In this document: positions 1 through 56,826 of the stretch, piece after piece
How the letters are laid out: each line of letters opens with the position of its first letter
Position numbering within the stretch: position 1 is the stretch's first letter
IMG/VR virus record: IMGVR_UViG_3300036770_001578
Span: 1-56,826 of that record
Length of the DNA: 56,826 nucleotides
From: a virus
Lineage: Duplodnaviria > Caudoviricetes
Reading direction: 5' to 3' (one strand)
The notes under the pieces: model-generated
Told to the model about the DNA's origin: nothing
The model's database searches: none
Seen by the model: the letters and a program-made list of their open reading frames with translations, nothing else
Translations under genes and position numbers: made by a program

Positions 1-2
1 TG

Positions 3-425
3 GAGTCTGGAAGTGGGTGGACACTTGCTTCTAATGCTGCAACTGCACAATACGCTGGGGTATACACAATTCGGTACAGTCTTCAGTTTATTAACACGGC
101 AAACGCCCAACATTACGTAACAGTTTGGCTCCAAAAAAACGGATCGGACGTAGCCAATTCAGCAACTATTTTTGCTGTCCCATCCCGTAAGAGTGCTACC
201 CCAGGCGAAGAAGGCTATTTAGCCGCTTATTCTGAAGCTACTTTTACTGTAGACGCTGGAGACGATATAGAACTTTATTGGGCTACTGATTTAGCCTATG
301 ACCCCGTAACGCCGCTTGATGGGGTTTATATGTTCCATGACGCTGCCCAAGCCTCCCCCTTCGTTAGACCTGCCATACCGTCAGCAATTGGTTCCATCAC
401 TTTCGTTTCAGCCCCTGTTGTTTAA
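3..425 (+). CDS. 3' end of tail-associated protein, C1q/TNF-like beta domain (partial)
   Basis: Hand translation, open from window edge: ...AGVYTIRYSLQFINT...VTVWLQKNGSDVANSA...GDDIELYWATD...RPAIPSAIGSITFVSAPVV*. Confidence 0.7.
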   Translation, partial: ESGSGWTLASNAATAQYAGVYTIRYSLQFINTANAQHYVTVWLQKNGSDVANSATIFAVPSRKSATPGEEGYLAAYSEATFTVDAGDDIELYWATDLAYDPVTPLDGVYMFHDAAQASPFVRPAIPSAIGSITFVSAPVV

Positions 426-450
426 ACGCATTAGGACATAAAATACTGCC

Positions 451-1974
451 ATGAACACACTACCCCAACTCTCTCAAGCGCTGGCCTCCCAGGGCCGGTA
501 TGGCGACTCCACTCTTGTGCATATGACCCCACAGGAAGTCTCTGGGTTACAGGCACTGGCTAGAAGTCATGGAACAAGCCTGACTATCAACCCGCAAACC
601 GGGCTACCTGAGGCTTTCAGTCTTAAAAGACTGCTCCCAACCATAATCGGTGCAGGCCTGACTATCGGTTCAGGGGGGACCCTCTCTCCTCTTATGGCTG
701 GCATGATGACTGGCGCTGGTTATGGTCTGGCTACAGGCGATATCAAACAAGGCCTTATGGCTGGTCTAGGGGCCTACGGTGGTGCTGGCCTAGGAGCAGG
801 GTTTAGTGCCGCTGGTGCTACTCCAATGGACCCAACAACTTTCTCAGGGATTAATCCATCTGTTCCTTATGACCCAGCAACCATGGGATTCGGGGCTGCG
901 CCACCTCCACCAACTATTGGTCAAAACTTTGCTCAGGCTGGCAGAGGATTTTCTAATGTGTTTAGTGGTGGCGATGTTGGTGCTCAAGCTAGGTCTGCCT
1001 TTATGGGATCTCCTGCGGTAGCAGCAGATGCTGCCAAAGGGATTTCTGCTTCTTCTGCTACAGGTGTTGGAGGTCTTACTGGCCTTGCAAAATATGGTGC
1101 CGCTACAGCCGCTCCTATGTTATTTGGCGGGGAAGAGGAAGAAGAAGACCTCAAGCGTCATGAGCACTACCTACGTCCCTATGATTTAGATATCACTAAC
1201 GTCTCTGGGACTTACGATCCCCTTGAGTCTTCGCGTGAGCGTGAACAGCTTAGTTATAACTTCCGCGCAAGAGAACCGATTCGCATTGCTCAGGGCGGTG
1301 CTATTCGTTATCAGGAAGGCGGAGATGTCACCCCAGCAGAAGCTGATGTTTATCGGAACATAGCCAATGTTCAGCAAATGGCTGGAATAAGACAAATGCC
1401 AATGGGTAACGTAATGGCAAGACCACAGTTTACGTCTTACATGGATTACAACCCTGCGACTATGAAGCCTTTCGAAGCACCACCAATGATGGGTTCTAAT
1501 GTTGGCAGCAGTTTTAGATCTCAGCAATATGATGTTCCGAGATTTAAACCTGAAGATTCAGTTTCTTTTCGTGATATCCAAGAGAAAAAAAGACTTGAGG
1601 AGCAAGGTACTTTAAATTCTGACCTTTCTAGTGGTTTTTATGGTGGCGGTTCAGTTAGATACCAAGAAGGCGGATTAGCAGCAATGATGCGTCCAGAGGA
1701 AGCAATGACTCCGCCGATGGACGGAAGGTTTCTTCGTGGCAATGGAGACGGAATGAGCGATGAGATTCCGGCTAGCATTGAAGGAGAACAAGACGCTCTT
1801 CTCTCGGACGGTGAGTTTGTAATCCCTGCTGATGTTGTTTCTCATATTGGTAACGGTTCTTCAGAGGCTGGTGCAAAGATCCTTTACCAGATGATGGATC
1901 GGGTTCGTAAAGCAAGAACAGGTAAAGAAGAGCAAGCAGAAGAGATCGATGTGGAAGAGTTTCTACCGGTATGA
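451..1974 (+). CDS. internal virion / ejection-type protein
   Basis: 507 aa; N-terminal GRYGDSTLVHM...INPQTGLPEAF, Gly/Ala-rich middle, C-terminal GDGMSDEIPA...LSDGEFVIPADVV; repeated YQEGG motifs; lies after tail genes. Confidence 0.6.
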   Translation: MNTLPQLSQALASQGRYGDSTLVHMTPQEVSGLQALARSHGTSLTINPQTGLPEAFSLKRLLPTIIGAGLTIGSGGTLSPLMAGMMTGAGYGLATGDIKQGLMAGLGAYGGAGLGAGFSAAGATPMDPTTFSGINPSVPYDPATMGFGAAPPPPTIGQNFAQAGRGFSNVFSGGDVGAQARSAFMGSPAVAADAAKGISASSATGVGGLTGLAKYGAATAAPMLFGGEEEEEDLKRHEHYLRPYDLDITNVSGTYDPLESSREREQLSYNFRAREPIRIAQGGAIRYQEGGDVTPAEADVYRNIANVQQMAGIRQMPMGNVMARPQFTSYMDYNPATMKPFEAPPMMGSNVGSSFRSQQYDVPRFKPEDSVSFRDIQEKKRLEEQGTLNSDLSSGFYGGGSVRYQEGGLAAMMRPEEAMTPPMDGRFLRGNGDGMSDEIPASIEGEQDALLSDGEFVIPADVVSHIGNGSSEAGAKILYQMMDRVRKARTGKEEQAEEIDVEEFLPV

Positions 1975-2420
1975 TGTTTGTTTACGAAGATGTCAATGGA
2001 TTGGAATTTCTGGATGAACTAGAGAGCATCTTTCCTGAGCATTATGAAGAGCTATGTGTTACCAAAGATTTTCCACTTGAGCCTGACTACGAGGCATACA
2101 GAAACTTAGGTCGGGCAGGTATGTTGAGATGTATAACCTGTAGAGCAGACGGTATTTTGGTTGGGTACATTGTTTTTATAGTGCAGCCTCATCTGCATTA
2201 CAGGTCTTGCAAGACTGCTTTCGAAGACATTTATTACGTGAAGAAAGAGTTTCGCAAGGGTCGTATAGGGATCAAGCTGTTTCAGTACGCAGAAAAGGTT
2301 TTAAAAGAGTTCGGTATCAATCGAATCATCATGCACACGAAGATTCACCTGGATAACTCCAAACTCTTTGAGTATTTAGGCTATAAGCACACAGACAAGC
2401 TTTATACAAAGCTTCTGTAA
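1971..2420 (+). CDS. GNAT-family acetyltransferase
   Basis: Motif A YYVKKEFRKGRIGIKL and C-terminal LFEYLGY. Confidence 0.85.
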   Translation: MMFVYEDVNGLEFLDELESIFPEHYEELCVTKDFPLEPDYEAYRNLGRAGMLRCITCRADGILVGYIVFIVQPHLHYRSCKTAFEDIYYVKKEFRKGRIGIKLFQYAEKVLKEFGINRIIMHTKIHLDNSKLFEYLGYKHTDKLYTKLL

Positions 2421-2432
2421 CGGAGATTCGAT

Positions 2433-3404
2433 ATGAGATACAACCACTTTTCAATGCTACCCGAAGAGGCGTTTAAACCTCGTAACGGTAGGTATGGCAT
2501 GACCTTGGAGGGTGGGTCCTCTTCACCCCCTCCACCTACCCAGACCTCTCAGATAAGCATTCCTGAGTATGCACAGCCTTACATGGAGCGTCTGCTCGGT
2601 AAGGCAGAGGCTGCGACTGAAGCCCCTCGTCAAATTTATGGTGGGGAAAGGTTTGCTGGTGCTACCCCTCAACAAGCTCAAGCAAGATTCGAAGCCTCTC
2701 AGATGCAAACCCCAGGTCAATTTGGGGTTGGAACGGGGATGGTTGGTGCAGGTGGACTAAGGAGTCTTGCGTCTGGGCAAGAATACATGGGGATGGCAAC
2801 AGACCCTTCTGCTACAGCGGCATTTATGTCTCCTTACATGCAAAATGTCGTTGACATACAAAAGCAAGCTGCGATTCGTGACGCACAAAAGACACAACTA
2901 GGTGCAAATTTAGGTGCAGTCCGTCAGGGTACTTATGGTGGTGCTAGGCAGTTGCTGGCTCAGACCGAACGTGAGCGAGCTTTAGGTGAACAGTTGGGTG
3001 ATATTCAAGCTCGTGGATTGCAGTCGGCGTTTGATCAGGCCAGACAGGCACAGCAGTTTGGTGCTGAACTTGGATTAAAAGGCACCGGGCAAGCAATAGA
3101 GGCTGGCAGAGGATTAGCTCAGATCGGTCAGGCAGAACAGGCGGCTGAACTTGAGAGACTAAAGGCACAGGAAGCTTTTGGAAGTCTGACTCAGGCAGAC
3201 CGTCAAAAAATGCTAGACCTTCAGTACCAGGACTTCATGGCGCAACAGCAGTTCCCATTTACTCAGTTGAGTTACATGGGTGACATTCTTCGTGGCATTC
3301 CCGGAAGATCTGTCTACGAGTATCAGCAACAGCCTAGTGGGTTGCAGCAGATGGTAGGTCCTGGACTGTTAGGTCTCGGGATGTACAGGGAGTTTATGCG
3401 ATGA
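2433..3404 (+). CDS. DNA ejection / pilot-type virion protein
   Basis: Gln/Ala/Gly-rich helical protein with MSPYMQNVVD and GTYGGARQ segments; N-terminal leader ending TLEGG; in ejection cluster. Confidence 0.65.
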   Translation: MRYNHFSMLPEEAFKPRNGRYGMTLEGGSSSPPPPTQTSQISIPEYAQPYMERLLGKAEAATEAPRQIYGGERFAGATPQQAQARFEASQMQTPGQFGVGTGMVGAGGLRSLASGQEYMGMATDPSATAAFMSPYMQNVVDIQKQAAIRDAQKTQLGANLGAVRQGTYGGARQLLAQTERERALGEQLGDIQARGLQSAFDQARQAQQFGAELGLKGTGQAIEAGRGLAQIGQAEQAAELERLKAQEAFGSLTQADRQKMLDLQYQDFMAQQQFPFTQLSYMGDILRGIPGRSVYEYQQQPSGLQQMVGPGLLGLGMYREFMR

Positions 3405-4870
3405 ATATCATTCAACTTTCGGAGCAACTGAAGGATGTCCCGGATAACTTTCTCCTTACAGAGGTTCAAAACCCAACGGGTTCGTACCCAGCGTATTTGG
3501 TTGTATCAGAACTCACACGCCGCAAGAGAATGCGGGAAGGTGCTGTTAAAGAGGCTCCACAAACCACGGTCGTAGAGGATCTGACAACACCTCAGCAGCC
3601 TATGCAGCAGCCTATGCAGCCTGCTGGCCTAGGGGCGCTTGCACAGCCCGGAGAGATGGCTGCTCAAGATGTTGGAGTGATGGAAGCTCCAGATCCCATG
3701 GGGCTTGGTATGCCTATGGATATGCCTATGGAACAGCCTCAGATGATGGCTGGAGGCGGTCTTGTGGCTTTCCGTGACGGAGGTGATGTTATTCGTGCTC
3801 AGTCTGGAATGTTTGTGGACCCAACCCAGGACGCGACCACATTTGAAGAAGAATTTGAACGTTACCGTCCAACAGGTCTTTCCCGGTTGATTGGTGGGCC
3901 TCAAGGTATCGGTGCTAGCAATGTTCGTTATCAACTCGGTCAGCTTGGCTACTCCAGAGCAGAGATTGACCAGATGGACCCAGGGATGCAGAGAATGATT
4001 GTTGCTAGGGCACAGATCCCTGAGGATTCCCCTGCTGCCCCTGCCCCTGTCGTTGCTGCTGCTCCTCCTGCTGCCGCTCCTTCAATTGATGAGACCCTAT
4101 TGCAAGAAAGAACTACCCCCCGTGGTTCTGGTTCCGACTCCAGGATCATGCAAATGATCTCTGGTGGTTCTGCTCCGATTGCATCATCTGATCGCGCTGC
4201 TGGCATAAAGGAGTTAGGCGAAATGCTTCCCGACACTGCTACTCCATTGATGCAGAAGATTATTGATGAGCAACGGGCAGGGATGGCAGGAAGAAGGGAA
4301 TCAAACCTCAATATGGCCCTTATACAGGCCGGTTTGGGGATGATGGCATCTCCTGCTACCAGCGGTATTCAAGGGGTCGCAGAAGGCGGTTTAAGCGGTC
4401 TGAAGGCCTATAGAGAGGGTATGTCAGAGATTCAGAAGAGTGAACAACTGATGCAAGCCTCTCAGCTTGAGCTAGCAAAAGCACAAGACGCTAGGTCTCG
4501 TGGTCTGTTTGACCTTCAGCTTAAGATGGAACAGAACGCTGCTCAACTAGCGCATCAGGCTAGGGTAGCTGAACTTCAGGGCGCTCAGATCCTTGCTACC
4601 CTGGAAGCTGCAAGGATTCGTAGCACCAGAAGTCTTGGGGATGTAACTCCAAGCCCTTCCGAGATGAAAGCAGCGGAAGATCTTGCTGATAAGCGAATTA
4701 TGGAATTGGTAACCCAAGGGAAAATTAAACCAGCTTCTCCTGATGCTGCTGCTATGAAACAGCAATTGGTACAGCAATACCTAATTCAATCAGGTAAGGT
4801 TTACATGCCTATGTCTACCAGCGCAGGACCACAACAATTTAATTTTGCTGATTTAATGGCACAACCGTAA
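3401..4870 (+). CDS. internal virion / ejection protein
   Basis: 489 aa; MAGGGLVAFRDGG motifs, helical C-terminus, ATGA-coupled to upstream gene. Confidence 0.6.
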   Translation: MNIIQLSEQLKDVPDNFLLTEVQNPTGSYPAYLVVSELTRRKRMREGAVKEAPQTTVVEDLTTPQQPMQQPMQPAGLGALAQPGEMAAQDVGVMEAPDPMGLGMPMDMPMEQPQMMAGGGLVAFRDGGDVIRAQSGMFVDPTQDATTFEEEFERYRPTGLSRLIGGPQGIGASNVRYQLGQLGYSRAEIDQMDPGMQRMIVARAQIPEDSPAAPAPVVAAAPPAAAPSIDETLLQERTTPRGSGSDSRIMQMISGGSAPIASSDRAAGIKELGEMLPDTATPLMQKIIDEQRAGMAGRRESNLNMALIQAGLGMMASPATSGIQGVAEGGLSGLKAYREGMSEIQKSEQLMQASQLELAKAQDARSRGLFDLQLKMEQNAAQLAHQARVAELQGAQILATLEAARIRSTRSLGDVTPSPSEMKAAEDLADKRIMELVTQGKIKPASPDAAAMKQQLVQQYLIQSGKVYMPMSTSAGPQQFNFADLMAQP

Positions 4871-4881
4871 TAGGACAATAA

Positions 4882-7800
4882 ATGGCCTATAGTCTTACCC
4901 TGCCCAACGGGGCTGTTATCAACAATATTCCCGATAACATTTCCCGTAATCAGGCTATGGACATGCTGAAGGAGAAGATGCCTGATGCTTTTCCACAACC
5001 GCCTGGAGTGCTATCTCAACTTGTAAGGTCTCCAATAGAGATTGGAAAAGGTTTTATTAGAGGGCTAACAACAGACCCATTGTCTGGTATTAGTTCTTTG
5101 GCCTACACCGGCGCTAGGGCTGCAGGGGCTGAACTGACGCCATTTGAACAAACAGCTTTTGGTCGTGGTCTAGGAGAAGCACAGACAGCGCTTGCTCCTA
5201 GCGACACCGGAATGATTACCCAACTCGCTGGTGGCTTAGGTTCCTTGGCTTCCTTTATCCCCGGCGGTCTTCTCAAGGGTGGTATCAGACTAGCCACTCT
5301 GGGAACTCAGGCCGCTGGTCTTGGTTCTGAAGAAGCTAGGGCACGTGCAGAACAGGCAAGACTAGAAGGTAAAGAGGTAACACCAGAGCAACAGTTTATT
5401 TCTCAAGTAGGTGGCACTGGCATAGGTCTTACTGAGCTAGCACCAGTCGCTAATTTGATTAGGCCTATTGAAGCTGTTCTTCGGGGAGTCAAGAGAAGCG
5501 ATGCAGATGCAATTGCACCTGGGCTCTTTAACAGCGCTAGAAGAATTCTGGAGACCGGTGGCATTGAAGCGTTCCAAGAAGGAATGGCTAACATCATGCA
5601 GGATCTGGTCCAAAAGGGTGTCTATGATCCCAACCTTGAGGTTGGTGAATCCGCTCTTGGTGATGCTGCTATGGGTGGTGCTGTCGGTTCTTTTGCACAG
5701 GGTGCCATTGAACTGGTAACTCGTGGGAAACGCCGTGATATCTATGAGCGTTTAAAGGCACAGGAACGTGAACAAGAACTCCAAGACAGACTTGCAAGGC
5801 TCCAGTCAGAAGAGCAAGAGCAAATCGCCAGAACGAAGGCAAACCTCGGGGTACCCGAAGAGACTCTACTGGCTCTTCCCGCCCCAGCCGCTCCGGTCAT
5901 TGATGCGCCAACGCAAGACCCGCTGGCAAACCCGCTCGGTAACTTCAGTATCGATGAACTCACCACAGGAATAAGCGACTTCATCAATGCCAAGAGAAAG
6001 AGGGATGGGCAGTCTATTCTTGACTCCTTCTCCATCGAGGACATTGCTGACGCAGGTGCCCCCCAGGCTGAGATCGATCGAATCATTGCCGGAAAGCTGT
6101 CCCAGCAGGGGGTCAATGTTGAGGAAGGGTTAGCTCAAAACCCTTCAGAGCAGGATGTCAGAAACCTTGCTGAATCCAAGGGAATCTCTACCGATACCCC
6201 TGGGTATAGGCACTTCCTCAGCAGAACCACAGGTGTCGAAGACTACGGCTCTATGAGCCCGATGCAGCGTCTGGCTGCGTTTACTTCTTTGCAAAATGTC
6301 GAGGAGGGCGGAATCCTCCCGCTGGGAACCAACGCAAAGCGGTTCACAGAGCAACAGTACGACAAGGTCAAAACAAGCATTCCTGACCTCTTTAAGGACT
6401 CAGATACCCTGAGTCCAACTAGTGTCGTTGAGAAAGTCAAGAAGATGACTGGCTTGAAGAGCGACCGTGACGCTCGTTCTCTTCTCGACACTGCCATCCG
6501 TAACGGGGAACTTTCGACTGCCGCTACCCCTGTCTATGAGGTCATCAAGGACGGCGTCATTCTCCGGAAGTACAACACCAGGAAAGCGGCGGCAGAGGCT
6601 GCTGATCGTTTAAACGCAACAATCAGAAACTCCACGGTCACAGAGTTCGCTCTTCCCGGAACCCTGAAGGAACTCCCAGGTGGGCCAGATATCCGGGCAG
6701 GAAGGTTTGAGGCGGGGGTAGAACCTGCCGGGTTTGATATTAAAGATGCTACCGGCAAGACCCTAGGTGGTGCTGCTACCCAAGCAGAGGCAGAGGCCAA
6801 AGCTACCCGGTTTGCTGCAACGCGACAAGGTGAGGCTAACCGTCTTCAGGAAGAGATCCAGAAGATCAAGGAGGGTGTTGCTGGAACCCAGCAGAGATTG
6901 GAGGCCATGGAGGCTACCGGTCAGGCTGGCACTGTCGGGTTTACCAAACTCCAGGCCGATGCGTTTGCTCAGGCTAAGGAAGCACAGCGGAAGATTGAGG
7001 AGCTATCAGCACAGCAGGCAGCACTTGCAGAGCCTCTCTCTATCAATTCAAAGGGCACTAGACCCGTCAGCAGGGAAGGCTACACCTTCTTTCAGGACGG
7101 ACAACCCAGGGGTACCTTCCCGACCAAAGAGGCCGCTGAAGAGGCTGCAATCCAGTCCTATGACGACTCTTTCCTAGAGAGGATCGCTAACAGTGGAGAC
7201 CAGCAGCGTGGACTGATGCCTAAGCGTCTGGCTGCTATGGCTAGAAATGAACTAGCCAGAAGGCGTGGAGAGCTACCTCAAGGGTTTGGGATTCAGTACA
7301 CAGGAACCCCGGAGGAGGCTGAAGCGAAGCTTTCTCAGGCTGGAGTCTTCACCGCCAAAACCCAGGAACAGATCCGAGAGCTTGAGAAGAAGCTTCTACC
7401 GGCTATGAAGAAGCTTGGGCTGGAGAATGTTGGTCTGAGGATCATCAAGGCCATAGAGAGCGGTCAGGGGTCTGCTGATGGCTTCTATGCCTCCAGACTC
7501 ATCACGATCGCCCTGGATGCTGTTGACCCAATGGGAACCCTGCGGCATGAGTCTATCCATGCCCTGAAAAACCTTGGTGCCTTTAAACCCAATGAGTGGA
7601 AAGTCCTGGAGAAGAAGGCCAAAGAGGAGTGGATCGACAGGTTCCTAAAGGACAGGTTTACTGCCCAAGGTGTTTCTCTCTTTGATGCCTATAAGGCTAT
7701 CTATGAGCAGGATAATGGGTCTCTTGCCGGGTTTGATGAATACATCACCGAAGAGGCTATTGCTGACGCTTTTAAGTACTTCAACCAGACCAAACCCCCT

Positions 7801-10800
7801 GCAGGCTTGATTGCTAACCTGATGTACCGTTTAAAACGGTTCTTCAGTGCCCTTGAGAATGCGTTTAAAGGCCTAGGGTTCCAGACCGCTGAGGATGTGT
7901 TTACACGCACCGAAGAAGGTAGATTGCAGGCTATCAGTCCTGCTACCCAATCTGGGGCTGGTAAGTTCGGCTTAAGAGCAGACCAGTCAGCCACCATGGA
8001 ATCTACTGGGGATAAAACTCCACTGAGCATAGATGGCATCAGGATCTATGAACGGGAGCTTCAAGGGCTTATTAAAAAGGTCGGTGACAGGATCGCTGGC
8101 ATGGACTCCACCAAGACCCTGGAGGATGTCCGTAAGGCCGTTAAGAAGCTTCAGAGCTATACCAAGCAGGGATTAGAAGGCAAGGAATGGTACGAGCGTT
8201 CTGCTCAGGCAGTCCTGGAGGCTTTCAATGGTGATCCAATTCTGGCAGAGAAGTTCTTCCAAGTAATTGCTATCACTTCCGCTAACACTGAGGTAGCAGC
8301 AAACTTCACCAAGGCTTCTAATGCATGGGAGCAATTTGCTACCGGTCGTCCCATCAAGGCTGGAACTAAACGGGAAAACGATGCAATTGATGACCTTCTG
8401 AACTTCGGTTTGGATTGGGACGGAAGAAAAACCAACACCTTCTATATCAACCTCATGGAAGCCATGGAGGGAACTGATACCGGAAGGTCTACGATTGATC
8501 TGCACATGTCTCGTATGCTGTTCGATCGGGACAGCCCAACTGATGCTCAATATCAGCTTGGTGAGAACATGGTTCGACTGCTTGCATCTAAGATAGGGAT
8601 ACCCGCTAGACAGGTGCAGGCCGCTTCTTGGGTTACCCAAAAAGCCAAGAAGATGTTTGATGATTACAGAGAGCGCGGCTTGAAGCGGAACATGTCCGAT
8701 GAAGAGCTACGCAATCATGCCTTCCAAAGAGCCCTTATGGACTATGCCCACTTGAGCAAGTCCAAGGGGTTCAGTCCCACCGTTACCCCAGAGCTTTTAG
8801 AACCCTCTGCGTCTAAACGGGCCAGAACTCAAGTTGTTACCGGGGAAGTTATTCCAACCACCAAAGGCTTTATGTCCCAGGTGGCAGAGCTTCCCATGAA
8901 TATCAAGGAGAAACTTACCAAGAACATCATGAATGAGTCTTTCATTCAGGACATTGGTAAGGCCCTGGGATTGACCAGCAAGATCCGAGTTGCCCAGGGA
9001 ACCGGTGGATATGACGGCGGTATCTCTCCGAATCTGATTGTCAGGCTTATCAATCCCGATCCTGCGGTAGCAGTTCAGGAAGCCAGAGACCTGTCGGATG
9101 CTATGAGCTATGTCTTCCAACAAGACGCAACTCCATTCTTCCGGGCAGATCCGGCATTGTTAGGTCAGGGACAGTTAGGCTATCGCTTCCGCTTTGGAAG
9201 GGCTGAACTGACGCCAACCCAGGAGCGTAAGATCTTTGCTGCTATGCGGGAAGAAGTAGGGAACGATGTTGGTTATTCCAAGACTAAGGATAACGACATT
9301 GTGGTTATCAATTACAGGGGTGAGGATGGCAATCCTTTCCTGACGGATGACAACAGTTTTGCTGACGCAATGAACAGGTTCCGCGAGAAGGCGGATCAGA
9401 TTGTTCCTATCGAAGATGCCAGTGTTTTTGGCGCTGAATCGGAGTACAGATACAATGAATGGAATGAACCCACTACTGGACAAAGTATTATCGATGGGCT
9501 TCAGGGCCGCAGACCAGAACGACCCAATCTATCAGGACAACTTACAGGTCTTCGTGACGCCTTCGTCAAGCAGGCTAGGTCTGCCGTCCGAGAATCCGGA
9601 GGGACTCCCAGATTCCAGCTTCGATCTTCAGAATTTGTCGGTGGACCCGGTCCAGATGGTGGCCTCGTTCTCGGAACAAAACAGCCTGGAGCAAAATCCT
9701 TCACAGGAATCCACTACGGAAAACAACAGGTAAACACCCTTGCTGGTTCCAGGTACGGGACTGGCATCAAAGGGCAGGAAGCAGCCCGTCTAGCAGAGTC
9801 TAAAGACCCTCGCATCAAGAAGCGGGTCTACTTCTACATCCCATTCCCGCAAGGCATGATGCCCCCGGTAGAAGCCGGGTTAGGGAATTATGTTTATCGT
9901 CAGAGGTTTGGAAATATCCTACCCCCAGGCGATGAGATGACGAGGCTGTATAACGCCTCTGAGGGCGACTACAACCGGTTTGAATCCAGCGTTATCGATG
10001 CCGGGTACGATGGCTATGCAGTCCCCAACATGGGGATGATGGTCATCATGAACCATGATGTCCCTGTTGATTACCTAGGTACTCGTCAAGAACTCAAAGG
10101 TACCGTTAACCTTCTTGGTAACCAGTACTCCCTAAGGGCTGTAAACACACCAGAGTTTAAACAGTGGTTCGGTAGCAGCACCATCACCAATCCTGATGGT
10201 TCACCCAAGGTCATGTATCACGGCACTGCCAGGGATATTGAAACCTTCAAACCTAAGCAGGCTAATGCAATCTTTGTAACTAACACTCCAAAGTTTGCCG
10301 GATTTTTTACGGATAATTCCGAAATCTTTATGGCAAAAGAACTTTACGCTTCGTTAAGCGATAAAGAAAAAGATTCAATTACTAGCAAAGCAAAAAAAAT
10401 TGCAAAAAAAGAAGGGACTAACATTGACGATGAGTTAATGAGTCTTTTAAGGGATCAGTTGCCTACTCGTGCAAACATCATGCCTTTGTATGTCCGGGCA
10501 GAGAAACCTTTTGATTACGAAAATCCGGATCATGTTTCTACAGTTCAAAATGCATTTAAGACTAGCACTTTTTATACTAACCTCACGAAAAACCAACGAC
10601 CATTTTATGACCGTATTTATGACCGATTAGAAGATGGTGATTGGTCGGATATAGAAAACTCATCGGTTCAAAAAATTATTCGTGATCTTGGGTTTGACTC
10701 TTTCTATGTCAGAGAGGGTTACCAAAAAAACCTTGCTGTCTACGATCCAAATCAAATCAAGTCTGCTGTTGGTAACTTCGGAGCCTTCTCTCGTACCAAT

Positions 10801-13800
10801 AACGACATCCGGTATTCGTTAGCACTGGCAGGTATCAACCCTCAGTCCTCTCTGGTTCCTGATGAGGGTGGTGACTCCCTTGGTCGTCTTGGAATGCAGC
10901 CACAAAAGCTTGGCGGCAGGCCTATCAATCTTCTGATCGGTACCCACAATGATCTGATCGATGAGCTTAAGAACGAGAAGATGTACCGCCCCGTTTCTTA
11001 TGGTGCTAACCATATCCTGAATCGTGTCTTGAATAACCCCAGGAGAGATCCAGGTGGTGCTCAAGAGCTTCTGGAAAGGATTGTCCGTAAGGCACAGCAG
11101 ATTGCTCGTAACTACAGCAGGGTCTACAAAGAGGGCAACAAGCTGATCTTCTTTGCTGGTAACGACAGTCTTATCACTATGGAAGATGGCTCTATCGTCA
11201 CCATGTACAGGCAGTTCGATCCAGAGCGTAAGTATGGGAATCCGATCTGGTTTGGCAGAGCGCCTGCTGTTACCGATTCCAAACCTCCCAAAGGGTTACC
11301 TGTTCGTGAACGGGATGGTCTTGTCTCTCCGAAAGATGTTGAGACCGCAGAGAAGGTCAAGCGCGTTTACACACCCATGGATGTGGAAGCGCTATCAGCA
11401 GCTTATGTGGAACCCAAGAAGGGAACCCTGGGGCTGAAGAAGGTCTCTGCTCTTGAACCCACTAGAAAAGAAGTACCTTCTCTCAACAATAAATTGTCTC
11501 TTCGTGTTTCGTACGCAAAGGTCAACAAGTTCTTTGATGACCAAGAAAAAATCCCTATGTCTGAAGACGTTGAAACCATTCGGGATAGTTGGATTGGCGG
11601 TGTTTCAGGGGTTGGAGAGAGAGACCTTGCCTACTACTTGAATCAAGTGAATGGTGGACCTCAGTACGTCCAGCAAGTCCAAAACTTGGTTCGTCGAGAT
11701 CTTGGCAATTCGTTTAAGGGCTACCGCTTAATGAGCCAGGAGGAAGTGGAAGAACTTCAGACTGGAGCGATGGGTTCACAACTAGCCTCTGTCAGCCTTG
11801 TTCCTGAGACTGCCCTTGCGCTTGCAAGCATCCCTCAGTACGCCAGAAGGCCAAAAGGTGATCTGGTAGTGGTAGAACTTGACCTAACACCAGAGCATGT
11901 CCAGATGGTTGGTCACCCTCCTGAGCGGGAACTTGTCATTGACTACGGGGTTGGATACAACCCAACCGCCATTGAACCAATGATCTCGCCTGTCAGATTC
12001 TCTTTGAGAGAATTTAGTCTTGATGATTTGCCACAAGACACTGATCGTGCTGTTTACACGCTACCTGCTGGAACCAAGTTGTACCACGGCTCCAACAAAG
12101 ACACTGCCGCTGAAATCAAAAAGGCTGGTCATGTTTTACTGGCTGCTCCTCCGTATAAATCAAGCGGTGGATACAACACAGAAGGCTACCTTGTTTGGTT
12201 TGGCGACAAAGAGACCGCAGATTTCTTTGCGACAGGTCCGGAAGGACAGGCTCGTGAAGATCAAAAAGAACCGGGAGAGGTTTTTGAAACAGTTACCGAT
12301 GAACCGCTAAAACTTATTCATTCAACCCAATACAAACTAGATGCTGATCAGGCAAAGAAAATAAATGATTTTTATGAGATGCCAGATTACAAATTATTTA
12401 AAGCGGGTGACTCACTTAGTTCAGTTAGTTGGAGAGTAACCTCAAATACCAATGCACTGAGAAAAGCAAAAAGTTACAGGGCCGAAGGCGCAGGAACACT
12501 GTACTCAGTCCTCAAGGACGTTGCACGACTTCTTGGGTTTGATGGTTACTACTACGACAATGGCATAGCACTTCCAGCAGAAAAAGGTATCTCGCTTGGT
12601 CTAACAGAGGCAGGTGAGTTTGTTGGGAAGCCAATGCAAAGGTTTTCTTTGCGCGAAAGCATTGACCCTACTGTCGTCAATGCTATCGATCGGACGACGA
12701 CTACCCGTAAAGAGGAGGGGTTTGGTGACCGGATGGCAGAGGCTATCTCTCCTACAGGGTTCACTAAGTTCCGTCAGGGGTTCATCAACAAGTACGAGAG
12801 GATTGCTCAGATCTCTAGGACGGTAGCCAAGAAGTTTGGTGACCAAGAGCTACTAGCAGACCAATCAGCGATCGCAGCGGCATTGATGTCTGACCGTGCA
12901 TCTGGGGTAGCAGCAGAAGCCTTCAAGAGAGGCATCCCGGTCTATGACAAGGGGTACACCTATGTCACCGACATGGAAGGCCAGCAGAAGGGCCTTATGC
13001 AGATCCTGATGCCATTGGCAGAGAGGGGAGATCCCTTCGTCTATCAGGCATTCCAGTTCTACGCCGCCTCCAAGAGAGGCAAAAGGCTGGATGCCGAAGG
13101 CCGCGAAAGACTCTTCACCCCAGATGACATGAAGAAGGCGGCATTGCTGGAGCGTGAGTTCCCTGAGTTCAAACAGGTCTTTGATGATTACCAGAAGTTC
13201 AACAAGGGTCTGGTGGATTACATGAAGGACACCGGTGTCATTGACGCTGAAATGGCTCGGAAGTGGACAGAGAACTGGGACTACATCCCCTTTTATCGTC
13301 AGCTTGACGGTGAGAGGACTGCAGGCCCGAACATCTTCCAGTCCATCGCGGGGGTAGCTCTGCCCAAGAAACTCAAGGGCGGAGAGGCTCCTCTGGCTGA
13401 CTTCCTTGAGACCATCACCAGAAACACCAGGGCGGCAATCGAGGCTGGCATGAAGAATGTGGCAGCTAACCGAGTCGTCCGTGACATGAAGCGTTTAAAC
13501 GATCCAGGCGGTACAGCGCCAATGATCGAGGAAATCAAGCCTGGACAAAGACTCGGACCTGATTCGATAACAGTCCGGGAGAATGGAAAGACCAAGAACT
13601 ACCGGGTAGCAGACCCTCTCTTGATCGAGTCCTTGAAGGGTTTAAATATCCCTCAGCTTCCGTTCCTGGAGGTTCTGGCAAAGCCTGCACAGGTCTTGCG
13701 TGAACTGGTAACCAAAGATCCTGGATTCATGATGGCTAACCTCCTGCGAGATTCCTTGCAGGCATGGGGTATTGGTAACCAGATATTCCCTGTGGTGGAT

Positions 13801-15183
13801 ACCTTCAAGCAGTACGCGAAGGTTCTGGCAAACATGTCCCCTGAGGCCCAGAAGCTTATGAGGGCTGGTATCGGTACCGGTTACGAGTTTAAGGGAGATG
13901 TTCAGGCCACAACCGAAGAGTTTGCAAGACAGCTTCGGATAGCGGCAGGACAAAGAACCGGAGGAGAAAAGGCAGCACTTCCGCTAACCAAGGCATGGGA
14001 TCTCTTAGACCAAGCCTCTACAGCTTCTGACTTAGCTACCCGTGCTGAGGTGTTTAAACGCACCATGGAGGAAACCAACGGGAACGAGGCTGAAGCTGTC
14101 TTCCAAGCTATGGAGGTGATGAACTTCTCCCGTAAGGGCTCTAACCCAATCATCCAGATTGCTGCTGCCGCTATACCGTTCCTAAACGCCCGTATTCAGG
14201 GCTTGGACGTCCTCTACCGGGCTGGGACAGGGCAACTATCAGCCCGTAACGCTGCAGCCCGTCAGAAGGCCTTCTTCGTTCGTGGTATGACCATGATGGC
14301 TCTCTCCTCTCTGTACTGGATGCTGGCATCTGAGACAGAGGAATGGCAGACCGCAGAGCAAGAGACCAGAGATAACAACTGGATCATCGGGCCTGTCAGG
14401 ATTCCTATCCCGTTTGAACTGGGCGTGATCTTCAAGGTAGCACCTGAGAGAATCCTGGAGTACACCTTCGGGGATGACACGACCAAGGACCTGAAGATGT
14501 CCTTTGTCAGGAACCTCACCTCGACCTTGGCTGTGAACCCCATTCCTCAGGCAATCCTGCCGATCGTTGAGAATGTTGCTAACTACAGCTTCTTTACCGG
14601 TCAACCCATTGTCGGAAGGGGGCTTGAGGATGTCTCTAAACCTTTCCAGGTCAATACCGGAACCTCCCTCTTTGCTTCTAAGGCAGGGGAGTCTTTGGGT
14701 CTCTCCCCGGTTCAGATTGATAACCTGATTCGTGGATACACAGGAACTCTGGGAGGTTATGCTGTCATGGCCTTAGATGCTGTCATGAGAGGCCAGGGAG
14801 ATCCAACCAAGGCCACCATGGGGGCTGAACAGCTACCGGTAATAAAGCGGTTCTTTGCTTCCCCTGAAAGCACCGGAACTGTGACCCAGTTCTATGAACT
14901 GAAGAACAAGCTTGATGAGACCACCAGGACAATCAACTTCCTGGAAAGGGCCGGTAAGTTTGACCAGATGGCGGAGTACATGAAGGAGAACGCCATGATG
15001 GTCTCCATGACCCCCTACATTCGAACCCTGGAGAAAGAGATGAATATGCTCAGGGATACCAAGAGGGTGGTTAACAATTCCCAGATGGAGCCTGATCAGA
15101 AGCGGGAGGTTCTGGATGCGATTCGTTCTGCTGAGGTGAACCTGACTCGGAATATCCAATCAGTAAGGAAGCTTGTTGATTAG
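4882..15183 (+). CDS. large polyvalent virion protein (zincin, HhH-like, ART-like x4, PBECR-like, LPD38-like)
   Basis: 3433 aa; HESIH zincin (7546-7560); WYE...AITS...TIDLHMSR...QVQAASWV; FKQWFG...PKVMYHGT...YDPNQIKSA; YGANHI; LYHGS; C-terminal RDNNWII...RIPIPFELGVIFK. Confidence 0.85.
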   Translation: MAYSLTLPNGAVINNIPDNISRNQAMDMLKEKMPDAFPQPPGVLSQLVRSPIEIGKGFIRGLTTDPLSGISSLAYTGARAAGAELTPFEQTAFGRGLGEAQTALAPSDTGMITQLAGGLGSLASFIPGGLLKGGIRLATLGTQAAGLGSEEARARAEQARLEGKEVTPEQQFISQVGGTGIGLTELAPVANLIRPIEAVLRGVKRSDADAIAPGLFNSARRILETGGIEAFQEGMANIMQDLVQKGVYDPNLEVGESALGDAAMGGAVGSFAQGAIELVTRGKRRDIYERLKAQEREQELQDRLARLQSEEQEQIARTKANLGVPEETLLALPAPAAPVIDAPTQDPLANPLGNFSIDELTTGISDFINAKRKRDGQSILDSFSIEDIADAGAPQAEIDRIIAGKLSQQGVNVEEGLAQNPSEQDVRNLAESKGISTDTPGYRHFLSRTTGVEDYGSMSPMQRLAAFTSLQNVEEGGILPLGTNAKRFTEQQYDKVKTSIPDLFKDSDTLSPTSVVEKVKKMTGLKSDRDARSLLDTAIRNGELSTAATPVYEVIKDGVILRKYNTRKAAAEAADRLNATIRNSTVTEFALPGTLKELPGGPDIRAGRFEAGVEPAGFDIKDATGKTLGGAATQAEAEAKATRFAATRQGEANRLQEEIQKIKEGVAGTQQRLEAMEATGQAGTVGFTKLQADAFAQAKEAQRKIEELSAQQAALAEPLSINSKGTRPVSREGYTFFQDGQPRGTFPTKEAAEEAAIQSYDDSFLERIANSGDQQRGLMPKRLAAMARNELARRRGELPQGFGIQYTGTPEEAEAKLSQAGVFTAKTQEQIRELEKKLLPAMKKLGLENVGLRIIKAIESGQGSADGFYASRLITIALDAVDPMGTLRHESIHALKNLGAFKPNEWKVLEKKAKEEWIDRFLKDRFTAQGVSLFDAYKAIYEQDNGSLAGFDEYITEEAIADAFKYFNQTKPPAGLIANLMYRLKRFFSALENAFKGLGFQTAEDVFTRTEEGRLQAISPATQSGAGKFGLRADQSATMESTGDKTPLSIDGIRIYERELQGLIKKVGDRIAGMDSTKTLEDVRKAVKKLQSYTKQGLEGKEWYERSAQAVLEAFNGDPILAEKFFQVIAITSANTEVAANFTKASNAWEQFATGRPIKAGTKRENDAIDDLLNFGLDWDGRKTNTFYINLMEAMEGTDTGRSTIDLHMSRMLFDRDSPTDAQYQLGENMVRLLASKIGIPARQVQAASWVTQKAKKMFDDYRERGLKRNMSDEELRNHAFQRALMDYAHLSKSKGFSPTVTPELLEPSASKRARTQVVTGEVIPTTKGFMSQVAELPMNIKEKLTKNIMNESFIQDIGKALGLTSKIRVAQGTGGYDGGISPNLIVRLINPDPAVAVQEARDLSDAMSYVFQQDATPFFRADPALLGQGQLGYRFRFGRAELTPTQERKIFAAMREEVGNDVGYSKTKDNDIVVINYRGEDGNPFLTDDNSFADAMNRFREKADQIVPIEDASVFGAESEYRYNEWNEPTTGQSIIDGLQGRRPERPNLSGQLTGLRDAFVKQARSAVRESGGTPRFQLRSSEFVGGPGPDGGLVLGTKQPGAKSFTGIHYGKQQVNTLAGSRYGTGIKGQEAARLAESKDPRIKKRVYFYIPFPQGMMPPVEAGLGNYVYRQRFGNILPPGDEMTRLYNASEGDYNRFESSVIDAGYDGYAVPNMGMMVIMNHDVPVDYLGTRQELKGTVNLLGNQYSLRAVNTPEFKQWFGSSTITNPDGSPKVMYHGTARDIETFKPKQANAIFVTNTPKFAGFFTDNSEIFMAKELYASLSDKEKDSITSKAKKIAKKEGTNIDDELMSLLRDQLPTRANIMPLYVRAEKPFDYENPDHVSTVQNAFKTSTFYTNLTKNQRPFYDRIYDRLEDGDWSDIENSSVQKIIRDLGFDSFYVREGYQKNLAVYDPNQIKSAVGNFGAFSRTNNDIRYSLALAGINPQSSLVPDEGGDSLGRLGMQPQKLGGRPINLLIGTHNDLIDELKNEKMYRPVSYGANHILNRVLNNPRRDPGGAQELLERIVRKAQQIARNYSRVYKEGNKLIFFAGNDSLITMEDGSIVTMYRQFDPERKYGNPIWFGRAPAVTDSKPPKGLPVRERDGLVSPKDVETAEKVKRVYTPMDVEALSAAYVEPKKGTLGLKKVSALEPTRKEVPSLNNKLSLRVSYAKVNKFFDDQEKIPMSEDVETIRDSWIGGVSGVGERDLAYYLNQVNGGPQYVQQVQNLVRRDLGNSFKGYRLMSQEEVEELQTGAMGSQLASVSLVPETALALASIPQYARRPKGDLVVVELDLTPEHVQMVGHPPERELVIDYGVGYNPTAIEPMISPVRFSLREFSLDDLPQDTDRAVYTLPAGTKLYHGSNKDTAAEIKKAGHVLLAAPPYKSSGGYNTEGYLVWFGDKETADFFATGPEGQAREDQKEPGEVFETVTDEPLKLIHSTQYKLDADQAKKINDFYEMPDYKLFKAGDSLSSVSWRVTSNTNALRKAKSYRAEGAGTLYSVLKDVARLLGFDGYYYDNGIALPAEKGISLGLTEAGEFVGKPMQRFSLRESIDPTVVNAIDRTTTTRKEEGFGDRMAEAISPTGFTKFRQGFINKYERIAQISRTVAKKFGDQELLADQSAIAAALMSDRASGVAAEAFKRGIPVYDKGYTYVTDMEGQQKGLMQILMPLAERGDPFVYQAFQFYAASKRGKRLDAEGRERLFTPDDMKKAALLEREFPEFKQVFDDYQKFNKGLVDYMKDTGVIDAEMARKWTENWDYIPFYRQLDGERTAGPNIFQSIAGVALPKKLKGGEAPLADFLETITRNTRAAIEAGMKNVAANRVVRDMKRLNDPGGTAPMIEEIKPGQRLGPDSITVRENGKTKNYRVADPLLIESLKGLNIPQLPFLEVLAKPAQVLRELVTKDPGFMMANLLRDSLQAWGIGNQIFPVVDTFKQYAKVLANMSPEAQKLMRAGIGTGYEFKGDVQATTEEFARQLRIAAGQRTGGEKAALPLTKAWDLLDQASTASDLATRAEVFKRTMEETNGNEAEAVFQAMEVMNFSRKGSNPIIQIAAAAIPFLNARIQGLDVLYRAGTGQLSARNAAARQKAFFVRGMTMMALSSLYWMLASETEEWQTAEQETRDNNWIIGPVRIPIPFELGVIFKVAPERILEYTFGDDTTKDLKMSFVRNLTSTLAVNPIPQAILPIVENVANYSFFTGQPIVGRGLEDVSKPFQVNTGTSLFASKAGESLGLSPVQIDNLIRGYTGTLGGYAVMALDAVMRGQGDPTKATMGAEQLPVIKRFFASPESTGTVTQFYELKNKLDETTRTINFLERAGKFDQMAEYMKENAMMVSMTPYIRTLEKEMNMLRDTKRVVNNSQMEPDQKREVLDAIRSAEVNLTRNIQSVRKLVD

Positions 15184-15454
15184 CTAGCTCCTTGACCTGC
15201 TCAAAGAGATCCCATTCATTTCCGTACCTCTTTTCAAACTCCTTCTTCCAGGGGTGCCTAGAGACGCATTCCGGGGTGTTTAGACCAGACCTGTGGTGCT
15301 CCGGGCAGAGGGGGATGGTATGAAAGTCATCCACCCGGCGGTTGCCGTTCTTGTGGATGTGATGGATATCAGCAGGGGTTCTAACCCCATACAGGTTCCA
15401 GCAGACAATGCATCCGATGTCCTGCAGAACCCTAAACCACCTCTCCCTCTTCAT
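15071..15454 (-). CDS. Ref-like (recombination enhancement) HNH nuclease
   Basis: GCIVC...ADIHHI...TIPLCPEHHR...FEKRYGNEWDL pattern. Confidence 0.75.
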   Translation of the reverse strand: MKRERWFRVLQDIGCIVCWNLYGVRTPADIHHIHKNGNRRVDDFHTIPLCPEHHRSGLNTPECVSRHPWKKEFEKRYGNEWDLFEQVKELANQQASLLIGYSESGSPQQNESHPEPPASDQAPSGNC

Positions 15455-16254
15455 ACCCTTAAATGCTCGACCGCCTGCTTGCAGAACTCTGGGGAGAACT
15501 TCGCATAGACCCTCTCAGTGATCTGAGAGTTCCTATGTCCCAGAATCCTAGCAATCTGGGTCATTGGGACATTTTTCTGGGCCAGATGGGTAGCAACTGT
15601 GTGTCTTAGGATATGGGGGGTGATATCTAATCCAGTGGATTTCATCAGCTTTGCCCAATCAGAGCGGAAGTCATAGACCCTCTTTCCGCCCCGGTGGATC
15701 ACCCAGGGAGAGTCCTGCTCTAAGCCCTCTAGGAGGGTTCTGAGGGCCTCCGACATGGGGACGGTACCTCTACCCTTCCTACGGCTTGCAAAGGGCATAG
15801 AGGGGTCATTGAAGTCCACCAGACCGGTATTGAAGTCCACCTGCTCCCACTTGAGAGACAGAATTGCCTCCTTCCTCTGACCGGTCATCATTGCTATCCG
15901 AATGAATAGATCTACCTCAGGGAATTCTACTGAATGTTTTAACAGTAGTTCTACCTCTTGGTGGGTTAGGAACTTGGATCTCGGTGGTGGAGAAGGAAGC
16001 TTCTGGATGATGGGAAGGAAGTCCGTCATGCCATGTTTAAACGCATACCTCAGGGCGGATTGGAGCACCCCCAGTTCCCGGTTGATGGTTCCTGGGGATG
16101 CCTTCCGATAAGAGATGTACTTCGGGACATATCGAGCCACATCCCTCAGTTCGCATTTAAACCCTCTCTCCAGTTGCTTCATGGCAAAGATAGCCCTCTC
16201 GTAAGAGGGCGTCTGCCTGAGGTGCTTCTCGTAGAAGGAAAAGATCTCTTTCAT
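15451..16254 (-). CDS. tyrosine recombinase/integrase without arm-binding domain
   Basis: TGQRKEAILSLKW, HILRHT, LGHRNSQITERVY catalytic motifs; start placed at ATG 16254, overlapping upstream stop (ATGA). Confidence 0.9.
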   Translation of the reverse strand: MKEIFSFYEKHLRQTPSYERAIFAMKQLERGFKCELRDVARYVPKYISYRKASPGTINRELGVLQSALRYAFKHGMTDFLPIIQKLPSPPPRSKFLTHQEVELLLKHSVEFPEVDLFIRIAMMTGQRKEAILSLKWEQVDFNTGLVDFNDPSMPFASRRKGRGTVPMSEALRTLLEGLEQDSPWVIHRGGKRVYDFRSDWAKLMKSTGLDITPHILRHTVATHLAQKNVPMTQIARILGHRNSQITERVYAKFSPEFCKQAVEHLRV

Positions 16255-16451
16255 AGATTGTCTTTGGAAAACTTCTCTGACCACATGATGATCTTGATCG
16301 AAGCCCGATTGATGTCCATCGACATCTTCTGGACATACTCGGCTTCCTCTTTGGTAAGGGTAGCCTGACCGCAGAGGTGCTGAAGCTTTGCAAGGTTTCC
16401 TTTGATCACCTCGACAGACTCTGCGGGGTCAAACACAATCTCTATGTTCAT
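16251..16451 (-). CDS. hypothetical protein
   Basis: 66 aa, ATGA-coupled on both sides. Confidence 0.6.
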   Translation of the reverse strand: MNIEIVFDPAESVEVIKGNLAKLQHLCGQATLTKEEAEYVQKMSMDINRASIKIIMWSEKFSKDNL

Positions 16452-16792
16452 TGGGATACCTCAATGAGTTTGTCCAGGTAGTGACGGGCCTTCTTCAGAT
16501 CCTCAATCCCGTTCTTGTCTTTCCAGCGGCTGACATACTTGATGACATTGCCTTCCATGTACCCGATCTTATTAGCGATGATGTAGTCCCAGGTCTGGAT
16601 AGGCATCTCTTTGTAATGACGACCACCCTCCTGGATCTCGTTTGCTGGCACAGAATCTTGCTTAGGTGACTTCCGTAGCTTATAGACGGTAGCAATAGAG
16701 ACTTTAGCTTTCTTGGCAATCTCTCTGGCTGACAGTTCCGGGTTGTTCTCAATCAAAGCAATAAGACGGTTACGTTTGGTTGCACGGTTCAT
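16448..16792 (-). CDS. HTH + DUF3310 (SaV / T7 gp1.7-like) protein
   Basis: N-terminal LSAREIAKKAKVSIATVYKL HTH; QEGGRHYK...EGNVIKYVSRWKDKNGIEDLKKARHYLDKLIE. Confidence 0.8.
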   Translation of the reverse strand: MNRATKRNRLIALIENNPELSAREIAKKAKVSIATVYKLRKSPKQDSVPANEIQEGGRHYKEMPIQTWDYIIANKIGYMEGNVIKYVSRWKDKNGIEDLKKARHYLDKLIEVSQ

Positions 16793-17034
16793 TTTAAGTT
16801 CTCCTGAATAGGTTGTTTGTTAGCCCAGATTGTTAAACATGCTTGCTCTAAGTCCCAAGATACTGGGTTTAAACGTAGAGCATCCTTCAGACCTTGGTTG
16901 TAAGCGTCAATGATGTTTTGTGGAATGATGTCTTCTTTAGGGTCTGCTCTCATCTTTGACATGCCAATAGCAATCAAGGATGTAAGGACTACCCCTACAA
17001 GAACACCGCCAAACCATTTAGTGTTGTCTTCCAT
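16789..17034 (-). CDS. membrane-anchored hypothetical protein
   Basis: WFGGVLVGVVLTSLIAIGM transmembrane segment; GGAGG RBS before ATG 17034. Confidence 0.6.
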   Translation of the reverse strand: MEDNTKWFGGVLVGVVLTSLIAIGMSKMRADPKEDIIPQNIIDAYNQGLKDALRLNPVSWDLEQACLTIWANKQPIQENLK

Positions 17035-17248
17035 CTTTTTTAGCCTCCTCAAACTCTCTATCTAAAGTATCAGCAAAATAAGACAAGAAATGTTTCTTAT
17101 CGTGTTCAGAGTCAGCAACCACCTGACATAGCAATCCAGTTAACGCCGGGATCAGGTTGTCATGGTTTTCGTCTTGAATGATTTCAGATATTTTGTCGTA
17201 GAGATACCGATACCTCTCGACACTCGGCCCCTTCTTTTCGTCTGTCAT
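17018..17248 (-). CDS. hypothetical protein
   Basis: 76 aa with AGGAAGAG RBS in co-directional operon. Confidence 0.6.
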   Translation of the reverse strand: MTDEKKGPSVERYRYLYDKISEIIQDENHDNLIPALTGLLCQVVADSEHDKKHFLSYFADTLDREFEEAKKDGRQH

Positions 17249-17453
17249 TTCTCTTCCTTTCTGGTTTTATATCTGTAACTACCTTTAAAAACTGAGCCAT
17301 AGAGCAGCTATAGATCCTGTCACTGCCGTTTGAAAAAAACACCTTACCAAGGAATATCTTTACTATCCTCCTGTGACTGAACCTCGTCTTGCTGGTTAGT
17401 TTCTTCGGGTAGTACGTCTTTCCCTCTACTATCTGTAACGGCTCTCTCTTCAT
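17184..17453 (-). CDS. hypothetical protein
   Basis: GGAG RBS before ATG 17453; overlaps both neighbours, so boundaries are uncertain. Confidence 0.45.
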   Translation of the reverse strand: MKREPLQIVEGKTYYPKKLTSKTRFSHRRIVKIFLGKVFFSNGSDRIYSCSMAQFLKVVTDIKPERKRNDRRKEGAECREVSVSLRQNI

Positions 17454-17763
17454 GACGAATCTCCGCTTGAATGGATTCACAGACAAGCTCCCCGAAAGAT
17501 CTTCCTGATGGGAACATCATTTGGGCACCTGGATTGTTCATAGTGATTTCCATAGCTCTCTTTAGGCCAGCATTGAAACCCTTGTTAAAGGGATCGTTTA
17601 AACCAGCCATCTTTGCCTGCAGTGCTTCTCTTGCTATCTGACTTACTGTGGATCTCCTGGACTTCGCAAAGGTTTTGATCTTTGAGATTTCCTTCGGAGA
17701 GACATAGATCATCAGTGGTGTGACGTTTTTAAAACGGGAGGTCTTTGAATTTCCACTCTTCAT
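17344..17763 (-). CDS. ribbon-helix-helix-like DNA-binding protein
   Basis: LMIYVSPKEISKIKTFAKSRRSTVSQIAREAL fits a beta-alpha-alpha RHH pattern. Confidence 0.55.
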   Translation of the reverse strand: MKSGNSKTSRFKNVTPLMIYVSPKEISKIKTFAKSRRSTVSQIAREALQAKMAGLNDPFNKGFNAGLKRAMEITMNNPGAQMMFPSGRSFGELVCESIQAEIRHEERAVTDSRGKDVLPEETNQQDEVQSQEDSKDIPW

Positions 17764-18151
17764 ATTCTTTCACCATGTTGTCGAAGGTTTCTTGTGCTTC
17801 CTTATTGCCATTGAGTTCTGTCCTGGAGTCGATTCCACAGAGTTCGCATAAGGCATCTGCTGATCTCTTTTCAAGCTCCTTGGCATCGAGAGTGTCAAGA
17901 CCCTCTAGCTGTTGCCATTCCCAGAAGCTTGAGTTCCTGCACAACATCCCAGCTTTCTTGACTCTGTTCTCGTAGACCTGAGCGTTCTCATCATCGTTTA
18001 CACGTGCCATGCCAACCATGTAACGAGCCCCGACAAAGTCCCGAAGAAGCTCTTCGGGAATCTGGTCTGGATGAATCCTCAGGGTCAGAACATATCCGGT
18101 AGCGTCTTGCTTAAGTGCTACCTTCGATGCCTCAAATCCCAGTGCATTCAT
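17729..18151 (-). CDS. conserved phage hypothetical protein
   Basis: 140 aa, CGIDSRTELNGN motif, in operon. Confidence 0.65.
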   Translation of the reverse strand: MNALGFEASKVALKQDATGYVLTLRIHPDQIPEELLRDFVGARYMVGMARVNDDENAQVYENRVKKAGMLCRNSSFWEWQQLEGLDTLDAKELEKRSADALCELCGIDSRTELNGNKEAQETFDNMVKEYEEWKFKDLPF

Positions 18152-18336
18152 GTCATCGAGTCCTTTAGTCCAAGTTGGTTTTCAAGGTAAGAGATCACAG
18201 CCCGGTAACCGATCTCCTTTTTTTTCAAAGATTCAGCTTCTTCAATCCAGGTTTGAATGATTTGGTTCAGATCATCTATCTCTTCTTGTAAATCTTTAAT
18301 GTCTTTGGTTGTTGGTTTCTGTATTTTCTTTTTCAT
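18148..18336 (-). CDS. coiled-coil hypothetical protein
   Basis: 62 aa with GAGG RBS, ATGA-coupled to downstream gene. Confidence 0.6.
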   Translation of the reverse strand: MKKKIQKPTTKDIKDLQEEIDDLNQIIQTWIEEAESLKKKEIGYRAVISYLENQLGLKDSMT

Positions 18337-18344
18337 GGCTCACC

Positions 18345-18605
18345 TCAAAAAGGGATGTCAGCGTCAGGATCGGAATGTCTCTCTTGCCTCTCTTCTTTCT
18401 TGTAGTTATCAACCGCGAGAGCCAGAAAGGTCTTGCCATTCTTGGAGGTCTTCTTCCAACCGCCGATCTTGAACTCCACATGACCATCAACGATCTGCAC
18501 TGTAGATAGGTCTAGGTAAAAACTCCCCACATAATCCGGAGCCTTGGAGCTCTTCTTTGCAAGGGCAGCAAACAAAACACCTGAGTTTGGATATTTCTTG
18601 TCCAT
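18345..18605 (-). CDS. putative ssDNA-binding protein (DUF736-like)
   Basis: NSGVLF...KAPDYVG...GWKKTSKNGKTFL plus acidic DADIPF C-terminus typical of SSBs. Confidence 0.6.
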   Translation of the reverse strand: MDKKYPNSGVLFAALAKKSSKAPDYVGSFYLDLSTVQIVDGHVEFKIGGWKKTSKNGKTFLALAVDNYKKEERQERHSDPDADIPF

Positions 18606-18635
18606 GATTTTTCCTTTGTTGGTAATTAAAGATGT

Positions 18636-19421
18636 CTAGCTAATAACTTGGTAGTCGTGATGAATGAAACCCTCCTCTTTGATTTTGTGTTTGTTGATGG
18701 TGCATGAACGAACATAAACAACCTTGCCACTCCTGAGTCTTCTTTGGTGTCCTCTACGGTCATGAGGCTTCGGGCTGGCGTGAGTGCCGCCTTGAGGCGC
18801 TACCTCCTTTCGTCTTGGTTCAAGATCAATCTCAACCGTTGTCCACTCAAAAAACTGCCGCTTACCTTTCGCTCTGCGCTTGGCGTTGTGATGATGGTCT
18901 CTTAGCTTTGCACCAATGATCTTGCAACCTTGCGCCGGGATGCCATAACACAGCAAAAAGATTCTGGTCATAACGAGTTCAGCGGTATTGGCATATTCTT
19001 CGTCAAGCTTTGATACATCCTTTGGGTCTACATTTATCGCTTTCAAATATTTCGGGTGAAAACGCACCGTAAAGGAATCTTCATAGTTGAAATTCTCTTT
19101 GAAGATTATCGTGAACGCTGGCTCTGCAAGGCGTATCATGAAACCTTTGATAGTAAGTTCTGGACCGTTGCGATCAACTAATACCGGGTATGGAATCGAA
19201 TGTGAATTATTTTCTGGTGACTTTATCGTGATAATCAGACCTATACGATCAAAGGGCATAGGCAAGTCTGAAATATTTTTGTTCAGGCTTTCCAGTGGAT
19301 TTTTACTCGTCCACTCAGAAAAAATAAACCTGAACCCAGACTGCTCTGTCACATCAAACCAGACATGAGAGACCGGGCTGACTGGCAAAAGAGACACATA
19401 CTCCGCGACGATGGGGCTCAT
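18636..19421 (-). CDS. hypothetical protein with C-terminal HASP..H.RRGH.R motif
   Basis: GGTHASPKPHDRRGHQRRLRSGKVVYVR; slightly AT-richer than flanks. Confidence 0.7.
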   Translation of the reverse strand: MSPIVAEYVSLLPVSPVSHVWFDVTEQSGFRFIFSEWTSKNPLESLNKNISDLPMPFDRIGLIITIKSPENNSHSIPYPVLVDRNGPELTIKGFMIRLAEPAFTIIFKENFNYEDSFTVRFHPKYLKAINVDPKDVSKLDEEYANTAELVMTRIFLLCYGIPAQGCKIIGAKLRDHHHNAKRRAKGKRQFFEWTTVEIDLEPRRKEVAPQGGTHASPKPHDRRGHQRRLRSGKVVYVRSCTINKHKIKEEGFIHHDYQVIS

Positions 19422-19432
19422 GCTGGTCCCCT

Positions 19433-20191
19433 CTAACCTCCCTTCAATCCGGTCTTGCAGTACTTAAACACGTCCAGAATTTCCTGGTAGGTCTTTGCGT
19501 CTTTCTTCTTCAAGACATTCAGGACAGACTGGTTTGCAGACCAAAGTTCGGTCAGTTCCGCAACACTGGTGCAGGAACGGGCACACTCGATGAAGCTGAA
19601 AGCTTCCCAACCCTCTGGGATAGTGTCTTCAGATTTCTTCTGGGTGTCAGGGTGAGGAGCGCGGGGTTCCTCTTTAACCTTCGCCTTGGGTTCTACCTCG
19701 GGCTTAGGTCTCTCCTCCACATCATGCTCAGAGGCAATCTCAGGATCGTCTCCAGTCTCCAGCATGAAGGTCTTCAGTAAGGCGTATTTGCTAGCCCCAG
19801 TCAAAGCCTTGTAGATCCCTTTATCACCGACCCCTCTGCTGTTCTTATCGTTACCAGAACCTGCAGCGCGGAAGGTGATGAAGTTTCCTTCCTCATCAAA
19901 GAGTCGATAGATCACCAGGACATTGGTGTTCCCATGAGGGTCTTGAGAGACAGACTCAACGCTAGGAATCATGAAGAGACCAGCCTCGATCAAAGCAGGC
20001 CTGATGGCTGCGATAGCGTTAGCCTCAGAGGCGTACTTGTACCCCTGGAACTCATTCTTCCCGTCCTTCTGGACGTACCCCACCCTTTTCATCACCTGCA
20101 TCACCTTCGCTGCGATACTGGCTGCACCACTGTGAGACGCCACAGAAATTTCCTGTACATCTAACTGGCTCACCCCTTCTAAATTCGACAT
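19433..20191 (-). CDS. erf: ERF-family ssDNA annealing protein
   Basis: KDGKNEFQGYKYAS...GSGND...DKGIYKALTGASKYALLKTFML..GDDPE; AAGGAG RBS 7 nt before ATG 20191. Confidence 0.85.
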   Translation of the reverse strand: MSNLEGVSQLDVQEISVASHSGAASIAAKVMQVMKRVGYVQKDGKNEFQGYKYASEANAIAAIRPALIEAGLFMIPSVESVSQDPHGNTNVLVIYRLFDEEGNFITFRAAGSGNDKNSRGVGDKGIYKALTGASKYALLKTFMLETGDDPEIASEHDVEERPKPEVEPKAKVKEEPRAPHPDTQKKSEDTIPEGWEAFSFIECARSCTSVAELTELWSANQSVLNVLKKKDAKTYQEILDVFKYCKTGLKGG

Positions 20192-20960
20192 AACCATTCT
20201 CCTTTTTTGCTAGCTCTTCAGCTTCTTCCTTGGTTTCAAAAACACGGATGGCAGTCTTTCTGCCTTCCCTCTTTACGGCGTAAGTCGATGTTCTGACCCA
20301 ACGCTCTTCTTCTGTGCAGAACGGAAGCTCTTCGTCCATGTCTGCAAGAAACTTGGATTCCTTGTGGAGAGCGATCCTCTCCTCCACGTACCTCTGAGTC
20401 TTTTCGTGATCCCATAGCGGTAGGTCTATGACCTGGATGGGAGCAGGTGGGTAGTCAGACTTCAAAGCTGCGTCCCTTCGTGACCAGTCCCGGATCAGGG
20501 CACAGATCTGTACCCCCAGGACTTCCACCCCCTTCTTCTCCCGCACCATCCAGGCGTAGATGTTCTGCTGGGCCTCCCAGTCGAACTTGTCAGCCCTGAC
20601 AGCCCAGGCGGAGGTGAACTTGTAGTCGGTGATCAAGATCCCTTCAGGGGTGACCTTCTGCAGGTCTATGGCCCCAGAGAGGACGACATTGCTAACCTCA
20701 ACATGGAGCCTTTCCTCGACTATGTGGTTATCAGTCTGGCCCTTCTCGGCTACCACATGCAGGGCCCTTCCCAGCATCGACCACAGCATGTCGGAGACAT
20801 CCTGCTCCATGTCCTGCCAGTGCTTGCGCCTGAGTCTTTGAATCCTGGGGGGAGAGATGATCTCGGTGACTGAGAAGTCAGCCAAGCCTTTGGTGTAGTC
20901 ATCGTTAGCAGCTAACGAGACCAATGTTTCTGGTACATTAAACTTGTTCGTTATCCTCAA
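20052..20960 (-). CDS. PD-(D/E)XK Cas4-like exonuclease
   Basis: VEERL...GAIDL...ITDYKFT...QQNIYAW and C-terminal Cys cluster C...RC...FC....C..Y; TTG start with AGGAGG RBS. Confidence 0.85.
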   Translation of the reverse strand: MRITNKFNVPETLVSLAANDDYTKGLADFSVTEIISPPRIQRLRRKHWQDMEQDVSDMLWSMLGRALHVVAEKGQTDNHIVEERLHVEVSNVVLSGAIDLQKVTPEGILITDYKFTSAWAVRADKFDWEAQQNIYAWMVREKKGVEVLGVQICALIRDWSRRDAALKSDYPPAPIQVIDLPLWDHEKTQRYVEERIALHKESKFLADMDEELPFCTEEERWVRTSTYAVKREGRKTAIRVFETKEEAEELAKKENGYVEFRRGEPVRCTGNFCGVSQWCSQYRSEGDAGDEKGGVRPEGREE

Positions 20961-20974
20961 AGGAGCCTCCTGTA

Positions 20975-21376
20975 ATGAAAGAGAACGATAACACTAACAC
21001 GAGCGAAGTGCAAACATTTGTAGTTTACGGTGAGCCAGCATCAAAAGCAAATAGCCGGAAGATGGTCACCATCGGAGGGGTGCCGAGACTGATCAAGTCC
21101 AGGAAGGCTTTGTCCTACTCAGAGGCGTTTAAACTGCAATGCAAGGGCTCCCCGGTGGAGGGTGATGTCAAGGTATCTATGACCATCTACTACGCCTCCA
21201 GAAGGCCGGATTTGGACGAATCGCTGATATTGGATCTGCTGCAGGGAGTGGCTTACCTCAACGACCGTCAGGTCAAGGAGAAGCACATCATCTGGGGGTT
21301 GGATAAGGAAAACCCTAGGGCAGAGATCAGAGTCGAAAAAAAACCCCCGGACGTGCCGGGGGAAGGGGGGAGGTGA
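20975..21376 (+). CDS. rusA: RusA-like Holliday junction resolvase
   Basis: GEPASKANSR...RRPDLDE..ILDLLQG...NDRQV...NPRAEIRV; true start could be GTG 21008. Confidence 0.85.
   Translation: MKENDNTNTSEVQTFVVYGEPASKANSRKMVTIGGVPRLIKSRKALSYSEAFKLQCKGSPVEGDVKVSMTIYYASRRPDLDESLILDLLQGVAYLNDRQVKEKHIIWGLDKENPRAEIRVEKKPPDVPGEGGR
20985..21013 (-). promoter_or_regulatory. sigma70-like promoter for nuclease/erf operon
   Basis: Minus strand TTGCAC-N17-TATCGT just upstream of the 20960 start. Confidence 0.55.
21336..21362 (-). terminator. intrinsic terminator of leftward sRNA
   Basis: Minus strand CCCCCGG-cacgt-CCGGGGG followed by T8. Confidence 0.8.
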
Positions 21377-21420
21377 GTCAATCACCTTCGGAGAGTCTTG
21401 GAGGCTCAATTCCTAGACTG
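21336..21420 (-). ncRNA. putative ~85-nt antisense sRNA
   Basis: Bounded by near-consensus promoter and terminator; hairpins AGUCUAGGA-AUUGAGCC-UCCAAGACU and GGUGA-UUGAC-UCACC; complementary to 22536-22554. Confidence 0.65.
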
Positions 21421-21426
21421 GATGAG

Positions 21427-21471
21427 ACTATATGAGATGAGTTGACACCTGTCAAACCTGGGGATTAATAT
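21427..21471. promoter_or_regulatory. overlapping divergent sigma70 promoters
   Basis: TTGACA-cc-TGTCAA inverted repeat at 21442-21455; minus TTGACA-N17-TATAGT, plus TTGACA-N18-TAATAT. Confidence 0.75.
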
Positions 21472-21476
21472 TCGGC

Positions 21477-21613
21477 TGTCGGAAGTGACGCTCCGGCATC
21501 ATGGGAAAGGATAGAACCTCTTAGAGAGGGCTTGTTGCCATCGTTTCTTTCCCCGATGCTGGCCTGTCAAGCCCAAGTCCTCTCTAAGGGGTTTTTCTTT
21601 TGGGCCTTCCGAC
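21477..21613 (+). ncRNA. structured leader / C4-like regulatory RNA
   Basis: 22-bp stem 21513-21534/21574-21595 followed by U-rich tract; its loop is complementary to 21493-21511; GTCGGAAG (21478) pairs with CTTCCGAC (21606). Confidence 0.55.
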
Positions 21614-22302
21614 CGTACTCCAGACGGACTAAGGGCTTACCCCGGCTGCGTGGAAGAAAAGGGTACAGGTAGGACTAAATGAAAAAAAAGTCCACGGTGC
21701 AATTCCAAGAATCCTGCGACTGGCAGAACTCCCAAGTCGAGGGCGTAGCGTAACCAACCGCTAGCATGGGAGTCCGGTATATCCGGGGGTGGAGCCACCC
21801 TGTTCCGTACCCTTCGCGGGGTAGGGGGCAGTCTGGGTGGAAAATATAAAAAAGGGTGTTAATAGCTAACAGCAGACCCTGATAGTTAACACTACAGCCT
21901 GATTGCTAGCGATAGGAAAGGCAGTTAAGATGAGTAACAGTTCAGGAGTCTATGCACATGAAGCTCGGGCAGTGCTGCATCACTGTTTCCGTGCAGGGAG
22001 TCGGGGAGGTTTCCATACCTATGATCCGAATCGGGCTTCAGTTGCATGGGCTTCCCTGTCTCCGTAAGTGAATGGATGTGAGAGTCGGTTTACTTATGGG
22101 AAGCCCATGACCTTCTGCACTGCAATGTTCCTCATCAAAACCGGCGAGAGATACGGTATACGACTGTATAAAGTATCAGGCCCTAGAAGGGCAAGAAATC
22201 TCTTCCAGGGCCGGTATCCCGAGAGTAAAATCATCAAACTGGATATCTTTTACGGTAGCAATCCAGTTCAACACAGTGAACTCCCACAGTTAGGAAAAGA
22301 AG

Positions 22303-22530
22303 ATGCGGGACTGGAAGAAGGAATACCAGCTTCAGAAGAAGCGTGGCGACACGAAGGGTCAGATCGAGCGGCAGAGAGCCCGAAGGATGTACGACCAAAA
22401 TGGAGTGGATCGCAATGGAAAAGACATCGAGCACAAAAAGCCAATCAGCAAGGGGGGAAAGTCAACAGCAAAAAATCTAACACTACGGGATCGCTCTTCT
22501 AACCGAAGAGACAACAAGAAATCCTCTTAA
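22303..22530 (+). CDS. small HNH-like protein (T7 gp7.7-like)
   Basis: MRDWKKEY...GKDIEHKKPISKGG...NLTLRDRSSNR. Confidence 0.7.
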   Translation: MRDWKKEYQLQKKRGDTKGQIERQRARRMYDQNGVDRNGKDIEHKKPISKGGKSTAKNLTLRDRSSNRRDNKKSS

Positions 22531-22552
22531 CTAGTGTCAATCTGGAGGCTCA

Positions 22553-24226
22553 ATGAATCTGGCACATGTTTACGTATCACCAGGGCAAACCGTTCGGGTT
22601 GCCTGTCCTGAATGCAGTCCTCAACGCCGTAAGTTCAACAGCAAAGACCTGTCGGTCACGTCCAAGGACGATGGCCTTTTCTACTATTGTCATCACTGCG
22701 GGGCCTCTGGCGTCTTCTCGTCCCGCCCAAGGGAGAGAAAATTGTCAGCCGTTCCATCAGCCAAAACAATCCAAGCACCGCTAACAGCAGACCATCTTGC
22801 TTACCTCAGCACCAGAGGTATCAGTCAAGAGACAGCAGAGAGAATGAAGGTGTTCTCTGCCAGGAAATGGTTCAACCGTCTCGGGAAGGAAACCCAGGCG
22901 ATAGGTTTTCCCTACTATCGTGACGGCGTATTAGTTTCTGCCAAATACCGCAGCATCGAGGAGAAGGACTTCACCCAGGACGCTGGTGGCGCTCACGACT
23001 TCTTCGGGATTGATAACCTTGTACCAGACCACCCGATCGTTATCGTTGAGGGAGAGATAGACGCCCTTACCCTAATCGAATGTGGTATCCAAAACGCTCT
23101 ATCCGTCCCTGGAGGGGCTCCGCTGAAGGTGGCTGATGGTAAGGTACATGCCTCTGAAGACAAGCGCTTCTCGTTCGTCTGGAACGCCCATGAGGCCCTT
23201 GAGAGATCCCAGTGGGTCATCATTGCTACCGACAATGACGGGCCGGGGCAGGCTCTAGCCGAAGAGCTAGCCAGAAGGATAGGCAAAGACAAGTGCAAAC
23301 TAGCCAAACTTATCCACAAGGATTTAAACGAGACATTACTGAAGGATGGCAAGGAAGAGGTTTTAAGGATCGTTAACAGTGCAGAGCCTTACCCAGTAGA
23401 AGGATTGTCTTCAGCACAGGATTACAAGGATCGTTTAAACGACCTATGGGTAAAGGGGGTAGGGAAGGGTTGCTCTACCGGGTACGACACAGTAGACAGG
23501 ATTTACACGGTAGTACCAGGACAGCTAACAGTTGTGACGGGTTACCCCTCTTCGGGTAAATCGAACTTTGTAGACCAGATGATGGTCAACCTGGGAAGGA
23601 GAGAGGACTGGAAGTTTGCAGTCTGCTCTTTCGAAAACGCTCCAGAGATCCACATCTCCCGCCTGATGGAGATCTATATCGGCAAGAGGTTCTTTGAGGG
23701 AACCAAGAGGATGGAGCAGGAGGATCATGACAAGTCTTTCGAATGGGTCAATGACCACTTTATGTTTATGAACTCCGAGTCAGCAGAGCCAGCGACACTG
23801 GAATCAATCCTCGCAAGGGCCAAGGTAGCGGTTGCCCGGTACGGGATCAGAGGAATGGTGATCGATCCCTACAATTACATCGAGATGGGGCGAAGAGATG
23901 GAGCAGAAACAGAATCTATCAGCAACATGCTTTCTCGGGTTCAAGCGTTTGCAAAGGCCTATGGAGTCCATGTCTGGTTCGTTGCCCACCCCTCCAAGAT
24001 GCAGCGATCCGGAAACGAACTCCCAAGACCAGACGGGATGTCCATCTCCGGATCAATGGCATGGTGGGCAAAAGCAGACTGCGGGATCACAGTCCACCGG
24101 GTAGAGAAACAAACACAGATAGCGGTATGGAAATGCAGGTACCGCTGGGTTGGCAGTCAGGGAGAAACAAACCTGGACTTCGACCCCGTTACAGGAACCT
24201 ATAAGGAAGTCGAAGACGCCTTCTAG
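22553..24226 (+). CDS. primase-helicase (T7 gp4 / Twinkle-like)
   Basis: Zn finger CPEC...CHHC, TOPRIM VEGEIDAL/ATDND, Walker A GYPSSGKS, VIDPYN, FVAHP. Confidence 0.93.
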   Translation: MNLAHVYVSPGQTVRVACPECSPQRRKFNSKDLSVTSKDDGLFYYCHHCGASGVFSSRPRERKLSAVPSAKTIQAPLTADHLAYLSTRGISQETAERMKVFSARKWFNRLGKETQAIGFPYYRDGVLVSAKYRSIEEKDFTQDAGGAHDFFGIDNLVPDHPIVIVEGEIDALTLIECGIQNALSVPGGAPLKVADGKVHASEDKRFSFVWNAHEALERSQWVIIATDNDGPGQALAEELARRIGKDKCKLAKLIHKDLNETLLKDGKEEVLRIVNSAEPYPVEGLSSAQDYKDRLNDLWVKGVGKGCSTGYDTVDRIYTVVPGQLTVVTGYPSSGKSNFVDQMMVNLGRREDWKFAVCSFENAPEIHISRLMEIYIGKRFFEGTKRMEQEDHDKSFEWVNDHFMFMNSESAEPATLESILARAKVAVARYGIRGMVIDPYNYIEMGRRDGAETESISNMLSRVQAFAKAYGVHVWFVAHPSKMQRSGNELPRPDGMSISGSMAWWAKADCGITVHRVEKQTQIAVWKCRYRWVGSQGETNLDFDPVTGTYKEVEDAF

Positions 24227-24435
24227 TGCATACTGGGATCGTCTGGGTTCATAGACAAACGAAAGGCCAAGGCTTCTAGGATCTTATCCTTGTCTATCTT
24301 TTGGACAGTGCAGACCAGGGCAATGACCTCCATCAAGGAAGTCATGCCCAAAGCAAACGATGCATCTTTCTCTCCCAGAAGATTAAGAATGCTTTCCGCT
24401 AATTCTCTCACCTCATCTTTAGTGCTCATTTCCAA
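24223..24435 (-). CDS. hypothetical protein
   Basis: 70 aa, last gene of leftward operon. Confidence 0.55.
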   Translation of the reverse strand: MEMSTKDEVRELAESILNLLGEKDASFALGMTSLMEVIALVCTVQKIDKDKILEALAFRLSMNPDDPSMH

Positions 24436-24770
24436 GAGTCTCCCTTTAGTTTTAGCAATCGGTTACCGAGACCATCCTTCTTCTTAACCTCCCCAAGCAT
24501 TAACCGACTAGACGAAAGACACCTCTTGGTTTTTATGTCGTAGAGAGATCCGGTGACGGCGTCCATGAGGAAGACCTTCTTCTTCGGGTCAGTGCCGATA
24601 TAAACCGGGGTCATAACCCTCTCTCCCATGTTTGTCATCCCGGCGAAAAGCTCGTGATTCTTTATCCATTCCTTCCTTCTGGCAACAGTCCCTTGAGGGA
24701 TGTAGTAGTCCAGACTGTAAAGATTCTTTGAGTCAGCGACCTTGATAGCGACATCAGTAGTGATTTCCAT
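24426..24770 (-). CDS. hypothetical protein
   Basis: 114 aa, AGGAG RBS, FLMDAVTGSLY motif. Confidence 0.65.
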   Translation of the reverse strand: MEITTDVAIKVADSKNLYSLDYYIPQGTVARRKEWIKNHELFAGMTNMGERVMTPVYIGTDPKKKVFLMDAVTGSLYDIKTKRCLSSSRLMLGEVKKKDGLGNRLLKLKGDSWK

Positions 24771-24772
24771 GG

Positions 24773-25120
24773 TTAGCTCCTGGCCCAGATGTATTCAAAG
24801 GTAGAGACAGCACCAGCGCGAAGTAGCTCCTCCCTGGTGTACTCATGTGAGTTGTACTCAAAGGAAGGTTTCTCGTAAATTACACCAGCCCTCTCCAGGG
24901 GTCTCCAGTACCCAGGCCCAACGTACTTCTTTACGCCAAGGTCTGTGTCTTCTTTGCTCTGTTTAAACAGGGGTACATAAAGAACGCTGACCTTGCTACC
25001 GTTCCAGTCAACCGTCTTCCGAAAGCATTCGGTAGCGTGTTTAGGTGCCTCGATGTTTGGTGCTGCCTTGTTGCCAGTCTTGCTAACAGTTTCGGATTTA
25101 CTAAAGCTAGGGATATTCAT
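24773..25120 (-). CDS. hypothetical protein
   Basis: 115 aa with GGAAGGAAG RBS. Confidence 0.6.
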   Translation of the reverse strand: MNIPSFSKSETVSKTGNKAAPNIEAPKHATECFRKTVDWNGSKVSVLYVPLFKQSKEDTDLGVKKYVGPGYWRPLERAGVIYEKPSFEYNSHEYTREELLRAGAVSTFEYIWARS

Positions 25121-25182
25121 TTGACTTCCTTCCGGTTTTTAATTGATTGCAGATATCTTGAGCATAAAAGATTGCTGTGGGC

Positions 25183-25413
25183 TCATCTCTTCACAAATCT
25201 TTCTGCCCTACGTTGCACCTTAACCTCTACGCACCAGCTATCTGCGTAGGCGCCCCTCTTTGGTATAGCCTTGTAGAGGTTGTCTTGGGTGAATTCCTGA
25301 CATGCCTTCTGTGTCATAAAGTACCCCTTATGCTGCATTAGCTGGCACTCAGTGACGTTCGGTGTTTCACAGAGCAACACCACAGGCACAAACAGTGTTA
25401 TCAGTTCTGTCAT
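25183..25413 (-). CDS. Cys-containing secreted/membrane hypothetical protein
   Basis: Hydrophobic N-terminus, 4 Cys. Confidence 0.55.
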   Translation of the reverse strand: MTELITLFVPVVLLCETPNVTECQLMQHKGYFMTQKACQEFTQDNLYKAIPKRGAYADSWCVEVKVQRRAERFVKR

Positions 25414-25613
25414 AGCTCTTTCCTTTCAGTTTTTTTATTAAGCCATTCTTGTAGCTCTAGCTTTGTACGAACATAGTTTTCTTTTGAGATACCAAGACGA
25501 TGAGCTAATGCAGCCTCTGCAAGAGTAACTCCTACAAGGGGTGTGCCGTCTCTCCAACCTAAATCCCATGGGTCAGGTTCTGTTTTAAACCTTGCTTTTT
25601 TTCTTACTCTCAT
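25410..25613 (-). CDS. hypothetical protein
   Basis: 67 aa, ATGA-coupled; AT-rich block. Confidence 0.55.
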   Translation of the reverse strand: MRVRKKARFKTEPDPWDLGWRDGTPLVGVTLAEAALAHRLGISKENYVRTKLELQEWLNKKTERKEL

Positions 25614-25876
25614 TTGTTCTTCTCCTTGTAATAAATGTGACCGTATTTATAAAAATCTTCGTAAGTAATTATTGAGTGGTACTCATCATCAAGAGAAGAT
25701 CTTAGGGTATCTAAAACTCTTAACACACGCACCGCATCTTTATGTGTTTTATGGCTCCATCCAAATTTACTGCCGCATGTGGATGAAAGTTCTAAAAGAT
25801 TACTTCTAATCTCCGTAACAACCTTTGCATGTTGCAAATGCTCATCTAATGTCATTCTTGGAAGTTTTTTACCCAT
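25610..25876 (-). CDS. hypothetical protein
   Basis: 88 aa with AGGAG RBS; AT-rich block. Confidence 0.6.
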   Translation of the reverse strand: MGKKLPRMTLDEHLQHAKVVTEIRSNLLELSSTCGSKFGWSHKTHKDAVRVLRVLDTLRSSLDDEYHSIITYEDFYKYGHIYYKEKNK

Positions 25877-26249
25877 TGTTCTTCTCCTTTAGTTTGGCTT
25901 CTGCCCATTTTGACCCGGCAATAAAACATCTTGTGCTAATTTTTTCTTTGGAGTAATCCTCATCCGTCAGCCCAACCCACTTGCTTTCGATCTTCTTTAT
26001 GTCTTCTGGTGTGTGGGTTCGCACTTGCTTTTCTTCCGGTGTTGTGTAATTAGGCTTGCCTCCCGCATAGGTCTTGACCCAGGGCTTCTCTGCCTCTGCG
26101 ATGGCTTGGCGTAGTGCGGTAATGGCTTGTCGTGCTGGTTCGCCACCGTCCACGACTCCACCAAAATCTTTAGGGTCGTTTGAAGACGTAACCACATGCA
26201 CATAATTTTTCAAAACCTCCAGTGCTTGCTTCATTGCCTCGATGCTCAT
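25869..26249 (-). CDS. mosaic hypothetical protein typical of betaproteobacterial phages
   Basis: MSIEAMKQALE...AITALRQAIAEAEK...WVGLTDE...AEAKLKEKN blocks. Confidence 0.7.
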   Translation of the reverse strand: MSIEAMKQALEVLKNYVHVVTSSNDPKDFGGVVDGGEPARQAITALRQAIAEAEKPWVKTYAGGKPNYTTPEEKQVRTHTPEDIKKIESKWVGLTDEDYSKEKISTRCFIAGSKWAEAKLKEKNNG

Positions 26250-26440
26250 TTCTCACCTCTTTGTCTTATCTCTTCAGCACAAGTAATCCCATCGTTTTGG
26301 GCACACTCGGTTTCGCAAAGAACAGCACACGCCTCACGCTCCCGATCTACCGCCCAGTTAACTAGACGATGGATAAATTCATCAGCATCGAGACCTTCCG
26401 GTAATGCCGCTATCAATTCTCCTATCTCTTCTTTGGTCAT
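26246..26440 (-). CDS. mosaic hypothetical protein
   Basis: EREACAVLCE...CAEEIRQRGEK block. Confidence 0.7.
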   Translation of the reverse strand: MTKEEIGELIAALPEGLDADEFIHRLVNWAVDREREACAVLCETECAQNDGITCAEEIRQRGEK

Positions 26441-26634
26441 ACACCCTCCAGGAATGTGGTTAATTCATTGAGCGCATCCTTCTCTAGCGTCACCTGGAAC
26501 TTCTTCTGTAGACCATCAGGATCTTTGGCCCCTGTCCACTGAGAATCAATCTTCAGGGTCTTGTGTTCTCCCCAATCGGTAACAGTGAAGTGCATCAGGT
26601 ATGTATCTGTTAATTGGATTACCAGCTTTTTCAT
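26437..26634 (-). CDS. hypothetical protein
   Basis: 65 aa with AAGGG RBS. Confidence 0.6.
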   Translation of the reverse strand: MKKLVIQLTDTYLMHFTVTDWGEHKTLKIDSQWTGAKDPDGLQKKFQVTLEKDALNELTTFLEGV

Positions 26635-26648
26635 TTATTCCCTTTCGT

Positions 26649-26966
26649 TTAAACGCCCCTACCGCTTTGGCAGGGCCACATGGCTGTTAGCTTGTTTGCG
26701 ATGATGCTGTCAGCGCTGTAATGCCGACTGCCTGGATTGTCTTCCAGGTGCTTTCTGATGATGTCTGTTAACTGACCTGCCGTGATGTTCGTGGGGGGAC
26801 ATACGACAATGCTGTACAGTGCATCGGTAACACCAAGCACGTACCCAAGGGCTAAACCTCTGTTAACACTACCTCCATTCATGTCTCTTAAAAGATCGTT
26901 GCCAGACATGAAGTGGGCACATGCAATTGATGGCGCTATCAAAAAACAGGCGATGATTTTTTTCAT
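26649..26966 (-). CDS. Rap1a-like immunity protein with signal peptide
   Basis: MKKIIACFLIAPSIACA signal; SGNDLL...GYVLGVTD...CPP...GQL..I..KHL..NP..RH..A...WPC. Confidence 0.75.
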   Translation of the reverse strand: MKKIIACFLIAPSIACAHFMSGNDLLRDMNGGSVNRGLALGYVLGVTDALYSIVVCPPTNITAGQLTDIIRKHLEDNPGSRHYSADSIIANKLTAMWPCQSGRGV

Positions 26967-27151
26967 TTCAGTTCCCTCTCTTTCAGTTCTTTAATTACCT
27001 CTTCGTTTCCTTCCGCTATCACTATCGCTTGCCTGATAGCGGCATTCCAGCCCTCAAGAAACCCTCTCCCAAAGGGAGAGGACTTCATTTGGATTCCGGT
27101 GATACCTGTCTCTGCAAAGCAGTACTTGTTCCATGCCTCTTCTACATTCAT
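26963..27151 (-). CDS. hypothetical protein
   Basis: 62 aa, ATGA-coupled. Confidence 0.55.
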   Translation of the reverse strand: MNVEEAWNKYCFAETGITGIQMKSSPFGRGFLEGWNAAIRQAIVIAEGNEEVIKELKERELK

Positions 27152-27909
27152 TTGGTAAGTGTCCTTATGAGTTTTTGGAACATCGCATTCTTGAGTTCAG
27201 ATGCTGTTCTGATGTTCACGCTGTTGGTGAATACTTTGTTAACACTGTGGGAGCAGACACCGATGACAACCAGCGTCACCCCAAGCTTCTCTGCCATAAC
27301 CTCCAGGTGCTTGACATGTTCCTGTATATAACCCGTTGCATCGGTGAGGAAGAACAAGACACGTCTTTGTTCTGGCCTGCGTGAGATCTCATCAATCGCC
27401 CAGTACAGGGATGCGTAGTCAGGCGTCCCGCCAGCAGCGATCTTGTGCATGTACCCAAGCTTGCCTTGAGCGTTGCCAAGTCTCTCCCCCCAGGTCTTGA
27501 ACCTAATGAAGGTAGGCCTCTCGATGTACTCACCGTTGACAGTCTCGTAGGAAAGCTCATGGTTACCAAAACCGTAGACCGCAAACGGTACCTTGGTTTT
27601 GTTCAGGATCTCTCCCAAATGGATCGATACTTTCTGAGCCTCTCCGATCCTGCTGCTCATTGAACCGGAGCAATCCACCATGATCATCACCGAAGACTTC
27701 TCGGCCTCTTTGTACTCACGCCGGGAGAAGATCGAAGACTCACCACAAGCAAACCGGGTAAGGGCTCTCTTGTCTAGCCTCCCGGCTTCCTCTCTCTTTG
27801 ACCATCCGACAGAGTCAATACTGCGAAGAAGCCTGCTGATCTGATTGCGGATAGCGCCTGCCCCGATATCTTCCTGGGCTATCTGTTGGTACTTGTTAAC
27901 GTAGGTCAT
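27148..27909 (-). CDS. vWA domain protein (CobT C-terminal-like)
   Basis: GRLDKRAL, MIDAS DCSGSM, GGTPD, FFLTD; GGGAG RBS and ATGA overlap at 27906-27909. Confidence 0.85.
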   Translation of the reverse strand: MTYVNKYQQIAQEDIGAGAIRNQISRLLRSIDSVGWSKREEAGRLDKRALTRFACGESSIFSRREYKEAEKSSVMIMVDCSGSMSSRIGEAQKVSIHLGEILNKTKVPFAVYGFGNHELSYETVNGEYIERPTFIRFKTWGERLGNAQGKLGYMHKIAAGGTPDYASLYWAIDEISRRPEQRRVLFFLTDATGYIQEHVKHLEVMAEKLGVTLVVIGVCSHSVNKVFTNSVNIRTASELKNAMFQKLIRTLTK

Positions 27910-28802
27910 GCTTTCTCCCATGGGAACTTGTAATCAATTGGTTTGCCAATCGCTGGCCTTGGGTAAACCTTGTCTGCCTTGCAGGGTTTGGTCTCCATGT
28001 GTAGCGAGATCTCTACCGGGATGGCCTTCTCTCTTCCCTTTCCTGAAGAGGCGCCCTTCTGCTTGTCTCCTTCCTCCCCCTCACCTTCACCCTCACCTTC
28101 GCCCTCACCTTCGCCTTCACCTTCGCCCTCACCTTCCTTCTCTTCCTCCAGGGCCTCTTGGGTCTGCTCGTTCAGATCCCTTTGGTTCCGGGGTTTGATC
28201 TCTTTGAGTAGATCGATGGCAATCTTCACAATCTCGTCAGTACTCTCGGCCTTATGTGCAGCGTTAACAGCCCGGAGCAGGGGTTCAGCATGGACAGACC
28301 TTTCAAGGATTGGAGCCACGTTGATGGGATACCCGTTTAAACGTCTGCCATCAACAGCCAGGAAGAACGGGTAGTTAACGACATCGTTCGGATCGTAGTT
28401 GCCATTGGCTACCTCATTGATCAGGTGTTCAAACAGGTTGCGGGAGTTAGGCACCCTTCCGGACTCGTAGACCTTCCGCTCGATGCGGGGATCTTCCAGA
28501 CCGTTAATCAGGTGCCCAAGGTATGCCCCATGCTTGTCGATCGCGTCATCCCAGGGGGCCCTGTCGGTAAACCACAGGTGCCCGAGTTCATGGGCTGCAT
28601 ACCCGACAAGCTTCTGAAGCATTGCCCTGGGGAATATTGCGGTATCGTCCAGGTCTGGGAACATTAGGACAATCCCTTCCTTCTCCCGGATCACCCCGGC
28701 GGTTTTGCCCTGCCACAGAACCCGAATGATGTTCAGATCCTGCTGGGCATTGATCCGCTCAAAGGTAGCGACAGTCGATCGCTTGACTTCCACCCCTAAC
28801 AT
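27906..28802 (-). CDS. CobT N-terminal-like HExxH protein with acidic (GE)n tail
   Basis: GYAAHELGHLWFTD...NGLEDPRIE; EGEGEG repeat near C-terminus. Confidence 0.75.
   Translation of the reverse strand: MLGVEVKRSTVATFERINAQQDLNIIRVLWQGKTAGVIREKEGIVLMFPDLDDTAIFPRAMLQKLVGYAAHELGHLWFTDRAPWDDAIDKHGAYLGHLINGLEDPRIERKVYESGRVPNSRNLFEHLINEVANGNYDPNDVVNYPFFLAVDGRRLNGYPINVAPILERSVHAEPLLRAVNAAHKAESTDEIVKIAIDLLKEIKPRNQRDLNEQTQEALEEEKEGEGEGEGEGEGEGEGEGEGEEGDKQKGASSGKGREKAIPVEISLHMETKPCKADKVYPRPAIGKPIDYKFPWEKA
28076..28138. repeat. 6-bp coding tandem repeat encoding (GE)n
   Basis: tcaccc/tcacct/tcgccc units on the + strand. Confidence 0.85.
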
Positions 28803-30256
28803 AAAGCCTCCTTCATCTTTTTGATGTTGATCATTGCTGAGAACACCCCATCAAGTTCGCCATGGACTTCCTGGGGAAACTTGTTGAGGATCGTTGCTTC
28901 GAAAGACTTGATGACCGGAACCCCGGCCTTCAGTGCCCTGGCCCACGCAAAGAGTTGCCGAAGGCTGGGCGGTTGGGTTAACAACCCAGACCTAGCCTTC
29001 TCCCTAGCAGCGTTAGCAAACTGCACAATCTGGCTAGCAGCATCCAGAGAGATCCCAGTCCTGCGATGGATCAGTTCACCTTCCTGCTTGCTGCCCAGGT
29101 ACTCAAACCTCAGGGTGTAGCTGAACCGATCCAGGAAAGCGGAGTTCTGCTCCCTGACCCCTGCAAAGTTCCCAGACGCATCGCCATGGCCTGTACTGTT
29201 ATCAGCAGCAAAGAAGGCCACATGGGAGGCAACAGGGAACCTCTCCCCGGTCTCAGGAACCGAGAGAGATCGATGAACAGACCTCTCGCAAAGGGAGTGC
29301 AAGACCGCGAGGTTCTGTGCCCTTGCGAACCCAACCTCATCGAGCAGCACCAGGGCACCGGGGTAGCTGATGGCCTGGGTGATGATCCCCGGCTTCCAGA
29401 CCACGTTGCCTTCCTGGATGGTGTTAGCACCGATGTAGTCGGATCTCTCCAAGGCCTCATCGAAGTTCACCCGGAACAGGCGCCTCTTCAGACGAGCGGC
29501 AAGCTGGGTGACGAACTCGGTCTTTCCGGTGCCTCTCTCCCCTGCCAGCCAGCAGTTATCAGGCAACCCGTCAGAAAGGGCTACAAGGGCCTGATGCAGG
29601 TGTTCTGGGGGGAAGACATAGTCTTCGACTACGGGAGGCGCTAGCGGGTCATCCCAGACCTGTACGGGCATCCCACCGAAGTCGATCGACTCCTCGGTTG
29701 TCCAGTACCGGGTAGCGCTCTCAGGAAAGAGGTCTCTGGCCTTCACTGTCTGGAATTTAGGCAGTGCTTTTGCAACCTCTTCCAAGACCTCCACGGGCTC
29801 GGTCTTGCGGAACTGATCAAACAGGCGAGAGACTTCCTCGGTGATCCTGCTGTTATCCACAGGGGAGACCTTGCTCTCCAGGGTTAGGATCTTCCGGTCT
29901 GTCCACTCCCGGAGGTCTTTTTCGATCGTTGACAGTTGCTCCCCGATCGCTAGCCGTTCAGCGTCCAGGGTCTCTTCAACCTGCTTGATCTTCTCCTGAA
30001 GCTTGGCAACAGACCGGGAGGCCATAACGTCCTGGGCAACCTGGGTTACCGGATCAGATGCTATCGGCCTCTCTGCCCTCTGCATCAGTTGGATATCAGA
30101 GACTGTGGTCAGACCGCTCTCCACGGCTTTGGCAAGGTTATGGACAACCTTGGCCTTGACGGTCTCGTAATTCCCAAGACCCAGGGACACCTGGGCATTA
30201 TTCAGTTGCTCAAGGGGCAGCAGGGCTAGCTGCCGTGCGATTTGTTGTGAGTTCAT
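28796..30256 (-). CDS. CobS/MoxR-like AAA+ ATPase
   Basis: Walker A GERGTGKT, Walker B LLDEV, NSAFLDRF, SLRQL; N-terminal coiled coil. Confidence 0.9.
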   Translation of the reverse strand: MNSQQIARQLALLPLEQLNNAQVSLGLGNYETVKAKVVHNLAKAVESGLTTVSDIQLMQRAERPIASDPVTQVAQDVMASRSVAKLQEKIKQVEETLDAERLAIGEQLSTIEKDLREWTDRKILTLESKVSPVDNSRITEEVSRLFDQFRKTEPVEVLEEVAKALPKFQTVKARDLFPESATRYWTTEESIDFGGMPVQVWDDPLAPPVVEDYVFPPEHLHQALVALSDGLPDNCWLAGERGTGKTEFVTQLAARLKRRLFRVNFDEALERSDYIGANTIQEGNVVWKPGIITQAISYPGALVLLDEVGFARAQNLAVLHSLCERSVHRSLSVPETGERFPVASHVAFFAADNSTGHGDASGNFAGVREQNSAFLDRFSYTLRFEYLGSKQEGELIHRRTGISLDAASQIVQFANAAREKARSGLLTQPPSLRQLFAWARALKAGVPVIKSFEATILNKFPQEVHGELDGVFSAMINIKKMKEALC

Positions 30257-30819
30257 ACGGTCTCCAGTTGGAATTCATTGCCACATACGCATGTGGGAAG
30301 GCCTTGGTCTGCCCAAAGCTTGGTGAGTCGGATGGTGTAGCCGCAGGTGCATACCGCCTTCAACATCCTGGTGCCCTGCTTCTTCCCGTTCTCTGCTACG
30401 TTTAAACGGGCGTGGGGATACTCTCCCAGGGAGTCCAGAAGGTTCTTGTACTCGGAGCGGAACCGATCGCCAGCAACAGTCGCGGAGGGTTTGCCCTCAA
30501 GGAAGAGAGATGACACTAGTTTGGGAAACCTCCCCCGGTGTCCATCCCCATCGGTAGCGGCATGGGCTAGCTCATGCACCAGGACAGCAAAGACCTCGAC
30601 TGCATCGTCCAGGACGGGAGAAATGAAGATCTCGTGGGTCTGGTCAGTCGAGGCCTTGGCAGACCAATGCTCCCCGATCCTACGTTTACGGGCACGGGCC
30701 TGCATGGATGGGAACCCGCAGGTCACCCGGATCTTGTCCGGGAGCGGGTGTTTCAGGTAATCGAAAAAAGCCCTGAGTTCGTCAGTAGCTTGGTTAAGCC
30801 ATTCTTCGCGTGTCTTCAT
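30253..30819 (-). CDS. SprT-like metallopeptidase with C-terminal Zn ribbon
   Basis: VLVHELAHA...GHRGRF; CTCGY...CVCG; GGAGG RBS before ATG 30819. Confidence 0.8.
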   Translation of the reverse strand: MKTREEWLNQATDELRAFFDYLKHPLPDKIRVTCGFPSMQARARKRRIGEHWSAKASTDQTHEIFISPVLDDAVEVFAVLVHELAHAATDGDGHRGRFPKLVSSLFLEGKPSATVAGDRFRSEYKNLLDSLGEYPHARLNVAENGKKQGTRMLKAVCTCGYTIRLTKLWADQGLPTCVCGNEFQLETV

Positions 30820-30850
30820 GGTTTGAGCCTCCATATTGTTAGCGATAGTA

Positions 30851-31039
30851 TCACGATTTAAACAATGCAAGCACAGCATGGTAGAGGTCTGATGCAAGCC
30901 CCCTGCCATGGCACTCGCCGGGGATGTACCCGGAGGGGGTCAGGAAGACTTCCCCACAACCTCCCCACCAGTCCAGCAAGACAACAAAAAGCCCTCCGGA
31001 GAGGGCTAGATAAAAGACAGCAATGCCGATGATTCTCAT
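30851..31039 (-). CDS. small membrane protein
   Basis: IIGIAVFYLALSGGLFVVLL transmembrane segment; GGAGG RBS. Confidence 0.6.
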   Translation of the reverse strand: MRIIGIAVFYLALSGGLFVVLLDWWGGCGEVFLTPSGYIPGECHGRGLASDLYHAVLALFKS

Positions 31040-31419
31040 GCGTTTTCCTCCACGTTCTCAATGATTGACTCAGCGATCTCTTTAGTTTTCTTGCGATCGA
31101 TCTCTTCCCCTCTACGTTTAAACAGACGATCGACAATCTTCCAGTCGTCATCAATCACGTAGACCCCGTTGTCCCAGTTGTCGGTATCAGCGTTGCCGTA
31201 CTCTTCCCGGTAGACATTCATGCCCACCGGGTTTTTAAAGAAGGCACGGGCTAGAACCTCCGCTAGGGCGTCCATGCGCTCCCGGTGATCTCCTTCTATC
31301 CCCAGGGCCTTAGCAGCCCGTAGGAAGCCCTCTACCGAGGCCCTACCGCCATTCCAGTGGAGATAGATGCAGGGTGCTGTGGGGTGAGTCTTGAATGTAA
31401 TGACTGCGCGGTTTCCCAT
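31036..31419 (-). CDS. conserved early phage hypothetical protein
   Basis: MGNRAVI...IYLHWNGGRASVEGFL...DNWDNGVYVI. Confidence 0.75.
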   Translation of the reverse strand: MGNRAVITFKTHPTAPCIYLHWNGGRASVEGFLRAAKALGIEGDHRERMDALAEVLARAFFKNPVGMNVYREEYGNADTDNWDNGVYVIDDDWKIVDRLFKRRGEEIDRKKTKEIAESIIENVEENA

Positions 31420-31575
31420 TTACTTTCCTTCCTTTTGTTTTGTTTTCTCACAATCAAAAAAAGCTTCCCAATCCTGGCGGTCTACCTTGATCCAGAGGGA
31501 ATCCTCAAACTCCTCCATGACCTCGGCCTGCTCAAGAATGTCAAAGGCCAGTTCGATTTTTTTAAAGTCGTCCAT
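31420..31575 (-). CDS. acidic 51-aa hypothetical protein (not in ORF track)
   Basis: Hand translation MDDFKKIELAFDILEQAEVMEEFEDSLWIKVDRQDW...; GGAGG RBS. Confidence 0.6.
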   Translation of the reverse strand: MDDFKKIELAFDILEQAEVMEEFEDSLWIKVDRQDWEAFFDCEKTKQKEGK

Positions 31576-31577
31576 GA

Positions 31578-31853
31578 TTAAACCTCCGTATTAAAGTGTT
31601 TACGAACCAATGCAATTGCCTCGGTGTAAAGAACCAATGCTTCTGCTCTGCGCTTGTTCAACTCCTGTTGAATGGACTTCTGATCCAACCCTAGATCAAG
31701 TAATGACCGGGTGGAGGCATCGTTCACAAAGACCAAGGCTTCGGCGAGTTTGCCGTAGGCAAGGTACTCAAGCGTTATGTCGTTCAGGTATGCGTACCCG
31801 TCCTTGACTTCGTTGACTGCTTTGTCAGCAAGTTTTTGTGCTTCGGTTTTCAT
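31578..31853 (-). CDS. hypothetical protein
   Basis: 91 aa with GGAGG RBS. Confidence 0.65.
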   Translation of the reverse strand: MKTEAQKLADKAVNEVKDGYAYLNDITLEYLAYGKLAEALVFVNDASTRSLLDLGLDQKSIQQELNKRRAEALVLYTEAIALVRKHFNTEV

Positions 31854-31855
31854 CT

Positions 31856-32200
31856 TTAAGCCTCCAGGTTAAGTTGTTTAGCCAGCGCGGGGTGCAGGTA
31901 CACCGAAGGTGTAGCGGGTTTACCAAGGAACGTCCCTACGCAGACGGCGTAGGTATCGGCATCCAGTTCCAGGACAGTCTCTGCCCTTCCGCCGTTGAAC
32001 TGAGGGGCACCAGTCGAAGGGATATCCACAGGTCTACCGTCCTGCACCAGGATGTAGCTAGACCGTGAACCGCCATCCCAGTAGGTACCAGAACAGGTAA
32101 CCCGTTGGGTAACAGTTACGATGGTTTTGTGTTTCCGAGAGTTAACACCAGCCTGCTTTAACAGGGTCTGGATGATGGGGTCTTTAGCACTGACGATCAT
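31856..32200 (-). CDS. hypothetical protein
   Basis: TYWDGGSRSSY...FLGKPA...YLHP; GGAGG RBS. Confidence 0.7.
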   Translation of the reverse strand: MIVSAKDPIIQTLLKQAGVNSRKHKTIVTVTQRVTCSGTYWDGGSRSSYILVQDGRPVDIPSTGAPQFNGGRAETVLELDADTYAVCVGTFLGKPATPSVYLHPALAKQLNLEA

Positions 32201-32418
32201 TTGTATGCCTCCTCGATGGCCTTAGTTGCAACGCGGTTGGGGTTAGGTTCCTCGCAGACGCCCTCACCGATCAGGTGAGAGGCTGTCCTACCGAACCAGC
32301 CCTGAAGCTTCCAGGCCAGTCCGGTATCTATCAGGTACTGCCAAGCTTCGATGACCTGCTCTTCGGATTCGGCTTGCACAAAGCCTTCCGCAATGCCTAC
32401 TGCGTCAAATGTATTCAT
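32197..32418 (-). CDS. conserved small phage protein
   Basis: IEAWQYLIDTGLAWKLQGWFGRTA motif. Confidence 0.75.
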   Translation of the reverse strand: MNTFDAVGIAEGFVQAESEEQVIEAWQYLIDTGLAWKLQGWFGRTASHLIGEGVCEEPNPNRVATKAIEEAYK

Positions 32419-32645
32419 GCTGCCTCCTGGGTTTCACGTTTAATTGCATTGATAGCATCTCGCTTGCCGCCATTGCCACTAACACGATTGGTAATGGCGT
32501 AGCCGTCACCTTGCGGTTCGCATTGGGTTGCCTCAAACGAGTAGTAGTACCGAAAACCGTCCATCTTGTTGCCAAGCCGGGATCGGTAAATCGTCACCGA
32601 CCAGTTTTCATGGACGAAATGCGCCTCACCGCGAAAGAAATTCAT
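32415..32645 (-). CDS. hypothetical protein
   Basis: Start reassigned to ATG 32645 (GGAGG RBS, ATGA overlap). Confidence 0.6.
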   Translation of the reverse strand: MNFFRGEAHFVHENWSVTIYRSRLGNKMDGFRYYYSFEATQCEPQGDGYAITNRVSGNGGKRDAINAIKRETQEAA

Positions 32646-32926
32646 GCTGCCTCCTGATCTTCTTGCTGCTCCTTGTTGAGTTGCTCCAGCCTCTCGGCAA
32701 CCAGGGCAAACACCTGGGAGACGGCCTGCGCCACTTCCACCTGGGTTGCCCCAGGTTTCCAGCCGCCGCAACCGTAGTTCATGCTGATGTCCCGCACCCT
32801 GCCCCTGTAAAGCCGCACGTTAATAACCGCAACTTCGTCCCAGTGGGTCTGGGGGCTAACGAAACGGTGATGCATAATCCCCGATCCAGTCGGGTCAATA
32901 CTGCGAACGATGTTTTCTTGAATCAT
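32642..32926 (-). CDS. hypothetical protein directly downstream of hammerhead 1
   Basis: 94 aa with AGGAGG RBS. Confidence 0.65.
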   Translation of the reverse strand: MIQENIVRSIDPTGSGIMHHRFVSPQTHWDEVAVINVRLYRGRVRDISMNYGCGGWKPGATQVEVAQAVSQVFALVAERLEQLNKEQQEDQEAA

Positions 32927-32945
32927 GGTAGAGCCTCCTGTGGTT

Positions 32946-32995
32946 GTCTGAGACCCCCGAAGGGGTTTCGGCTATTGAAGCCTCGTCAGTCAGAC
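32946..32995 (-). ncRNA. type I hammerhead ribozyme
   Basis: GUCUGA-CUGACGA-GGCU(ucaau)AGCC-GAAA-CCCC(uucg)GGGG-UC/UCAGAC; full core and three intact stems. Confidence 0.92.
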
Positions 32996-33193
32996 TGCTT
33001 TGGGTTCACCCCCAGTGCATTTCAAAAGATCGGAGAGAGGAACCATGATGGACTCATAACCTCCGCAATAAATCGATGCACAAGCCGAATGCCCATGCAC
33101 CGTCTCTGGATGGATGCAAACGACAAAACCAGCGATGCGCCGGAATGCACCCGGTTTTGTTCGTACCTTGTCGCCTACTTGAATCTCGTTCAT
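32990..33193 (-). CDS. hypothetical SH3/KOW-like small protein
   Basis: IQVGDKVRTK...GFVVCI; stop codon lies in hammerhead stem I. Confidence 0.6.
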   Translation of the reverse strand: MNEIQVGDKVRTKPGAFRRIAGFVVCIHPETVHGHSACASIYCGGYESIMVPLSDLLKCTGGEPKAV

Positions 33194-33300
33194 ACAGCCC
33201 CCTTCCGGTGTTTTTGTTTACGGGAATACTTGGTGCGAACGGTATGCCTCCCGGCACCGCAAGAGCGGGAGTGCTTCGCTACGAAATTACGCTGCTTCAT
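33190..33300 (-). CDS. 36-aa basic peptide (not in ORF track)
   Basis: MKQRNFVAKHSRSCGAGRHTVRTKYSRKQKHRKGAV; GGAGG RBS; ATGA overlap with next gene. Confidence 0.65.
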   Translation of the reverse strand: MKQRNFVAKHSRSCGAGRHTVRTKYSRKQKHRKGAV

Positions 33301-33302
33301 GG

Positions 33303-33377
33303 TCAAACCTCCATTAATAGAACGATGCAGATAACTGCTATGTAAAAAGCGACAGCAATCAAAAGAATGTCCATCAT
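33303..33377 (-). CDS. 24-aa membrane peptide
   Basis: MMDILLIAVAFYIAVICIVLLMEV; AGGAGG RBS. Confidence 0.55.
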   Translation of the reverse strand: MMDILLIAVAFYIAVICIVLLMEV

Positions 33378-33388
33378 TCTTGAGCCTC

Positions 33389-33460
33389 CTAAAGAAAGAA
33401 AAGAATCATGACCTTGGCAAAGGTCAGCCAACATACTGTTCCGAAAATGAATGCCTGCAT
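33389..33460 (-). CDS. 23-aa membrane peptide
   Basis: MQAFIFGTVCWLTFAKVMILFFL; GGGAGG RBS. Confidence 0.5.
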   Translation of the reverse strand: MQAFIFGTVCWLTFAKVMILFFL

Positions 33461-33475
33461 GGTGTTCCTCCCTGT

Positions 33476-33676
33476 TTAAACGATGAAGTCAGGATGGGTA
33501 TCAATCCCCAAAGAAGAGGCCAGTGCTAGCATCTCTTCCTGATCCTTCCTGCGTAGTGCTGCCCGGATTGCTGCGGATATGGATCGAGCCGCATATCCCA
33601 GAATGTCCTGGTTGCCGGGGTTGGATTCAACGAACTGTTTTGCGTATCCGCAGACTCTCTGCTGGTGCTTGGTCAT
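33476..33676 (-). CDS. first early-operon hypothetical protein
   Basis: 66 aa with AGGAG RBS immediately after hammerhead 2. Confidence 0.65.
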   Translation of the reverse strand: MTKHQQRVCGYAKQFVESNPGNQDILGYAARSISAAIRAALRRKDQEEMLALASSLGIDTHPDFIV

Positions 33677-33689
33677 AAAGTCTCCTGGT

Positions 33690-33739
33690 GGGTTTCGCCC
33701 TTATGGGCTCGTCAGTACCAGTTCTGCACTGGTAGACCC
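33690..33739 (-). ncRNA. type III hammerhead ribozyme
   Basis: GGG-UC/UACCAGU(gcaga)ACUGGUA-CUGACGA-GCCC(auaa)GGGC-GAAA-CCC. Confidence 0.9.
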
Positions 33740-33939
33740 GATTTTGTTCACTAGAGACACATGTCCCTGGTTGGCGGTATTCCCAACCGTTGGAGCCTTC
33801 CCCCAACCGAGCCTTTGTTTAAGCCCCCAAAGTCCAGAGGGCACCCCATTCAACGCTGGGGCACTGCGTCTTCGATTCTGTAGATCCCGGTAGGTAAGTG
33901 GTGATCAGGTGAATCGGTACTGCTTACTGCTTAGACCGA

Positions 33940-33968
33940 ATGTTAGTGCCAAAGTTTAAACGATGCAA
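33940..33968 (-). promoter_or_regulatory. early leftward sigma70 promoter
   Basis: TTGCAT-N17-TAACAT with GTTTAAAC in the spacer. Confidence 0.65.
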
Positions 33969-34001
33969 GCATATTGTCCCACTACCTTTGTCGGGTATTA
34001 C

Positions 34002-34014
34002 TAAGTCATTGATA
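34002..34014 (-). promoter_or_regulatory. IHF-site-like motif
   Basis: TATCAATGACTTA matches WATCAANNNNTTR upstream of the early promoter. Confidence 0.45.
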
Positions 34015-34284
34015 ACGCTAGCAATTAATTGTTGAGTATTTTCTGGGGTTATACCTGGACAGAGGGTTACAGAGGGGTTTCCGGGGATCTTTAGGGGTGT
34101 AAACGGGGAGAAGCCGAAGGCGAGCGGATTACTACATCTAGTACAGAACAGAGGCGATGAGTACTACCGCTAGTAATGAGCTAACAGCAGACAAGGGTTG
34201 ACGCAGTCCGTTTAAACGGTAACCATTCGGGCATTGACGATAGGGTTGCCTACCGTTATCACTACAAAGGAAGGAGACAGAGAA

Positions 34285-34905
34285 ATGGACAAGGTTTCAT
34301 TGATAGATGAACTGGACTCAGACACAAGCACCGAAGACCAGGACGATGCAAGCACCATCAGCGCGGGGCTAGGTATCAGCGAAGCGATGCGGAAGAAAGC
34401 CGCCCAAGTAAAACCACATCGAAGAAAAGATGGAAAAGAGTATGGTCATAAAGAGAGAAGACCAGGAAGACTAACAGAGAGACAGCAGCAGTTCGCAAGC
34501 CTTGTAGCTCAAGGGTTAGCACCCAAGGACGCATACAAGAAGGCATACAACCATAGAACAGACAATGAGGCATCAGCAGTCGCATCTGCCCACAAGCTAA
34601 TGCGGAATGAGAAGGTGGCTGCACTTATCGGCTCTGTCTTTGACACCATAAAAGAAAACATCATTGCCGATGCAGTGGCAACAAGGCGTCACGTCATGGA
34701 GCAACTGATCAAGCATGCAGAGGGCGCCAAGCATGAGAGTACCAAGCTCAAGGCCTTGGAACTGATGGGTAAGGCAGTCGGTATGTTCACTGACAGAGTG
34801 GAGCAAAAGGTCGAAGAGGTAAGCACAGAGCGGCTTAAGAAGGAACTGCAGTCAAGCCTCGCTCTGTTAGACAACGTCAGACCTATTGGCAAACGCACTG
34901 CCTGA
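34285..34905 (+). CDS. terS: terminase small subunit
   Basis: LTERQQQFA...DAYKKAY...AHKLMRNEKV...KLKALELMGKAVGMFTDRVE; AAGGAG RBS before ATG 34285. Confidence 0.8.
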   Translation: MDKVSLIDELDSDTSTEDQDDASTISAGLGISEAMRKKAAQVKPHRRKDGKEYGHKERRPGRLTERQQQFASLVAQGLAPKDAYKKAYNHRTDNEASAVASAHKLMRNEKVAALIGSVFDTIKENIIADAVATRRHVMEQLIKHAEGAKHESTKLKALELMGKAVGMFTDRVEQKVEEVSTERLKKELQSSLALLDNVRPIGKRTA

Positions 34906-35052
34906 GTTAGGCACTGCATGGCCTGGAACCCGCATCCAGCCTGAGGCCCCCGGTACCACCCCCCACCGGGGGGCACCCCCCTAAACGCCACGCCTGCCCC
35001 CTCCTGCCCTATAGCTGTAATCCCCACATCCGATTTCCATCCCTACTTACCA

Positions 35053-35100
35053 CTGTCTATCCATACACCTGTCTATCTTTACATATGTATGTTTATACAG
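35053..35100. promoter_or_regulatory. three abutting SOS-box-like 16-mers
   Basis: CTGTCTATCCATACAC, CTGTCTATCTTTACAT, ATGTATGTTTATACAG; each has 1 mismatch to CTGT-N8-ACAG. Confidence 0.6.
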
Positions 35101-35332
35101 AAGGGTATCAATTCGTACTGAGTTTTCCGACAGCCAGAAAGAACAGGGAATTTTGCGTCCGCACCGTCCGCTTCGTCCTTTTGTCGTTTAAACGACAGAA
35201 GTAGGGTTCCATCGTCTCCGCCAAAGATAACGCCAGAACTAGCTCTTAAGGCGGCTTGTTCGTTTACATACCATCCAGCATATCGTTAGATCTTTTGTAC
35301 CCCCCTACCCCCTTCGCAAAAAGAAGGGGGGG

Positions 35333-35360
35333 TTGTTTAAACATACAGTAGTTGTAGAAT
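35333..35360 (+). promoter_or_regulatory. putative promoter overlapped by SOS-box-like site
   Basis: TTGTTT-N16-TAGAAT; TTGTTTAAACATACAG at 35333-35348 contains GTTTAAAC. Confidence 0.5.
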
Positions 35361-35388
35361 GCGAGCGATATTCGCTTGGAGTCCCACG

Positions 35389-35628
35389 ATGCTATTCAAA
35401 ATATCTAAGCCTCAACAGGAAGTTTATGAGTTTATTAGAGCCTTCATGAAGATCCATGGCTTCCCTCCGACTTACGACGAAATGGAGGAAGCATTGAAGA
35501 AAAGCAGAACGACTATCAATGGACACGTGAAGAGACTGAGAGCCAAAGGATTGTTATCAATCAAGGCTGATGCTGCTAGGGGTATTAGGTTGATTGATAG
35601 GTCTGCTAAGGCTGTGGATCGACTTTGA
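35389..35628 (+). CDS. LexA N-terminal winged-HTH protein, no peptidase domain
   Basis: ISKPQQEVYEFI...HGFPPTYDEM...TINGHVKRLRAKGLL...ARGIRL; GGAG RBS before ATG 35389. Confidence 0.85.
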   Translation: MLFKISKPQQEVYEFIRAFMKIHGFPPTYDEMEEALKKSRTTINGHVKRLRAKGLLSIKADAARGIRLIDRSAKAVDRL

Positions 35629-37130
35629 GCGAACTGTTAACCAGAGAAGAACTGGAAAAATATTCAGTTCTTTTAGAGAACATTCCTGCTAACTCACCAC
35701 AGGCGGAGAAGGTTTGGAAGTTACTGAAGGCCCATAAGAGGGCCTTGTGTAGGGAAGGGTTTCTACCGTTTGTGCAGGAGGTCTGGCCTGCCTTTATCGG
35801 TGGTAAACACCACAAGATCATGGCAGATGCCTTTGAGAGGGTTGCCAGAGGGGAGCTAAAGAGGTTAATCATCAATATGCCTCCCCGCCACACGAAGAGT
35901 GAGTTTGCTTCCTATCTCTTTCCGGCATGGTTTCTGGGGTTATACCCAGAGAAGAAGATCATTCAGACTGCCCACACGGCAGAGCTAGCGGTAGGGTTTG
36001 GTAGGAAGGTTAGGAACCTGGTTGGTTCTTCTGATTATTCGCCCATCTTTCCGACCCGGCTTTCAGCCGATTCAAAAGCCGCCGGGAGGTGGAACACAAA
36101 CAAGGGCGGGGATTACTTTGCTATCGGGGTAGGTGGTGCTGTTACCGGTAAGGGTGCGGATCTTTTGATTATTGACGACCCGCACTCAGAACAAGAAGCT
36201 ATGCTCGGTAACCCTACGGTCTATGACAGGGTCTATGAATGGTATTCCTCAGGTCCCAGACAACGACTGCAGCCTGGAGGATCAATAGTCATCGTTATGA
36301 CCAGATGGTCAAAGAGAGACTTAACAGGACAGGTGATTAGCAATTCCGTTGCCAGGGACGGAGATCAGTGGGAAGTAATTGAATTGCCAGCAATACTTCC
36401 CTCAGGAAGACCCCTTTGGCCTGAGTTCTGGAAGCAGTCTGAACTGGAAGCCATTAAGGCTGAGATCCCGGTAGGGAAGTGGGAGGCACAGTATCAGCAG
36501 AACCCCACCTCAGAAGAGGGAGCGATCGTTAAGAGGGATATGTGGAGGATCTGGGAGAAAGATGACCCACCTTCTTGTGACTACATCATCCAGTCCTGGG
36601 ACACCGCTTTTGAAAAGCACAACAGGGCAGACTTCTCCGCCTGCACCACCTGGGGGATCTTCTACAAAGAGAATGAGGAAGGGCTTGAGATCGCCAACAT
36701 CATCCTTTTGGACGCCTTTAAGGAAAGAATGGAGTTCCCTGACCTTAAGAGAACCGCCATGGAGATGTACAAGGAATGGAACCCAGACACCCTCCTTGTC
36801 GAGAAAAAAGCCGCTGGGGCTCCCTTGATCTATGAAATGCGGAAGATGGGGATTCCTATGTCTGAATATACACCCTCAAAAGGTTCAGATAAGATAGCCC
36901 GTGTAAACGCTATATCAGACCTTTTTGCCTCCGGTCTGGTCTGGTGCCCCAATAAACGATGGGCGGAGGAAGTTATTGAAGAAGTTGCGAGCTTTCCCAA
37001 CGGAGACCATGACGACCTTGTGGACTCAACCAGTCAAGCCCTACTGCGGTTTCGACAGGGAGGCTTTATCCGAATCCCGTCAGACGAACCAGAAAATTAT
37101 GTTCGTCGTAAACGACCGAGGTACTACTAA
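35625..37130 (+). CDS. terL: terminase large subunit
   Basis: INMPPRHTKS, LLIIDDP, QSWDTA, FPNGDHDDLVDS. Confidence 0.95.
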   Translation: MSELLTREELEKYSVLLENIPANSPQAEKVWKLLKAHKRALCREGFLPFVQEVWPAFIGGKHHKIMADAFERVARGELKRLIINMPPRHTKSEFASYLFPAWFLGLYPEKKIIQTAHTAELAVGFGRKVRNLVGSSDYSPIFPTRLSADSKAAGRWNTNKGGDYFAIGVGGAVTGKGADLLIIDDPHSEQEAMLGNPTVYDRVYEWYSSGPRQRLQPGGSIVIVMTRWSKRDLTGQVISNSVARDGDQWEVIELPAILPSGRPLWPEFWKQSELEAIKAEIPVGKWEAQYQQNPTSEEGAIVKRDMWRIWEKDDPPSCDYIIQSWDTAFEKHNRADFSACTTWGIFYKENEEGLEIANIILLDAFKERMEFPDLKRTAMEMYKEWNPDTLLVEKKAAGAPLIYEMRKMGIPMSEYTPSKGSDKIARVNAISDLFASGLVWCPNKRWAEEVIEEVASFPNGDHDDLVDSTSQALLRFRQGGFIRIPSDEPENYVRRKRPRYY

Positions 37131-37714
37131 TGGATAGAAGGGAGTTTCTTCAGCTAACAGCAGCAGCACTTGGAATGGTGCTGATACCCGAATCGTTTGC
37201 TGGCGATAATGAGATTAGGAATGTTAGCGATCTGACCAAATATATCGAAGATCGTTATAAATGCTCCATTGGATCTCCTGGTCCTTTTGTTACAGAGGAA
37301 ATGAACCTTAAACAAGGTTTCTGGGGATCTTTTCCCAAAGAGATGCGTTACTCAGTTATCTGCTTTGTGATGGACGAGAAAGATTCAATCCAGGCGGAAA
37401 AGGCTCTCTGTCAGTACGCCAAGAATGAGTTCTCCAAGATTCCGACCGCAGAGATTATCTGGAGGGTAAAGCCAGAGTTTGAGTCCATGAAGCATTACGA
37501 GTTCGGAGAAAAGGTGGCCTCTTGGGCTGATATTGAGGACGGAAAACCTGTCCCTGAGAACACTGCTTACGACCCGGCAACAGATAACTATCGGGTTGTT
37601 TTAAACACCTACCAACTTAACCGGCTGCGTATGAGGCTAGCGGTTCCAACAGCCCATAACCAGTTTAAACACCTATTTATGCAAGAAGGCTCTGGAAGGG
37701 CCATAAGGATCTAA
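37130..37714 (+). CDS. hypothetical protein with twin-arginine-like signal
   Basis: MDRREFLQLTAAALGMVLIPESFA N-terminus. Confidence 0.7.
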   Translation: MDRREFLQLTAAALGMVLIPESFAGDNEIRNVSDLTKYIEDRYKCSIGSPGPFVTEEMNLKQGFWGSFPKEMRYSVICFVMDEKDSIQAEKALCQYAKNEFSKIPTAEIIWRVKPEFESMKHYEFGEKVASWADIEDGKPVPENTAYDPATDNYRVVLNTYQLNRLRMRLAVPTAHNQFKHLFMQEGSGRAIRI

Positions 37715-37716
37715 CC

Positions 37717-40128
37717 ATGTCTATTGAAAAATCCCTCTACCAACTACCCAAGGGCGAAGAGCTTGATTCCGCCATCCCGATCGAAATGGAAATTGAGATT
37801 GAGAAGGATGAGGAAGATGAAGAGCCAACAATCGAGGTTGAGATCAAGATAGCAACATTCGAAGAGAACCTTGCTGAAAGTATTTCTGAGAATGAACTTC
37901 TCGGAATTGCTGACGATGTCTTGGACTACGTCAGGATTGACCTTGATTCCCGCAAGGAGTGGGAGAGAACCTATGTCAAGGGGATCAAGCTTCTAGGCCT
38001 GAGGATGGATGAGAGGACAGAGCCCTGGGACGGGGCCTGTGGCGTCTTCCATCCCCTTCTTTCAGAGTCTGTGGTCAAGTTCCAAGCAGAGACAATGCTG
38101 GCGACATTCCCTGCTGTCGGCCCTGTGAAGACCAAGATTATCGGGAAGATCACCAAGGAGAAGGAAGAGTCAGCAAACCGGGTTCGTGAGGACATGAACT
38201 ATGAACTGACGGAGAAGATGGAGGAGTACCGAAGCGAGCATGAGAGGCTTCTGTGGGGTCTTCCCATCGCGGGATCAGCTTTTAAGAAGGTCTACTTTGA
38301 TCCAGACCTAAACCGCCCTGTGGCAATGTTTGTACCAGCAGAGGACATCATTGTCTCTTACGGGGCAACCGATCTGTATTCAGCGCCCCGGATCACCCAT
38401 CGGATGAAAAAGACCGAAAACGAGATCCGCAAACTGATGGCGGGAGGTTTTTATCTCTCGATAGACCTTCCGGAGCCGGATCGAATCAAGACAGACATCC
38501 AAAAGCAAAAAGATGAAGAAGACGGCATTGATGTCATCAAAGATGATCGGTACACCCTCTACGAATGCCATGTCGAGTATGACCTCCCAGGCTACGAAGA
38601 CAAGGATGAGAAGGGAAATACCACCCAGATAGCCCTCCCGTATGTCATTACGATGCTATCGACAGGGGAGGTGCTAGCGATCCGCAGGAACTACAAGGAA
38701 GATGACCCCCTGCGTAAACGCAGGATGCACTTCGTTCACTACCCCTACATCGTTGGTTTTGGGTTCTATGGCTTCGGATTGACCCATCTGGCAGGGGGTT
38801 ACGCAGAATCTGCCACCTCGATCCTCAGACAACTGGTGGATTCAGGGACCCTTTCCAATCTTCCTGGTGGATTTAAGTCAAAAGATCTGAGAACCAAGGG
38901 TGACGACACACCGATAGCACCAGGGGAGTGGAGAGATGTCGATGTTACCGGGGCCACAATCAAGGATTCCATCGTTCCTCTGCCGTATAAAGAGCCCTCA
39001 GCGACCCTCTACAGCCTCTTAGGGACGATCGTAGAGGAGGGCAGAAGGTTTGCCTCAGCCGCAGACCTAAAGATCGCTGATATGTCTGCCCAATCTCCGG
39101 TAGGGACGACCCTGGCGATCCTGGAGAGAAACCTAAAGATCATGTCTGCGGTGCAGGCCCGTATTCATGCTGCAATGAAGCATGAGTTCAAGCTGATTGC
39201 GTCCCTGATTCGGGACTACATGCCCCCGATCTACGGGTATGACAGCGGAGACTTCAAAGCTAAGGCATCGGATTACGAAAATGTCGAGGTAATCCCGGTT
39301 TCTGATCCAAACGCCAGCACTATGGCTCAGAAAGTCGTGACCTATCAGGCCGTTTTCCAGCTTGCACAGTCAGCGCCTGAGATTTATGACCTTCCGTACC
39401 TGCACAGACAGATGTTAGAGGTCATGGGGGTCCAGAACGTCGAGAAAATCATCCCATCAGAGGAGGATTCTGAGCCAAAAGACCCCGTGACTGAGAACAT
39501 GGATGTCATCAACAGCAAACCTGTGAGGGCTTTCCAGTACCAGGACCATGAGGCCCATGTGAAAGTCCACATGAACGCCATGCAGGACCCCAAATTGCAG
39601 GCAATCATGGGTCAAAACCCCAAAGCCCAAGCAATGATGGCGGCAATGCAGGCCCATATCGCGGAGCATGTGGCGTTCCAGTACCGGGTTGAGATCGAAA
39701 AAATGCTGGGGGTACCCCTACCTCCCGCAGAAGAAACACTACCGCCAGAGGTTGAGGTTGAAATCTCCAGAGCGGTTGCCATGGCATCAGACAAACTTCT
39801 GCAGAAAGACATCTCAGAAGCCCAACAGCAGCAAGCCCAACAGCAGGCGCAAGACCCTGTCATGCAGCTTCAAATGAGAGCCCAGGAGCTTAAAGAGGCT
39901 GAGTTCCAACACAAGAAGGCCATGGATGAGTCCAACCTTCAGATCCGTGTTGCCGAGATCCAAAACAAGGCTGCTATTGAAAACAAGCGGATAGATACAC
40001 ACGCAGAGATTGCGGGTGCCCAGATCGGTGCCAAAAAGACTGATACAGCTTTAGGCATTGCCAGCAAAGAAATGATTGAAGGAGCAAAGATTGGATCTAA
40101 AGGAATTTCTCAAAGCAGAAATCGTTAA
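37717..40128 (+). CDS. portal protein (P22-like)
   Basis: 803 aa after terL; GSAFKKVYFD, GFGFYGFGL, LRQLVDSGTLSNLPGGFK; Gln-rich barrel tail. Confidence 0.9.
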   Translation: MSIEKSLYQLPKGEELDSAIPIEMEIEIEKDEEDEEPTIEVEIKIATFEENLAESISENELLGIADDVLDYVRIDLDSRKEWERTYVKGIKLLGLRMDERTEPWDGACGVFHPLLSESVVKFQAETMLATFPAVGPVKTKIIGKITKEKEESANRVREDMNYELTEKMEEYRSEHERLLWGLPIAGSAFKKVYFDPDLNRPVAMFVPAEDIIVSYGATDLYSAPRITHRMKKTENEIRKLMAGGFYLSIDLPEPDRIKTDIQKQKDEEDGIDVIKDDRYTLYECHVEYDLPGYEDKDEKGNTTQIALPYVITMLSTGEVLAIRRNYKEDDPLRKRRMHFVHYPYIVGFGFYGFGLTHLAGGYAESATSILRQLVDSGTLSNLPGGFKSKDLRTKGDDTPIAPGEWRDVDVTGATIKDSIVPLPYKEPSATLYSLLGTIVEEGRRFASAADLKIADMSAQSPVGTTLAILERNLKIMSAVQARIHAAMKHEFKLIASLIRDYMPPIYGYDSGDFKAKASDYENVEVIPVSDPNASTMAQKVVTYQAVFQLAQSAPEIYDLPYLHRQMLEVMGVQNVEKIIPSEEDSEPKDPVTENMDVINSKPVRAFQYQDHEAHVKVHMNAMQDPKLQAIMGQNPKAQAMMAAMQAHIAEHVAFQYRVEIEKMLGVPLPPAEETLPPEVEVEISRAVAMASDKLLQKDISEAQQQQAQQQAQDPVMQLQMRAQELKEAEFQHKKAMDESNLQIRVAEIQNKAAIENKRIDTHAEIAGAQIGAKKTDTALGIASKEMIEGAKIGSKGISQSRNR

Positions 40129-40264
40129 AGAGCAGAACTCGCTCATTGACGCCATCGCGTTTAAACCCTGCAACGACTACCCAGCTTATCGGGAAGCCGT
40201 AGGGGAGATTCGCGGATTACAACGTGTTATCAGATACCTAGAGGATCTGCCCGATGATGATTAA
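40091..40264 (+). CDS. small head-cluster protein
   Basis: DYPAYREAVGEIRGL motif; GGAG RBS and TTG start. Confidence 0.7.
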   Translation: MDLKEFLKAEIVKEQNSLIDAIAFKPCNDYPAYREAVGEIRGLQRVIRYLEDLPDDD

Positions 40265-40604
40265 GTTGCCTGAACCAGTGGGTTACAAGATATTAATTGC
40301 GATACCCAAACTGGAAGATAAGTTTGAAAACTCCAGCCTTTTAAGACCAGAAGCGTTAGCTAGAAGAGAAGAGATCGCTACCGTTGTCGGCATGGTTATT
40401 AAGCTTGGCCCGTTAGCTTACAAAGACCTAGATAAATTCCCTGAGGGACCCTGGTGTAAGGAAGGGGATTTTGTGCTGATGCGAGCGTTTTCTGGAACCC
40501 GATTCAAGATTGCTAACGAAGAGGGTGAACAGGAGTTTCGCTTAATTAATGACGATGTCGTGGAAGGCGTTGTCGAAGACCCTCGCGGAATACTCCGCGC
40601 CTAA
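40254..40604 (+). CDS. GroES/Cpn10-like co-chaperonin
   Basis: PVGYKILI...VIKLGPLAY...PWCKEGDFV...FRLINDDVVEGVV. Confidence 0.85.
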   Translation: MMIKLPEPVGYKILIAIPKLEDKFENSSLLRPEALARREEIATVVGMVIKLGPLAYKDLDKFPEGPWCKEGDFVLMRAFSGTRFKIANEEGEQEFRLINDDVVEGVVEDPRGILRA

Positions 40605-40613
40605 GGAGAAATC

Positions 40614-41483
40614 ATGAACGAAAAGCAAGAAGAGCAGTTAGAGATTGATATCGATGAAGAGAGGTTTGAGATTATCGATGACACCCCGGAGCAGGATCGA
40701 GATAAGGGTGACCCTATAGACCCTATTAAAGCTGATATTCCTGACGATGAGATCTCTCAGTACAGCGAAAATGTCCAGAAAAGGATTAAAGACCTAAAAA
40801 GGGCCTATCACGACGAGCGCAGGGCTAAAGAGGCCCGTGAGCGAGAGCGGGAAGAGGCTCTTAATTACGCCAAACAGGTCATTGAGCAGAATAAACTCCT
40901 GCAGCAAAAGCTTTCCCAGGGTGAGCAGGTCCTGGTTGCTAGCCAAAAAGACCGGGTAACAGCCCAGCTATCTCAGGTAGAAAAGGAATACAAAGAGGCT
41001 TATGAGGCCGGTGATTCCGAGAAAATGCTGGAGGCCCAGAAAAAGCTGGCAAAGTTTGTTGCAGAGCAGCGAGAGGTAGAGACTTACCGCCCTGTTTACC
41101 AAACCCCTTTACAACCTCAAAATAATCCTGTACAAATACCCAATGTAGTACCGGATGAACGCACTCGCCGGTGGGTCCAAAGCAACCAATGGTTTGAAAC
41201 AGACCCAGTAATGAGAGGCGCCGCTTATGGTATTCACGACTCATTAGTCGCCGCAGGGTATAAAGCAGGAAGTGATGCGTATTTTCAAGAGGTGGATGCG
41301 AGAATACGCGAGGCATTTCCCCACAAATTCAGGCAATCAAAGCCTGCCAACGTAGTCAGTCCAGCTAGCAGGTCTAGCGGTACTGAGAAAATACGGATAA
41401 CGAAGAGCGCAGTTAATACAGCCAAAAGGCTGGGCGTCCCGTTAGAGGTATACGTTAAAGAAGCTGCAAAGCTTAGTAGCTAA
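40614..41483 (+). CDS. capsid scaffolding protein
   Basis: Acidic coiled coil, SENVQKRI, C-terminal AKRLGVPLEVY. Confidence 0.75.
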   Translation: MNEKQEEQLEIDIDEERFEIIDDTPEQDRDKGDPIDPIKADIPDDEISQYSENVQKRIKDLKRAYHDERRAKEAREREREEALNYAKQVIEQNKLLQQKLSQGEQVLVASQKDRVTAQLSQVEKEYKEAYEAGDSEKMLEAQKKLAKFVAEQREVETYRPVYQTPLQPQNNPVQIPNVVPDERTRRWVQSNQWFETDPVMRGAAYGIHDSLVAAGYKAGSDAYFQEVDARIREAFPHKFRQSKPANVVSPASRSSGTEKIRITKSAVNTAKRLGVPLEVYVKEAAKLSS

Positions 41484-41501
41484 CATTTGTGGAGAAATGA
41501 A

Positions 41502-41945
41502 ATGACAGATCGTATTCCCCGAGAGCTTGAAACTCGCGCAGTTAAGACTCTGAGACGCTGGCAACCCGCCACGTCACTGCCTGACCCCCAACCGCAAAAT
41601 GGTTGGAATTTTCGCTGGATTCGTGTTGCCACCAACGGCAAGACGGATGAGCAGAATTATTCCGCTAAGAGGACGGAAGGATGGGAACCCGTTAGGCCTG
41701 AAGATCACCCAGAGGTAGAGATCTTCTCCGAAGGCCAAAAATCAAATATTGAAATTGGTGGATTGGTCTTATGCAAGACCCCGGCTGAGTTCGTGCAGCA
41801 AAGAACTGATCATTATCAGAAATTTACTGCCGCTCAGACACAGTCTGTAGAAACCAATCTGATGAAAGATAGTGACCCAAGAATGCCAATGTTTAGTGAG
41901 CGTAAATCTACGACCACACGTGGCACTGGACTTAATAGGAGCTAG
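41502..41945 (+). CDS. conserved head-cluster protein
   Basis: FRWIR...EGWEPV...IGGLVLCK. Confidence 0.7.
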   Translation: MTDRIPRELETRAVKTLRRWQPATSLPDPQPQNGWNFRWIRVATNGKTDEQNYSAKRTEGWEPVRPEDHPEVEIFSEGQKSNIEIGGLVLCKTPAEFVQQRTDHYQKFTAAQTQSVETNLMKDSDPRMPMFSERKSTTTRGTGLNRS

Positions 41946-41947
41946 AA

Positions 41948-42610
41948 ATGGCATACCCCACCGTATCAAAGCCTTATGGGCTTATCCCGATCAATCTGAT
42001 CGGCGGTCAGGTTTATGCTGGAGCAACCCGGAAGCGTCGAATTGCAAGTGGTTATGGCACTTCGATCTTCTATGGTGATCTGGTTAAGCTGACTACTGAC
42101 GGAACGATCGTTCTTGCTGATGAAACCGCTACCGGGCCTTCTACGGGCTTTGCTGGCGTTTTCCTTGGTTGCAACTTTATTAATCCCTCCACCAAACAGC
42201 TTCAGTTCCAGCAGTATTATCAGGCTAACACTACCGTCCCTGCGGGTACGATTATTGAAGCCATTATCTGCGACGATCCTGATGCCCTGTTTAAAGTGGC
42301 TGTCGTTTCCGGAACCACGGTTGTTACCGGTGTTCAGTACAGCGCCATTGGCGAAAATGCTGACCTGGTTCAAAACTCTGGTGTAGCTGCAACTGGCAAC
42401 TCTCAAGTCGCCATTAATGCAACTACCGGAACTGCTAGGACTAAACCAATCCGCATCGTGGATGTTGTTCCTGACACCTCTTATGTCGATACTGGAACTG
42501 GCAATATTCTGTTCCCTGAGGTAATCGTCAAGATCAATGCTCCGTCTGTTGATGGCGATGGCGTACCGTCTGGCGGTCATATGTACAACAACCCGCTGGG
42601 TATTGCTTAA
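41948..42610 (+). CDS. capsid decoration/cement-like protein
   Basis: PYGLIP...IFYGDLVKL...GVFLGC...DDPDALF; immediately upstream of the major capsid gene. Confidence 0.65.
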   Translation: MAYPTVSKPYGLIPINLIGGQVYAGATRKRRIASGYGTSIFYGDLVKLTTDGTIVLADETATGPSTGFAGVFLGCNFINPSTKQLQFQQYYQANTTVPAGTIIEAIICDDPDALFKVAVVSGTTVVTGVQYSAIGENADLVQNSGVAATGNSQVAINATTGTARTKPIRIVDVVPDTSYVDTGTGNILFPEVIVKINAPSVDGDGVPSGGHMYNNPLGIA

Positions 42611-42621
42611 GGAGCTAAATC

Positions 42622-43533
42622 ATGGCTGCTATTTCACGCGCACAGATGTTAAAGGAACTCCTCCCAGGGCTTAATGCTCTGTTTGGTCTGGAGTATGCAA
42701 AGTATGGAGAAGAGCACAAAGAGATTTTCGAAACGGAAACCTCTGAGCGTTCTTTTGAAGAGGAAACCAAGCTGTCCGGTTTTTCTGCCGCTCCGGTAAA
42801 GAACGAAGGTGCTGCAATTGCGTATGACAACGCGCAAGAGGCATGGACCGCTCGTTATGATCACGAGACCATCTCCCTTGGTTTCTCGATCACCGAAGAG
42901 GCAATTGAGGATAACCTCTATGACAGCCTGTCTTCCCGTTACACCAAGGCCCTGGCTCGTTCTATGGCCTACACCAAGCAGATTAAGGCTGCGAACATCC
43001 TGAACAACGGATTTTCGGCTTCCTTCCCTGGTGGTGACGGTGTATCGCTCTTCAACACCCAGCACCCCTTGGTGTCTGGTGGTGTCAACAGCAACACTCC
43101 CGCCACCCCGGCTGACCTGAATGAGACTTCTCTTGAGAACGCCGTCATTCAGATCTCTCTGTGGACGGATGAGCGTGGTCTGCTGATCGCTGCCAAGCCC
43201 AAGAAGCTGATCGTCCCCACCGGCCTGCGATTCGTTGCCAAGCGTCTGCTTGACACCGAACTGCGTGTTGCAACTGCCGACAACGATTTGAACGCCCTGA
43301 AGTCGCTCAATTCGATTCCTGAAGGCTTTGCAATCAACCACTTCCTGACTGACCCGAATGCCTGGTTCCTGACCACGGATGTTCCCAACGGTATGAAGCA
43401 CTTTGTGCGGATTCCGCTGTCGAACTCTATGGACGGGGATTTTGACACCGGTAACGTCCGGTATAAGGCCCGTGAGCGTTATTCCTTCGGATTCTCCGAT
43501 CCGTTGGGAATGTTTGGCTCTCCGGGAGCGTAA
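42622..43533 (+). CDS. major capsid protein (Mu gpT-like HK97 fold)
   Basis: ISRAQMLKELLPGLNALFGLEY...DFDTGNVRYKARERYSFGFSDP. Confidence 0.92.
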   Translation: MAAISRAQMLKELLPGLNALFGLEYAKYGEEHKEIFETETSERSFEEETKLSGFSAAPVKNEGAAIAYDNAQEAWTARYDHETISLGFSITEEAIEDNLYDSLSSRYTKALARSMAYTKQIKAANILNNGFSASFPGGDGVSLFNTQHPLVSGGVNSNTPATPADLNETSLENAVIQISLWTDERGLLIAAKPKKLIVPTGLRFVAKRLLDTELRVATADNDLNALKSLNSIPEGFAINHFLTDPNAWFLTTDVPNGMKHFVRIPLSNSMDGDFDTGNVRYKARERYSFGFSDPLGMFGSPGA

Positions 43534-43537
43534 AAAG

Positions 43538-43567
43538 AGGGAACCTTCGGGTTCCCTTTTTTCTTTT
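43538..43567 (+). terminator. intrinsic terminator after capsid gene
   Basis: AGGGAACC-ttcg-GGTTCCCT followed by T-rich tract. Confidence 0.85.
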
Positions 43568-43587
43568 AAGCGTTTAAACTTGCGTTA

Positions 43588-43656
43588 CTAGGATTTACCA
43601 CCCGTACCGACTGACCTAGCAGACATAGTAGAGACAGTACGGGGATGTGCTACTAC
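43588..43656 (+). ncRNA. pseudoknotted RNA downstream of capsid gene (Mu-gpT-DE-like)
   Basis: Crossing helices CTAGG/CCTAG, CCCGTAC/GTACGGG, TAGTAG/CTACTA around GACTGACCTAGCAGAC. Confidence 0.55.
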
Positions 43657-43670
43657 ACGAAAGGATCGTC

Positions 43671-44366
43671 ATGGCACGTACTACCTTTTCTGGACCAGTC
43701 GCGTCCCTAAATGGCTTTGTAATGGGCACCCCTGAGGCCCCTTATGTAAGCTCTTCTTCGACTACCCCTGGAACCGCAACTCGCGGAGCAACCTTTACCG
43801 TTAACCCCACTGGCACATTTGGTAGCAATACCGCTACTAATCCCTCTAGTGCCCAGGGTTCTTCTGGTCAGGTTTTCGGTAGCAATCTAGCCTCTACGGC
43901 TACCTATTACATCGGTGCAACAGGTCGTTATCTGATTACCGGCACCAATGCTTCTACCTTTGCCAAGGCTGGTGTGATGGGTGTGGTTGGAAACACCACA
44001 ACCACCGCTGATGCTGCTGTTATGGCCTGGATGGACGGTGACGGTGGACTTACCACTGCCCGTGCTGGTTATGCGATCGGTATGACCCAGTCCACAGGTG
44101 GCTCTGGATTTGACTACGGTATGGACCTTGAACTGCAAGACGCTGTTGGCGGCGGTGGTTCTGTTCAGCCCTACAAGAAAGCAGAGATCCGTGTCTCCAA
44201 TGATGTTGTCGTTATGACTGGCGCAGGTGTCCCTGTTGACGGAACTACCGGCGATAACTTTGCTGGCCCTGGTTCGATGTTTGTAGATGTCACCAACGCT
44301 AACCTCTACATTCAGACCGGATTGATCACTAGCCCTGTTTGGAAGTTGGTCACCCGCGCAGCTTAA
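43671..44366 (+). CDS. virion structural protein (head fibre-like)
   Basis: MARTTFSGPV N-terminus, Thr/Gly-rich. Confidence 0.65.
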   Translation: MARTTFSGPVASLNGFVMGTPEAPYVSSSSTTPGTATRGATFTVNPTGTFGSNTATNPSSAQGSSGQVFGSNLASTATYYIGATGRYLITGTNASTFAKAGVMGVVGNTTTTADAAVMAWMDGDGGLTTARAGYAIGMTQSTGGSGFDYGMDLELQDAVGGGGSVQPYKKAEIRVSNDVVVMTGAGVPVDGTTGDNFAGPGSMFVDVTNANLYIQTGLITSPVWKLVTRAA

Positions 44367-44378
44367 TAGGAGCCGCTC

Positions 44379-44969
44379 ATGGCGATGCAATATGATGTAT
44401 GGTCAGTAACGCCAGGGGAGGATGACGATTTCTATCGTACAGCCGGTCCTATTGCTGTTGCTGGCGTTATCACCCTTGCTGCTACCACTCCCGGAATCAA
44501 TGGCTATGGTTACAAGGTAGCCATTGACTCTGATGGAAATGATGCAGGCCTTAACTTCACGATCGTTGGTCACAAGGTTGGGGAGCTAAACAAAGGGCTA
44601 ACAACAGAGGTTGTTGCTGGGCCTAATGGAGGTCCAGTCACTTCAACCAATTACTACGCCCAGGTGGTTAGCATCACCGTTAGCGGCACTTCAGCTAACA
44701 ATGTGAAGATCGGATATTCAGGAAGCTTGGCTCTTCCCAGGGTTAGGATCAAGGGTCTTTACTACCTTGCTTCTAATGCACAGGGAAGTATCTCTATTAG
44801 CTCTCCGAACTCTCCGATCCCGTTGCTGTTTATGGCAACCCCTGCTGATGACACCAAGATCTCCAGTCTTTATATGGCTGCAGAAGGAATCCTGGTCGGC
44901 AGAACGGTAGATGACTACGCTGTGGTCACCATCACCGATGTTGCTTCGGTGACTCTTATCTGCGGGTAA
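44379..44969 (+). CDS. virion structural protein
   Basis: 196 aa beta-rich, AGGAG RBS. Confidence 0.6.
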   Translation: MAMQYDVWSVTPGEDDDFYRTAGPIAVAGVITLAATTPGINGYGYKVAIDSDGNDAGLNFTIVGHKVGELNKGLTTEVVAGPNGGPVTSTNYYAQVVSITVSGTSANNVKIGYSGSLALPRVRIKGLYYLASNAQGSISISSPNSPIPLLFMATPADDTKISSLYMAAEGILVGRTVDDYAVVTITDVASVTLICG

Positions 44970-44971
44970 TC

Positions 44972-45262
44972 ATGGCTAAGGTCTCCAAAAAGGATATGCC
45001 CTGCAATAAGCCGAGGGCTACTCCCGATCATCCAAAGAAGTCTCACATTGTGAAGGCTTGTGAGGGTGGTAAGGAGAAGGTCATTCGGTTTGGTCAGCAA
45101 GGCAAAAAGGTTGGAACCTTGTCAGGAACCGCAGGTAAACCAAAGGCCGGAGAATCTGAGCGCATGAAAGCCAAGCGCAGGTCGTTTAAAGCCAGACATG
45201 CTAAAAACATAGCCAAGGGCAAGATGTCAGCAGCCTACTGGGCGGATAAGGAAAAATGGTAA
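44972..45262 (+). CDS. basic conserved phage protein
   Basis: KSHIVKAC...IRFGQQG...RRSFKARH...SAAYWADKEKW. Confidence 0.7.
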   Translation: MAKVSKKDMPCNKPRATPDHPKKSHIVKACEGGKEKVIRFGQQGKKVGTLSGTAGKPKAGESERMKAKRRSFKARHAKNIAKGKMSAAYWADKEKW

Positions 45263-45265
45263 GCC

Positions 45266-45517
45266 ATGGAAATGATGCTTTGGAATATCGTCCTTTCGGC
45301 GATAGTGGGGTTCATGATGTTCTTGCTTAAGAACAAGTTCGATGAACTCCAGCGGATCAGCATTCTTTTGAACAAAACAAGAGAAGAAGTCGCTCGGGAT
45401 CATATTACCCGTGCTGAAGTAAGAGCAGATCTAGAGAAGATCCGGGATCATTTTGATAACGGGTTTAAACGTCTTGAAGACAAAATTGATGCCTTATCGC
45501 AAAGGAGTTCAAAATGA
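45266..45517 (+). CDS. membrane protein with coiled coil (possible holin-like)
   Basis: N-terminal TM helix LWNIVLSAIVGFMMFLL then LLNKTREEVAR...RLEDKID. Confidence 0.55.
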   Translation: MEMMLWNIVLSAIVGFMMFLLKNKFDELQRISILLNKTREEVARDHITRAEVRADLEKIRDHFDNGFKRLEDKIDALSQRSSK

Positions 45518-46158
45518 GCAAGAAACGTAGGGGCCGTGGATTAGGTGGTTTGGCTGCTCTTGGTGGAGCGGCATTGCTGGCTATGAAGCTGGCTAAGGGG
45601 GACAGGAAGGATGCTGCCCCTATTGAAGATGCAACGAAAAGGGACTCTAAGTCTTCAAGTGAAACGAAAAGACTTGCAGAAACTGTTACCGACATGGGTG
45701 GTATGAGTCGGGGTACTACGGATTCCAGAGGCACCACAGCCCAATCCTCTAAGCCTGCTGATAGGACTGTTACTAGACCCTCCCCTAGGCCTGCTGCTAG
45801 ACCTGCCGCTCAGGCTCCTGCTGCTCAAGCACCCGCTGTTGTCCCAAGAGCACCTGCGGTTAGTCGAGCAGAAGGAACTACCGCTTCTGGTTTGCCTCGT
45901 GAGGCTCGTGGTGTTCAACCATCTACCCCTACTGATGTTTCTTCAATGATGGCTAACATTGGTACTAGGCCAAGTTTTGGCATCACACCGGGAAGAGAAG
46001 TTGATCCCCGTGTTTTGAATGCTATGCAACGGGCTGGAGGTATGAAAAAAGGTGGCGCGGTAAAGAAGAAGATGAAGTCTGGTGGCACGGTTTCCAAAGC
46101 CTCTAAACGGGCTGACGGAATTGCCAAGCGCGGCAGAACTCATTGCAAGATTTGCTGA
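45514..46158 (+). CDS. low-complexity basic protein
   Basis: MKKGG and MKSGG motifs, ASKRADGIAKRGRT C-terminus. Confidence 0.65.
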   Translation: MSKKRRGRGLGGLAALGGAALLAMKLAKGDRKDAAPIEDATKRDSKSSSETKRLAETVTDMGGMSRGTTDSRGTTAQSSKPADRTVTRPSPRPAARPAAQAPAAQAPAVVPRAPAVSRAEGTTASGLPREARGVQPSTPTDVSSMMANIGTRPSFGITPGREVDPRVLNAMQRAGGMKKGGAVKKKMKSGGTVSKASKRADGIAKRGRTHCKIC

Positions 46159-46649
46159 TGCCTCCGGTCAGCAAGAAGCAGGAAAGGTTCATGCAGGCTG
46201 TGGCGCATTCGCCTAAGTTTGCAAAGAAGGTAGGTGTCCCACAGTCGGTAGGTCATGAATTCACGAAAGGAAAAGACATGTACAAGAAGGATGCAGATGG
46301 AGTTGCTAAGAAGGGCAAAACCCACACGAAGACTTACGCTTCGGGTGGTTCTGTCGAAGGTAAAATGATGAAGAAAGAGGGCCGTGGTATGGCTAAAGCA
46401 GACATGCAAAAGAAGAAATCTGGCGGCATGGCAGCACTTAAGAAACACGCCGCTAAACCCGCTAGTGAGGCTCATGCAGGCCTGAAATATGGCGGCAAGG
46501 TCAAGAAGATGATGGACGGTGGAATGGCCCGTATGCCCTCTCGCGGCGAGCATTCAATCCAGAAGAAATCTACCCGTGGCGCAGAAGATGTCACCATGAT
46601 GAAGAAGGGCGGTGGCGTTAAGAGGATGCGTATGGGTGGGAAGTGCTAA
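46158..46649 (+). CDS. Lys-rich protein with repeated xxxGG motifs
   Basis: MPPVSKKQERFMQAVAHSPKFAKKVGVPQSVG; six GG motifs; TGATG coupling. Confidence 0.7.
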   Translation: MPPVSKKQERFMQAVAHSPKFAKKVGVPQSVGHEFTKGKDMYKKDADGVAKKGKTHTKTYASGGSVEGKMMKKEGRGMAKADMQKKKSGGMAALKKHAAKPASEAHAGLKYGGKVKKMMDGGMARMPSRGEHSIQKKSTRGAEDVTMMKKGGGVKRMRMGGKC

Positions 46650-46937
46650 ATGAGGCCCTCCAGGGGGATGGGCGATATTCGTCCATCCAAGATCCCCAAA
46701 CCCAAGATTAAGAGGCGCAAAGATGGTGACACGTTCACGGCGTTTAAGAATGGCGGCAAGGTTAAATCTCGCGTTAATGAAGCAGGGGTTTATACAAAAC
46801 CTGGAATGCGTAAAAGTCTTTTTGAGCAGATTAAAGCTTCCGCGACTCAAGGGACTGCTGCGGGTGAATGGTCAGCCAGAAAAGCGCAACTCTTAGCCAA
46901 GAAGTACAAGGCTAAAGGTGGCGGGTACCGTGGATGA
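46650..46937 (+). CDS. basic protein
   Basis: MRPSRGMG...FKNGG...YTKPGMRK...GEWSARKAQLLAKKYKAKGGGY. Confidence 0.7.
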   Translation: MRPSRGMGDIRPSKIPKPKIKRRKDGDTFTAFKNGGKVKSRVNEAGVYTKPGMRKSLFEQIKASATQGTAAGEWSARKAQLLAKKYKAKGGGYRG

Positions 46938-47167
46938 AGAAGCCTCAGCAAAGTCTTAAGGACTGGACTGCTCAGAAGTGGAGGACCAAGAGTGGCAAGA
47001 AATCTTCCGTTACAGGCGAGCGTTATTTACCAGAGAAAGCGATCCAATCTCTATCTTCAGCAGAGTATGCAGCGACGACTAGAGCGAAAAGAGTTGGTAA
47101 AGCTAGTGGAAAACAGTTCGTCAAACAACCAAAGCGCATTGCAGCAAAAACAAAGGGATTTCGATGA
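46934..47167 (+). CDS. basic protein (DUF5872-like)
   Basis: QQSLKDWTAQKWRTKSGK...TGERYLPEKAI...GKQFVKQP. Confidence 0.7.
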   Translation: MKKPQQSLKDWTAQKWRTKSGKKSSVTGERYLPEKAIQSLSSAEYAATTRAKRVGKASGKQFVKQPKRIAAKTKGFR

Positions 47168-47436
47168 AGACCGTTACTCCTAGATCCGCCAAAGAAGATG
47201 AGATGGCTAAAGACCCTATTGAGCAACTTAAAAAGGGTAAGACTAAAGTTGTCAAAGCCAAGGAAGGCAAGTGGATACAGTCAGCCATAAAGAAACCTGG
47301 CTCCTTGCGTGAATCTCTTGGTGCCAAAAAGGGCGAGAAGATCCCGGCTAAAAAGCTAGCAGCAGCAGCTAAAAAGCCGGGGAAGATGGGCCAAAGAGCA
47401 CGGTTAGCGCAGACATTAAAGGGCTTTAAGAAGTGA
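47164..47436 (+). CDS. basic protein
   Basis: KWIQSAIKKPGSLR...GQRARLAQTLK. Confidence 0.7.
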   Translation: MKTVTPRSAKEDEMAKDPIEQLKKGKTKVVKAKEGKWIQSAIKKPGSLRESLGAKKGEKIPAKKLAAAAKKPGKMGQRARLAQTLKGFKK

Positions 47437-48200
47437 CAACCTCTGGCGTTTCAGCCTTTAATCTCGATCTCAATGACATCATTGAGGAAGCCTTTGAGCG
47501 CTGTGGTGCAGAGCTTCGCACGGGCTATGACTTCCGTACCGCTCGTCGATCGCTAAACCTTCTGACTATCGAGTGGGCCAACAGAGGTATCAATCTGTGG
47601 ACAATCGAAGAAGGTGAGATCGTCCTGCAGACCGGTGTCCCTACCTATGACCTGCCGGTTGATACGATCGACCTTCTGGAGCATGTAATTCGGACTGGAT
47701 CTGGAACCCCTTCTCTACAGTCTGACCTGACGATTACCCGTATCAGTGTTAGCACTTACGCTACGATTCCCAATAAGCTGATCCAGGGTAGACCAATTCA
47801 GGTATGGGTAGACCGTCAGTCTGGTGCTACCTACCCTCCCGGTGGAAGACCTGTAGGTACAAACCCTAGCACTGGTGTTGACCATCCTAAGATCCATGTC
47901 TGGCCTACTCCCAATGAGCCTGGGGATCAGTACCGTTTTGTTTACTGGCGCATGAGAAGGATTCAGGACGCTGGGGGCGGTGTTGCTACCCAAGATATCC
48001 CTTTCAGGTTCTTGAACTGCATGATTGCTGGCTTGGCCTACTATCTGTCCTTGAAGATAGCAGCAGTCGATCCTGCTCGTCGTATGGAACTTAAGGCAGC
48101 GTATGAGGAGCAGTGGAAGTTTGCGATCGAAGAGGACCGTGAGAAGGCAGCAATTCGGTTCGTTCCTCGCCGTCAATACATCGGATCGGGGACCTTGTAA
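47433..48200 (+). CDS. head-tail adaptor / tail tubular-type protein
   Basis: IIEEAFERCG...TARRSLNLL..EWANRG...VWPTP...AGLAYYL. Confidence 0.75.
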   Translation: MTTSGVSAFNLDLNDIIEEAFERCGAELRTGYDFRTARRSLNLLTIEWANRGINLWTIEEGEIVLQTGVPTYDLPVDTIDLLEHVIRTGSGTPSLQSDLTITRISVSTYATIPNKLIQGRPIQVWVDRQSGATYPPGGRPVGTNPSTGVDHPKIHVWPTPNEPGDQYRFVYWRMRRIQDAGGGVATQDIPFRFLNCMIAGLAYYLSLKIAAVDPARRMELKAAYEEQWKFAIEEDREKAAIRFVPRRQYIGSGTL

Positions 48201-48589
48201 TGGGCAACCGTTTTGCCTCCGGCAAAAATGCGATCTCTGAGTGCGATCGGTGCGGGTTTCAGTACCGTTTAAAGCAGCTTCGTCAGCTTGTCATCAAGAC
48301 CAAGAACGTCAATATCATGGTCTGCCCGGAATGCTGGGAACCAGATCAGCCACAATTGCAGCTTGGAATGTACCCGGTAGATGACCCCCAGGGACTTCGG
48401 AACCCTCGTCCTGATACTACCTATGTGGTGTCTGGTGTAAACGCCCAGGGAGTCCCTTCAGGGGGCTCCAGGATCATTCAGTGGGGTTGGTATCCCGTAG
48501 GTGGTTCCAGAGGCACTGACGCCGGTTTAACGCCAAATAACCTTGTTTTTGGCATCCAGCTTGGTACAGTTACCGTCAATCCAACATGA
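48200..48589 (+). CDS. Zn-ribbon hypothetical protein
   Basis: CDRCG...VCPECWE..QPQL...DPQGLRNPRPD. Confidence 0.7.
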   Translation: MGNRFASGKNAISECDRCGFQYRLKQLRQLVIKTKNVNIMVCPECWEPDQPQLQLGMYPVDDPQGLRNPRPDTTYVVSGVNAQGVPSGGSRIIQWGWYPVGGSRGTDAGLTPNNLVFGIQLGTVTVNPT

Positions 48590-48599
48590 GGAGCAAACC

Positions 48600-48740
48600 A
48601 TGGAATACAAGAAACCCAAACCAGTACCAGTCCCTAACACGGCAGGGTACCCGAACAATGTCCCCAACACCCAGACCGTTAAAACCAGGGGTACCGGTGC
48701 TGCTACAAAAGGCACACACTCCAGCAAGACGCTCGCCTAA
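48600..48740 (+). CDS. small protein with RGTGAATKG motif
   Basis: GAGGAG RBS before ATG 48600. Confidence 0.6.
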   Translation: MEYKKPKPVPVPNTAGYPNNVPNTQTVKTRGTGAATKGTHSSKTLA

Positions 48741-49484
48741 ATGAACTACCAAGAGCTTTTCGAGACCGTTAAAGGTTATGTGGAAAATGACTTCCCAAAC
48801 CTTGAGTACGGAGATCCGACTGCAAATTCTCAGAATTTTACTTCTAAGGAGCAGTTGGATACCTTTATTCGTCAAGCAGAGCAAAGGATTTATAACAGCG
48901 TACAGTTTCCTTCGATTAGGAAAAACGTCACTGGGGTAACGACAAACGGCAATAAGTACTTGTCATCTCCTAGCGACTTTCTGGCTGTTTACTCTATGGC
49001 AGTAATTCTGCCTACAGGTGAATACGAGTACTTGCTCAATAAAGATGTGAACTTCATCAGGGCTGCTTATCCACGCCCAGCCGATACTGGAGTACCCCGG
49101 TACTACGCTTTGTTTGGGCCTACTACCACAAATGACAATCCGCCTCAGTTAACCGATGAGCTAAGTTTTATTCTTGGCCCTACGCCTAACGCTGCCTACG
49201 ACATAGAGCTTCATTATTTCTTCTATCCTGAGTCGATTACAGTAGCCGCTGATGGTAGAACTTGGCTTGGGGACAACTTTGACAGCGTATTGCTGTATGG
49301 CACTCTTCTGGAAGCCTATACATTTATGAAGGGTGAGCAAGACGTTATCGCCAACTACACCGCAAGGTACAACGAGGCACTGATTCTTGCTAAACGGCTT
49401 GGTGATGGTATGGAACGCAGTGATGCTTACAGGTCGGGGCAGTTCCGTATGCCGAACCTTCCGCAAAATACTGGGGTGCAATAA
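48741..49484 (+). CDS. second adaptor-type tail protein
   Basis: FIRQAEQRI...PRYYA...GPTP...TWLGDN...LLYGTLLEAYTFMKG. Confidence 0.7.
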   Translation: MNYQELFETVKGYVENDFPNLEYGDPTANSQNFTSKEQLDTFIRQAEQRIYNSVQFPSIRKNVTGVTTNGNKYLSSPSDFLAVYSMAVILPTGEYEYLLNKDVNFIRAAYPRPADTGVPRYYALFGPTTTNDNPPQLTDELSFILGPTPNAAYDIELHYFFYPESITVAADGRTWLGDNFDSVLLYGTLLEAYTFMKGEQDVIANYTARYNEALILAKRLGDGMERSDAYRSGQFRMPNLPQNTGVQ

Positions 49485-49901
49485 GTGGCCTTTACCGGGA
49501 ACTTTCTCTCCGACACATTTAAGATCGGTCTGCGTAATGCAGACTTTGATTTTGCGCCTGGAACTACGGATGTTTACAAGATTGCCTTGTATACAAATGC
49601 TGCTACCCTGAATGCAACAACACCTGCTTATACTACTGATGGTGAGGTAGTGGCTTCTGGTTATACCGCTGGTGGTGAGGTTTTAACGCCTGTGGTTGGG
49701 TTTGCTAACGGTGTGTCGTTTATCACCTTTAATAATGTTTCTTGGTCTGGGGCGTTTACCGCACGGGGCGCTCTGATCTATAAGGATGGTGGTGCTGCTG
49801 TCTGTGTCTTGGATTTTGGTTCAGATAAGACATCTACTACTACCTTTCCTGTGCAGTTCCCCGTGGCAACCAGCGCAGATGCGCTCATTCGTTTTGGATA
49901 A
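49485..49901 (+). CDS. tail structural protein
   Basis: YKIALYT...GYTAGG...TARGALIY...VLDFGSDK. Confidence 0.7.
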   Translation: MAFTGNFLSDTFKIGLRNADFDFAPGTTDVYKIALYTNAATLNATTPAYTTDGEVVASGYTAGGEVLTPVVGFANGVSFITFNNVSWSGAFTARGALIYKDGGAAVCVLDFGSDKTSTTTFPVQFPVATSADALIRFG

Positions 49902-49907
49902 AGGAGT

Positions 49908-50495
49908 TTGAAAATGCTTGCAAATAAAGCAATCTCTTCTGATAAAGCCGCTGCAAGCGTCAATATGGGCGGCGACCTTGCTTCTGGTGCCCGTGGAGGC
50001 GGCGTATTTCACTTCAAGTGCTACGACAAAGACGGCAACCTGAAATGGGAAGACAAAGCTCATAACCTTGTGGTTAACGTAGGTCTGGCTGATATGAACG
50101 ACAAGTACTTTAGTGGGTCTGGCTATTCTGCCACTTGGTATCTTGGTCTGGTTGATAACAGCCCTTCGCCTTCTTATGCGGCTGGAGACACAATGGCTTC
50201 TCATGCTGGCTGGGCTGAAAACACTGACTACACACAGGCAAACAGACCGACAGTGACGTTTGGTTCTGCAACGGTTGCCGATCCTTCTGTTATTAACAAT
50301 TCAGGTGCAGTTGATGTCTTTACCATGAACGCATCGGTGACAATTGCTGGCGCTTTTCTGACTAGCGATAACACCAAGGGTGGCACGGCTGGGATCTTGT
50401 TTTCTGCGTCAACCTTTCAAACCCCCGGCGCTCGTACAGTCGTGTCAGGTGACACATTGAATGTCACCTACGAATTTAGCCTTGATGCTGCTTAA
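49908..50495 (+). CDS. tail structural protein
   Basis: HNLVVNVG...VVSGDTLNVTY. Confidence 0.7.
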   Translation: MKMLANKAISSDKAAASVNMGGDLASGARGGGVFHFKCYDKDGNLKWEDKAHNLVVNVGLADMNDKYFSGSGYSATWYLGLVDNSPSPSYAAGDTMASHAGWAENTDYTQANRPTVTFGSATVADPSVINNSGAVDVFTMNASVTIAGAFLTSDNTKGGTAGILFSASTFQTPGARTVVSGDTLNVTYEFSLDAA

Positions 50496-50505
50496 GGAGC
50501 AATAA

Positions 50506-50685
50506 ATGCCTACTACATTTACCAAAAACCAAACCGTGCGGCTCAAGGCTATTCTTCCGGAAGGCCCGGTTGTGGCTCTTCGCATGAATGAGGATGGCGA
50601 GTTCTTTTACATGATCCAGTGGACAGATGCTAATGGAAGGTCTCAACAGCGCTGGTTCAAAGAAGAAGAACTAGAAGCCGTTTAA
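50506..50685 (+). CDS. 59-aa SH3-like small protein (not in ORF track)
   Basis: MPTTFTKNQTVRL...QQRWFKEEELEAV; AAGGAG RBS. Confidence 0.65.
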   Translation: MPTTFTKNQTVRLKAILPEGPVVALRMNEDGEFFYMIQWTDANGRSQQRWFKEEELEAV

Positions 50686-50686
50686 T

Positions 50687-51529
50687 GTGTTTGGGTTTCT
50701 GCCATTTGCCACAGCACCGTTTTCTTCGCTTGCTGGCAATACGTATGCCGTAACAGTCTCTGAATCAGCGACTGCATCTGATGTTGTCTCTGCTTTAGTT
50801 GATTTTCTTTCTTCTTTGTCGGAGTCTGCTACAGGCTCTGATTCTGTTTCTACTAATGTAATTTTCGTTGTTTTAATACAAGAATCCTCAACGGGTGCTG
50901 ATGAGGTCTCTGCCGGGATTGATTTTTCTAACCAGATCGATGAAAGCGCCACTGGGTCTGAAGAAGTATCTGGAGCGGTGGACTTTGGTGTTGCTATAGA
51001 TGAATCTGCTACAGGCTCAGACGAAGTAAGTAGTTTGGTTGATTTTGGTGGGCAGATTGATGAATCAGCTACTGGGGCGGATCAGGTTTCTTCTCTGGCT
51101 GATTTTGTGTCCCAGATTGATGAGGCGGCTACAGGATCAGAGCAAGTATTCTCAATTGGCACGTTCCAGCATTTAATCCAAGAGTTGGCAACCGGGTCAG
51201 ATCAGGTATTTGCGGGGGTTGATTTTATAGTTTTAGTGGTTGAGGCTTCTACTGGATCAGAAGAGGTATCTGGTGCTGTTGATTTTGGAAACCTTATACA
51301 GGAAGCCGCAGAAGGCTCAGAAGTTGTATCTACGTCGATTGATTTTGGTGTCTTAATTCAAGAACTTGCAATTGCTGAAGACAGCCCTCTGGTTAGATTT
51401 TTGTGGGAGTTGATTAATGACAGCCAATCTGTTACATGGCAAAATGTCCAGAGCGGTGGGAATACAAGTTGGGTGGTGGTTAATACCTCTGAAACAACCA
51501 ACTGGCAAAACGTCCCCACGCTAAATTAA
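50687..51529 (+). CDS. acidic 20-aa-repeat tail protein
   Basis: MFGFLPFATAPFSSL N-terminus; about 11 repeats of ESATGS.EVS..VDFG..ID. Confidence 0.75.
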   Translation: MFGFLPFATAPFSSLAGNTYAVTVSESATASDVVSALVDFLSSLSESATGSDSVSTNVIFVVLIQESSTGADEVSAGIDFSNQIDESATGSEEVSGAVDFGVAIDESATGSDEVSSLVDFGGQIDESATGADQVSSLADFVSQIDEAATGSEQVFSIGTFQHLIQELATGSDQVFAGVDFIVLVVEASTGSEEVSGAVDFGNLIQEAAEGSEVVSTSIDFGVLIQELAIAEDSPLVRFLWELINDSQSVTWQNVQSGGNTSWVVVNTSETTNWQNVPTLN

Positions 51530-51538
51530 GGAGCAAGC

Positions 51539-52195
51539 ATGGCTTTCGTAGTCAAGGACAGGGTAAAAGAAACCACCACCACGACTGGCACGGGCACCAT
51601 CACGCTTGCTGGTGCTGTTACGGGGTTTCAGTCTTTCTCCGTAATTGGCAACGGAAACACCACGTATTACACCATCCAAGACGCTCTTTCTGGGGATTGG
51701 GAAGTCGGGGTTGGTACGTATACGTCCTCTGGTACAACGCTTTCTAGGGATACGGTGCTGGAGTCTAGCAACTCTGGGAACCTCGTTAATTTTGGCGCTG
51801 GAGATAAAGATGTCTTTGTGACCTACCCAGCCGAGCGGTCTGTTGAGGCTGTAGGTTCCGGGGTGCGGTCAGACACGGGTTCGGTCTATATCAACAAGAC
51901 CACGATGACCGAAGATACGGTTATTGATTCTGGCGAGAACGGGTTTGCTGTGGGGCCGCTGACGGTTGCCTCGGGCGTGAGTTTTACGGTTACTGCTGGG
52001 CAGACGTTCTACGAGATTGGTGGCACGGGTGCTACTGGAGCCGGAGGCGATCAGGTTTTTGTTGAAAACACGCAGACTGTAACGACAAGTTATTCAATCC
52101 CAAGTGGTAGAAATGCAATGTCAACCGGCCCAATAACGGTGGATTCCGGGGTAACAGTAACAGTTCCAACAGGTTCAAGATGGGTGGTGATCTGA
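51539..52195 (+). CDS. tail fibre base/hub protein
   Basis: DRVKETTTTTGTGTITL...WEVGVGTY; two ..GP.TV.SGV modules. Confidence 0.7.
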   Translation: MAFVVKDRVKETTTTTGTGTITLAGAVTGFQSFSVIGNGNTTYYTIQDALSGDWEVGVGTYTSSGTTLSRDTVLESSNSGNLVNFGAGDKDVFVTYPAERSVEAVGSGVRSDTGSVYINKTTMTEDTVIDSGENGFAVGPLTVASGVSFTVTAGQTFYEIGGTGATGAGGDQVFVENTQTVTTSYSIPSGRNAMSTGPITVDSGVTVTVPTGSRWVVI

Positions 52196-52196
52196 T

Positions 52197-52835
52197 ATGG
52201 CAACAACAATAGACGGTACTGGACTAATAACTGTTGACGGAACATCTACGACACAGGGCCGTGTTCGCCTTGCAGAAGATACCGACAACGGAACTAATTA
52301 CATTGAACTGACTGCCCCCGCGTCGGTGGCAAGTAATAGAACAATTACTTTACCTGATAACACAGGGATGATCATCACTACTGCGTCAACCTTTGCAGGG
52401 ACTGGGCCAGCGTTTAGCGCAACAAAAAGCGCCAATCAAACTATTGCAAGTTCTTCTACTTGGACAAAGGTTACTTGGTCTGGAGAGGATTTTGATACGA
52501 ACAGCAACTTTGCTTCTGATAGATTTACTCCAACTGTAGCGGGGTATTATTTAATTACTTGTATTTTGATAATAGAAGTATTAGTTGCACAAAATAACAC
52601 TATGCAGGCTGCCATTTATAAAAATGGTTCTTCGTACAGGCAAATTTTTGGCCTCTCTGGACCAAGTGTAAATATGAACATTGGCAATGCAGTTGGGACA
52701 AATGGTTCCGCTGTTATTTACTTAAATGGAAGCACTGACTACATTGAGATATATGCTTTTCAAACTTATGGCGCAAATGGTGCTCAAGTAAATGCTGGGG
52801 CTTCGTTTACTGGTGCTTTAGTGAGGGCCGCATAA
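52197..52835 (+). CDS. tail fibre with C1q-like tip
   Basis: GPAFSA...FTPTVAGYY...YLNGSTDYIEIY...FTGALVRAA. Confidence 0.75.
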   Translation: MATTIDGTGLITVDGTSTTQGRVRLAEDTDNGTNYIELTAPASVASNRTITLPDNTGMIITTASTFAGTGPAFSATKSANQTIASSSTWTKVTWSGEDFDTNSNFASDRFTPTVAGYYLITCILIIEVLVAQNNTMQAAIYKNGSSYRQIFGLSGPSVNMNIGNAVGTNGSAVIYLNGSTDYIEIYAFQTYGANGAQVNAGASFTGALVRAA

Positions 52836-53008
52836 TGACACTTTACGAAAAAATTCTTTCCATCTACCCAGAGTTGGTGGATTTTAACTTTGCTGCTGGC
52901 GTCATCATTCTTCAGAACGATTCTGACGGTCGCGGTGATTACATTGCCAAGTGGGAGCATCCAACTCTTGCAAGACCCACGCAAGAACAACTCGATTCGC
53001 AGGAGTAA
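52835..53008 (+). CDS. XkdW-like fibre chaperone (not in ORF track)
   Basis: MTLYEKILSIYPEL...LQNDSDGRGDYIAKWEHPTLARPTQEQL. Confidence 0.7.
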   Translation: MTLYEKILSIYPELVDFNFAAGVIILQNDSDGRGDYIAKWEHPTLARPTQEQLDSQE

Positions 53009-53011
53009 CAA

Positions 53012-53581
53012 ATGTCTAAAGTAGCCATCACGGGCAACGTAAGCGGCACAGGCACGCTGACAATAGCGGCCCCTAATACGAATACTGATTACACGCTGAC
53101 GCTTCCGACCAACACAGGGACGATACTGACTAATGCGACTACTACAGGCTTCCCTGCAGGTAGTGTGTTGCAAGTGGTTCAAGCCACAACATCAACTGAA
53201 GTATCAACAAGTTCCGCCGCTCCGACGTATGTAGATACAGGACTTTCTGCTTCTATTACTCCGTCTTCTGCGTCTAGCAAAATTCTTGTTTGTGTAAACC
53301 ACGGCACAGTAACAAAGAGTTCAGGAAACGCTAACAACCGACTTTTTATAAGAATTATGCGAGGAAGCACTGAAATATCTTTGTTTGGTAATGGTTTGAA
53401 CTATACCGCCACAGCCTTGCAAGTCCGTTCAAGTGCAAGTTTTGCGTATTTAGATTCTCCGGCAACAACATCGTCTACGACTTATAAAACTCAATTTGCA
53501 AATGGTGATCCAGCCGCTGAGGTTCAGGTGCAAACCAACAGTTCAATGTCTTCAATAATTTTAATGGAGATTGCGGCATGA
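53012..53581 (+). CDS. short tail fibre
   Basis: GSVLQVV...SITPSSASSKILV...LDSPATTSSTTYK...SSIILMEIAA. Confidence 0.75.
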   Translation: MSKVAITGNVSGTGTLTIAAPNTNTDYTLTLPTNTGTILTNATTTGFPAGSVLQVVQATTSTEVSTSSAAPTYVDTGLSASITPSSASSKILVCVNHGTVTKSSGNANNRLFIRIMRGSTEISLFGNGLNYTATALQVRSSASFAYLDSPATTSSTTYKTQFANGDPAAEVQVQTNSSMSSIILMEIAA

Positions 53582-53871
53582 TTAAGAAATCTGATGCTAT
53601 TCGCTCTTTGCGCCCCAACGCCGTATGGGTTCTCCGTGGTGATGAACTAGAGTGGCTCGACCAAAATCAGACACGACCAACTGATGCCGAAATTGACGCA
53701 GAGGTTGCAAGGCTGACTGCGCTTGAGCCTGCGCGTATTGCGGGCGAAAACCGCAGAGCCGCCTACATTGCCGAGGCAGACCCACTATTCTTCAAAGCAC
53801 AACGAGGTGAAGCCACGATGGAAGAATGGCAAGCTAAAGTAGCTGAGATCAAAGCGAGGTTTCCGAAATGA
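53578..53871 (+). CDS. tail fibre chaperone
   Basis: AIRSLRPNA.W...PTDAEI...RRAAY...EIKARFPK. Confidence 0.7.
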   Translation: MIKKSDAIRSLRPNAVWVLRGDELEWLDQNQTRPTDAEIDAEVARLTALEPARIAGENRRAAYIAEADPLFFKAQRGEATMEEWQAKVAEIKARFPK

Positions 53872-54980
53872 GCGTCTTAGCCGTCAACGCAGTAACTGAT
53901 GCCAACGGTGGTAACACCGCCACGATAAACAGCATGACCCCTACTGCGGATAGTTTGCAGGGCTTTCGCAACCGCATCATCAATGGTGACATGAGGATTG
54001 ACCAGAGGAATGCTGGTGCTACTATTTCTACTACTGGTTACCCAGTTGATCGTTTTGGTTTGGTAGAACAAACAAGTGCAACTTTTACTGCGGGACAAAG
54101 TACAACTGCACCAGCAGGATTTACAAATTCGTTTTTATTGACTATCGGTACTGGAGCAAGTGCGACTTCAACGCAGTATGCTATTTTGAATCAAAAAATA
54201 GAGGGATATAATTCTTCTGATTTTGGCTTTGGAACGGCAGATGCAAAAAATGCAACCTTATCTTTTTGGGTTCGTTCCAGTGTTTCTGGAATATATTGCG
54301 CTTCGTTGAAAAATACAAATGGAAGTAGAACATATATTAAAGAATATACAATTTCTGCCGCTGATACTTGGGAGTACAAAATAATAACTTTCCCAGGCGA
54401 TACATCAGGAACTTGGGGGACAGGTAATGGAGTCGGTCTAAGTGTGTATTTTGATTTTGGTTCTGGCTCAGGAACGCCAACTGGTACGGCAGATAGTTGG
54501 ATAACAACAAACGCTACAAGAACCTCAAATCAAACAGACTTTGTAAACAACTCTGGCGCAACTTGGTACATAACAGGAGCCCAACTAGAAGTCGGTAGTG
54601 TCGCCACGCCTTTTGAGCGCAGACCTTATGGGACTGAGTTAAGTCTGTGTCAGAGGTATGCACTTAAATACAATACTGATGCAATAGTTTATGCCTTTAT
54701 TGGTGCAGGATATGCTACAAGCACAACTAATGCAAATATATCGTTGCCGTTGCCTGTTCAAATGAGAACTGCGCCAACAGCAACCGCTAGTAATTTAATG
54801 GTTCAGGATGGAACTACGATTACAGCGGTTACTGCAACGGCAGTAGTAACGAACCAAACAAACTCTCTAAATGCTTTTGTTCAGGCTACTGTTGCAAGCG
54901 GATTAACCGCATTTAGACCTTATCAATTACAAACCAACAACAATACTGCTGGATATTTGTTGTTAAGTGCGGAGTTATAA
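53868..54980 (+). CDS. tail fibre / receptor-binding protein
   Basis: [16 protein letters not shown]...[26 protein letters not shown]...SAEL. Confidence 0.8.
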   Translation: MSVLAVNAVTDANGGNTATINSMTPTADSLQGFRNRIINGDMRIDQRNAGATISTTGYPVDRFGLVEQTSATFTAGQSTTAPAGFTNSFLLTIGTGASATSTQYAILNQKIEGYNSSDFGFGTADAKNATLSFWVRSSVSGIYCASLKNTNGSRTYIKEYTISAADTWEYKIITFPGDTSGTWGTGNGVGLSVYFDFGSGSGTPTGTADSWITTNATRTSNQTDFVNNSGATWYITGAQLEVGSVATPFERRPYGTELSLCQRYALKYNTDAIVYAFIGAGYATSTTNANISLPLPVQMRTAPTATASNLMVQDGTTITAVTATAVVTNQTNSLNAFVQATVASGLTAFRPYQLQTNNNTAGYLLLSAEL

Positions 54981-56010
54981 AAATGTATAAATTAGGCAAT
55001 ACAGATAACTTAACACAACAACCAATTTGCATTTGGCGTTTATCGGATAACGCATCCATCCCTTTCGACCCCATGAACAGCGATTACGTTGAGTATCTTC
55101 GATGGCTCTCTGAAGGCAACGAACCTTTACCCGCAGACGGAGAATAACGTGGCATCGATAATTAACGCTACAGTGACAAGTCCGGGTGGATTAGTTTCCA
55201 CCGGGGACAACACGAACGAACTAAAGATCCAGACTGGCGAGACCGACGCCGTTACGGTTAACTCTTCTCAAGTCGTAGCGTTTAACAACCCCATAGTGGT
55301 CGCTGGCAACACAATCTCCGCTGACAACAGCCTCGGGTTTAGAAACCGCATCATCAATGGTGACATGAGGATTGACCAGAGGAATGCTGGTGCGGCGGTG
55401 ACTGCTAACGGTGCGTATCCTGTCGATAGGTTTATTGCAAATAATTCAAATGATGGTGCTTATTCAGCACAAAGAGATACGGTAGCACCAACCGGTTTTA
55501 TAAATTCTTTGAAATGGACAACAACAACCGCAGATGGGAGTCTTTCGGCTTCGCAGTATGCCGGAATTGGTCAACTAATTGAAGGTTTTAATACTGCTGA
55601 TTTAGCGTGGGGTAGTGCTAATGCCAAAACTGTAACATTTTCATTTTGGGTTCGTTCTAGTTTAACTGGAACATTTGGAGGCGCATTAAGAAATTCTGCG
55701 GCAAATCGTTCTTATCCATTTACTTATTCAATTTCTGTTGCCGATACATGGGAATATAAAACTGTAACGGTTGCTGGCGATACTAGCGGAACTTGGGTTA
55801 CTGATAATGGTGTTGGTATCCGAGTTTTTTTTGGTTTAGGTGCTGGAACTGATTGGTCTGGAACCGCTGGTGCATGGAACTCAAACAATAACCTTACTGC
55901 CACAGGCGCAGTATCAGTCATCGGCACTCTCAACGCCACTTTCTATGTAACAGGAGTCCAACTAGAAGTCGGTAGTGTCGCCACGCCGTTTGAGCGCAGA
56001 CCTTATGGGA
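53970..56010 (+). repeat. direct repeats shared by paralogous fibre genes
   Basis: 50 bp identical at 53970-54019/55344-55393; 63 bp with 2 mismatches at 54571-54633/55948-56010. Confidence 0.85.
54983..55147 (+). CDS. small fibre chaperone (not in ORF track)
   Basis: MYKL...RLSDNASIPFDPMNSDYVEYLRWLSEGNEPLPAD. Confidence 0.7.
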   Translation: MYKLGNTDNLTQQPICIWRLSDNASIPFDPMNSDYVEYLRWLSEGNEPLPADGE

Positions 56011-56288
56011 TGGAGTTGGCGTTGTGTCAGAGGTATTATGAACTGTATGACGGCGGCATTTTGTTTCTTACAAAATTAAGAGAATCAGATAGAAATCGTT
56101 ACGGCAACTTCTTTCTTAAAGTAACTAAGAGGGCCTCTGCTACTATAACTTTGATTACATCAAGTACAGATGGCGGTGGGGCTATTAATGCAACAGGTGG
56201 CATTGATGGTGGAGTTTTTAGTAGTTTGTCCACAGCGGATAATCAAGCCCCAAATGTAACAAAATTTAGTGCGTCTGCGGAGTTGTAA
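55149..56288 (+). CDS. tail fibre / receptor-binding protein (paralogue of 53868-54980)
   Basis: Same [10 protein letters not shown] and [17 protein letters not shown] boxes; start reassigned to GTG 55149. Confidence 0.8.
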
Positions 56289-56290
56289 TT

Positions 56291-56452
56291 ATGTATAAAA
56301 AACTAATCAACATATTAACAAATCAAGAGGCTCAGGTGGTAAAGCGCCTATCCGACAACGCATTCATCCCCTTCGACCCCGCAAACACAGATTACCAAGA
56401 GTATTTAAAATGGTTAGCAGAAGGAAACCAACCGGAGCCAGCAGATGAGTAG
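56291..56452 (+). CDS. small fibre chaperone (not in ORF track)
   Basis: MYKK...[35 protein letters not shown]. Confidence 0.7.
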
Positions 56453-56826
56453 CATATCGGCAGGATTAAGTAACGGCACAGCCTTGGTCTCCACTGGAGA
56501 CACGACGGGCGAACTTGTGCTAAAAACCAACGGCGGCACCACTGCGGTCACAATCGGCACAGACCAGTCGGTTACTTTTGCGGCTGGGGTAGTAACAACC
56601 TCTCCAACCGTACTGCCAGCCGGTACAGCCTCAGCCCCCGCCCTCACCACCACAGGCGACACCAACACAGGCATCTTCTTCCCTGCTGCTGACACCATAG
56701 CCTTTGCAGAAGGTGGGGCAGAGGCGATGCGTATCGACTCCAGCGGTATCGTACTGACTGGGCTTTCTTCTGCGCTTACTGTTTCGGGAGCGTCTGCTTG
56801 GCAGCAGCAATTAGCTGGAACAGGGG
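56445..56826 (+). CDS. tail fibre (partial, runs off window)
   Basis: MSSISAG...[43 protein letters not shown]. Confidence 0.75.

Follow-up and report, generated by a model that had tools for sequence, protein, structure and literature searches.

A short minus-strand gene beside the primase-helicase operon of an uncultured temperate phage encodes a small RNA (sRNA) of about 85 nt that probably switches off translation of the phage's own primase-helicase. On sequence evidence, the RNA is a new conserved family, defined by a covariance model (R2), and it is likely to be a trans-acting anti-Shine–Dalgarno (anti-SD) RNA repressing the translation of replication and recombination genes. This reading is carried by how the gene is built, by its conservation, by stems with compensatory changes and by a seed that co-varies with its target. 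In the window, as we call the whole 56,826-nt stretch of DNA that was analysed, the locus comprises:

20052–20960, minus strand: PD-(D/E)XK nuclease gene with a TTG start (Pfam PDDEXK_1)
20963–20970, minus strand: recurrent second target, the SD GGAGGCUC (8 nt) of the nuclease gene
20975–21376, plus strand: RusA gene, convergent with the sRNA gene
21336–21362, minus strand: intrinsic terminator, 7 G–C pairs (21362–21344) with a 5-nt loop, then T8 (U8 in the RNA)
21336–21421, minus strand: predicted sRNA transcript of about 85 nt, 5′ end placed by the −10 box and 3′ end by the U-run
21371–21387, minus strand: hairpin 2, AGGUGA-UUGAC-UCACCU, with GAUUGAC at 21383–21377
21394–21419, minus strand: hairpin 1, stem AGUCU/AGACU and inner GGA/UCC helix, with the seed AUUGAGCCUCCA at 21410–21399
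21427–21455, minus strand: sRNA promoter of sigma-70 type, −35 TTGACA at 21455–21450, N17, −10 TATAGT at 21433–21428
21442–21471, plus strand: divergent promoter TTGACA-N18-TAATAT, from a consensus scan
22536–22554, plus strand: main target, the primase-helicase start region, in which GTCAATC pairs with hairpin 2 and TGGAGGCTCAAT with the hairpin-1 loop
22553–24226, plus strand: primase-helicase gene, 557 aa, Toprim and DnaB_C (Pfam)

The transcription unit is laid out as the original prediction described it, with a promoter and a terminator that together define a minus-strand RNA of about 85 nt. The promoter, TTGACA-N17-TATAGT, matches the consensus at 11 of 12 positions and is the top sigma-70-like site of the 20-kb early region (15400–35390), where the remaining promoter-like sites score 9–10 out of 12 (9 found, versus 14.4 in shuffles). 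The end of its −10 box lies about 20 nt from the conserved core, and its −35 box forms, together with that of the divergent plus-strand promoter, the palindrome TTGACAccTGTCAA. The terminator is the strongest terminator-like site of the same region and overlaps the final codons of RusA on the opposite strand; no plus-strand terminator was found between RusA and the sRNA gene. The RNA had also been described as lacking an ORF, and in relatives no conserved ORF follows the motif (8–108 aa, mixed start codons). The locus thus has two marks of the trans-acting sRNA class: its own promoter and intrinsic terminator without a conserved ORF, and a seed that is conserved, accessible and changes together with its target.

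Folding of the 87-nt RNA gave hairpin 1, hairpin 2 and the terminator at −29.7 kcal/mol, compared with a shuffle mean of −23.4 kcal/mol (z = −2.14; 7 of 200 shuffles fold equally well), and confirmed that the complementary segments sit in the loop regions of two hairpins. In this fold of the window RNA the hairpin-1 loop holds AUUGAGCC and the hairpin-2 loop UUGAC. The seed AUUGAGCCUCCA is made up of CCUCC, as in the 3′ end of 16S rRNA, AG and a variable AUUN.

The predicted complementarity of 19 contiguous nucleotides to the minus-strand RNA was found exactly: 22536–22554 takes in the SD and the first two bases, A and U, of the start codon (ATG at 22553), and is the longest exact complement to the sRNA anywhere in the window. 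TGGAGGCTCAAT is present exactly twice in the window (21399–21410 and 22543–22554, both on the plus strand), and GTCAATC lies at 21377–21383 and at 22536–22542. Taken alone, neither short motif is enriched, GGAGGCTC occurring 6 times versus 2.93 expected (7 of 100 shuffles reach 6) and GTCAATC 10 times versus 8.27. When dinucleotide shuffles of the 58-nt RNA body (n = 400) were compared with the 81 start regions, a run of at least 12 nt to any start region arose in 3 of them and a colinear two-block sum of at least 19 nt in none (maximum 17). Ranking against the phage RBSs placed the primase start region 1st of 81 by hybridization energy (−33.7 kcal/mol), but only 3rd of 81 after a crude accessibility correction.

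A pattern search for the same architecture in 80 sources (the window and 79 loci) found it in 60; of the 20 others, 8 extend less than 1 kb upstream. The shared elements are the promoter, a hairpin 1 whose loop carries AUUNAGCC[U/C]CC, hairpin 2 and the terminator. Wherever found, the sRNA gene lies between RusA and the primase operon, 629–1,756 nt upstream of the primase in relatives and 1.1 kb in the window, and 46 of 48 representatives share the order PDDEXK(−), RusA(+), sRNA(−), leader, orf75, primase; the two exceptions have no upstream sequence. The sRNA is also present in a betaproteobacterial metagenome-assembled genome (MAG) contig, L082. Among 51 distinct upstream regions, 33 carry an exact TTGACA and 43 match the promoter consensus at 9 or more of 12 positions.

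The structure is conserved as well. Hairpin 1 encloses the core in 42 of 51 distinct members, each folded separately, and the flanks of one RNA form a more stable stem with each other than with those from another phage (−4.71 versus −2.75 kcal/mol; 0 of 10,000 permutations). In the alignment A5, both-side changes were found at all 5 modelled pairs of hairpin 1 and at 8 of 9 pairs of the terminator; hairpin 2 exists in 22 distinct stem/loop versions with all cells paired, so that its structure is conserved across the family and its loop sequence is not. Overall, 93.7% of A5 cells are paired versus 74.0% in shuffles, double changes occur in 17 of 18 pairs and the co-variation score is 0.516 versus 0.165 (0 of 500 shuffles); with partners slid along A5, only 30–52% of cells are paired. 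Because A5 is fitted to the model and the sequences are related, the permutation results given here and below are not true probabilities. Model R2 matches 21336–21419 (minus strand) over positions 1–74 of 74, weakly (16.4 bits, E = 0.21) and as its sole hit in the window, and model R1 missed the window's own copy at E ≤ 1. The family matches no Rfam 15 family.

The loop and its target were expected to change together, and in 49 distinct pairs they do. The longest exact complement between the hairpin-1 loop (AUUNAGCCUCC) and the start region of the same phage's primase averages 10.27 nt, compared with 7.41 nt for the primases of other phages (0 of 10,000 permutations). The variants CUCAAU, CUAAUC, CUUAAU and CUCAUUU each match their own phage's RNA, and even the otherwise invariant GGAGGCU core shows compensatory changes: at locus L018 the RNA reads GGCCUCC and the primase and nuclease start regions both read GGAGGCC, and in the L024 clade the RNA reads GCCCCC and the start regions GGGGC. 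The primase start region is the single longest complement of the locus in 28 of the 49 pairs and tied in 8, but not the best in 13, and at one locus (L081) the primase and the RNA share GGAGG only. Complements of at least 9 nt were found for the primase in 45 of 49 pairs and for the nuclease in 12 of 49; the PD-(D/E)XK start region co-varies more weakly (7.87 versus 6.91 nt; 0 of 10,000 permutations). RNA and motif also go together: of the 62 loci that reach at least 1.8 kb upstream, 50 carry both, 8 neither, 4 the RNA only (3 of these being start-codon miscalls) and none the motif only. In the clade without the sRNA, the primase is translationally coupled to the upstream ORF and has no SD. 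Together, these results support the view that selection keeps the loop sequence matched to the start regions of the primase and other early genes.

The seed also matches further start regions of the window. The four secondary matches that had been listed (11 nt, at 30823–30833, then 10, 8 and 8 nt) are correct, and all lie on the minus strand just upstream of start codons. Three of the attached labels fared less well: the 'Cas4-like nuclease' matches Pfam PDDEXK_1; the 'SprT-like' protein matches no Pfam family, its HExxH motif nevertheless being visible in the translation; and the hammerhead after which one gene was named stays, like every Rfam family, below the gathering score throughout the window. 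Besides the nuclease SD, the sites are:

30822–30833, minus strand: 11-nt complement UGGAGGCUCAA, start region of a 188-aa HExxH protein (ATG 30819)
31047–31072, minus strand: another site with two colinear blocks, UGAGUCAAUCA (11 nt, pairing with hairpin 2) and UGGAGG, set 9 nt apart
32931–32938, minus strand: 8-nt complement, start region of a 94-aa ORF (ATG 32926)
33380–33389, minus strand: 10-nt complement, start region of a 24-aa hydrophobic peptide (ATG 33377)

An early-gene SD class stands out in the window. GGAGG is present in 14 of the 81 start regions, all 14 within 17034–33377, and continues with CU in 8 and with CA in 3; the late genes of the window use AAGGAG/GGAG. The established 16S rRNA tail is CACCUCC, so that the CU following GGAGG should pair with the sRNA and not with rRNA; a 16S gene is absent from both MAGs. 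In whole genomes of relatives GGAGGCT occurs 19, 17, 26 and 10 times versus 1, 2, 11 and 4 for the reversed control, and in the genome with the GCCCCC-core RNA 3 times versus 4. GGGGCTT is not specifically commoner in that genome (11 versus 7–12 in other genomes).

From these observations we infer how the sRNA would be expressed, would repress and would serve the life cycle. Host RNA polymerase would transcribe it from the near-consensus sigma-70 promoter and stop at the intrinsic terminator. On the phage's own primase-helicase mRNA, the hairpin-1 seed would then pair from the SD across the spacer into the first bases of the start codon; its pairing with the PD-(D/E)XK mRNA and several early genes having the extended SD GGAGGCU would be weaker. 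Pairing would block 30S binding and so repress the translation of replication and recombination genes. Given the integrase of the phage, the sRNA would most likely serve to prevent or restrain replication in lysogens or during superinfection (immunity-like or copy control); delayed early-gene shut-off in lytic growth is the alternative. RNA-based immunity in a temperate phage with an integrase is possible, but the accompanying claim that no CI is visible was too strong, as the ORF at 35359–35628 contains a LexA DNA-binding domain (E = 3e-13); the ORF at 16448–16792 has weak helix-turn-helix hits. If a repressor of a gene essential to the phage is made constitutively, some relief mechanism is required, a need that we count against the model. 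One elaboration would supply such relief, but as a package it is speculative and we hold it to be rather improbable: GGAGGCU would be a private SD extension read by the rRNA-mimic AGCCUCC, its last two bases pairing with the phage RNA and not with 16S rRNA, so that one 85-nt RNA could silence a whole early gene class; the flanks CUCAAU, CUAAUC and CUUAAU and the cores GGCC and GCCCCC would be immunity specificities between related temperate phages; and lytic relief would come from convergent RusA read-through transcripts acting as a perfect antisense sponge.

The original prediction further took both hairpins to be needed, hairpin 1 on the SD and hairpin 2 on GUCAAUC, as in an RNA related or analogous to P1 c4 and P4 CI. 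We regard this requirement as doubtful. The 12 + 7 nt are present in the window, the 19 target nucleotides are contiguous and shuffles never reached that two-block sum; moreover, a second colinear site precedes the ATG at 31039 of a 62-aa membrane protein, the start region that ranks 1st of 81 after accessibility correction. Because of this second site, the hairpin-2 pairing may be real in the window, although, by a length-based estimate, chance alone should give the RNA body about 1.4 exact 11-mer matches there. It is, however, not a family feature: hairpin-2 segments match their own leader no better than others' (4.10 versus 3.97 nt; 1,365 of 10,000 permutations), and 7 nt are reached in the window only, as 1.1% of cross-phage pairs do by chance. 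GTCAAT is conserved in the primase leaders of L002, L003, L004, L014, L016 and L017, yet the four of these loci with an identified RNA (L002, L014, L016 and L017) have C/U-rich hairpin-2 loops of unrelated sequence. The Rfam C4 family, which we take to be RF01695, is absent from the nine matches with E ≤ 10 in 21250–22350, and across the window every Rfam family stays below its gathering score; nor does the locus have the layout expected of C4-type leader processing, having its own promoter and terminator and a main target on the opposite strand. The proposed trans-acting repressor therefore stands as a real sRNA gene with target co-variation, and loses two-hairpin pairing as a feature of the family.

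Other explanations would give the RNA a different purpose or none. It could, although we think this unlikely, be mainly the terminated 5′ leader (an attenuator product) of the leftward recombination–integrase operon, with the promoter at 21455 as the early promoter of PDDEXK, ERF ... integrase, terminator read-through controlling the operon and trans action secondary; this is compatible with the trans model and not exclusive of it. The order of promoter, terminator, recombination genes and integrase resembles that of the lambda pL arm. The RusA and nuclease RBSs are divergent and overlapping, only 14 nt apart, which places the nuclease promoter at or beyond RusA, and upstream of the nuclease gene no other minus-strand sigma-70-like site exceeds 9/12, although non-canonical promoters escape consensus scans. 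Read-through would have to traverse 400 nt antisense to RusA, and a purely cis leader does not explain why seed co-variation is strongest with the opposite-strand primase (45 of 49 pairs at ≥9 nt, versus 12 of 49 for the nuclease). That the RNA instead sequesters GGAGG-type host RBSs to shut off host translation, its phage matches being incidental, appears very unlikely: the CCUCC core and the C/U-rich hairpin-2 loops of many relatives, such as CUCCUCCUCCUC, would fit any strong SD and recall bacterial multi-target anti-SD RNAs, but a host-only aim does not predict flanks and even a core that co-vary with phage start regions. Least credible, and in our judgement hardly worth entertaining, is the absence of any functional RNA, the plus-strand copy being either the remnant of a primase-leader duplication or a DNA operator, present as a repeat, for a protein. 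The motif is indeed a plus-strand direct repeat about 1.1 kb from the primase start. However, promoter, terminator, two compensated stems and loop motif persist in 60 of 80 sources in intergenic DNA otherwise too diverged for blastn alignment, and the motif lies at translation starts, not promoters, on the DNA strand that follows gene orientation; this comparative evidence supports a real sRNA gene over a duplicated-UTR relic.

Among known systems, the trans-acting sRNA proposed here recalls the CI RNA of the satellite phage P4, another temperate element in which an RNA silences the primase-helicase (alpha) operon. That RNA arises by processing of the same transcript and works chiefly through premature transcription termination, whereas the complementarity of the sRNA is centred on the SD and start codon, pointing to translation occlusion. 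CopA (R1), RNAI (IncB) and RNAII (pMV158) likewise are made constitutively, present loops and repress translation of a replication initiator, as proposed for the sRNA, but they are cis-encoded, and overlapping and fully complementary to their targets; the sRNA gene does not overlap its target, lying 0.6–1.8 kb away on the other strand with a seed of 9–14 nt. C/U-rich anti-SD motifs in hairpin loops are shared with the alpha-r14/'cuckoo'/NfeR1 family (CCUCCUCCC loops) and with the Betaproteobacteria toxic sRNA (RF02278), and several relatives have CUCCUCC-type hairpin-2 loops. The match to RF02278 itself reaches 15 bits against a gathering score of 50, covering only the terminator (21337–21380), and six relatives gave no RF02278 matches at E ≤ 1. 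As in bacterial multi-target anti-SD RNAs, a Rho-independent terminator goes with many SD targets; unlike them, the sRNA is phage-encoded at a fixed position beside the primase operon, and its seed has an AG extension and variable flanks matched to the phage's own genes. T4 RegA/RegB resemble it in proposed function only, shutting off early genes class-wide through an SD/start-region feature (RegB cuts within GGAG), but those regulators are proteins. With c4 of P1/P7 it shares the plan of a small structured phage RNA whose loop sequences pair around an RBS and block translation of a regulatory gene. Whereas c4 is processed from the leader of the operon under its control and targets an antirepressor, the sRNA has its own promoter and terminator, its target is the opposite-strand primase-helicase, and it has a single conserved seed with an anti-SD core, its second segment not being conserved. 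A further likeness is that c4 sequence variants define specificity between related phages, according to a review (PMC12197685).

The same review (PMC12197685) indicates that few phage sRNAs have known targets and that nearly all of these come from cultured enterobacterial, Vibrio or Staphylococcus phages. The present family is widespread among uncultured temperate phages recovered from a variety of metagenomes (aquatic, subsurface and landfill), whose hosts may be Betaproteobacteria to judge from two MAG contigs. It can be annotated with the covariance model from this analysis. Its target, the phage's own primase-helicase, can be read directly from co-variation, and two bases that play no part in ribosome pairing set an early-gene RBS class apart. 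The sRNA offers a way to test how phage replication may be controlled at the RNA level, and perhaps heteroimmunity as well.

The anti-SD RNA, a predicted small RNA of ~85 nt on the minus strand (21336–21421), has the anatomy ascribed to it by the original prediction, whose statements on promoter, terminator, hairpins and complementarity were all correct on checking. Two signals bound the gene:

21455..21427 (−), promoter TTGACA-N17-TATAGT, 11/12 consensus positions
21362..21344 (−), terminator of seven G-C pairs, then U8

These are the best promoter-like and the best terminator-like sites of the 20-kb early region, in which promoter-like sites are not commoner than chance (9 versus 14.4 in shuffles). 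The RNA folds into two hairpins and the terminator (z = −2.14), the hairpin loops presenting AUUGAGCC and UUGAC. Its main proposed target, the start region of the primase-helicase gene (22536–22554, +), is complementary to the RNA body over a longer exact run than any other site of the window; TGGAGGCTCAAT has exactly two copies there, with GTCAATC adjoining the one at the primase site. Shuffled RNAs compared with the 81 start regions of the window reached a complement of at least 12 nt in 3/400 cases and a colinear two-block sum of at least 19 in 0/400, and neither the seed nor GTCAATC was enriched in the window on its own. Among contigs from four metagenome DNA runs, one from run X8 spans 21269–21496 with zero differences from the window, and those from run X15 leave 21388–21448 uncovered; at the target, the changes 22541 T>A and 22543 T>A occur close to contig ends, and no RNA sequence is linked to them. 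None of the 24 public runs listed for 19400–24300 was of RNA.

The window record is a complete IMG/VR entry of 56,826 nt (estimated completeness 92%). Its gene content is as follows:

Window, small and large terminase subunits and portal protein
15451–16182 (−), tyrosine integrase
Window, ERF, PD-(D/E)XK nuclease, RusA and Toprim/DnaB primase-helicase
4882–15183 (+), single ORF of 3,433 aa, matching only PHROG families of unknown function

By this gene content the phage is temperate. No cultured phage has a primase more than 35% identical to this one, and blastn of 20900–24300 against cultured phages gave no match. IMG/VR holds 153 relatives, of which the best 80 (62–74% amino-acid identity) were retained. 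The primase is also found on two MAG contigs, whose labels (beta proteobacterium and Burkholderiaceae) give a weak hint of the host; both MAGs lack a 16S gene, so the host anti-SD cannot be read there. The window contains no tRNA genes. The original prediction saw no CI and placed a hammerhead near 32950. The first statement needs qualifying, as an 89-aa ORF directly 5′ of the large terminase gene (35359–35628, +), consisting of a LexA DNA-binding domain alone (PF01726, E = 3e-13), is a candidate repressor or regulator; the second found no support, as Rfam scanning of the window at gathering thresholds detected no hammerhead and no other family.

Homologues of the RNA were undetected by blastn of 21300–22560 against the 80 related loci, and were located through the recurrence of primase start-region k-mers within each locus, followed by a pattern search. 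In ~40 loci an exact 9–14-nt copy of the primase start region lies 629–1756 nt upstream on the plus strand, in constant surroundings: an A-run and hairpin, a second hairpin, GGAGGCTNAAT, a reversed −10 box and tgtcaa. By the pattern search, 60 of 80 sources (the window and 79 loci) carry the element; in 8 of the 20 negatives the upstream sequence is shorter than 1 kb. Exact TTGACA is present in 33/51 distinct upstream regions, and 43/51 have at least 9/12 promoter matches at a constant distance to the core. The order nuclease (−), RusA (+), RNA (−), leader, orf75 (+), primase (+) is kept in 46 of the 48 representatives.

Folding of single sequences placed the core within hairpin 1 in 42 of 51 distinct sequences and left at least five of its seven bases unpaired in 34. 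Hairpin-1 flanks (41 distinct pairs) pair better with their own partner than with one swapped between phages (−4.71 versus −2.75 kcal/mol; 0/10,000 permutations, a count that, like the other permutation counts here, overstates independence because family members are phylogenetically related). In the alignment A5 (42 sequences), 93.7% of cells are paired versus 74.0% in shuffles and just 30–52% when partners are slid, with double changes in 17/18 pairs; the independent folds are the safer evidence, as A5 is model-fitted and leans towards its model. A MAFFT alignment (A1) analysed with RNAalifold recovered the terminator alone, and hairpin 2 exists in 22 stem/loop versions across the family. Of two covariance models, R1, which was trained on a single clade, did not recover the window copy at E ≤ 1, and R2 has a sole match in the window (21336–21419, −), full-length but weak (16.4 bits, E = 0.21). 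Run against 151 bacterial genomes of the order to which the MAG of locus L082 belongs, R2 returned only that MAG and one false positive. Locus L089 has neither the AGCCUCC core nor the primase. No Rfam family matches the anti-SD RNA, and no paper that the literature searches listed contains a description of it.

The loop and its target co-vary, as the original prediction had proposed to check. Across 49 distinct pairs, the mean longest exact complement of a loop was 10.27 nt in its own primase start region and 7.41 nt in those of other phages (0/10,000 permutations); it reached at least 9 nt in 45 pairs, and the primase start region was the unique best complement of the locus in 28 and tied in 8. 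Lineage variants (CUCAAU, CUAAUC, CUUAAU and CUCAUUU) and 5′ flank variants (UGGAGG, UCGGAGG, CACGGAGG, AACCGGAGG and CAGGAGG) are matched on the RNA and target sides. Changes in the core are matched as well: in one relative (L018) the RNA reads GGCCUCC and the primase and nuclease start regions alike read GGAGGCC, and in a clade represented by L024 an RNA core of GCCCCC goes with GGGGC in the start regions. A mismatch in L079, read by eye, is still compatible with a G-U pair. The start region of the nuclease gene (20052–20960, −) co-varies more weakly (7.87 versus 6.91 nt; 0/10,000 permutations), and in L081 it replaces that of the primase as the target. Among 62 loci with enough upstream sequence, 50 have both the RNA and a GGAGGC-type primase start region and 8 have neither; 4 have the RNA alone, three of them through start-codon miscalls, and none has the motif alone. 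The clade without the RNA, whose primase start lacks an SD and overlaps the ORF upstream, probably goes back to a single evolutionary event or a few.

The original prediction also had both hairpins pairing with the primase start region. The 7-nt match of hairpin 2 is real in the window, and a second colinear site lies 5′ of the ATG at 31039 (11 nt against hairpin 2, a 9-nt spacer and UGGAGG). Across the family, the match of a hairpin-2 segment is no better to its own primase leader than to those of other phages, and the leader GTCAAT is conserved in relatives with unrelated hairpin-2 loops. On these sequence comparisons bipartite pairing is not the mechanism of the family; that it is a lineage-specific addition is possible but rather doubtful. 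Many relatives have C/U-rich hairpin-2 loops, which could be a second generic anti-SD element.

GGAGG is present in 14 of the 81 window start regions, all 14 of them early (between 17034 and 33377), and is followed by CU in eight and by CA in three; late-gene SDs are AAGGAG/GGAG. The canonical 16S tail is CACCUCC. The CU after GGAGG is complementary to the RNA (AGCCUCC) and not to this canonical tail. In four complete or near-complete relatives with a GCCUCC core, GGAGGCT occurs 19, 17, 26 and 10 times, versus 1, 2, 11 and 4 for the reversed control; in a relative with a GCCCCC core the counts are 3 versus 4. The converse test gave no clear contrast: GGGGCTT has 11 copies in this last genome, 10 of them from 21.4 to 36.6 kb, and 7–12 copies in each of the others. 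With gene starts assigned by a simple rule, a crude ranking by hybridization energy put the primase first of the 81 start regions, and a crude accessibility correction put it third; the top sites were all early genes. The products of two of the best targets in the window are small and hydrophobic, which recalls holin-like peptides or membrane toxins repressed by RNAs:

33303–33377 (−), 24-aa hydrophobic protein (MMDILLIAVAFYIAVICIVLLMEV)
30851–31039 (−), 62-aa hydrophobic protein

At the nuclease gene, ribosome-binding sites overlap back to back within the stretch AAGGAGCCTCCTGTAATG:

20955–20977, RusA RBS AAGGAG (+); nuclease RBS CAGGAGGCTCC, its complement (−)

The RusA and nuclease start codons are 14 nt apart, so the promoter of each gene must lie inside or beyond the other.

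Further noncoding elements surround the anti-SD RNA. A second candidate small RNA diverges from it (21478–21612, +; core 21513–21608), 3′ of a plus-strand promoter (21442–21471), with a long hairpin and a T-run end (−57.5 kcal/mol, z = −3.76); no Rfam family matches it. Its ~95-nt core is 86–89% identical in three otherwise unrelated viral contigs (L084, L085 and L087), each copy preceded by its own TTGACA. Summed contig depth in four metagenomes is 135–1212 over 21510–21631 versus about 5–30 alongside, so this segment is carried by many other genomes. The Betaproteobacteria-1 RNA (RF02932, 65–83 bits), not the subject, by title or abstract, of any paper listed in a literature search, occurs in 14 of 24 relatives scanned and has no match in the window:

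L025:192–308, L081:3443–3565, L014:3423–3542, L021:3467–3586 and 10 more loci (+), RF02932 matches

It lies between the anti-SD RNA gene and orf75/primase, and thus in the primase operon leader. A noncoding block (21605–21671) is 78–91% identical in distant relatives, the clade without the anti-SD RNA among them (L033, L041, L044, L045 and L061); in phages carrying it, this block may stand in for the Betaproteobacteria-1 motif. The junction of about 21309–21328 straight to about 21638 in some metagenome contigs suggests that 21330–21637 is an exchangeable module. In many relatives a palindrome or half-site, GAGAACGTTCTC / AGAACGTT, adjoins the RNA promoter just 5′ of the −35 box and could be an operator:

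L014, L016, L021, L037 and L050, palindrome examples, read by eye

In the window itself the palindrome of relatives, GAACGTTC, shows no enrichment (28 sites at two or fewer mismatches, 25.1 expected).

Alongside the observed anatomy and seed–target co-variation, we infer as the most economical reading that host RNA polymerase would transcribe the anti-SD RNA, that its loop would base-pair with the primase-helicase mRNA from the SD to the start codon, with weaker pairing to the mRNAs of the nuclease and of other genes with GGAGGCU, and that this pairing would block translation initiation. The RNA promoter stands back to back with the plus-strand promoter at 21442–21471, their −35 boxes forming the palindrome TTGACAccTGTCAA; this arrangement, together with the integrase, makes an immunity-like or copy-control role plausible. 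The RNA could instead shut off early genes with a delay during lytic growth. Between the RNA gene and the convergent RusA gene there is no plus-strand terminator, so read-through from RusA would yield a perfect antisense to the RNA; 5′ of the nuclease-integrase operon there is no strong sigma-70-like site other than the RNA promoter. Either arrangement may bring relief of repression or effects in cis.

The translational block proposed here would resemble the action of P1 c4, as outlined in PMC12197685, of plasmid copy-control RNAs and of bacterial multi-target anti-SD RNAs. Rfam gave no match that would place the RNA in any of these three classes. Unlike c4-type RNAs, it would not be processed from its target's leader and its second recognition segment is not conserved in the family; unlike copy-control RNAs, it is not cis-encoded. 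The best placement of the anti-SD RNA would be as a new family in an established class, that of translational repressors that act by base pairing.

Follow-up and report, generated by a model that had tools for sequence, protein, structure and literature searches.

Predicted type I and type III hammerhead ribozymes upstream of small genes in the leftward operon of an uncultured temperate phage

A complete type I hammerhead, here called HH-A, was found on the minus strand of a phage genome at positions 32946 to 32995, between two genes of the same orientation. Judged from its sequence and from that of its relatives, HH-A is probably a functional ribozyme in the leftward non-structural operon of a temperate phage, where it would provide protein-free processing of a polycistronic mRNA. 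The genome is an IMG/VR virus record, 92% complete by estimate, and the window, that is, the whole stretch of DNA that was analyzed, is the entire record of 56,826 bp. A type III hammerhead, HH-B, which the first-pass annotation of this DNA had missed, was found on the same strand 740 nt upstream of HH-A. The two elements are unannotated RNAs for this genome, and they predict exact mRNA ends at positions 32951 and 33734. The parts of HH-A, as read from the sequence, and its surroundings are as follows.

32946..32995, minus strand: HH-A, complete type I hammerhead with stem I open-ended (sequence and descriptor match; helices of 6, 4 and 5 bp)
32995-32990 paired with 32951-32946, minus strand: stem I of HH-A, 6 bp
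32989-32983, minus strand: core CUGACGA of HH-A
32982-32970, minus strand: stem II hairpin of HH-A, 4 bp with a 5-nt loop
32969-32967, minus strand: GAA of HH-A
32966-32953, minus strand: stem III hairpin of HH-A, the A15.1-U16.1 pair and four C-G pairs with a UUCG loop
32952, minus strand: C17 of HH-A
32951..32952, minus strand: site at which HH-A is predicted to cut itself, after C17 and thus between 32952 and 32951 (hammerhead consensus)
32934..32939, minus strand: AGGAGG Shine-Dalgarno sequence of the 94-aa gene, 12 nt after the predicted HH-A cut
32990..33193, minus strand: 67-aa ORF upstream of HH-A (ORF list)
32642..32926, minus strand: 94-aa ORF downstream of HH-A, with its ATG at 32926-32924, 26 nt past the predicted cut

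The catalytic core of HH-A agreed with the hammerhead consensus (C3 U4 G5 A6 N7 G8 A9, G12 A13 A14 and H17, which is not G), and its helices were those of a type I element: stem I is open, stems II and III are capped by loops, and the G10.1-C11.1 and A15.1-U16.1 pairs are present. The centroid fold of the 50-mer was a three-way junction, and the fold energy of the 111-nt context was not unusual (z = -0.95). The first-pass annotation had described this core, a 6-bp stem I, a 4-bp stem II and a UUCG-capped stem III, and all of these parts lie on the minus strand where it had placed them; its positions for the cut between 32952 and 32951, for AGGAGG 12 nt further on and for the upstream stop codon within stem I were found to hold as well. 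That stop codon, the UGA of the 67-aa ORF, occupies 32992-32990 in the 5' strand of stem I, so that it remains on the upstream cleavage product. The 32-nt leader remaining after cleavage (32951-32920) gave an open centroid and an MFE of -1.2 kcal/mol, and is predicted to be unstructured. A reading of HH-A as an intrinsic terminator was rejected because no U-tract follows the UUCG hairpin.

A descriptor covering all three hammerhead topologies, with an exact core and perfect helices, was run over the whole 56,826-bp genome. Only two matches were found, HH-A and HH-B, both on one strand and each just before a Shine-Dalgarno sequence. At least one loose descriptor match occurred in 79 of 1000 dinucleotide-preserving shuffles (approximately 8%); matches as compact as HH-A and HH-B, with at least 15 pairs in total and closed loops of at most 8 nt, were found in 2 of 2800 shuffled genomes. 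The parts of HH-B and of the block that the two ribozymes enclose are listed below.

33690..33739, minus strand: HH-B, type III hammerhead (pattern and descriptor match; helices of 7, 4 and 4 bp)
33739-33736 paired with 33693-33690, minus strand: stem III of HH-B, 4 bp (sequence)
33735, minus strand: C17 of HH-B, with the predicted cut at 33735/33734 (sequence and hammerhead consensus)
33734-33716, minus strand: stem I hairpin of HH-B, 7 bp (sequence)
33715-33709, minus strand: core CUGACGA of HH-B (sequence)
33708-33697, minus strand: stem II hairpin of HH-B (sequence)
33476..33686, minus strand: Shine-Dalgarno sequence AGGAGA (33686-33681) and 66-aa ORF with its ATG at 33676 (ORF list and sequence)
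32952..33734, minus strand: predicted 783-nt processed RNA between the HH-B and HH-A cuts (from the two cleavage sites and the ORF list)

HH-B was found to have the features of a type III hammerhead, namely a canonical core, an open stem III, capped stems I and II, and covariation in its relatives. It ends 3 nt before the AGGAGA of the 66-aa ORF, with which the leftward operon opens. A long-range helix was present in the MFE fold between 33749-33766 and 33674-33690 on the minus strand; one arm lies upstream of the predicted HH-B cut, and the other contains the Shine-Dalgarno sequence and AUG of the 66-aa gene. The helix lengthens stem III of HH-B and can coexist with the ribozyme fold. This helix is not claimed as a feature, since shuffled upstream arms were equally or more stable in 548 of 2000 cases. 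The 783-nt block was found to contain the 66-aa and 67-aa ORFs together with several ORFs of 23 to 43 aa. Among the latter, a 23-aa ORF at 33389-33460 of the window (minus strand) is hydrophobic, and a 43-aa ORF at 33303-33434 (minus strand) ends in a second hydrophobic stretch of approximately 24 aa and carries, just before an internal Met-Met, a copy of GGAGGCTC, the 8-mer of the ribosome-binding site downstream of HH-A. Terminator-like hairpins were more common in 32500-34400 than in shuffles (6 versus 1.8 +/- 1.4), and several of them, such as the one at 33102-33074, fall within the 67-aa ORF (minus strand). The spacer at 33650-34300 held no notable repeats.

Type I hammerheads were also found in three of 41 TerS-related IMG/VR loci, on the same strand and the same side of TerS as HH-A. 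The carriers were L012, with two copies, L013, with a sequence identical to that of L012, and L021, so that these loci hold two distinct sequences; no hammerhead was detected in the other 38 loci by the descriptor or by custom model R1. When R1 was run over 43 loci and the window, no type I copies were found beyond the input sequences and L013. The four distinct type I sequences differed from one another in stems I, II and III with compensating changes, and in each of them a Shine-Dalgarno sequence lies 6 to 8 nt after stem I and is followed by a start codon.

An exact-pattern scan of IMG/VR gave a far broader set of relatives. The pattern consisted of the core, CGAAAC and GTCT in that order, separated by two variable gaps, with stem I and the stem sequences left unspecified, and it matched at least 120 stretches. 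Among the matches listed, 172 descriptor-valid type I hammerheads were found in 112 of 120 loci, often two to seven per contig and on one strand. Model R1 was then searched against the window, L012, L021 and 97 of the 120 listed loci, which gave 145 matches. In the alignment of these matches (alignment A2; 135 distinct sequences), 93.7% of the cells were paired compared to 29-35% in slid controls, both-sided changes were present in 13 of 15 pairs, and the covariation score was reached by none of 500 shuffles. Stem I, which was absent from the search pattern, was 98% paired. The G10.1-C11.1 and A15.1-U16.1 pairs were kept in 134 and 135 of the 135 distinct sequences, respectively; conservation of the core in these alignments, which were model-fitted to a sample selected by a core-bearing pattern, is by construction. 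These findings support the helices of HH-A by strong compensatory covariation among relatives in viral contigs. They also bear out the first-pass identification of HH-A as a type I hammerhead that lies between two genes of one orientation and on their coding strand, to which the core with its three helices, the rarity of such matches in shuffles and the covariation all contribute.

The surroundings of the ribozyme were compared in 168 distinct type I cases drawn from the listed matches, including those of the window, L012 and L021, after identical contexts had been merged. A same-strand ORF of at least 40 codons started within 45 nt past the cut in 140 of the 168 cases, at a median distance of 26 nt, which is also the distance in HH-A. 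The stop codon of an upstream ORF on the same strand was nearby in 150 of the 168, and in 114 of these 150 it lay at -3 to +8 of the first base of stem I (+3 in HH-A). Stem I was exactly 6 bp long in 129 of 168 cases, and an A was present before stem I in 132 of 167 and after it in 141 of 168. The commonest form of stem II, with 115 cases, had the loop U-N-A-N-U, in which the first U, the A and the last U were found in 115, 105 and 90 of the 115, respectively. HH-A showed every one of these layout and signature features, including the 6-bp stem I, the A flanks and the U-N-A-N-U loop II. Natural hammerheads require a tertiary contact between stem I and loop II for fast cleavage at cellular Mg2+ concentrations, and the unpaired A flanks and loop II sequence fit such a predicted contact. 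The tight spacing of stop and start codons may reflect genome compaction instead of a functional link to translation.

Annotation with Rfam at gathering thresholds gave no match in the whole window. The best local score of HH-A was obtained with RAGATH-1-hammerhead (20.2 bits, E = 0.33 in a 251-nt search, compared to a gathering score of 56.3), and Hammerhead_3 scored 18.4 bits in the wrong register. Membership of HH-A in the RAGATH-1 hammerheads (RF03152) was rejected on the basis of this score and of the aligned 5' hairpin, which falls inside the upstream ORF. No match to Hammerhead_1 (RF00163) was found at E ≤ 10 in the genome; its gathering score of 34 bits is an operational criterion for annotation and not a biochemical defining feature. 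The type I sibling in L021 scored 24.4 bits against the same model. HH-B gave the best sub-threshold match in the window, 34.8 bits to Hammerhead_3 (RF00008), with E values of 2.6e-6 locally and 9e-4 window-wide, and did not reach the gathering score of 48.5. Scoring with hammerhead covariance models had been named as a check in the first-pass annotation; at Rfam thresholds, HH-A was not called. Custom model R1 gave HH-A 70 bits, HH-A being among the sequences from which R1 was built. When 12 viral loci (L044, L045, L050, L061, L068, L071, L074, L079, L085, L087, L095 and L119) were searched with Rfam 15 at gathering thresholds, none of their 41 R1 type I matches was called and only two tRNAs were reported, which indicates that the Rfam hammerhead models under-call the phage type I class. 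Routine annotation thus misses a common phage element, for which alignment A2 could yield a dedicated model.

Relatives of HH-B were sought in the same manner. The type III pattern matched at least 120 IMG/VR stretches, 114 of which were new loci, and among the matches listed 45 descriptor-valid type III hammerheads were found in 41 of the 114 new loci, with six earlier-matched loci excluded. The next start followed the end of stem III at a median distance of approximately 19 nt. Model R2, searched against the window and 99 of the 114 listed new loci, gave 48 matches, in which 97.5% of the cells were paired compared to 26-48% after sliding, and 12 of 15 pairs showed both-sided changes. Nine distinct loci (L192, L195, L166, L213, L219, L231, L234, L243 and L245) carried ribozymes nearly identical to HH-B, with a mean column identity of 93% over ten sequences including HH-B; relative to these, HH-B had a different loop I and, in stem II, a compensatory swap. 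In L213, L219, L231 and L234 a short GC-rich hairpin was present directly 5' of the ribozyme, with the stop codon of the upstream gene in or beside its loop, and this hairpin is absent at that position in HH-B.

The genes downstream of the HH-B-like copies were found to be different from one another. Among the ORFs of the 10 distinct loci there was one similar pair only, at 23% identity, and L195 and L245 had the upstream gene in common (85% identity) and not the downstream gene. This pattern suggests that the unit formed by ribozyme and Shine-Dalgarno sequence marks a boundary at which genes may have been swapped. A wider reading, which we consider rather unlikely and put forward as a lead, is that the unit is a portable expression cassette that would trim its gene to a standard leader; since near-identical copies stand before unrelated genes, it would also be a recombination joint for swaps of small accessory genes.

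The genome encodes, on the plus strand, the small and large terminases and an SU10-type portal, and elsewhere a tyrosine integrase, an ERF recombinase, a PD-(D/E)XK nuclease, a primase-helicase and an AAA_5/vWA pair. This gene content indicates a temperate phage. The large terminase was 51-59% identical to those of phage 023Pt_psg01 and of Pelagibacter phages HTVC027P and HTVC023P, and megablast and blastn searches of the region against GenBank phages gave no nucleotide match. A Rap1a-immunity-like protein (26649-26966, minus strand; Pfam E = 3.7e-16), an AAA_5/CbbQ ATPase beside a CobT-type vWA protein (27148-30256, minus strand) and a 3433-aa ORF to which no family was assigned (4882-15183, plus strand) were also observed.

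The genes flanking HH-A and HH-B belong to a non-structural leftward operon that is opened by the 66-aa ORF, next to the divergent terminase genes. No Pfam family was found for the 66-, 67- and 94-aa ORFs or for the several ORFs of 23 to 43 aa. A PHROG search of four flanking ORFs gave one marginal match only (the 94-aa ORF to phrog_31816, E = 0.0078), a locus search with the 94-aa protein found no relative, and the small ORFs that flank the ribozymes had no homologue in the 41 IMG/VR loci that share TerS. The neighboring DUF7417, 218-aa and AAA genes, in contrast, were common to 11 to 29 of the 41 TerS-related loci, indicating that the hammerheads are located in an accessory, variable part at the start of the operon. 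This is the only part of the operon that lacks homologues in the 41 loci, which is in keeping with the cassette reading given above. As 38 of the 41 loci lack a hammerhead and the flanking ORFs lack homologues, HH-A is not positionally conserved in the lineage, and selection on HH-A at the level of the locus cannot be shown directly. A scan of 32500-34400 for sigma-70-like promoters gave 0 sites, and transcription through HH-A is therefore assumed from the orientation of the genes. Early expression of the leftward operon is plausible from its gene content.

The first-pass annotation had also pointed out that the ribosome-binding site downstream of HH-A matches the seed of a putative sRNA at 21336-21420. 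The 8-nt match is literal; a link beyond generic pairing of the Shine-Dalgarno type was not borne out, as GGAGGCTC has 6 genomic copies compared to 2.9 expected, and 6 or more copies were present in 7 of 100 shuffles. One of them, at 22544-22551, immediately precedes the ORF at 22553-24226, so that the recurrence appears to be due, at least in part, to ordinary Shine-Dalgarno context. Another, at 21400-21407, is on the plus strand, and a minus-strand RNA ending at 21362-21336 would carry its complement. The putative sRNA corresponds to an intrinsic-terminator-like element at 21336-21362 (minus strand), a 7-bp GC hairpin followed by eight U, upstream of which the same strand holds CCUCC-containing stretches complementary to Shine-Dalgarno sequences (21396-21410).

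When a hammerhead cleaves, the upstream RNA is left with a 2',3'-cyclic phosphate and the downstream RNA with a 5'-OH. In the reading that we favor, the RNA of HH-A, once its 50 nt had been transcribed, would fold into the three-way junction and cut itself after C17 (32952). The upstream product would retain the stop codon of its last gene, and stems II and III of the ribozyme body would form its 3' end, which would carry a 2',3'-cyclic phosphate. Position 32951 would be the 5'-OH end of the downstream product, in which an unstructured 12-nt leader would precede AGGAGG and the 94-aa ORF. HH-B, which lies in the 5' leader of the 66-aa gene, would act as the mirror image, in that the upstream leader would be removed and the ribozyme body kept at the 5' end of the message. 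Through both cuts, the primary transcript would give rise to separate mRNAs whose ends are defined and either structured or clean. One of these would be the 783-nt RNA (33734-32952), which would start with a 5'-OH in the HH-B body and terminate with a 2',3'-cyclic phosphate in the HH-A body. The predicted effect is that stability and translation of the neighboring small accessory genes would be decoupled. Simple, testable predictions on the purpose of bacterial and phage hammerheads follow from the layout seen in 168 contexts and from the sides of the cut, opposite in type I and type III elements, on which the ribozyme body would remain.

Cleavage might instead be slow or conditional within a genuine hammerhead fold, the RNA serving mainly as a regulated switch or a stabilizing structure; we consider this unlikely. 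Cutting could, for example, be gated by ribosomes that finish the upstream ORF and unwind stem I. A stop codon that overlaps stem I or lies only a few nt from it, as found in 114 of 150 family cases and in HH-A, is in keeping with such gating, and regulated cleavage has been raised for phage hammerheads in passages of an earlier report (PMC3088659). The overlap with the stop codon is equally explained by genome compaction, however, and neither the 50-mer nor the 111-nt folds showed a structure that competes with the ribozyme. Moreover, the core of HH-A is fully canonical, and the conserved loop II and flank signatures would fit a fast ribozyme stabilized by tertiary contacts.

Because two hammerheads on the same strand flank the 783-nt block, it could also be proposed that the 783-nt RNA is excised by HH-A and HH-B and then circularized by a host ligase of the RtcB type, to whose reaction 5'-OH and 2',3'-cyclic-phosphate ends would be suited. 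This is very improbable, since most family members among the matches listed are single and stand before ordinary genes, and since spliced or circular products were not detected from clustered prophage hammerheads, according to the passages of the report that deal with them (PMC3088659). That HH-A is a chance match, or a plain GC hairpin of a terminator or stabilizer resembling a hammerhead, can practically be dismissed: the lack of a significant Rfam type I match and the loose matches in approximately 8% of shuffled genomes would allow it, but compact matches occurred in 2 of 2800 shuffles against two in this genome, no U-tract follows the UUCG hairpin, and the same architecture recurs with covariation in 145 viral-contig matches.

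Self-cleavage as a means of processing the operon message, the reading preferred here, has several counterparts among known systems. In the early mRNA of T7, host RNase III cuts double-stranded hairpins between genes, yielding separate mRNAs with structured ends that carry a 5'-phosphate and a 3'-OH. The first-pass analogy with these sites appears fair as one of function, since both would be intergenic cuts in a polycistronic phage mRNA; unlike in T7, the RNA of HH-A and HH-B would cut itself and leave 5'-OH and 2',3'-cyclic-phosphate ends. RiboJ, an engineered insulator made from a satellite-RNA hammerhead, is placed upstream of a ribosome-binding site, where it trims the leader and frees translation from the influence of upstream sequence. 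The phage elements likewise lie directly upstream of a ribosome-binding site; they are of natural origin and widespread, with a putative effect on translation. Under the cassette reading, the unit of ribozyme and Shine-Dalgarno sequence would be the natural counterpart of such synthetic insulators.

Clustered prophage hammerheads are the closest parallel. In the passages of Perreault et al. (2011; PMC3088659) on these clusters, three tandem arrangements are described as cleaving in vitro and one as cleaving in E. coli, and the proposed role is the cutting of long phage transcripts into mRNAs of gene or operon length. Like the clusters described there (PMC3088659), HH-A and HH-B differ in topology, lie close together in integrase-bearing phage DNA and flank a short block of small non-conserved genes; the published clusters flank such blocks or single genes. 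As far as that description goes, they differ in being a new locus in an uncultured phage, in which a pair of type III and type I elements brackets a 783-nt block, and in being known from sequence alone. In the same report (PMC3088659), HHphage of haloviruses HF1 and HF2 is described as a hammerhead at the beginning of an early polycistronic transcript, 13 nt upstream of a start codon and with its cut near a mapped 5' end. HH-A and HH-B resemble it in lying a few nt upstream of a start codon; HHphage is described there as having an atypical core insertion and a requirement for high salt, whereas the cores of HH-A and HH-B are canonical.

Type I is given as the hammerhead form typical of DNA from bacteria and phages in the relevant part of one report (PMC13725137). 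Two others, in the sections that consider function (PMC6765202, PMC6155905), present the biological role of bacterial and phage hammerheads as a matter not yet settled and name differential stability or translation as the chief proposals. HH-A and HH-B belong to this already well-known kind of phage element, and published hammerhead alignments may already contain the architecture of HH-A. What is added here is HH-B, the quantified layout of stop codon, ribozyme and Shine-Dalgarno sequence with its loop and flank signatures, the finding that Rfam 15 called none of 41 sampled type I matches, and the lead that nearly identical units of ribozyme and Shine-Dalgarno sequence stand before unrelated genes.

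Follow-up and report, generated by a model that had tools for sequence, protein, structure and literature searches.

A type III hammerhead ribozyme between a conserved structured leader and a variable first gene in a phage operon

We wanted to look at the surroundings of a putative self-cleaving ribozyme in a 56,826-nt stretch of phage DNA (hereafter the window), taken from the IMG/VR virus record IMGVR_UViG_3300036770_001578, which is 92% complete. On the plus strand, genes for the small terminase, the large terminase and an SU10-like portal run rightward. The first of them, terS (34234..34905, likely ATG at 34287), was identified by its matches to phrog_51 (E 5.6e-16) and Pfam Terminase_2. 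From the 610-nt divergent intergenic region next to it, a second operon runs leftward on the minus strand, and it is this operon that carries the ribozyme; it also encodes a DUF7417 protein, a phrog_6361 protein, an AAA ATPase of the CbbQ/NorQ type and VWA/CobT-like proteins. The same divergent layout is present in L120, one of the orthologous contigs described below. The initial annotation had called the first gene of the operon early, a label that could not be upheld, the operon being simply divergent from terS. Elsewhere in the record, genes for an integrase, an Erf-like protein, an exonuclease and a primase-helicase were found. A 3433-codon ORF (4882..15183, plus strand), which follows a homolog of a DNA-ejection protein (2433..3404), has its only matches among PHROGs without assigned function and probably encodes a very large internal virion or ejection protein.

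A candidate promoter of the leftward operon lies at 33968..33940 (minus strand), with TTGCAT at 33968..33963, TAACAT at 33945..33940 and a 17-nt spacer containing the sequence GTTTAAAC. In the ortholog alignment, TTGCRT-N17-TAMAMT stands at the equivalent place in all three lineages (window, L120 and L121-L125). A sigma-70 consensus scan of 32500..34500 gave no site, and TTGCAT-N17-TAACAT does not pass it. With this one candidate promoter, a transcription start near 33933 is plausible, and the leader would then be about 200 nt long. The spacer sequence GTTTAAAC is a palindromic octamer found 25 times in the 56,826 nt as compared with about 0.87 copies expected; its positions include 33474, 33954, 34210, 35186 and 35335, in coding and non-coding DNA and in both gene orientations, and the copy in the candidate promoter is at the same place in L121-L125. 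This octamer could be a protein-binding, methylation or promoter element.

The presumed leader ends in a type III hammerhead ribozyme at 33739..33690 (minus strand), recognized by reading of the sequence, by its fold, by comparison with Rfam and by covariation. Its elements follow one another in the order stem III 5' strand, cut site, stem I hairpin, CUGANGA, stem II hairpin, GAAA and stem III 3' strand, so that the open ends are at stem III while stems I and II are capped by loops, which is the type III topology. Stem III is formed by four base pairs, GGGU with ACCC (33739-33736/33693-33690), including the A15.1-U16.1 pair (A33693-U33736), and it is followed by C17 at 33735, which places the predicted cut at 33735/33734. 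Then come the seven pairs of stem I, UACCAGU with ACUGGUA (33734-33728/33722-33716), closed by the 5-nt loop GCAGA (33727-33723), the core stretch C3-A9, CUGACGA (33715-33709), the four pairs of stem II, GCCC with GGGC (33708-33705/33700-33697; first pair G10.1-C11.1), closed by the 4-nt loop AUAA (33704-33701), and G12A13A14 as GAA (33696-33694). The conserved core is thus complete (CUGACGA, GAA, A15.1-U16.1 and C as H17), and all of these positions are invariant in the orthologs. The core-adjacent pairs U33734-A33716 (N1.1-N2.1) and G33708-C33697 (N10.1-N11.1) are intact as well, a rule used in the Methods of PMC3088659. By eye, no obvious pseudoknot was detected between the loops GCAGA and AUAA, the place where in this class a tertiary contact of loops I and II allows rapid cleavage at cellular Mg2+. 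The minimum free energy (MFE) fold of 33742..33687 is exactly this three-way junction (-20.4 kcal/mol, z = -3.06), and none of 200 shuffled sequences folded as well. These results indicate that 33739..33690 is, as far as can be read from its letters, a genuine and canonical type III hammerhead with an intact core and predicted self-cleavage, in agreement with both the class and the cut site initially proposed.

Scanning against Rfam at the gathering threshold gave no match, since the element scores 34.8 bits with RF00008 (Hammerhead_3), under the gathering score of 48.5; this cut-off is a threshold for automated annotation and no defining feature of the hammerhead class. The match is full-length (model positions 1-54), with E-values of 6.4e-5 in a 4-kb scan, 9e-4 in a scan of the whole window with all 4227 families and 2.2e-7 with RF00008 alone. 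All core positions and stems I and II are aligned with the model, whereas stem III, for which the model expects about 7 bp, has 4 bp in the window. The deficit in score is therefore explained by the three outer pairs of the model that are missing from this short stem. A chance or decayed motif devoid of activity could nevertheless be argued from the sub-threshold score. For a control, a strict hammerhead descriptor (core plus stems of at least 4, 3 and 3 pairs) was run on both strands of dinucleotide-shuffled windows. Only 0.057 matches per window are expected by chance against the perfect core found here, and 300 shuffled windows gave a single match with at least 15 stem pairs. In the real window there are two matches, one of 15 and one of 16 stem pairs; they share the minus strand and are separated by 744 nt. 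A chance origin of the type III motif is thus unlikely.

Orthologs were recovered in two ways. L120-L122, which are JGI metagenome contigs, were found by a leader-plus-ribozyme pattern, and L123-L125, which are IMG/VR contigs, by a ribozyme pattern permitting one extra core nucleotide. By BLAST, these six contigs are about 87% identical to the window over 33869..33674, and both flanks have diverged. Their stem I exists in three versions, UACCAGU/ACUGGUA in the window, UGCUGGU/ACCAGCA in L120 and UGUCGGU/ACCGACA in L121-L125, so that four of the seven pairs are altered on both sides (RNAalifold). Contigs from two further metagenomes match the leader up to 33734 and then continue with yet another compensated stem I. 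All of L120-L125 carry an extra nucleotide, A or U, between A9 and G10.1 that is absent in the window. In the hammerhead of a chrysanthemum viroid, A and U were tolerated at this insertion site while C and G were detrimental (PMC3705267), which places the insertions of the phage orthologs among the tolerated variants. The initial annotation had also proposed synteny in related phages as a check, and the order leader, ribozyme and Shine-Dalgarno sequence (SD) is kept in all six orthologous contigs, with 13-16 nt from the ribozyme end to the ATG and 3-6 nt to the SD.

A wider family was assembled from two pattern scans of IMG/VR, one with fixed core and stem III and the other with fixed stem I and free stem III, which returned 67 and 45 contigs and, together, 42 unique type III sequences. 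Many of them have the same stem I as the window, several contigs carry two to five such ribozymes, and a stem III of 3-6 bp is usual. The covariance model built from this family, R1, gives the window element 68.8 bits. In an alignment of 86 rows (51 distinct) fitted to the model, fetched by patterns that fix the core and, for most, stem III, and with many rows closely related, 96.9% of the cells are paired and double changes occur in 12 of the 15 pairs. The covariation score is 0.601, compared with 0.137 for shuffled alignments, and none of 500 shuffles scored as high. No rows were removed from this alignment; three weak ones were kept, one of them being the type I region of the window described below, a false match to R1. 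The stems are thus maintained by compensatory changes both in the orthologs and in the wider family. In 52 of 55 distinct contexts, the 30 nt that follow the ribozyme contain the start of an ORF of 25 codons or more (median distance 20 nt), and an SD usually lies between ribozyme and ORF; in a stricter rescan an ORF start follows the ribozyme in 48 of 49 contexts (median 19 nt). In most of the family members from IMG/VR (L049-L115), the ribozyme is preceded at 3-10 nt by a GC-rich hairpin whose loop often contains the stop codon of the upstream gene. Since the hairpin holds this stop codon, the intergenic space consists in full of hairpin, ribozyme and SD, and after a cleavage the upstream RNA would be left with the GC hairpin as a cap at its 3' end.

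The distribution of the element is narrow. The DNA itself occurs in nine metagenome studies, from fresh-water, subsurface or landfill habitats. The large terminase is 58-59% identical to those of phage 023Pt_psg01, Pelagibacter phage HTVC027P and phage DSL-LC04, and model R1 detected no ribozyme in these three closest named phages. No type III hammerhead was found at the equivalent place in any of 41 terS-related IMG/VR loci. It is therefore dispensable in this phage group. Three of these loci (L011, L012 and L020), all without a type III element, contain one or two type I hammerheads antisense to terS as in the window; those of L011 are at 448..499 and 1322..1371 (minus strand). Among deposited phages, neither 32500..35500 (megablast) nor the leader plus ribozyme (blastn) had a match. 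In bacterial genome representatives, the leader-plus-ribozyme and ribozyme-only patterns each gave no match, and no host was identified. The absence from most related phages would also suit a chance or decayed motif, but the compensatory changes in orthologs and the family score speak against it; this reading appears close to refuted by the covariation, and we consider it extremely improbable.

Downstream of the ribozyme, the transcript would continue with ACC, the SD AGGAGA (33686..33681), CUUU and the ATG of the first gene (33676..33674). The SD begins 3 nt and the ATG 13 nt after the ribozyme, so the short distance to the ribosome-binding site noticed at the outset was confirmed by reading the minus strand. 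The first gene (33476..33676, minus strand) encodes a 66-aa protein without a Pfam or PHROG match and without relatives in IMG/VR, and behaves as a swappable cassette. Orthologous cassettes of leader, ribozyme and SD precede four other, unrelated small proteins of 79, 63, 82 and 67 aa, for which no known family was found either. In one metagenome contig, 250 other letters stand in place of 33476..33682, meaning that exactly the first gene is replaced. The interval from the first gene to the DUF7230 gene contains two very short hydrophobic ORFs (33460..33389 and 33377..33303, minus strand; 23 and 24 codons), both preceded by an SD of their own, and 33402..33476 is conserved where the first gene is swapped.

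The second descriptor match is a type I hammerhead at 32995..32946 (minus strand), with a predicted cut at 32952/32951, recognized by sequence reading and covariation. It starts 744 nt after the start of the type III element and consists of stem I GUCUGA/UCAGAC, the core CUGACGA, stem II GGCU/AGCC and a stem III with a UUCG loop. All 60 cells are paired in a comparison of five related copies, and compensatory changes occur in 7 of the 12 pairs tested. In Rfam it is weakly matched by RF03152 (20.2 bits, E 5.3), and RF00163 and RF02276 had no match on the whole record. Its topology and stems being different, the two hammerheads are not duplicates of one another, as had been stated from the beginning. 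Both lie on the minus strand and bracket five small ORFs, which corresponds to the clustered hammerheads of PMC3088659. One of these ORFs encodes a basic 36-aa protein of the DUF7230 family (33300..33190, minus strand; Pfam PF23876, 28.0 bits with a cut-off of 27), a peptide that is conserved in L120-L125. The region around it, 33210..33331, has a contig depth far above that of its neighbours in four metagenomes and is therefore shared by many other phages. The TGA stop codon (32992..32990) of a 67-aa ORF (33193..32990, minus strand) falls within stem I of the type I element, on its 5' strand, and the same arrangement is seen in L120. Since a ribosome terminating at this ORF would cover the type I core, translation and type I cleavage may be coupled. 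Directly after the type I ribozyme, AGGAGG (32939..32934) and an ATG follow within 20 nt; the 94-aa ORF that begins there (32926..32642, minus strand) has no family in PHROGs or Pfam. Both ribozymes occur in the same order in L120. In contrast, no type I partner was found within 4.6 kb downstream in L123 or within 4 kb in L122. A middle fragment capped at both ends was thus rejected as a general design, the partner being present only in the window and L120.

We then considered the leader itself. Its presumed 5' part (33933..33870, minus strand) is variable and not conserved in relatives according to the ortholog alignment. Conservation begins abruptly at 33869 and reaches the ribozyme, defining a block of about 130 nt (33869..33740, minus strand; BLAST identity and RNAalifold) with five local hairpins: 33862-33857/33848-33843, 33842-33837/33828-33823, 33807-33801/33795-33789, 33788-33783/33774-33769 and 33768-33763/33758-33753. 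Two leader pairs show compensatory changes in the orthologs (RNAalifold). A G-U pair, which would be an A-C mismatch on the opposite strand, occurs in four of the five hairpins and points to the minus-strand RNA only. The structured leader of about 200 nt that had been expected was therefore recovered in structure and conservation for its last 130 nt or so, and solely for these. A coding leader was rejected. A 32-codon ORF (33849..33751) is open in relatives but has no SD, and its differing codons are non-synonymous in 6 of 6 and 6 of 7 cases, so that RNA structure was preferred. A 20-nt direct repeat, at 33901..33882 and 36482..36463 (both minus strand; 19 of 20 identical, E 0.002 in a small search), has its first copy in the variable part of the leader and its second antisense to the large terminase gene, and may be due to chance.

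Could this leader be the purpose of the cut? The hammerhead would then give a five-hairpin non-coding RNA a precise 3' end carrying a cyclic phosphate, and this RNA would act on its own, for instance by binding protein or RNA. Several observations point that way. The last 130 nt or so are as conserved as the ribozyme, while the flanks and the downstream gene vary, and to the covarying pairs and strand-specific G-U pairs is added the constant association of leader and ribozyme: an nhmmer profile of the leader matches only the six contigs that also carry the ribozyme, and a 28-mer taken from the leader only retrieved three IMG/VR contigs, all three with the ribozyme (a two-anchor leader pattern had no match in IMG/VR). 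Moreover, 33698..33941 has a contig depth far above that of its neighbours in one metagenome. However, no Rfam family matches the leader in the 4-kb and whole-window scans, and a search of the window for targets by complementarity and repeats gave nothing convincing, the best being a single 20-nt match on the same strand. The covariation is thin with only three distinct lineages, and the SD, fixed at 3-6 nt past the ribozyme, suggests that the downstream message is at least equally important. Taken together, we regard a leader released for its own sake as rather unlikely.

A different role for the leader would be to gate the ribozyme, the leader or a factor bound to it deciding whether the hammerhead folds and hence whether the operon is expressed. 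In the consensus fold, the leader segment AGGCUCG pairs with CGGGUCU, which covers the 5' strand of stem III and the cut site, and the segment CGCAGU pairs with the CUGA box. Both leader segments are invariant in all relatives, the competing pairs reach a probability of about 0.6-0.77 in three of four sequences, and enforcing the hammerhead costs 3-4 kcal/mol of stability. When the whole leader is folded by a thermodynamic model, which ignores tertiary contacts, the 4-bp stem III has a probability of only about 0.01 in three of the four sequences. Yet shuffled leaders behaved alike: with the window and L121 leaders, the median probability of stem III was 0.003-0.009 after shuffling compared with 0.007-0.009 for the real leaders, and 89 of 150 and 76 of 150 shuffles, respectively, were at or below the real value. 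The low probability of stem III thus says little either way, since shuffled leaders are equally low and tertiary contacts are ignored, and the competing fold, no better than with shuffled leaders, was rejected as evidence of gating. In addition, the real leader of L120 favours the hammerhead (0.42), and the long-range pairs never vary and so provide no covariation. The initial annotation had suggested that the short stem III makes cleavage conditional. This was not borne out by the competing fold, nor by the length of the stem, 3-6 bp being ordinary in the family. Finally, the SD is unsequestered in the MFE fold. Pairing of the leader motif GUCUCU with the SD, considered by eye, was likewise rejected, as the MFE and centroid folds leave the SD free. 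Gating by the leader is therefore an unlikely explanation.

What we favour is a simpler arrangement, in which a working hammerhead ends the conserved leader, strips it from the message and leaves an mRNA with a 5'-OH paired in a hairpin; we hold this to be probable. What the data establish is a conserved and covarying motif that keeps a constant position ahead of the SD while the gene behind it is swapped; that the RNA is cut, where transcription begins and how mRNA stability and translation respond are inferred. The ribozyme would form the last part of the conserved 5' leader of the leftward operon, which points away from the terminase genes. During transcription it would fold and cut between C33735 and U33734, constitutively and co-transcriptionally. 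The leader, some 200 nt if transcription starts near 33933 and with five hairpins in its last 130 nt or so, would be freed as a separate RNA ending in GGGUC with a 2',3'-cyclic phosphate. The mRNA would retain the body of the ribozyme, with the 5'-OH on U33734, paired as the first base of the 7-bp stem I, followed by the stem II hairpin, a short single-stranded linker with the SD and the ATG 13 nt past the ribozyme. A hairpin-protected 5'-OH end of the 3' product had been proposed in the initial annotation, and it follows from hammerhead chemistry and topology. Whatever the sequence upstream and whichever gene is swapped in, the structured 5' end of the message would always be the same and its ribosome site would be exposed. 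In the window, the type I hammerhead 744 nt further on would cut again just before the next SD, and the 783-nt RNA between the two cuts would begin with the type III body and finish with the type I body.

Decay of the RNase E type is slowed when an RNA starts with a hairpin and its 5' end is not phosphorylated, and a 5' end paired in a hairpin is a poor entry for 5'-end-dependent nucleases. The opposite outcome can also be envisaged, in which cleavage lowers expression, the 5'-OH marking the mRNA for decay and so keeping a potentially harmful first gene at a low level. The first genes are indeed small, often swapped and without known family, and glmS provides a precedent: after cleavage by this ribozyme, the mRNA is degraded by cellular RNases (review PMC6765202), and a 5'-OH end need therefore not stabilise an mRNA. 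But the new 5' end of the phage message would be fully paired in a 7-bp hairpin, the engineered equivalent of the element raised expression in E. coli (PMC6206723), and a constitutive ribozyme would be a wasteful way of achieving what a weaker promoter or SD could do. We find this reading distinctly improbable. An insulator-like role of the 5' end is favoured because the position of the SD is fixed across the family, because the cassette is indifferent to the gene downstream and because there is the precedent of RiboJ, of which the phage element would be the natural counterpart.

A more speculative extension, which we put forward tentatively and rate as possible rather than likely, is that leader, ribozyme and SD make up a portable expression cassette at a hotspot of gene swapping. 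The 130-nt leader with its five hairpins would then be a new class of structured phage RNA, either a stand-alone regulatory RNA or a sensor timing the ribozyme and the variable first gene, which possibly serves counter-defence. The interest of the locus is moderate and lies chiefly in the conserved leader and the swapped first genes. The roles of ribozymes in bacteria, hammerheads of bacteria and phages included, are still largely elusive according to a 2019 review (PMC6765202), and the locus offers a compact test system, with one leader, a canonical ribozyme and an SD placed before five natural first genes and a second topology downstream. It could show whether such ribozymes stabilise, insulate or time phage messages, and whether nature preceded synthetic biology in the design of RiboJ.

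In the literature searched, neither this leader nor the spacing of hairpin, ribozyme and SD is described, and the supplements of PMC3088659 may list the sequence family. Clustered phage hammerheads and a hammerhead before a first early gene are already published. Perreault et al. (2011, PMC3088659) described clustered type I, II and III hammerheads flanking genes in prophages, some of which cleave in vitro and in E. coli, and proposed that they process long transcripts into shorter mRNAs. Like these clusters, the window combines hammerheads of mixed topology in one transcription unit around short blocks of variable genes; unlike them, its first ribozyme ends a structured leader that opens the operon rather than lying between genes. 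The same source reports HHphage of the haloviruses HF1 and HF2. In an early polycistronic transcript of these viruses, HHphage lies 13 nt upstream of the first ORF's start codon, and the 5' end of the transcript was mapped at most 3 nt from the HHphage cut. The 13-nt spacing is shared with the window. In contrast, HHphage is a core variant with an atypical insertion in an archaeal virus living at high salt, whereas the core of the window ribozyme follows the consensus and its source is DNA of bacterial phages from fresh water or the subsurface. The glmS leader is similar in being a self-cleaving ribozyme in a bacterial 5' UTR whose cut alters the fate of the downstream mRNA (PMC6765202); it differs by its dependence on a metabolite, its other fold class and its lowering of expression, and no ligand dependence is indicated for the window. 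The closest parallel to the reading that we favour is found in RiboJ, a type III hammerhead derived from sTRSV and followed by a hairpin before the ribosome-binding site, which in E. coli increased the amount of transcript about 2-fold and that of protein 2- to 10-fold (PMC6206723). In both cases a type III-derived hammerhead is placed between promoter or leader and ribosome-binding site. RiboJ discards its leader by cleavage, leaves a standardised 5' end bearing a hairpin and works whatever gene is downstream, as the phage element would. RiboJ is an engineered device with an extra hairpin of 23 nt behind the ribozyme, whereas the phage element is natural, with a 3-nt linker to the SD and a conserved structured leader upstream.
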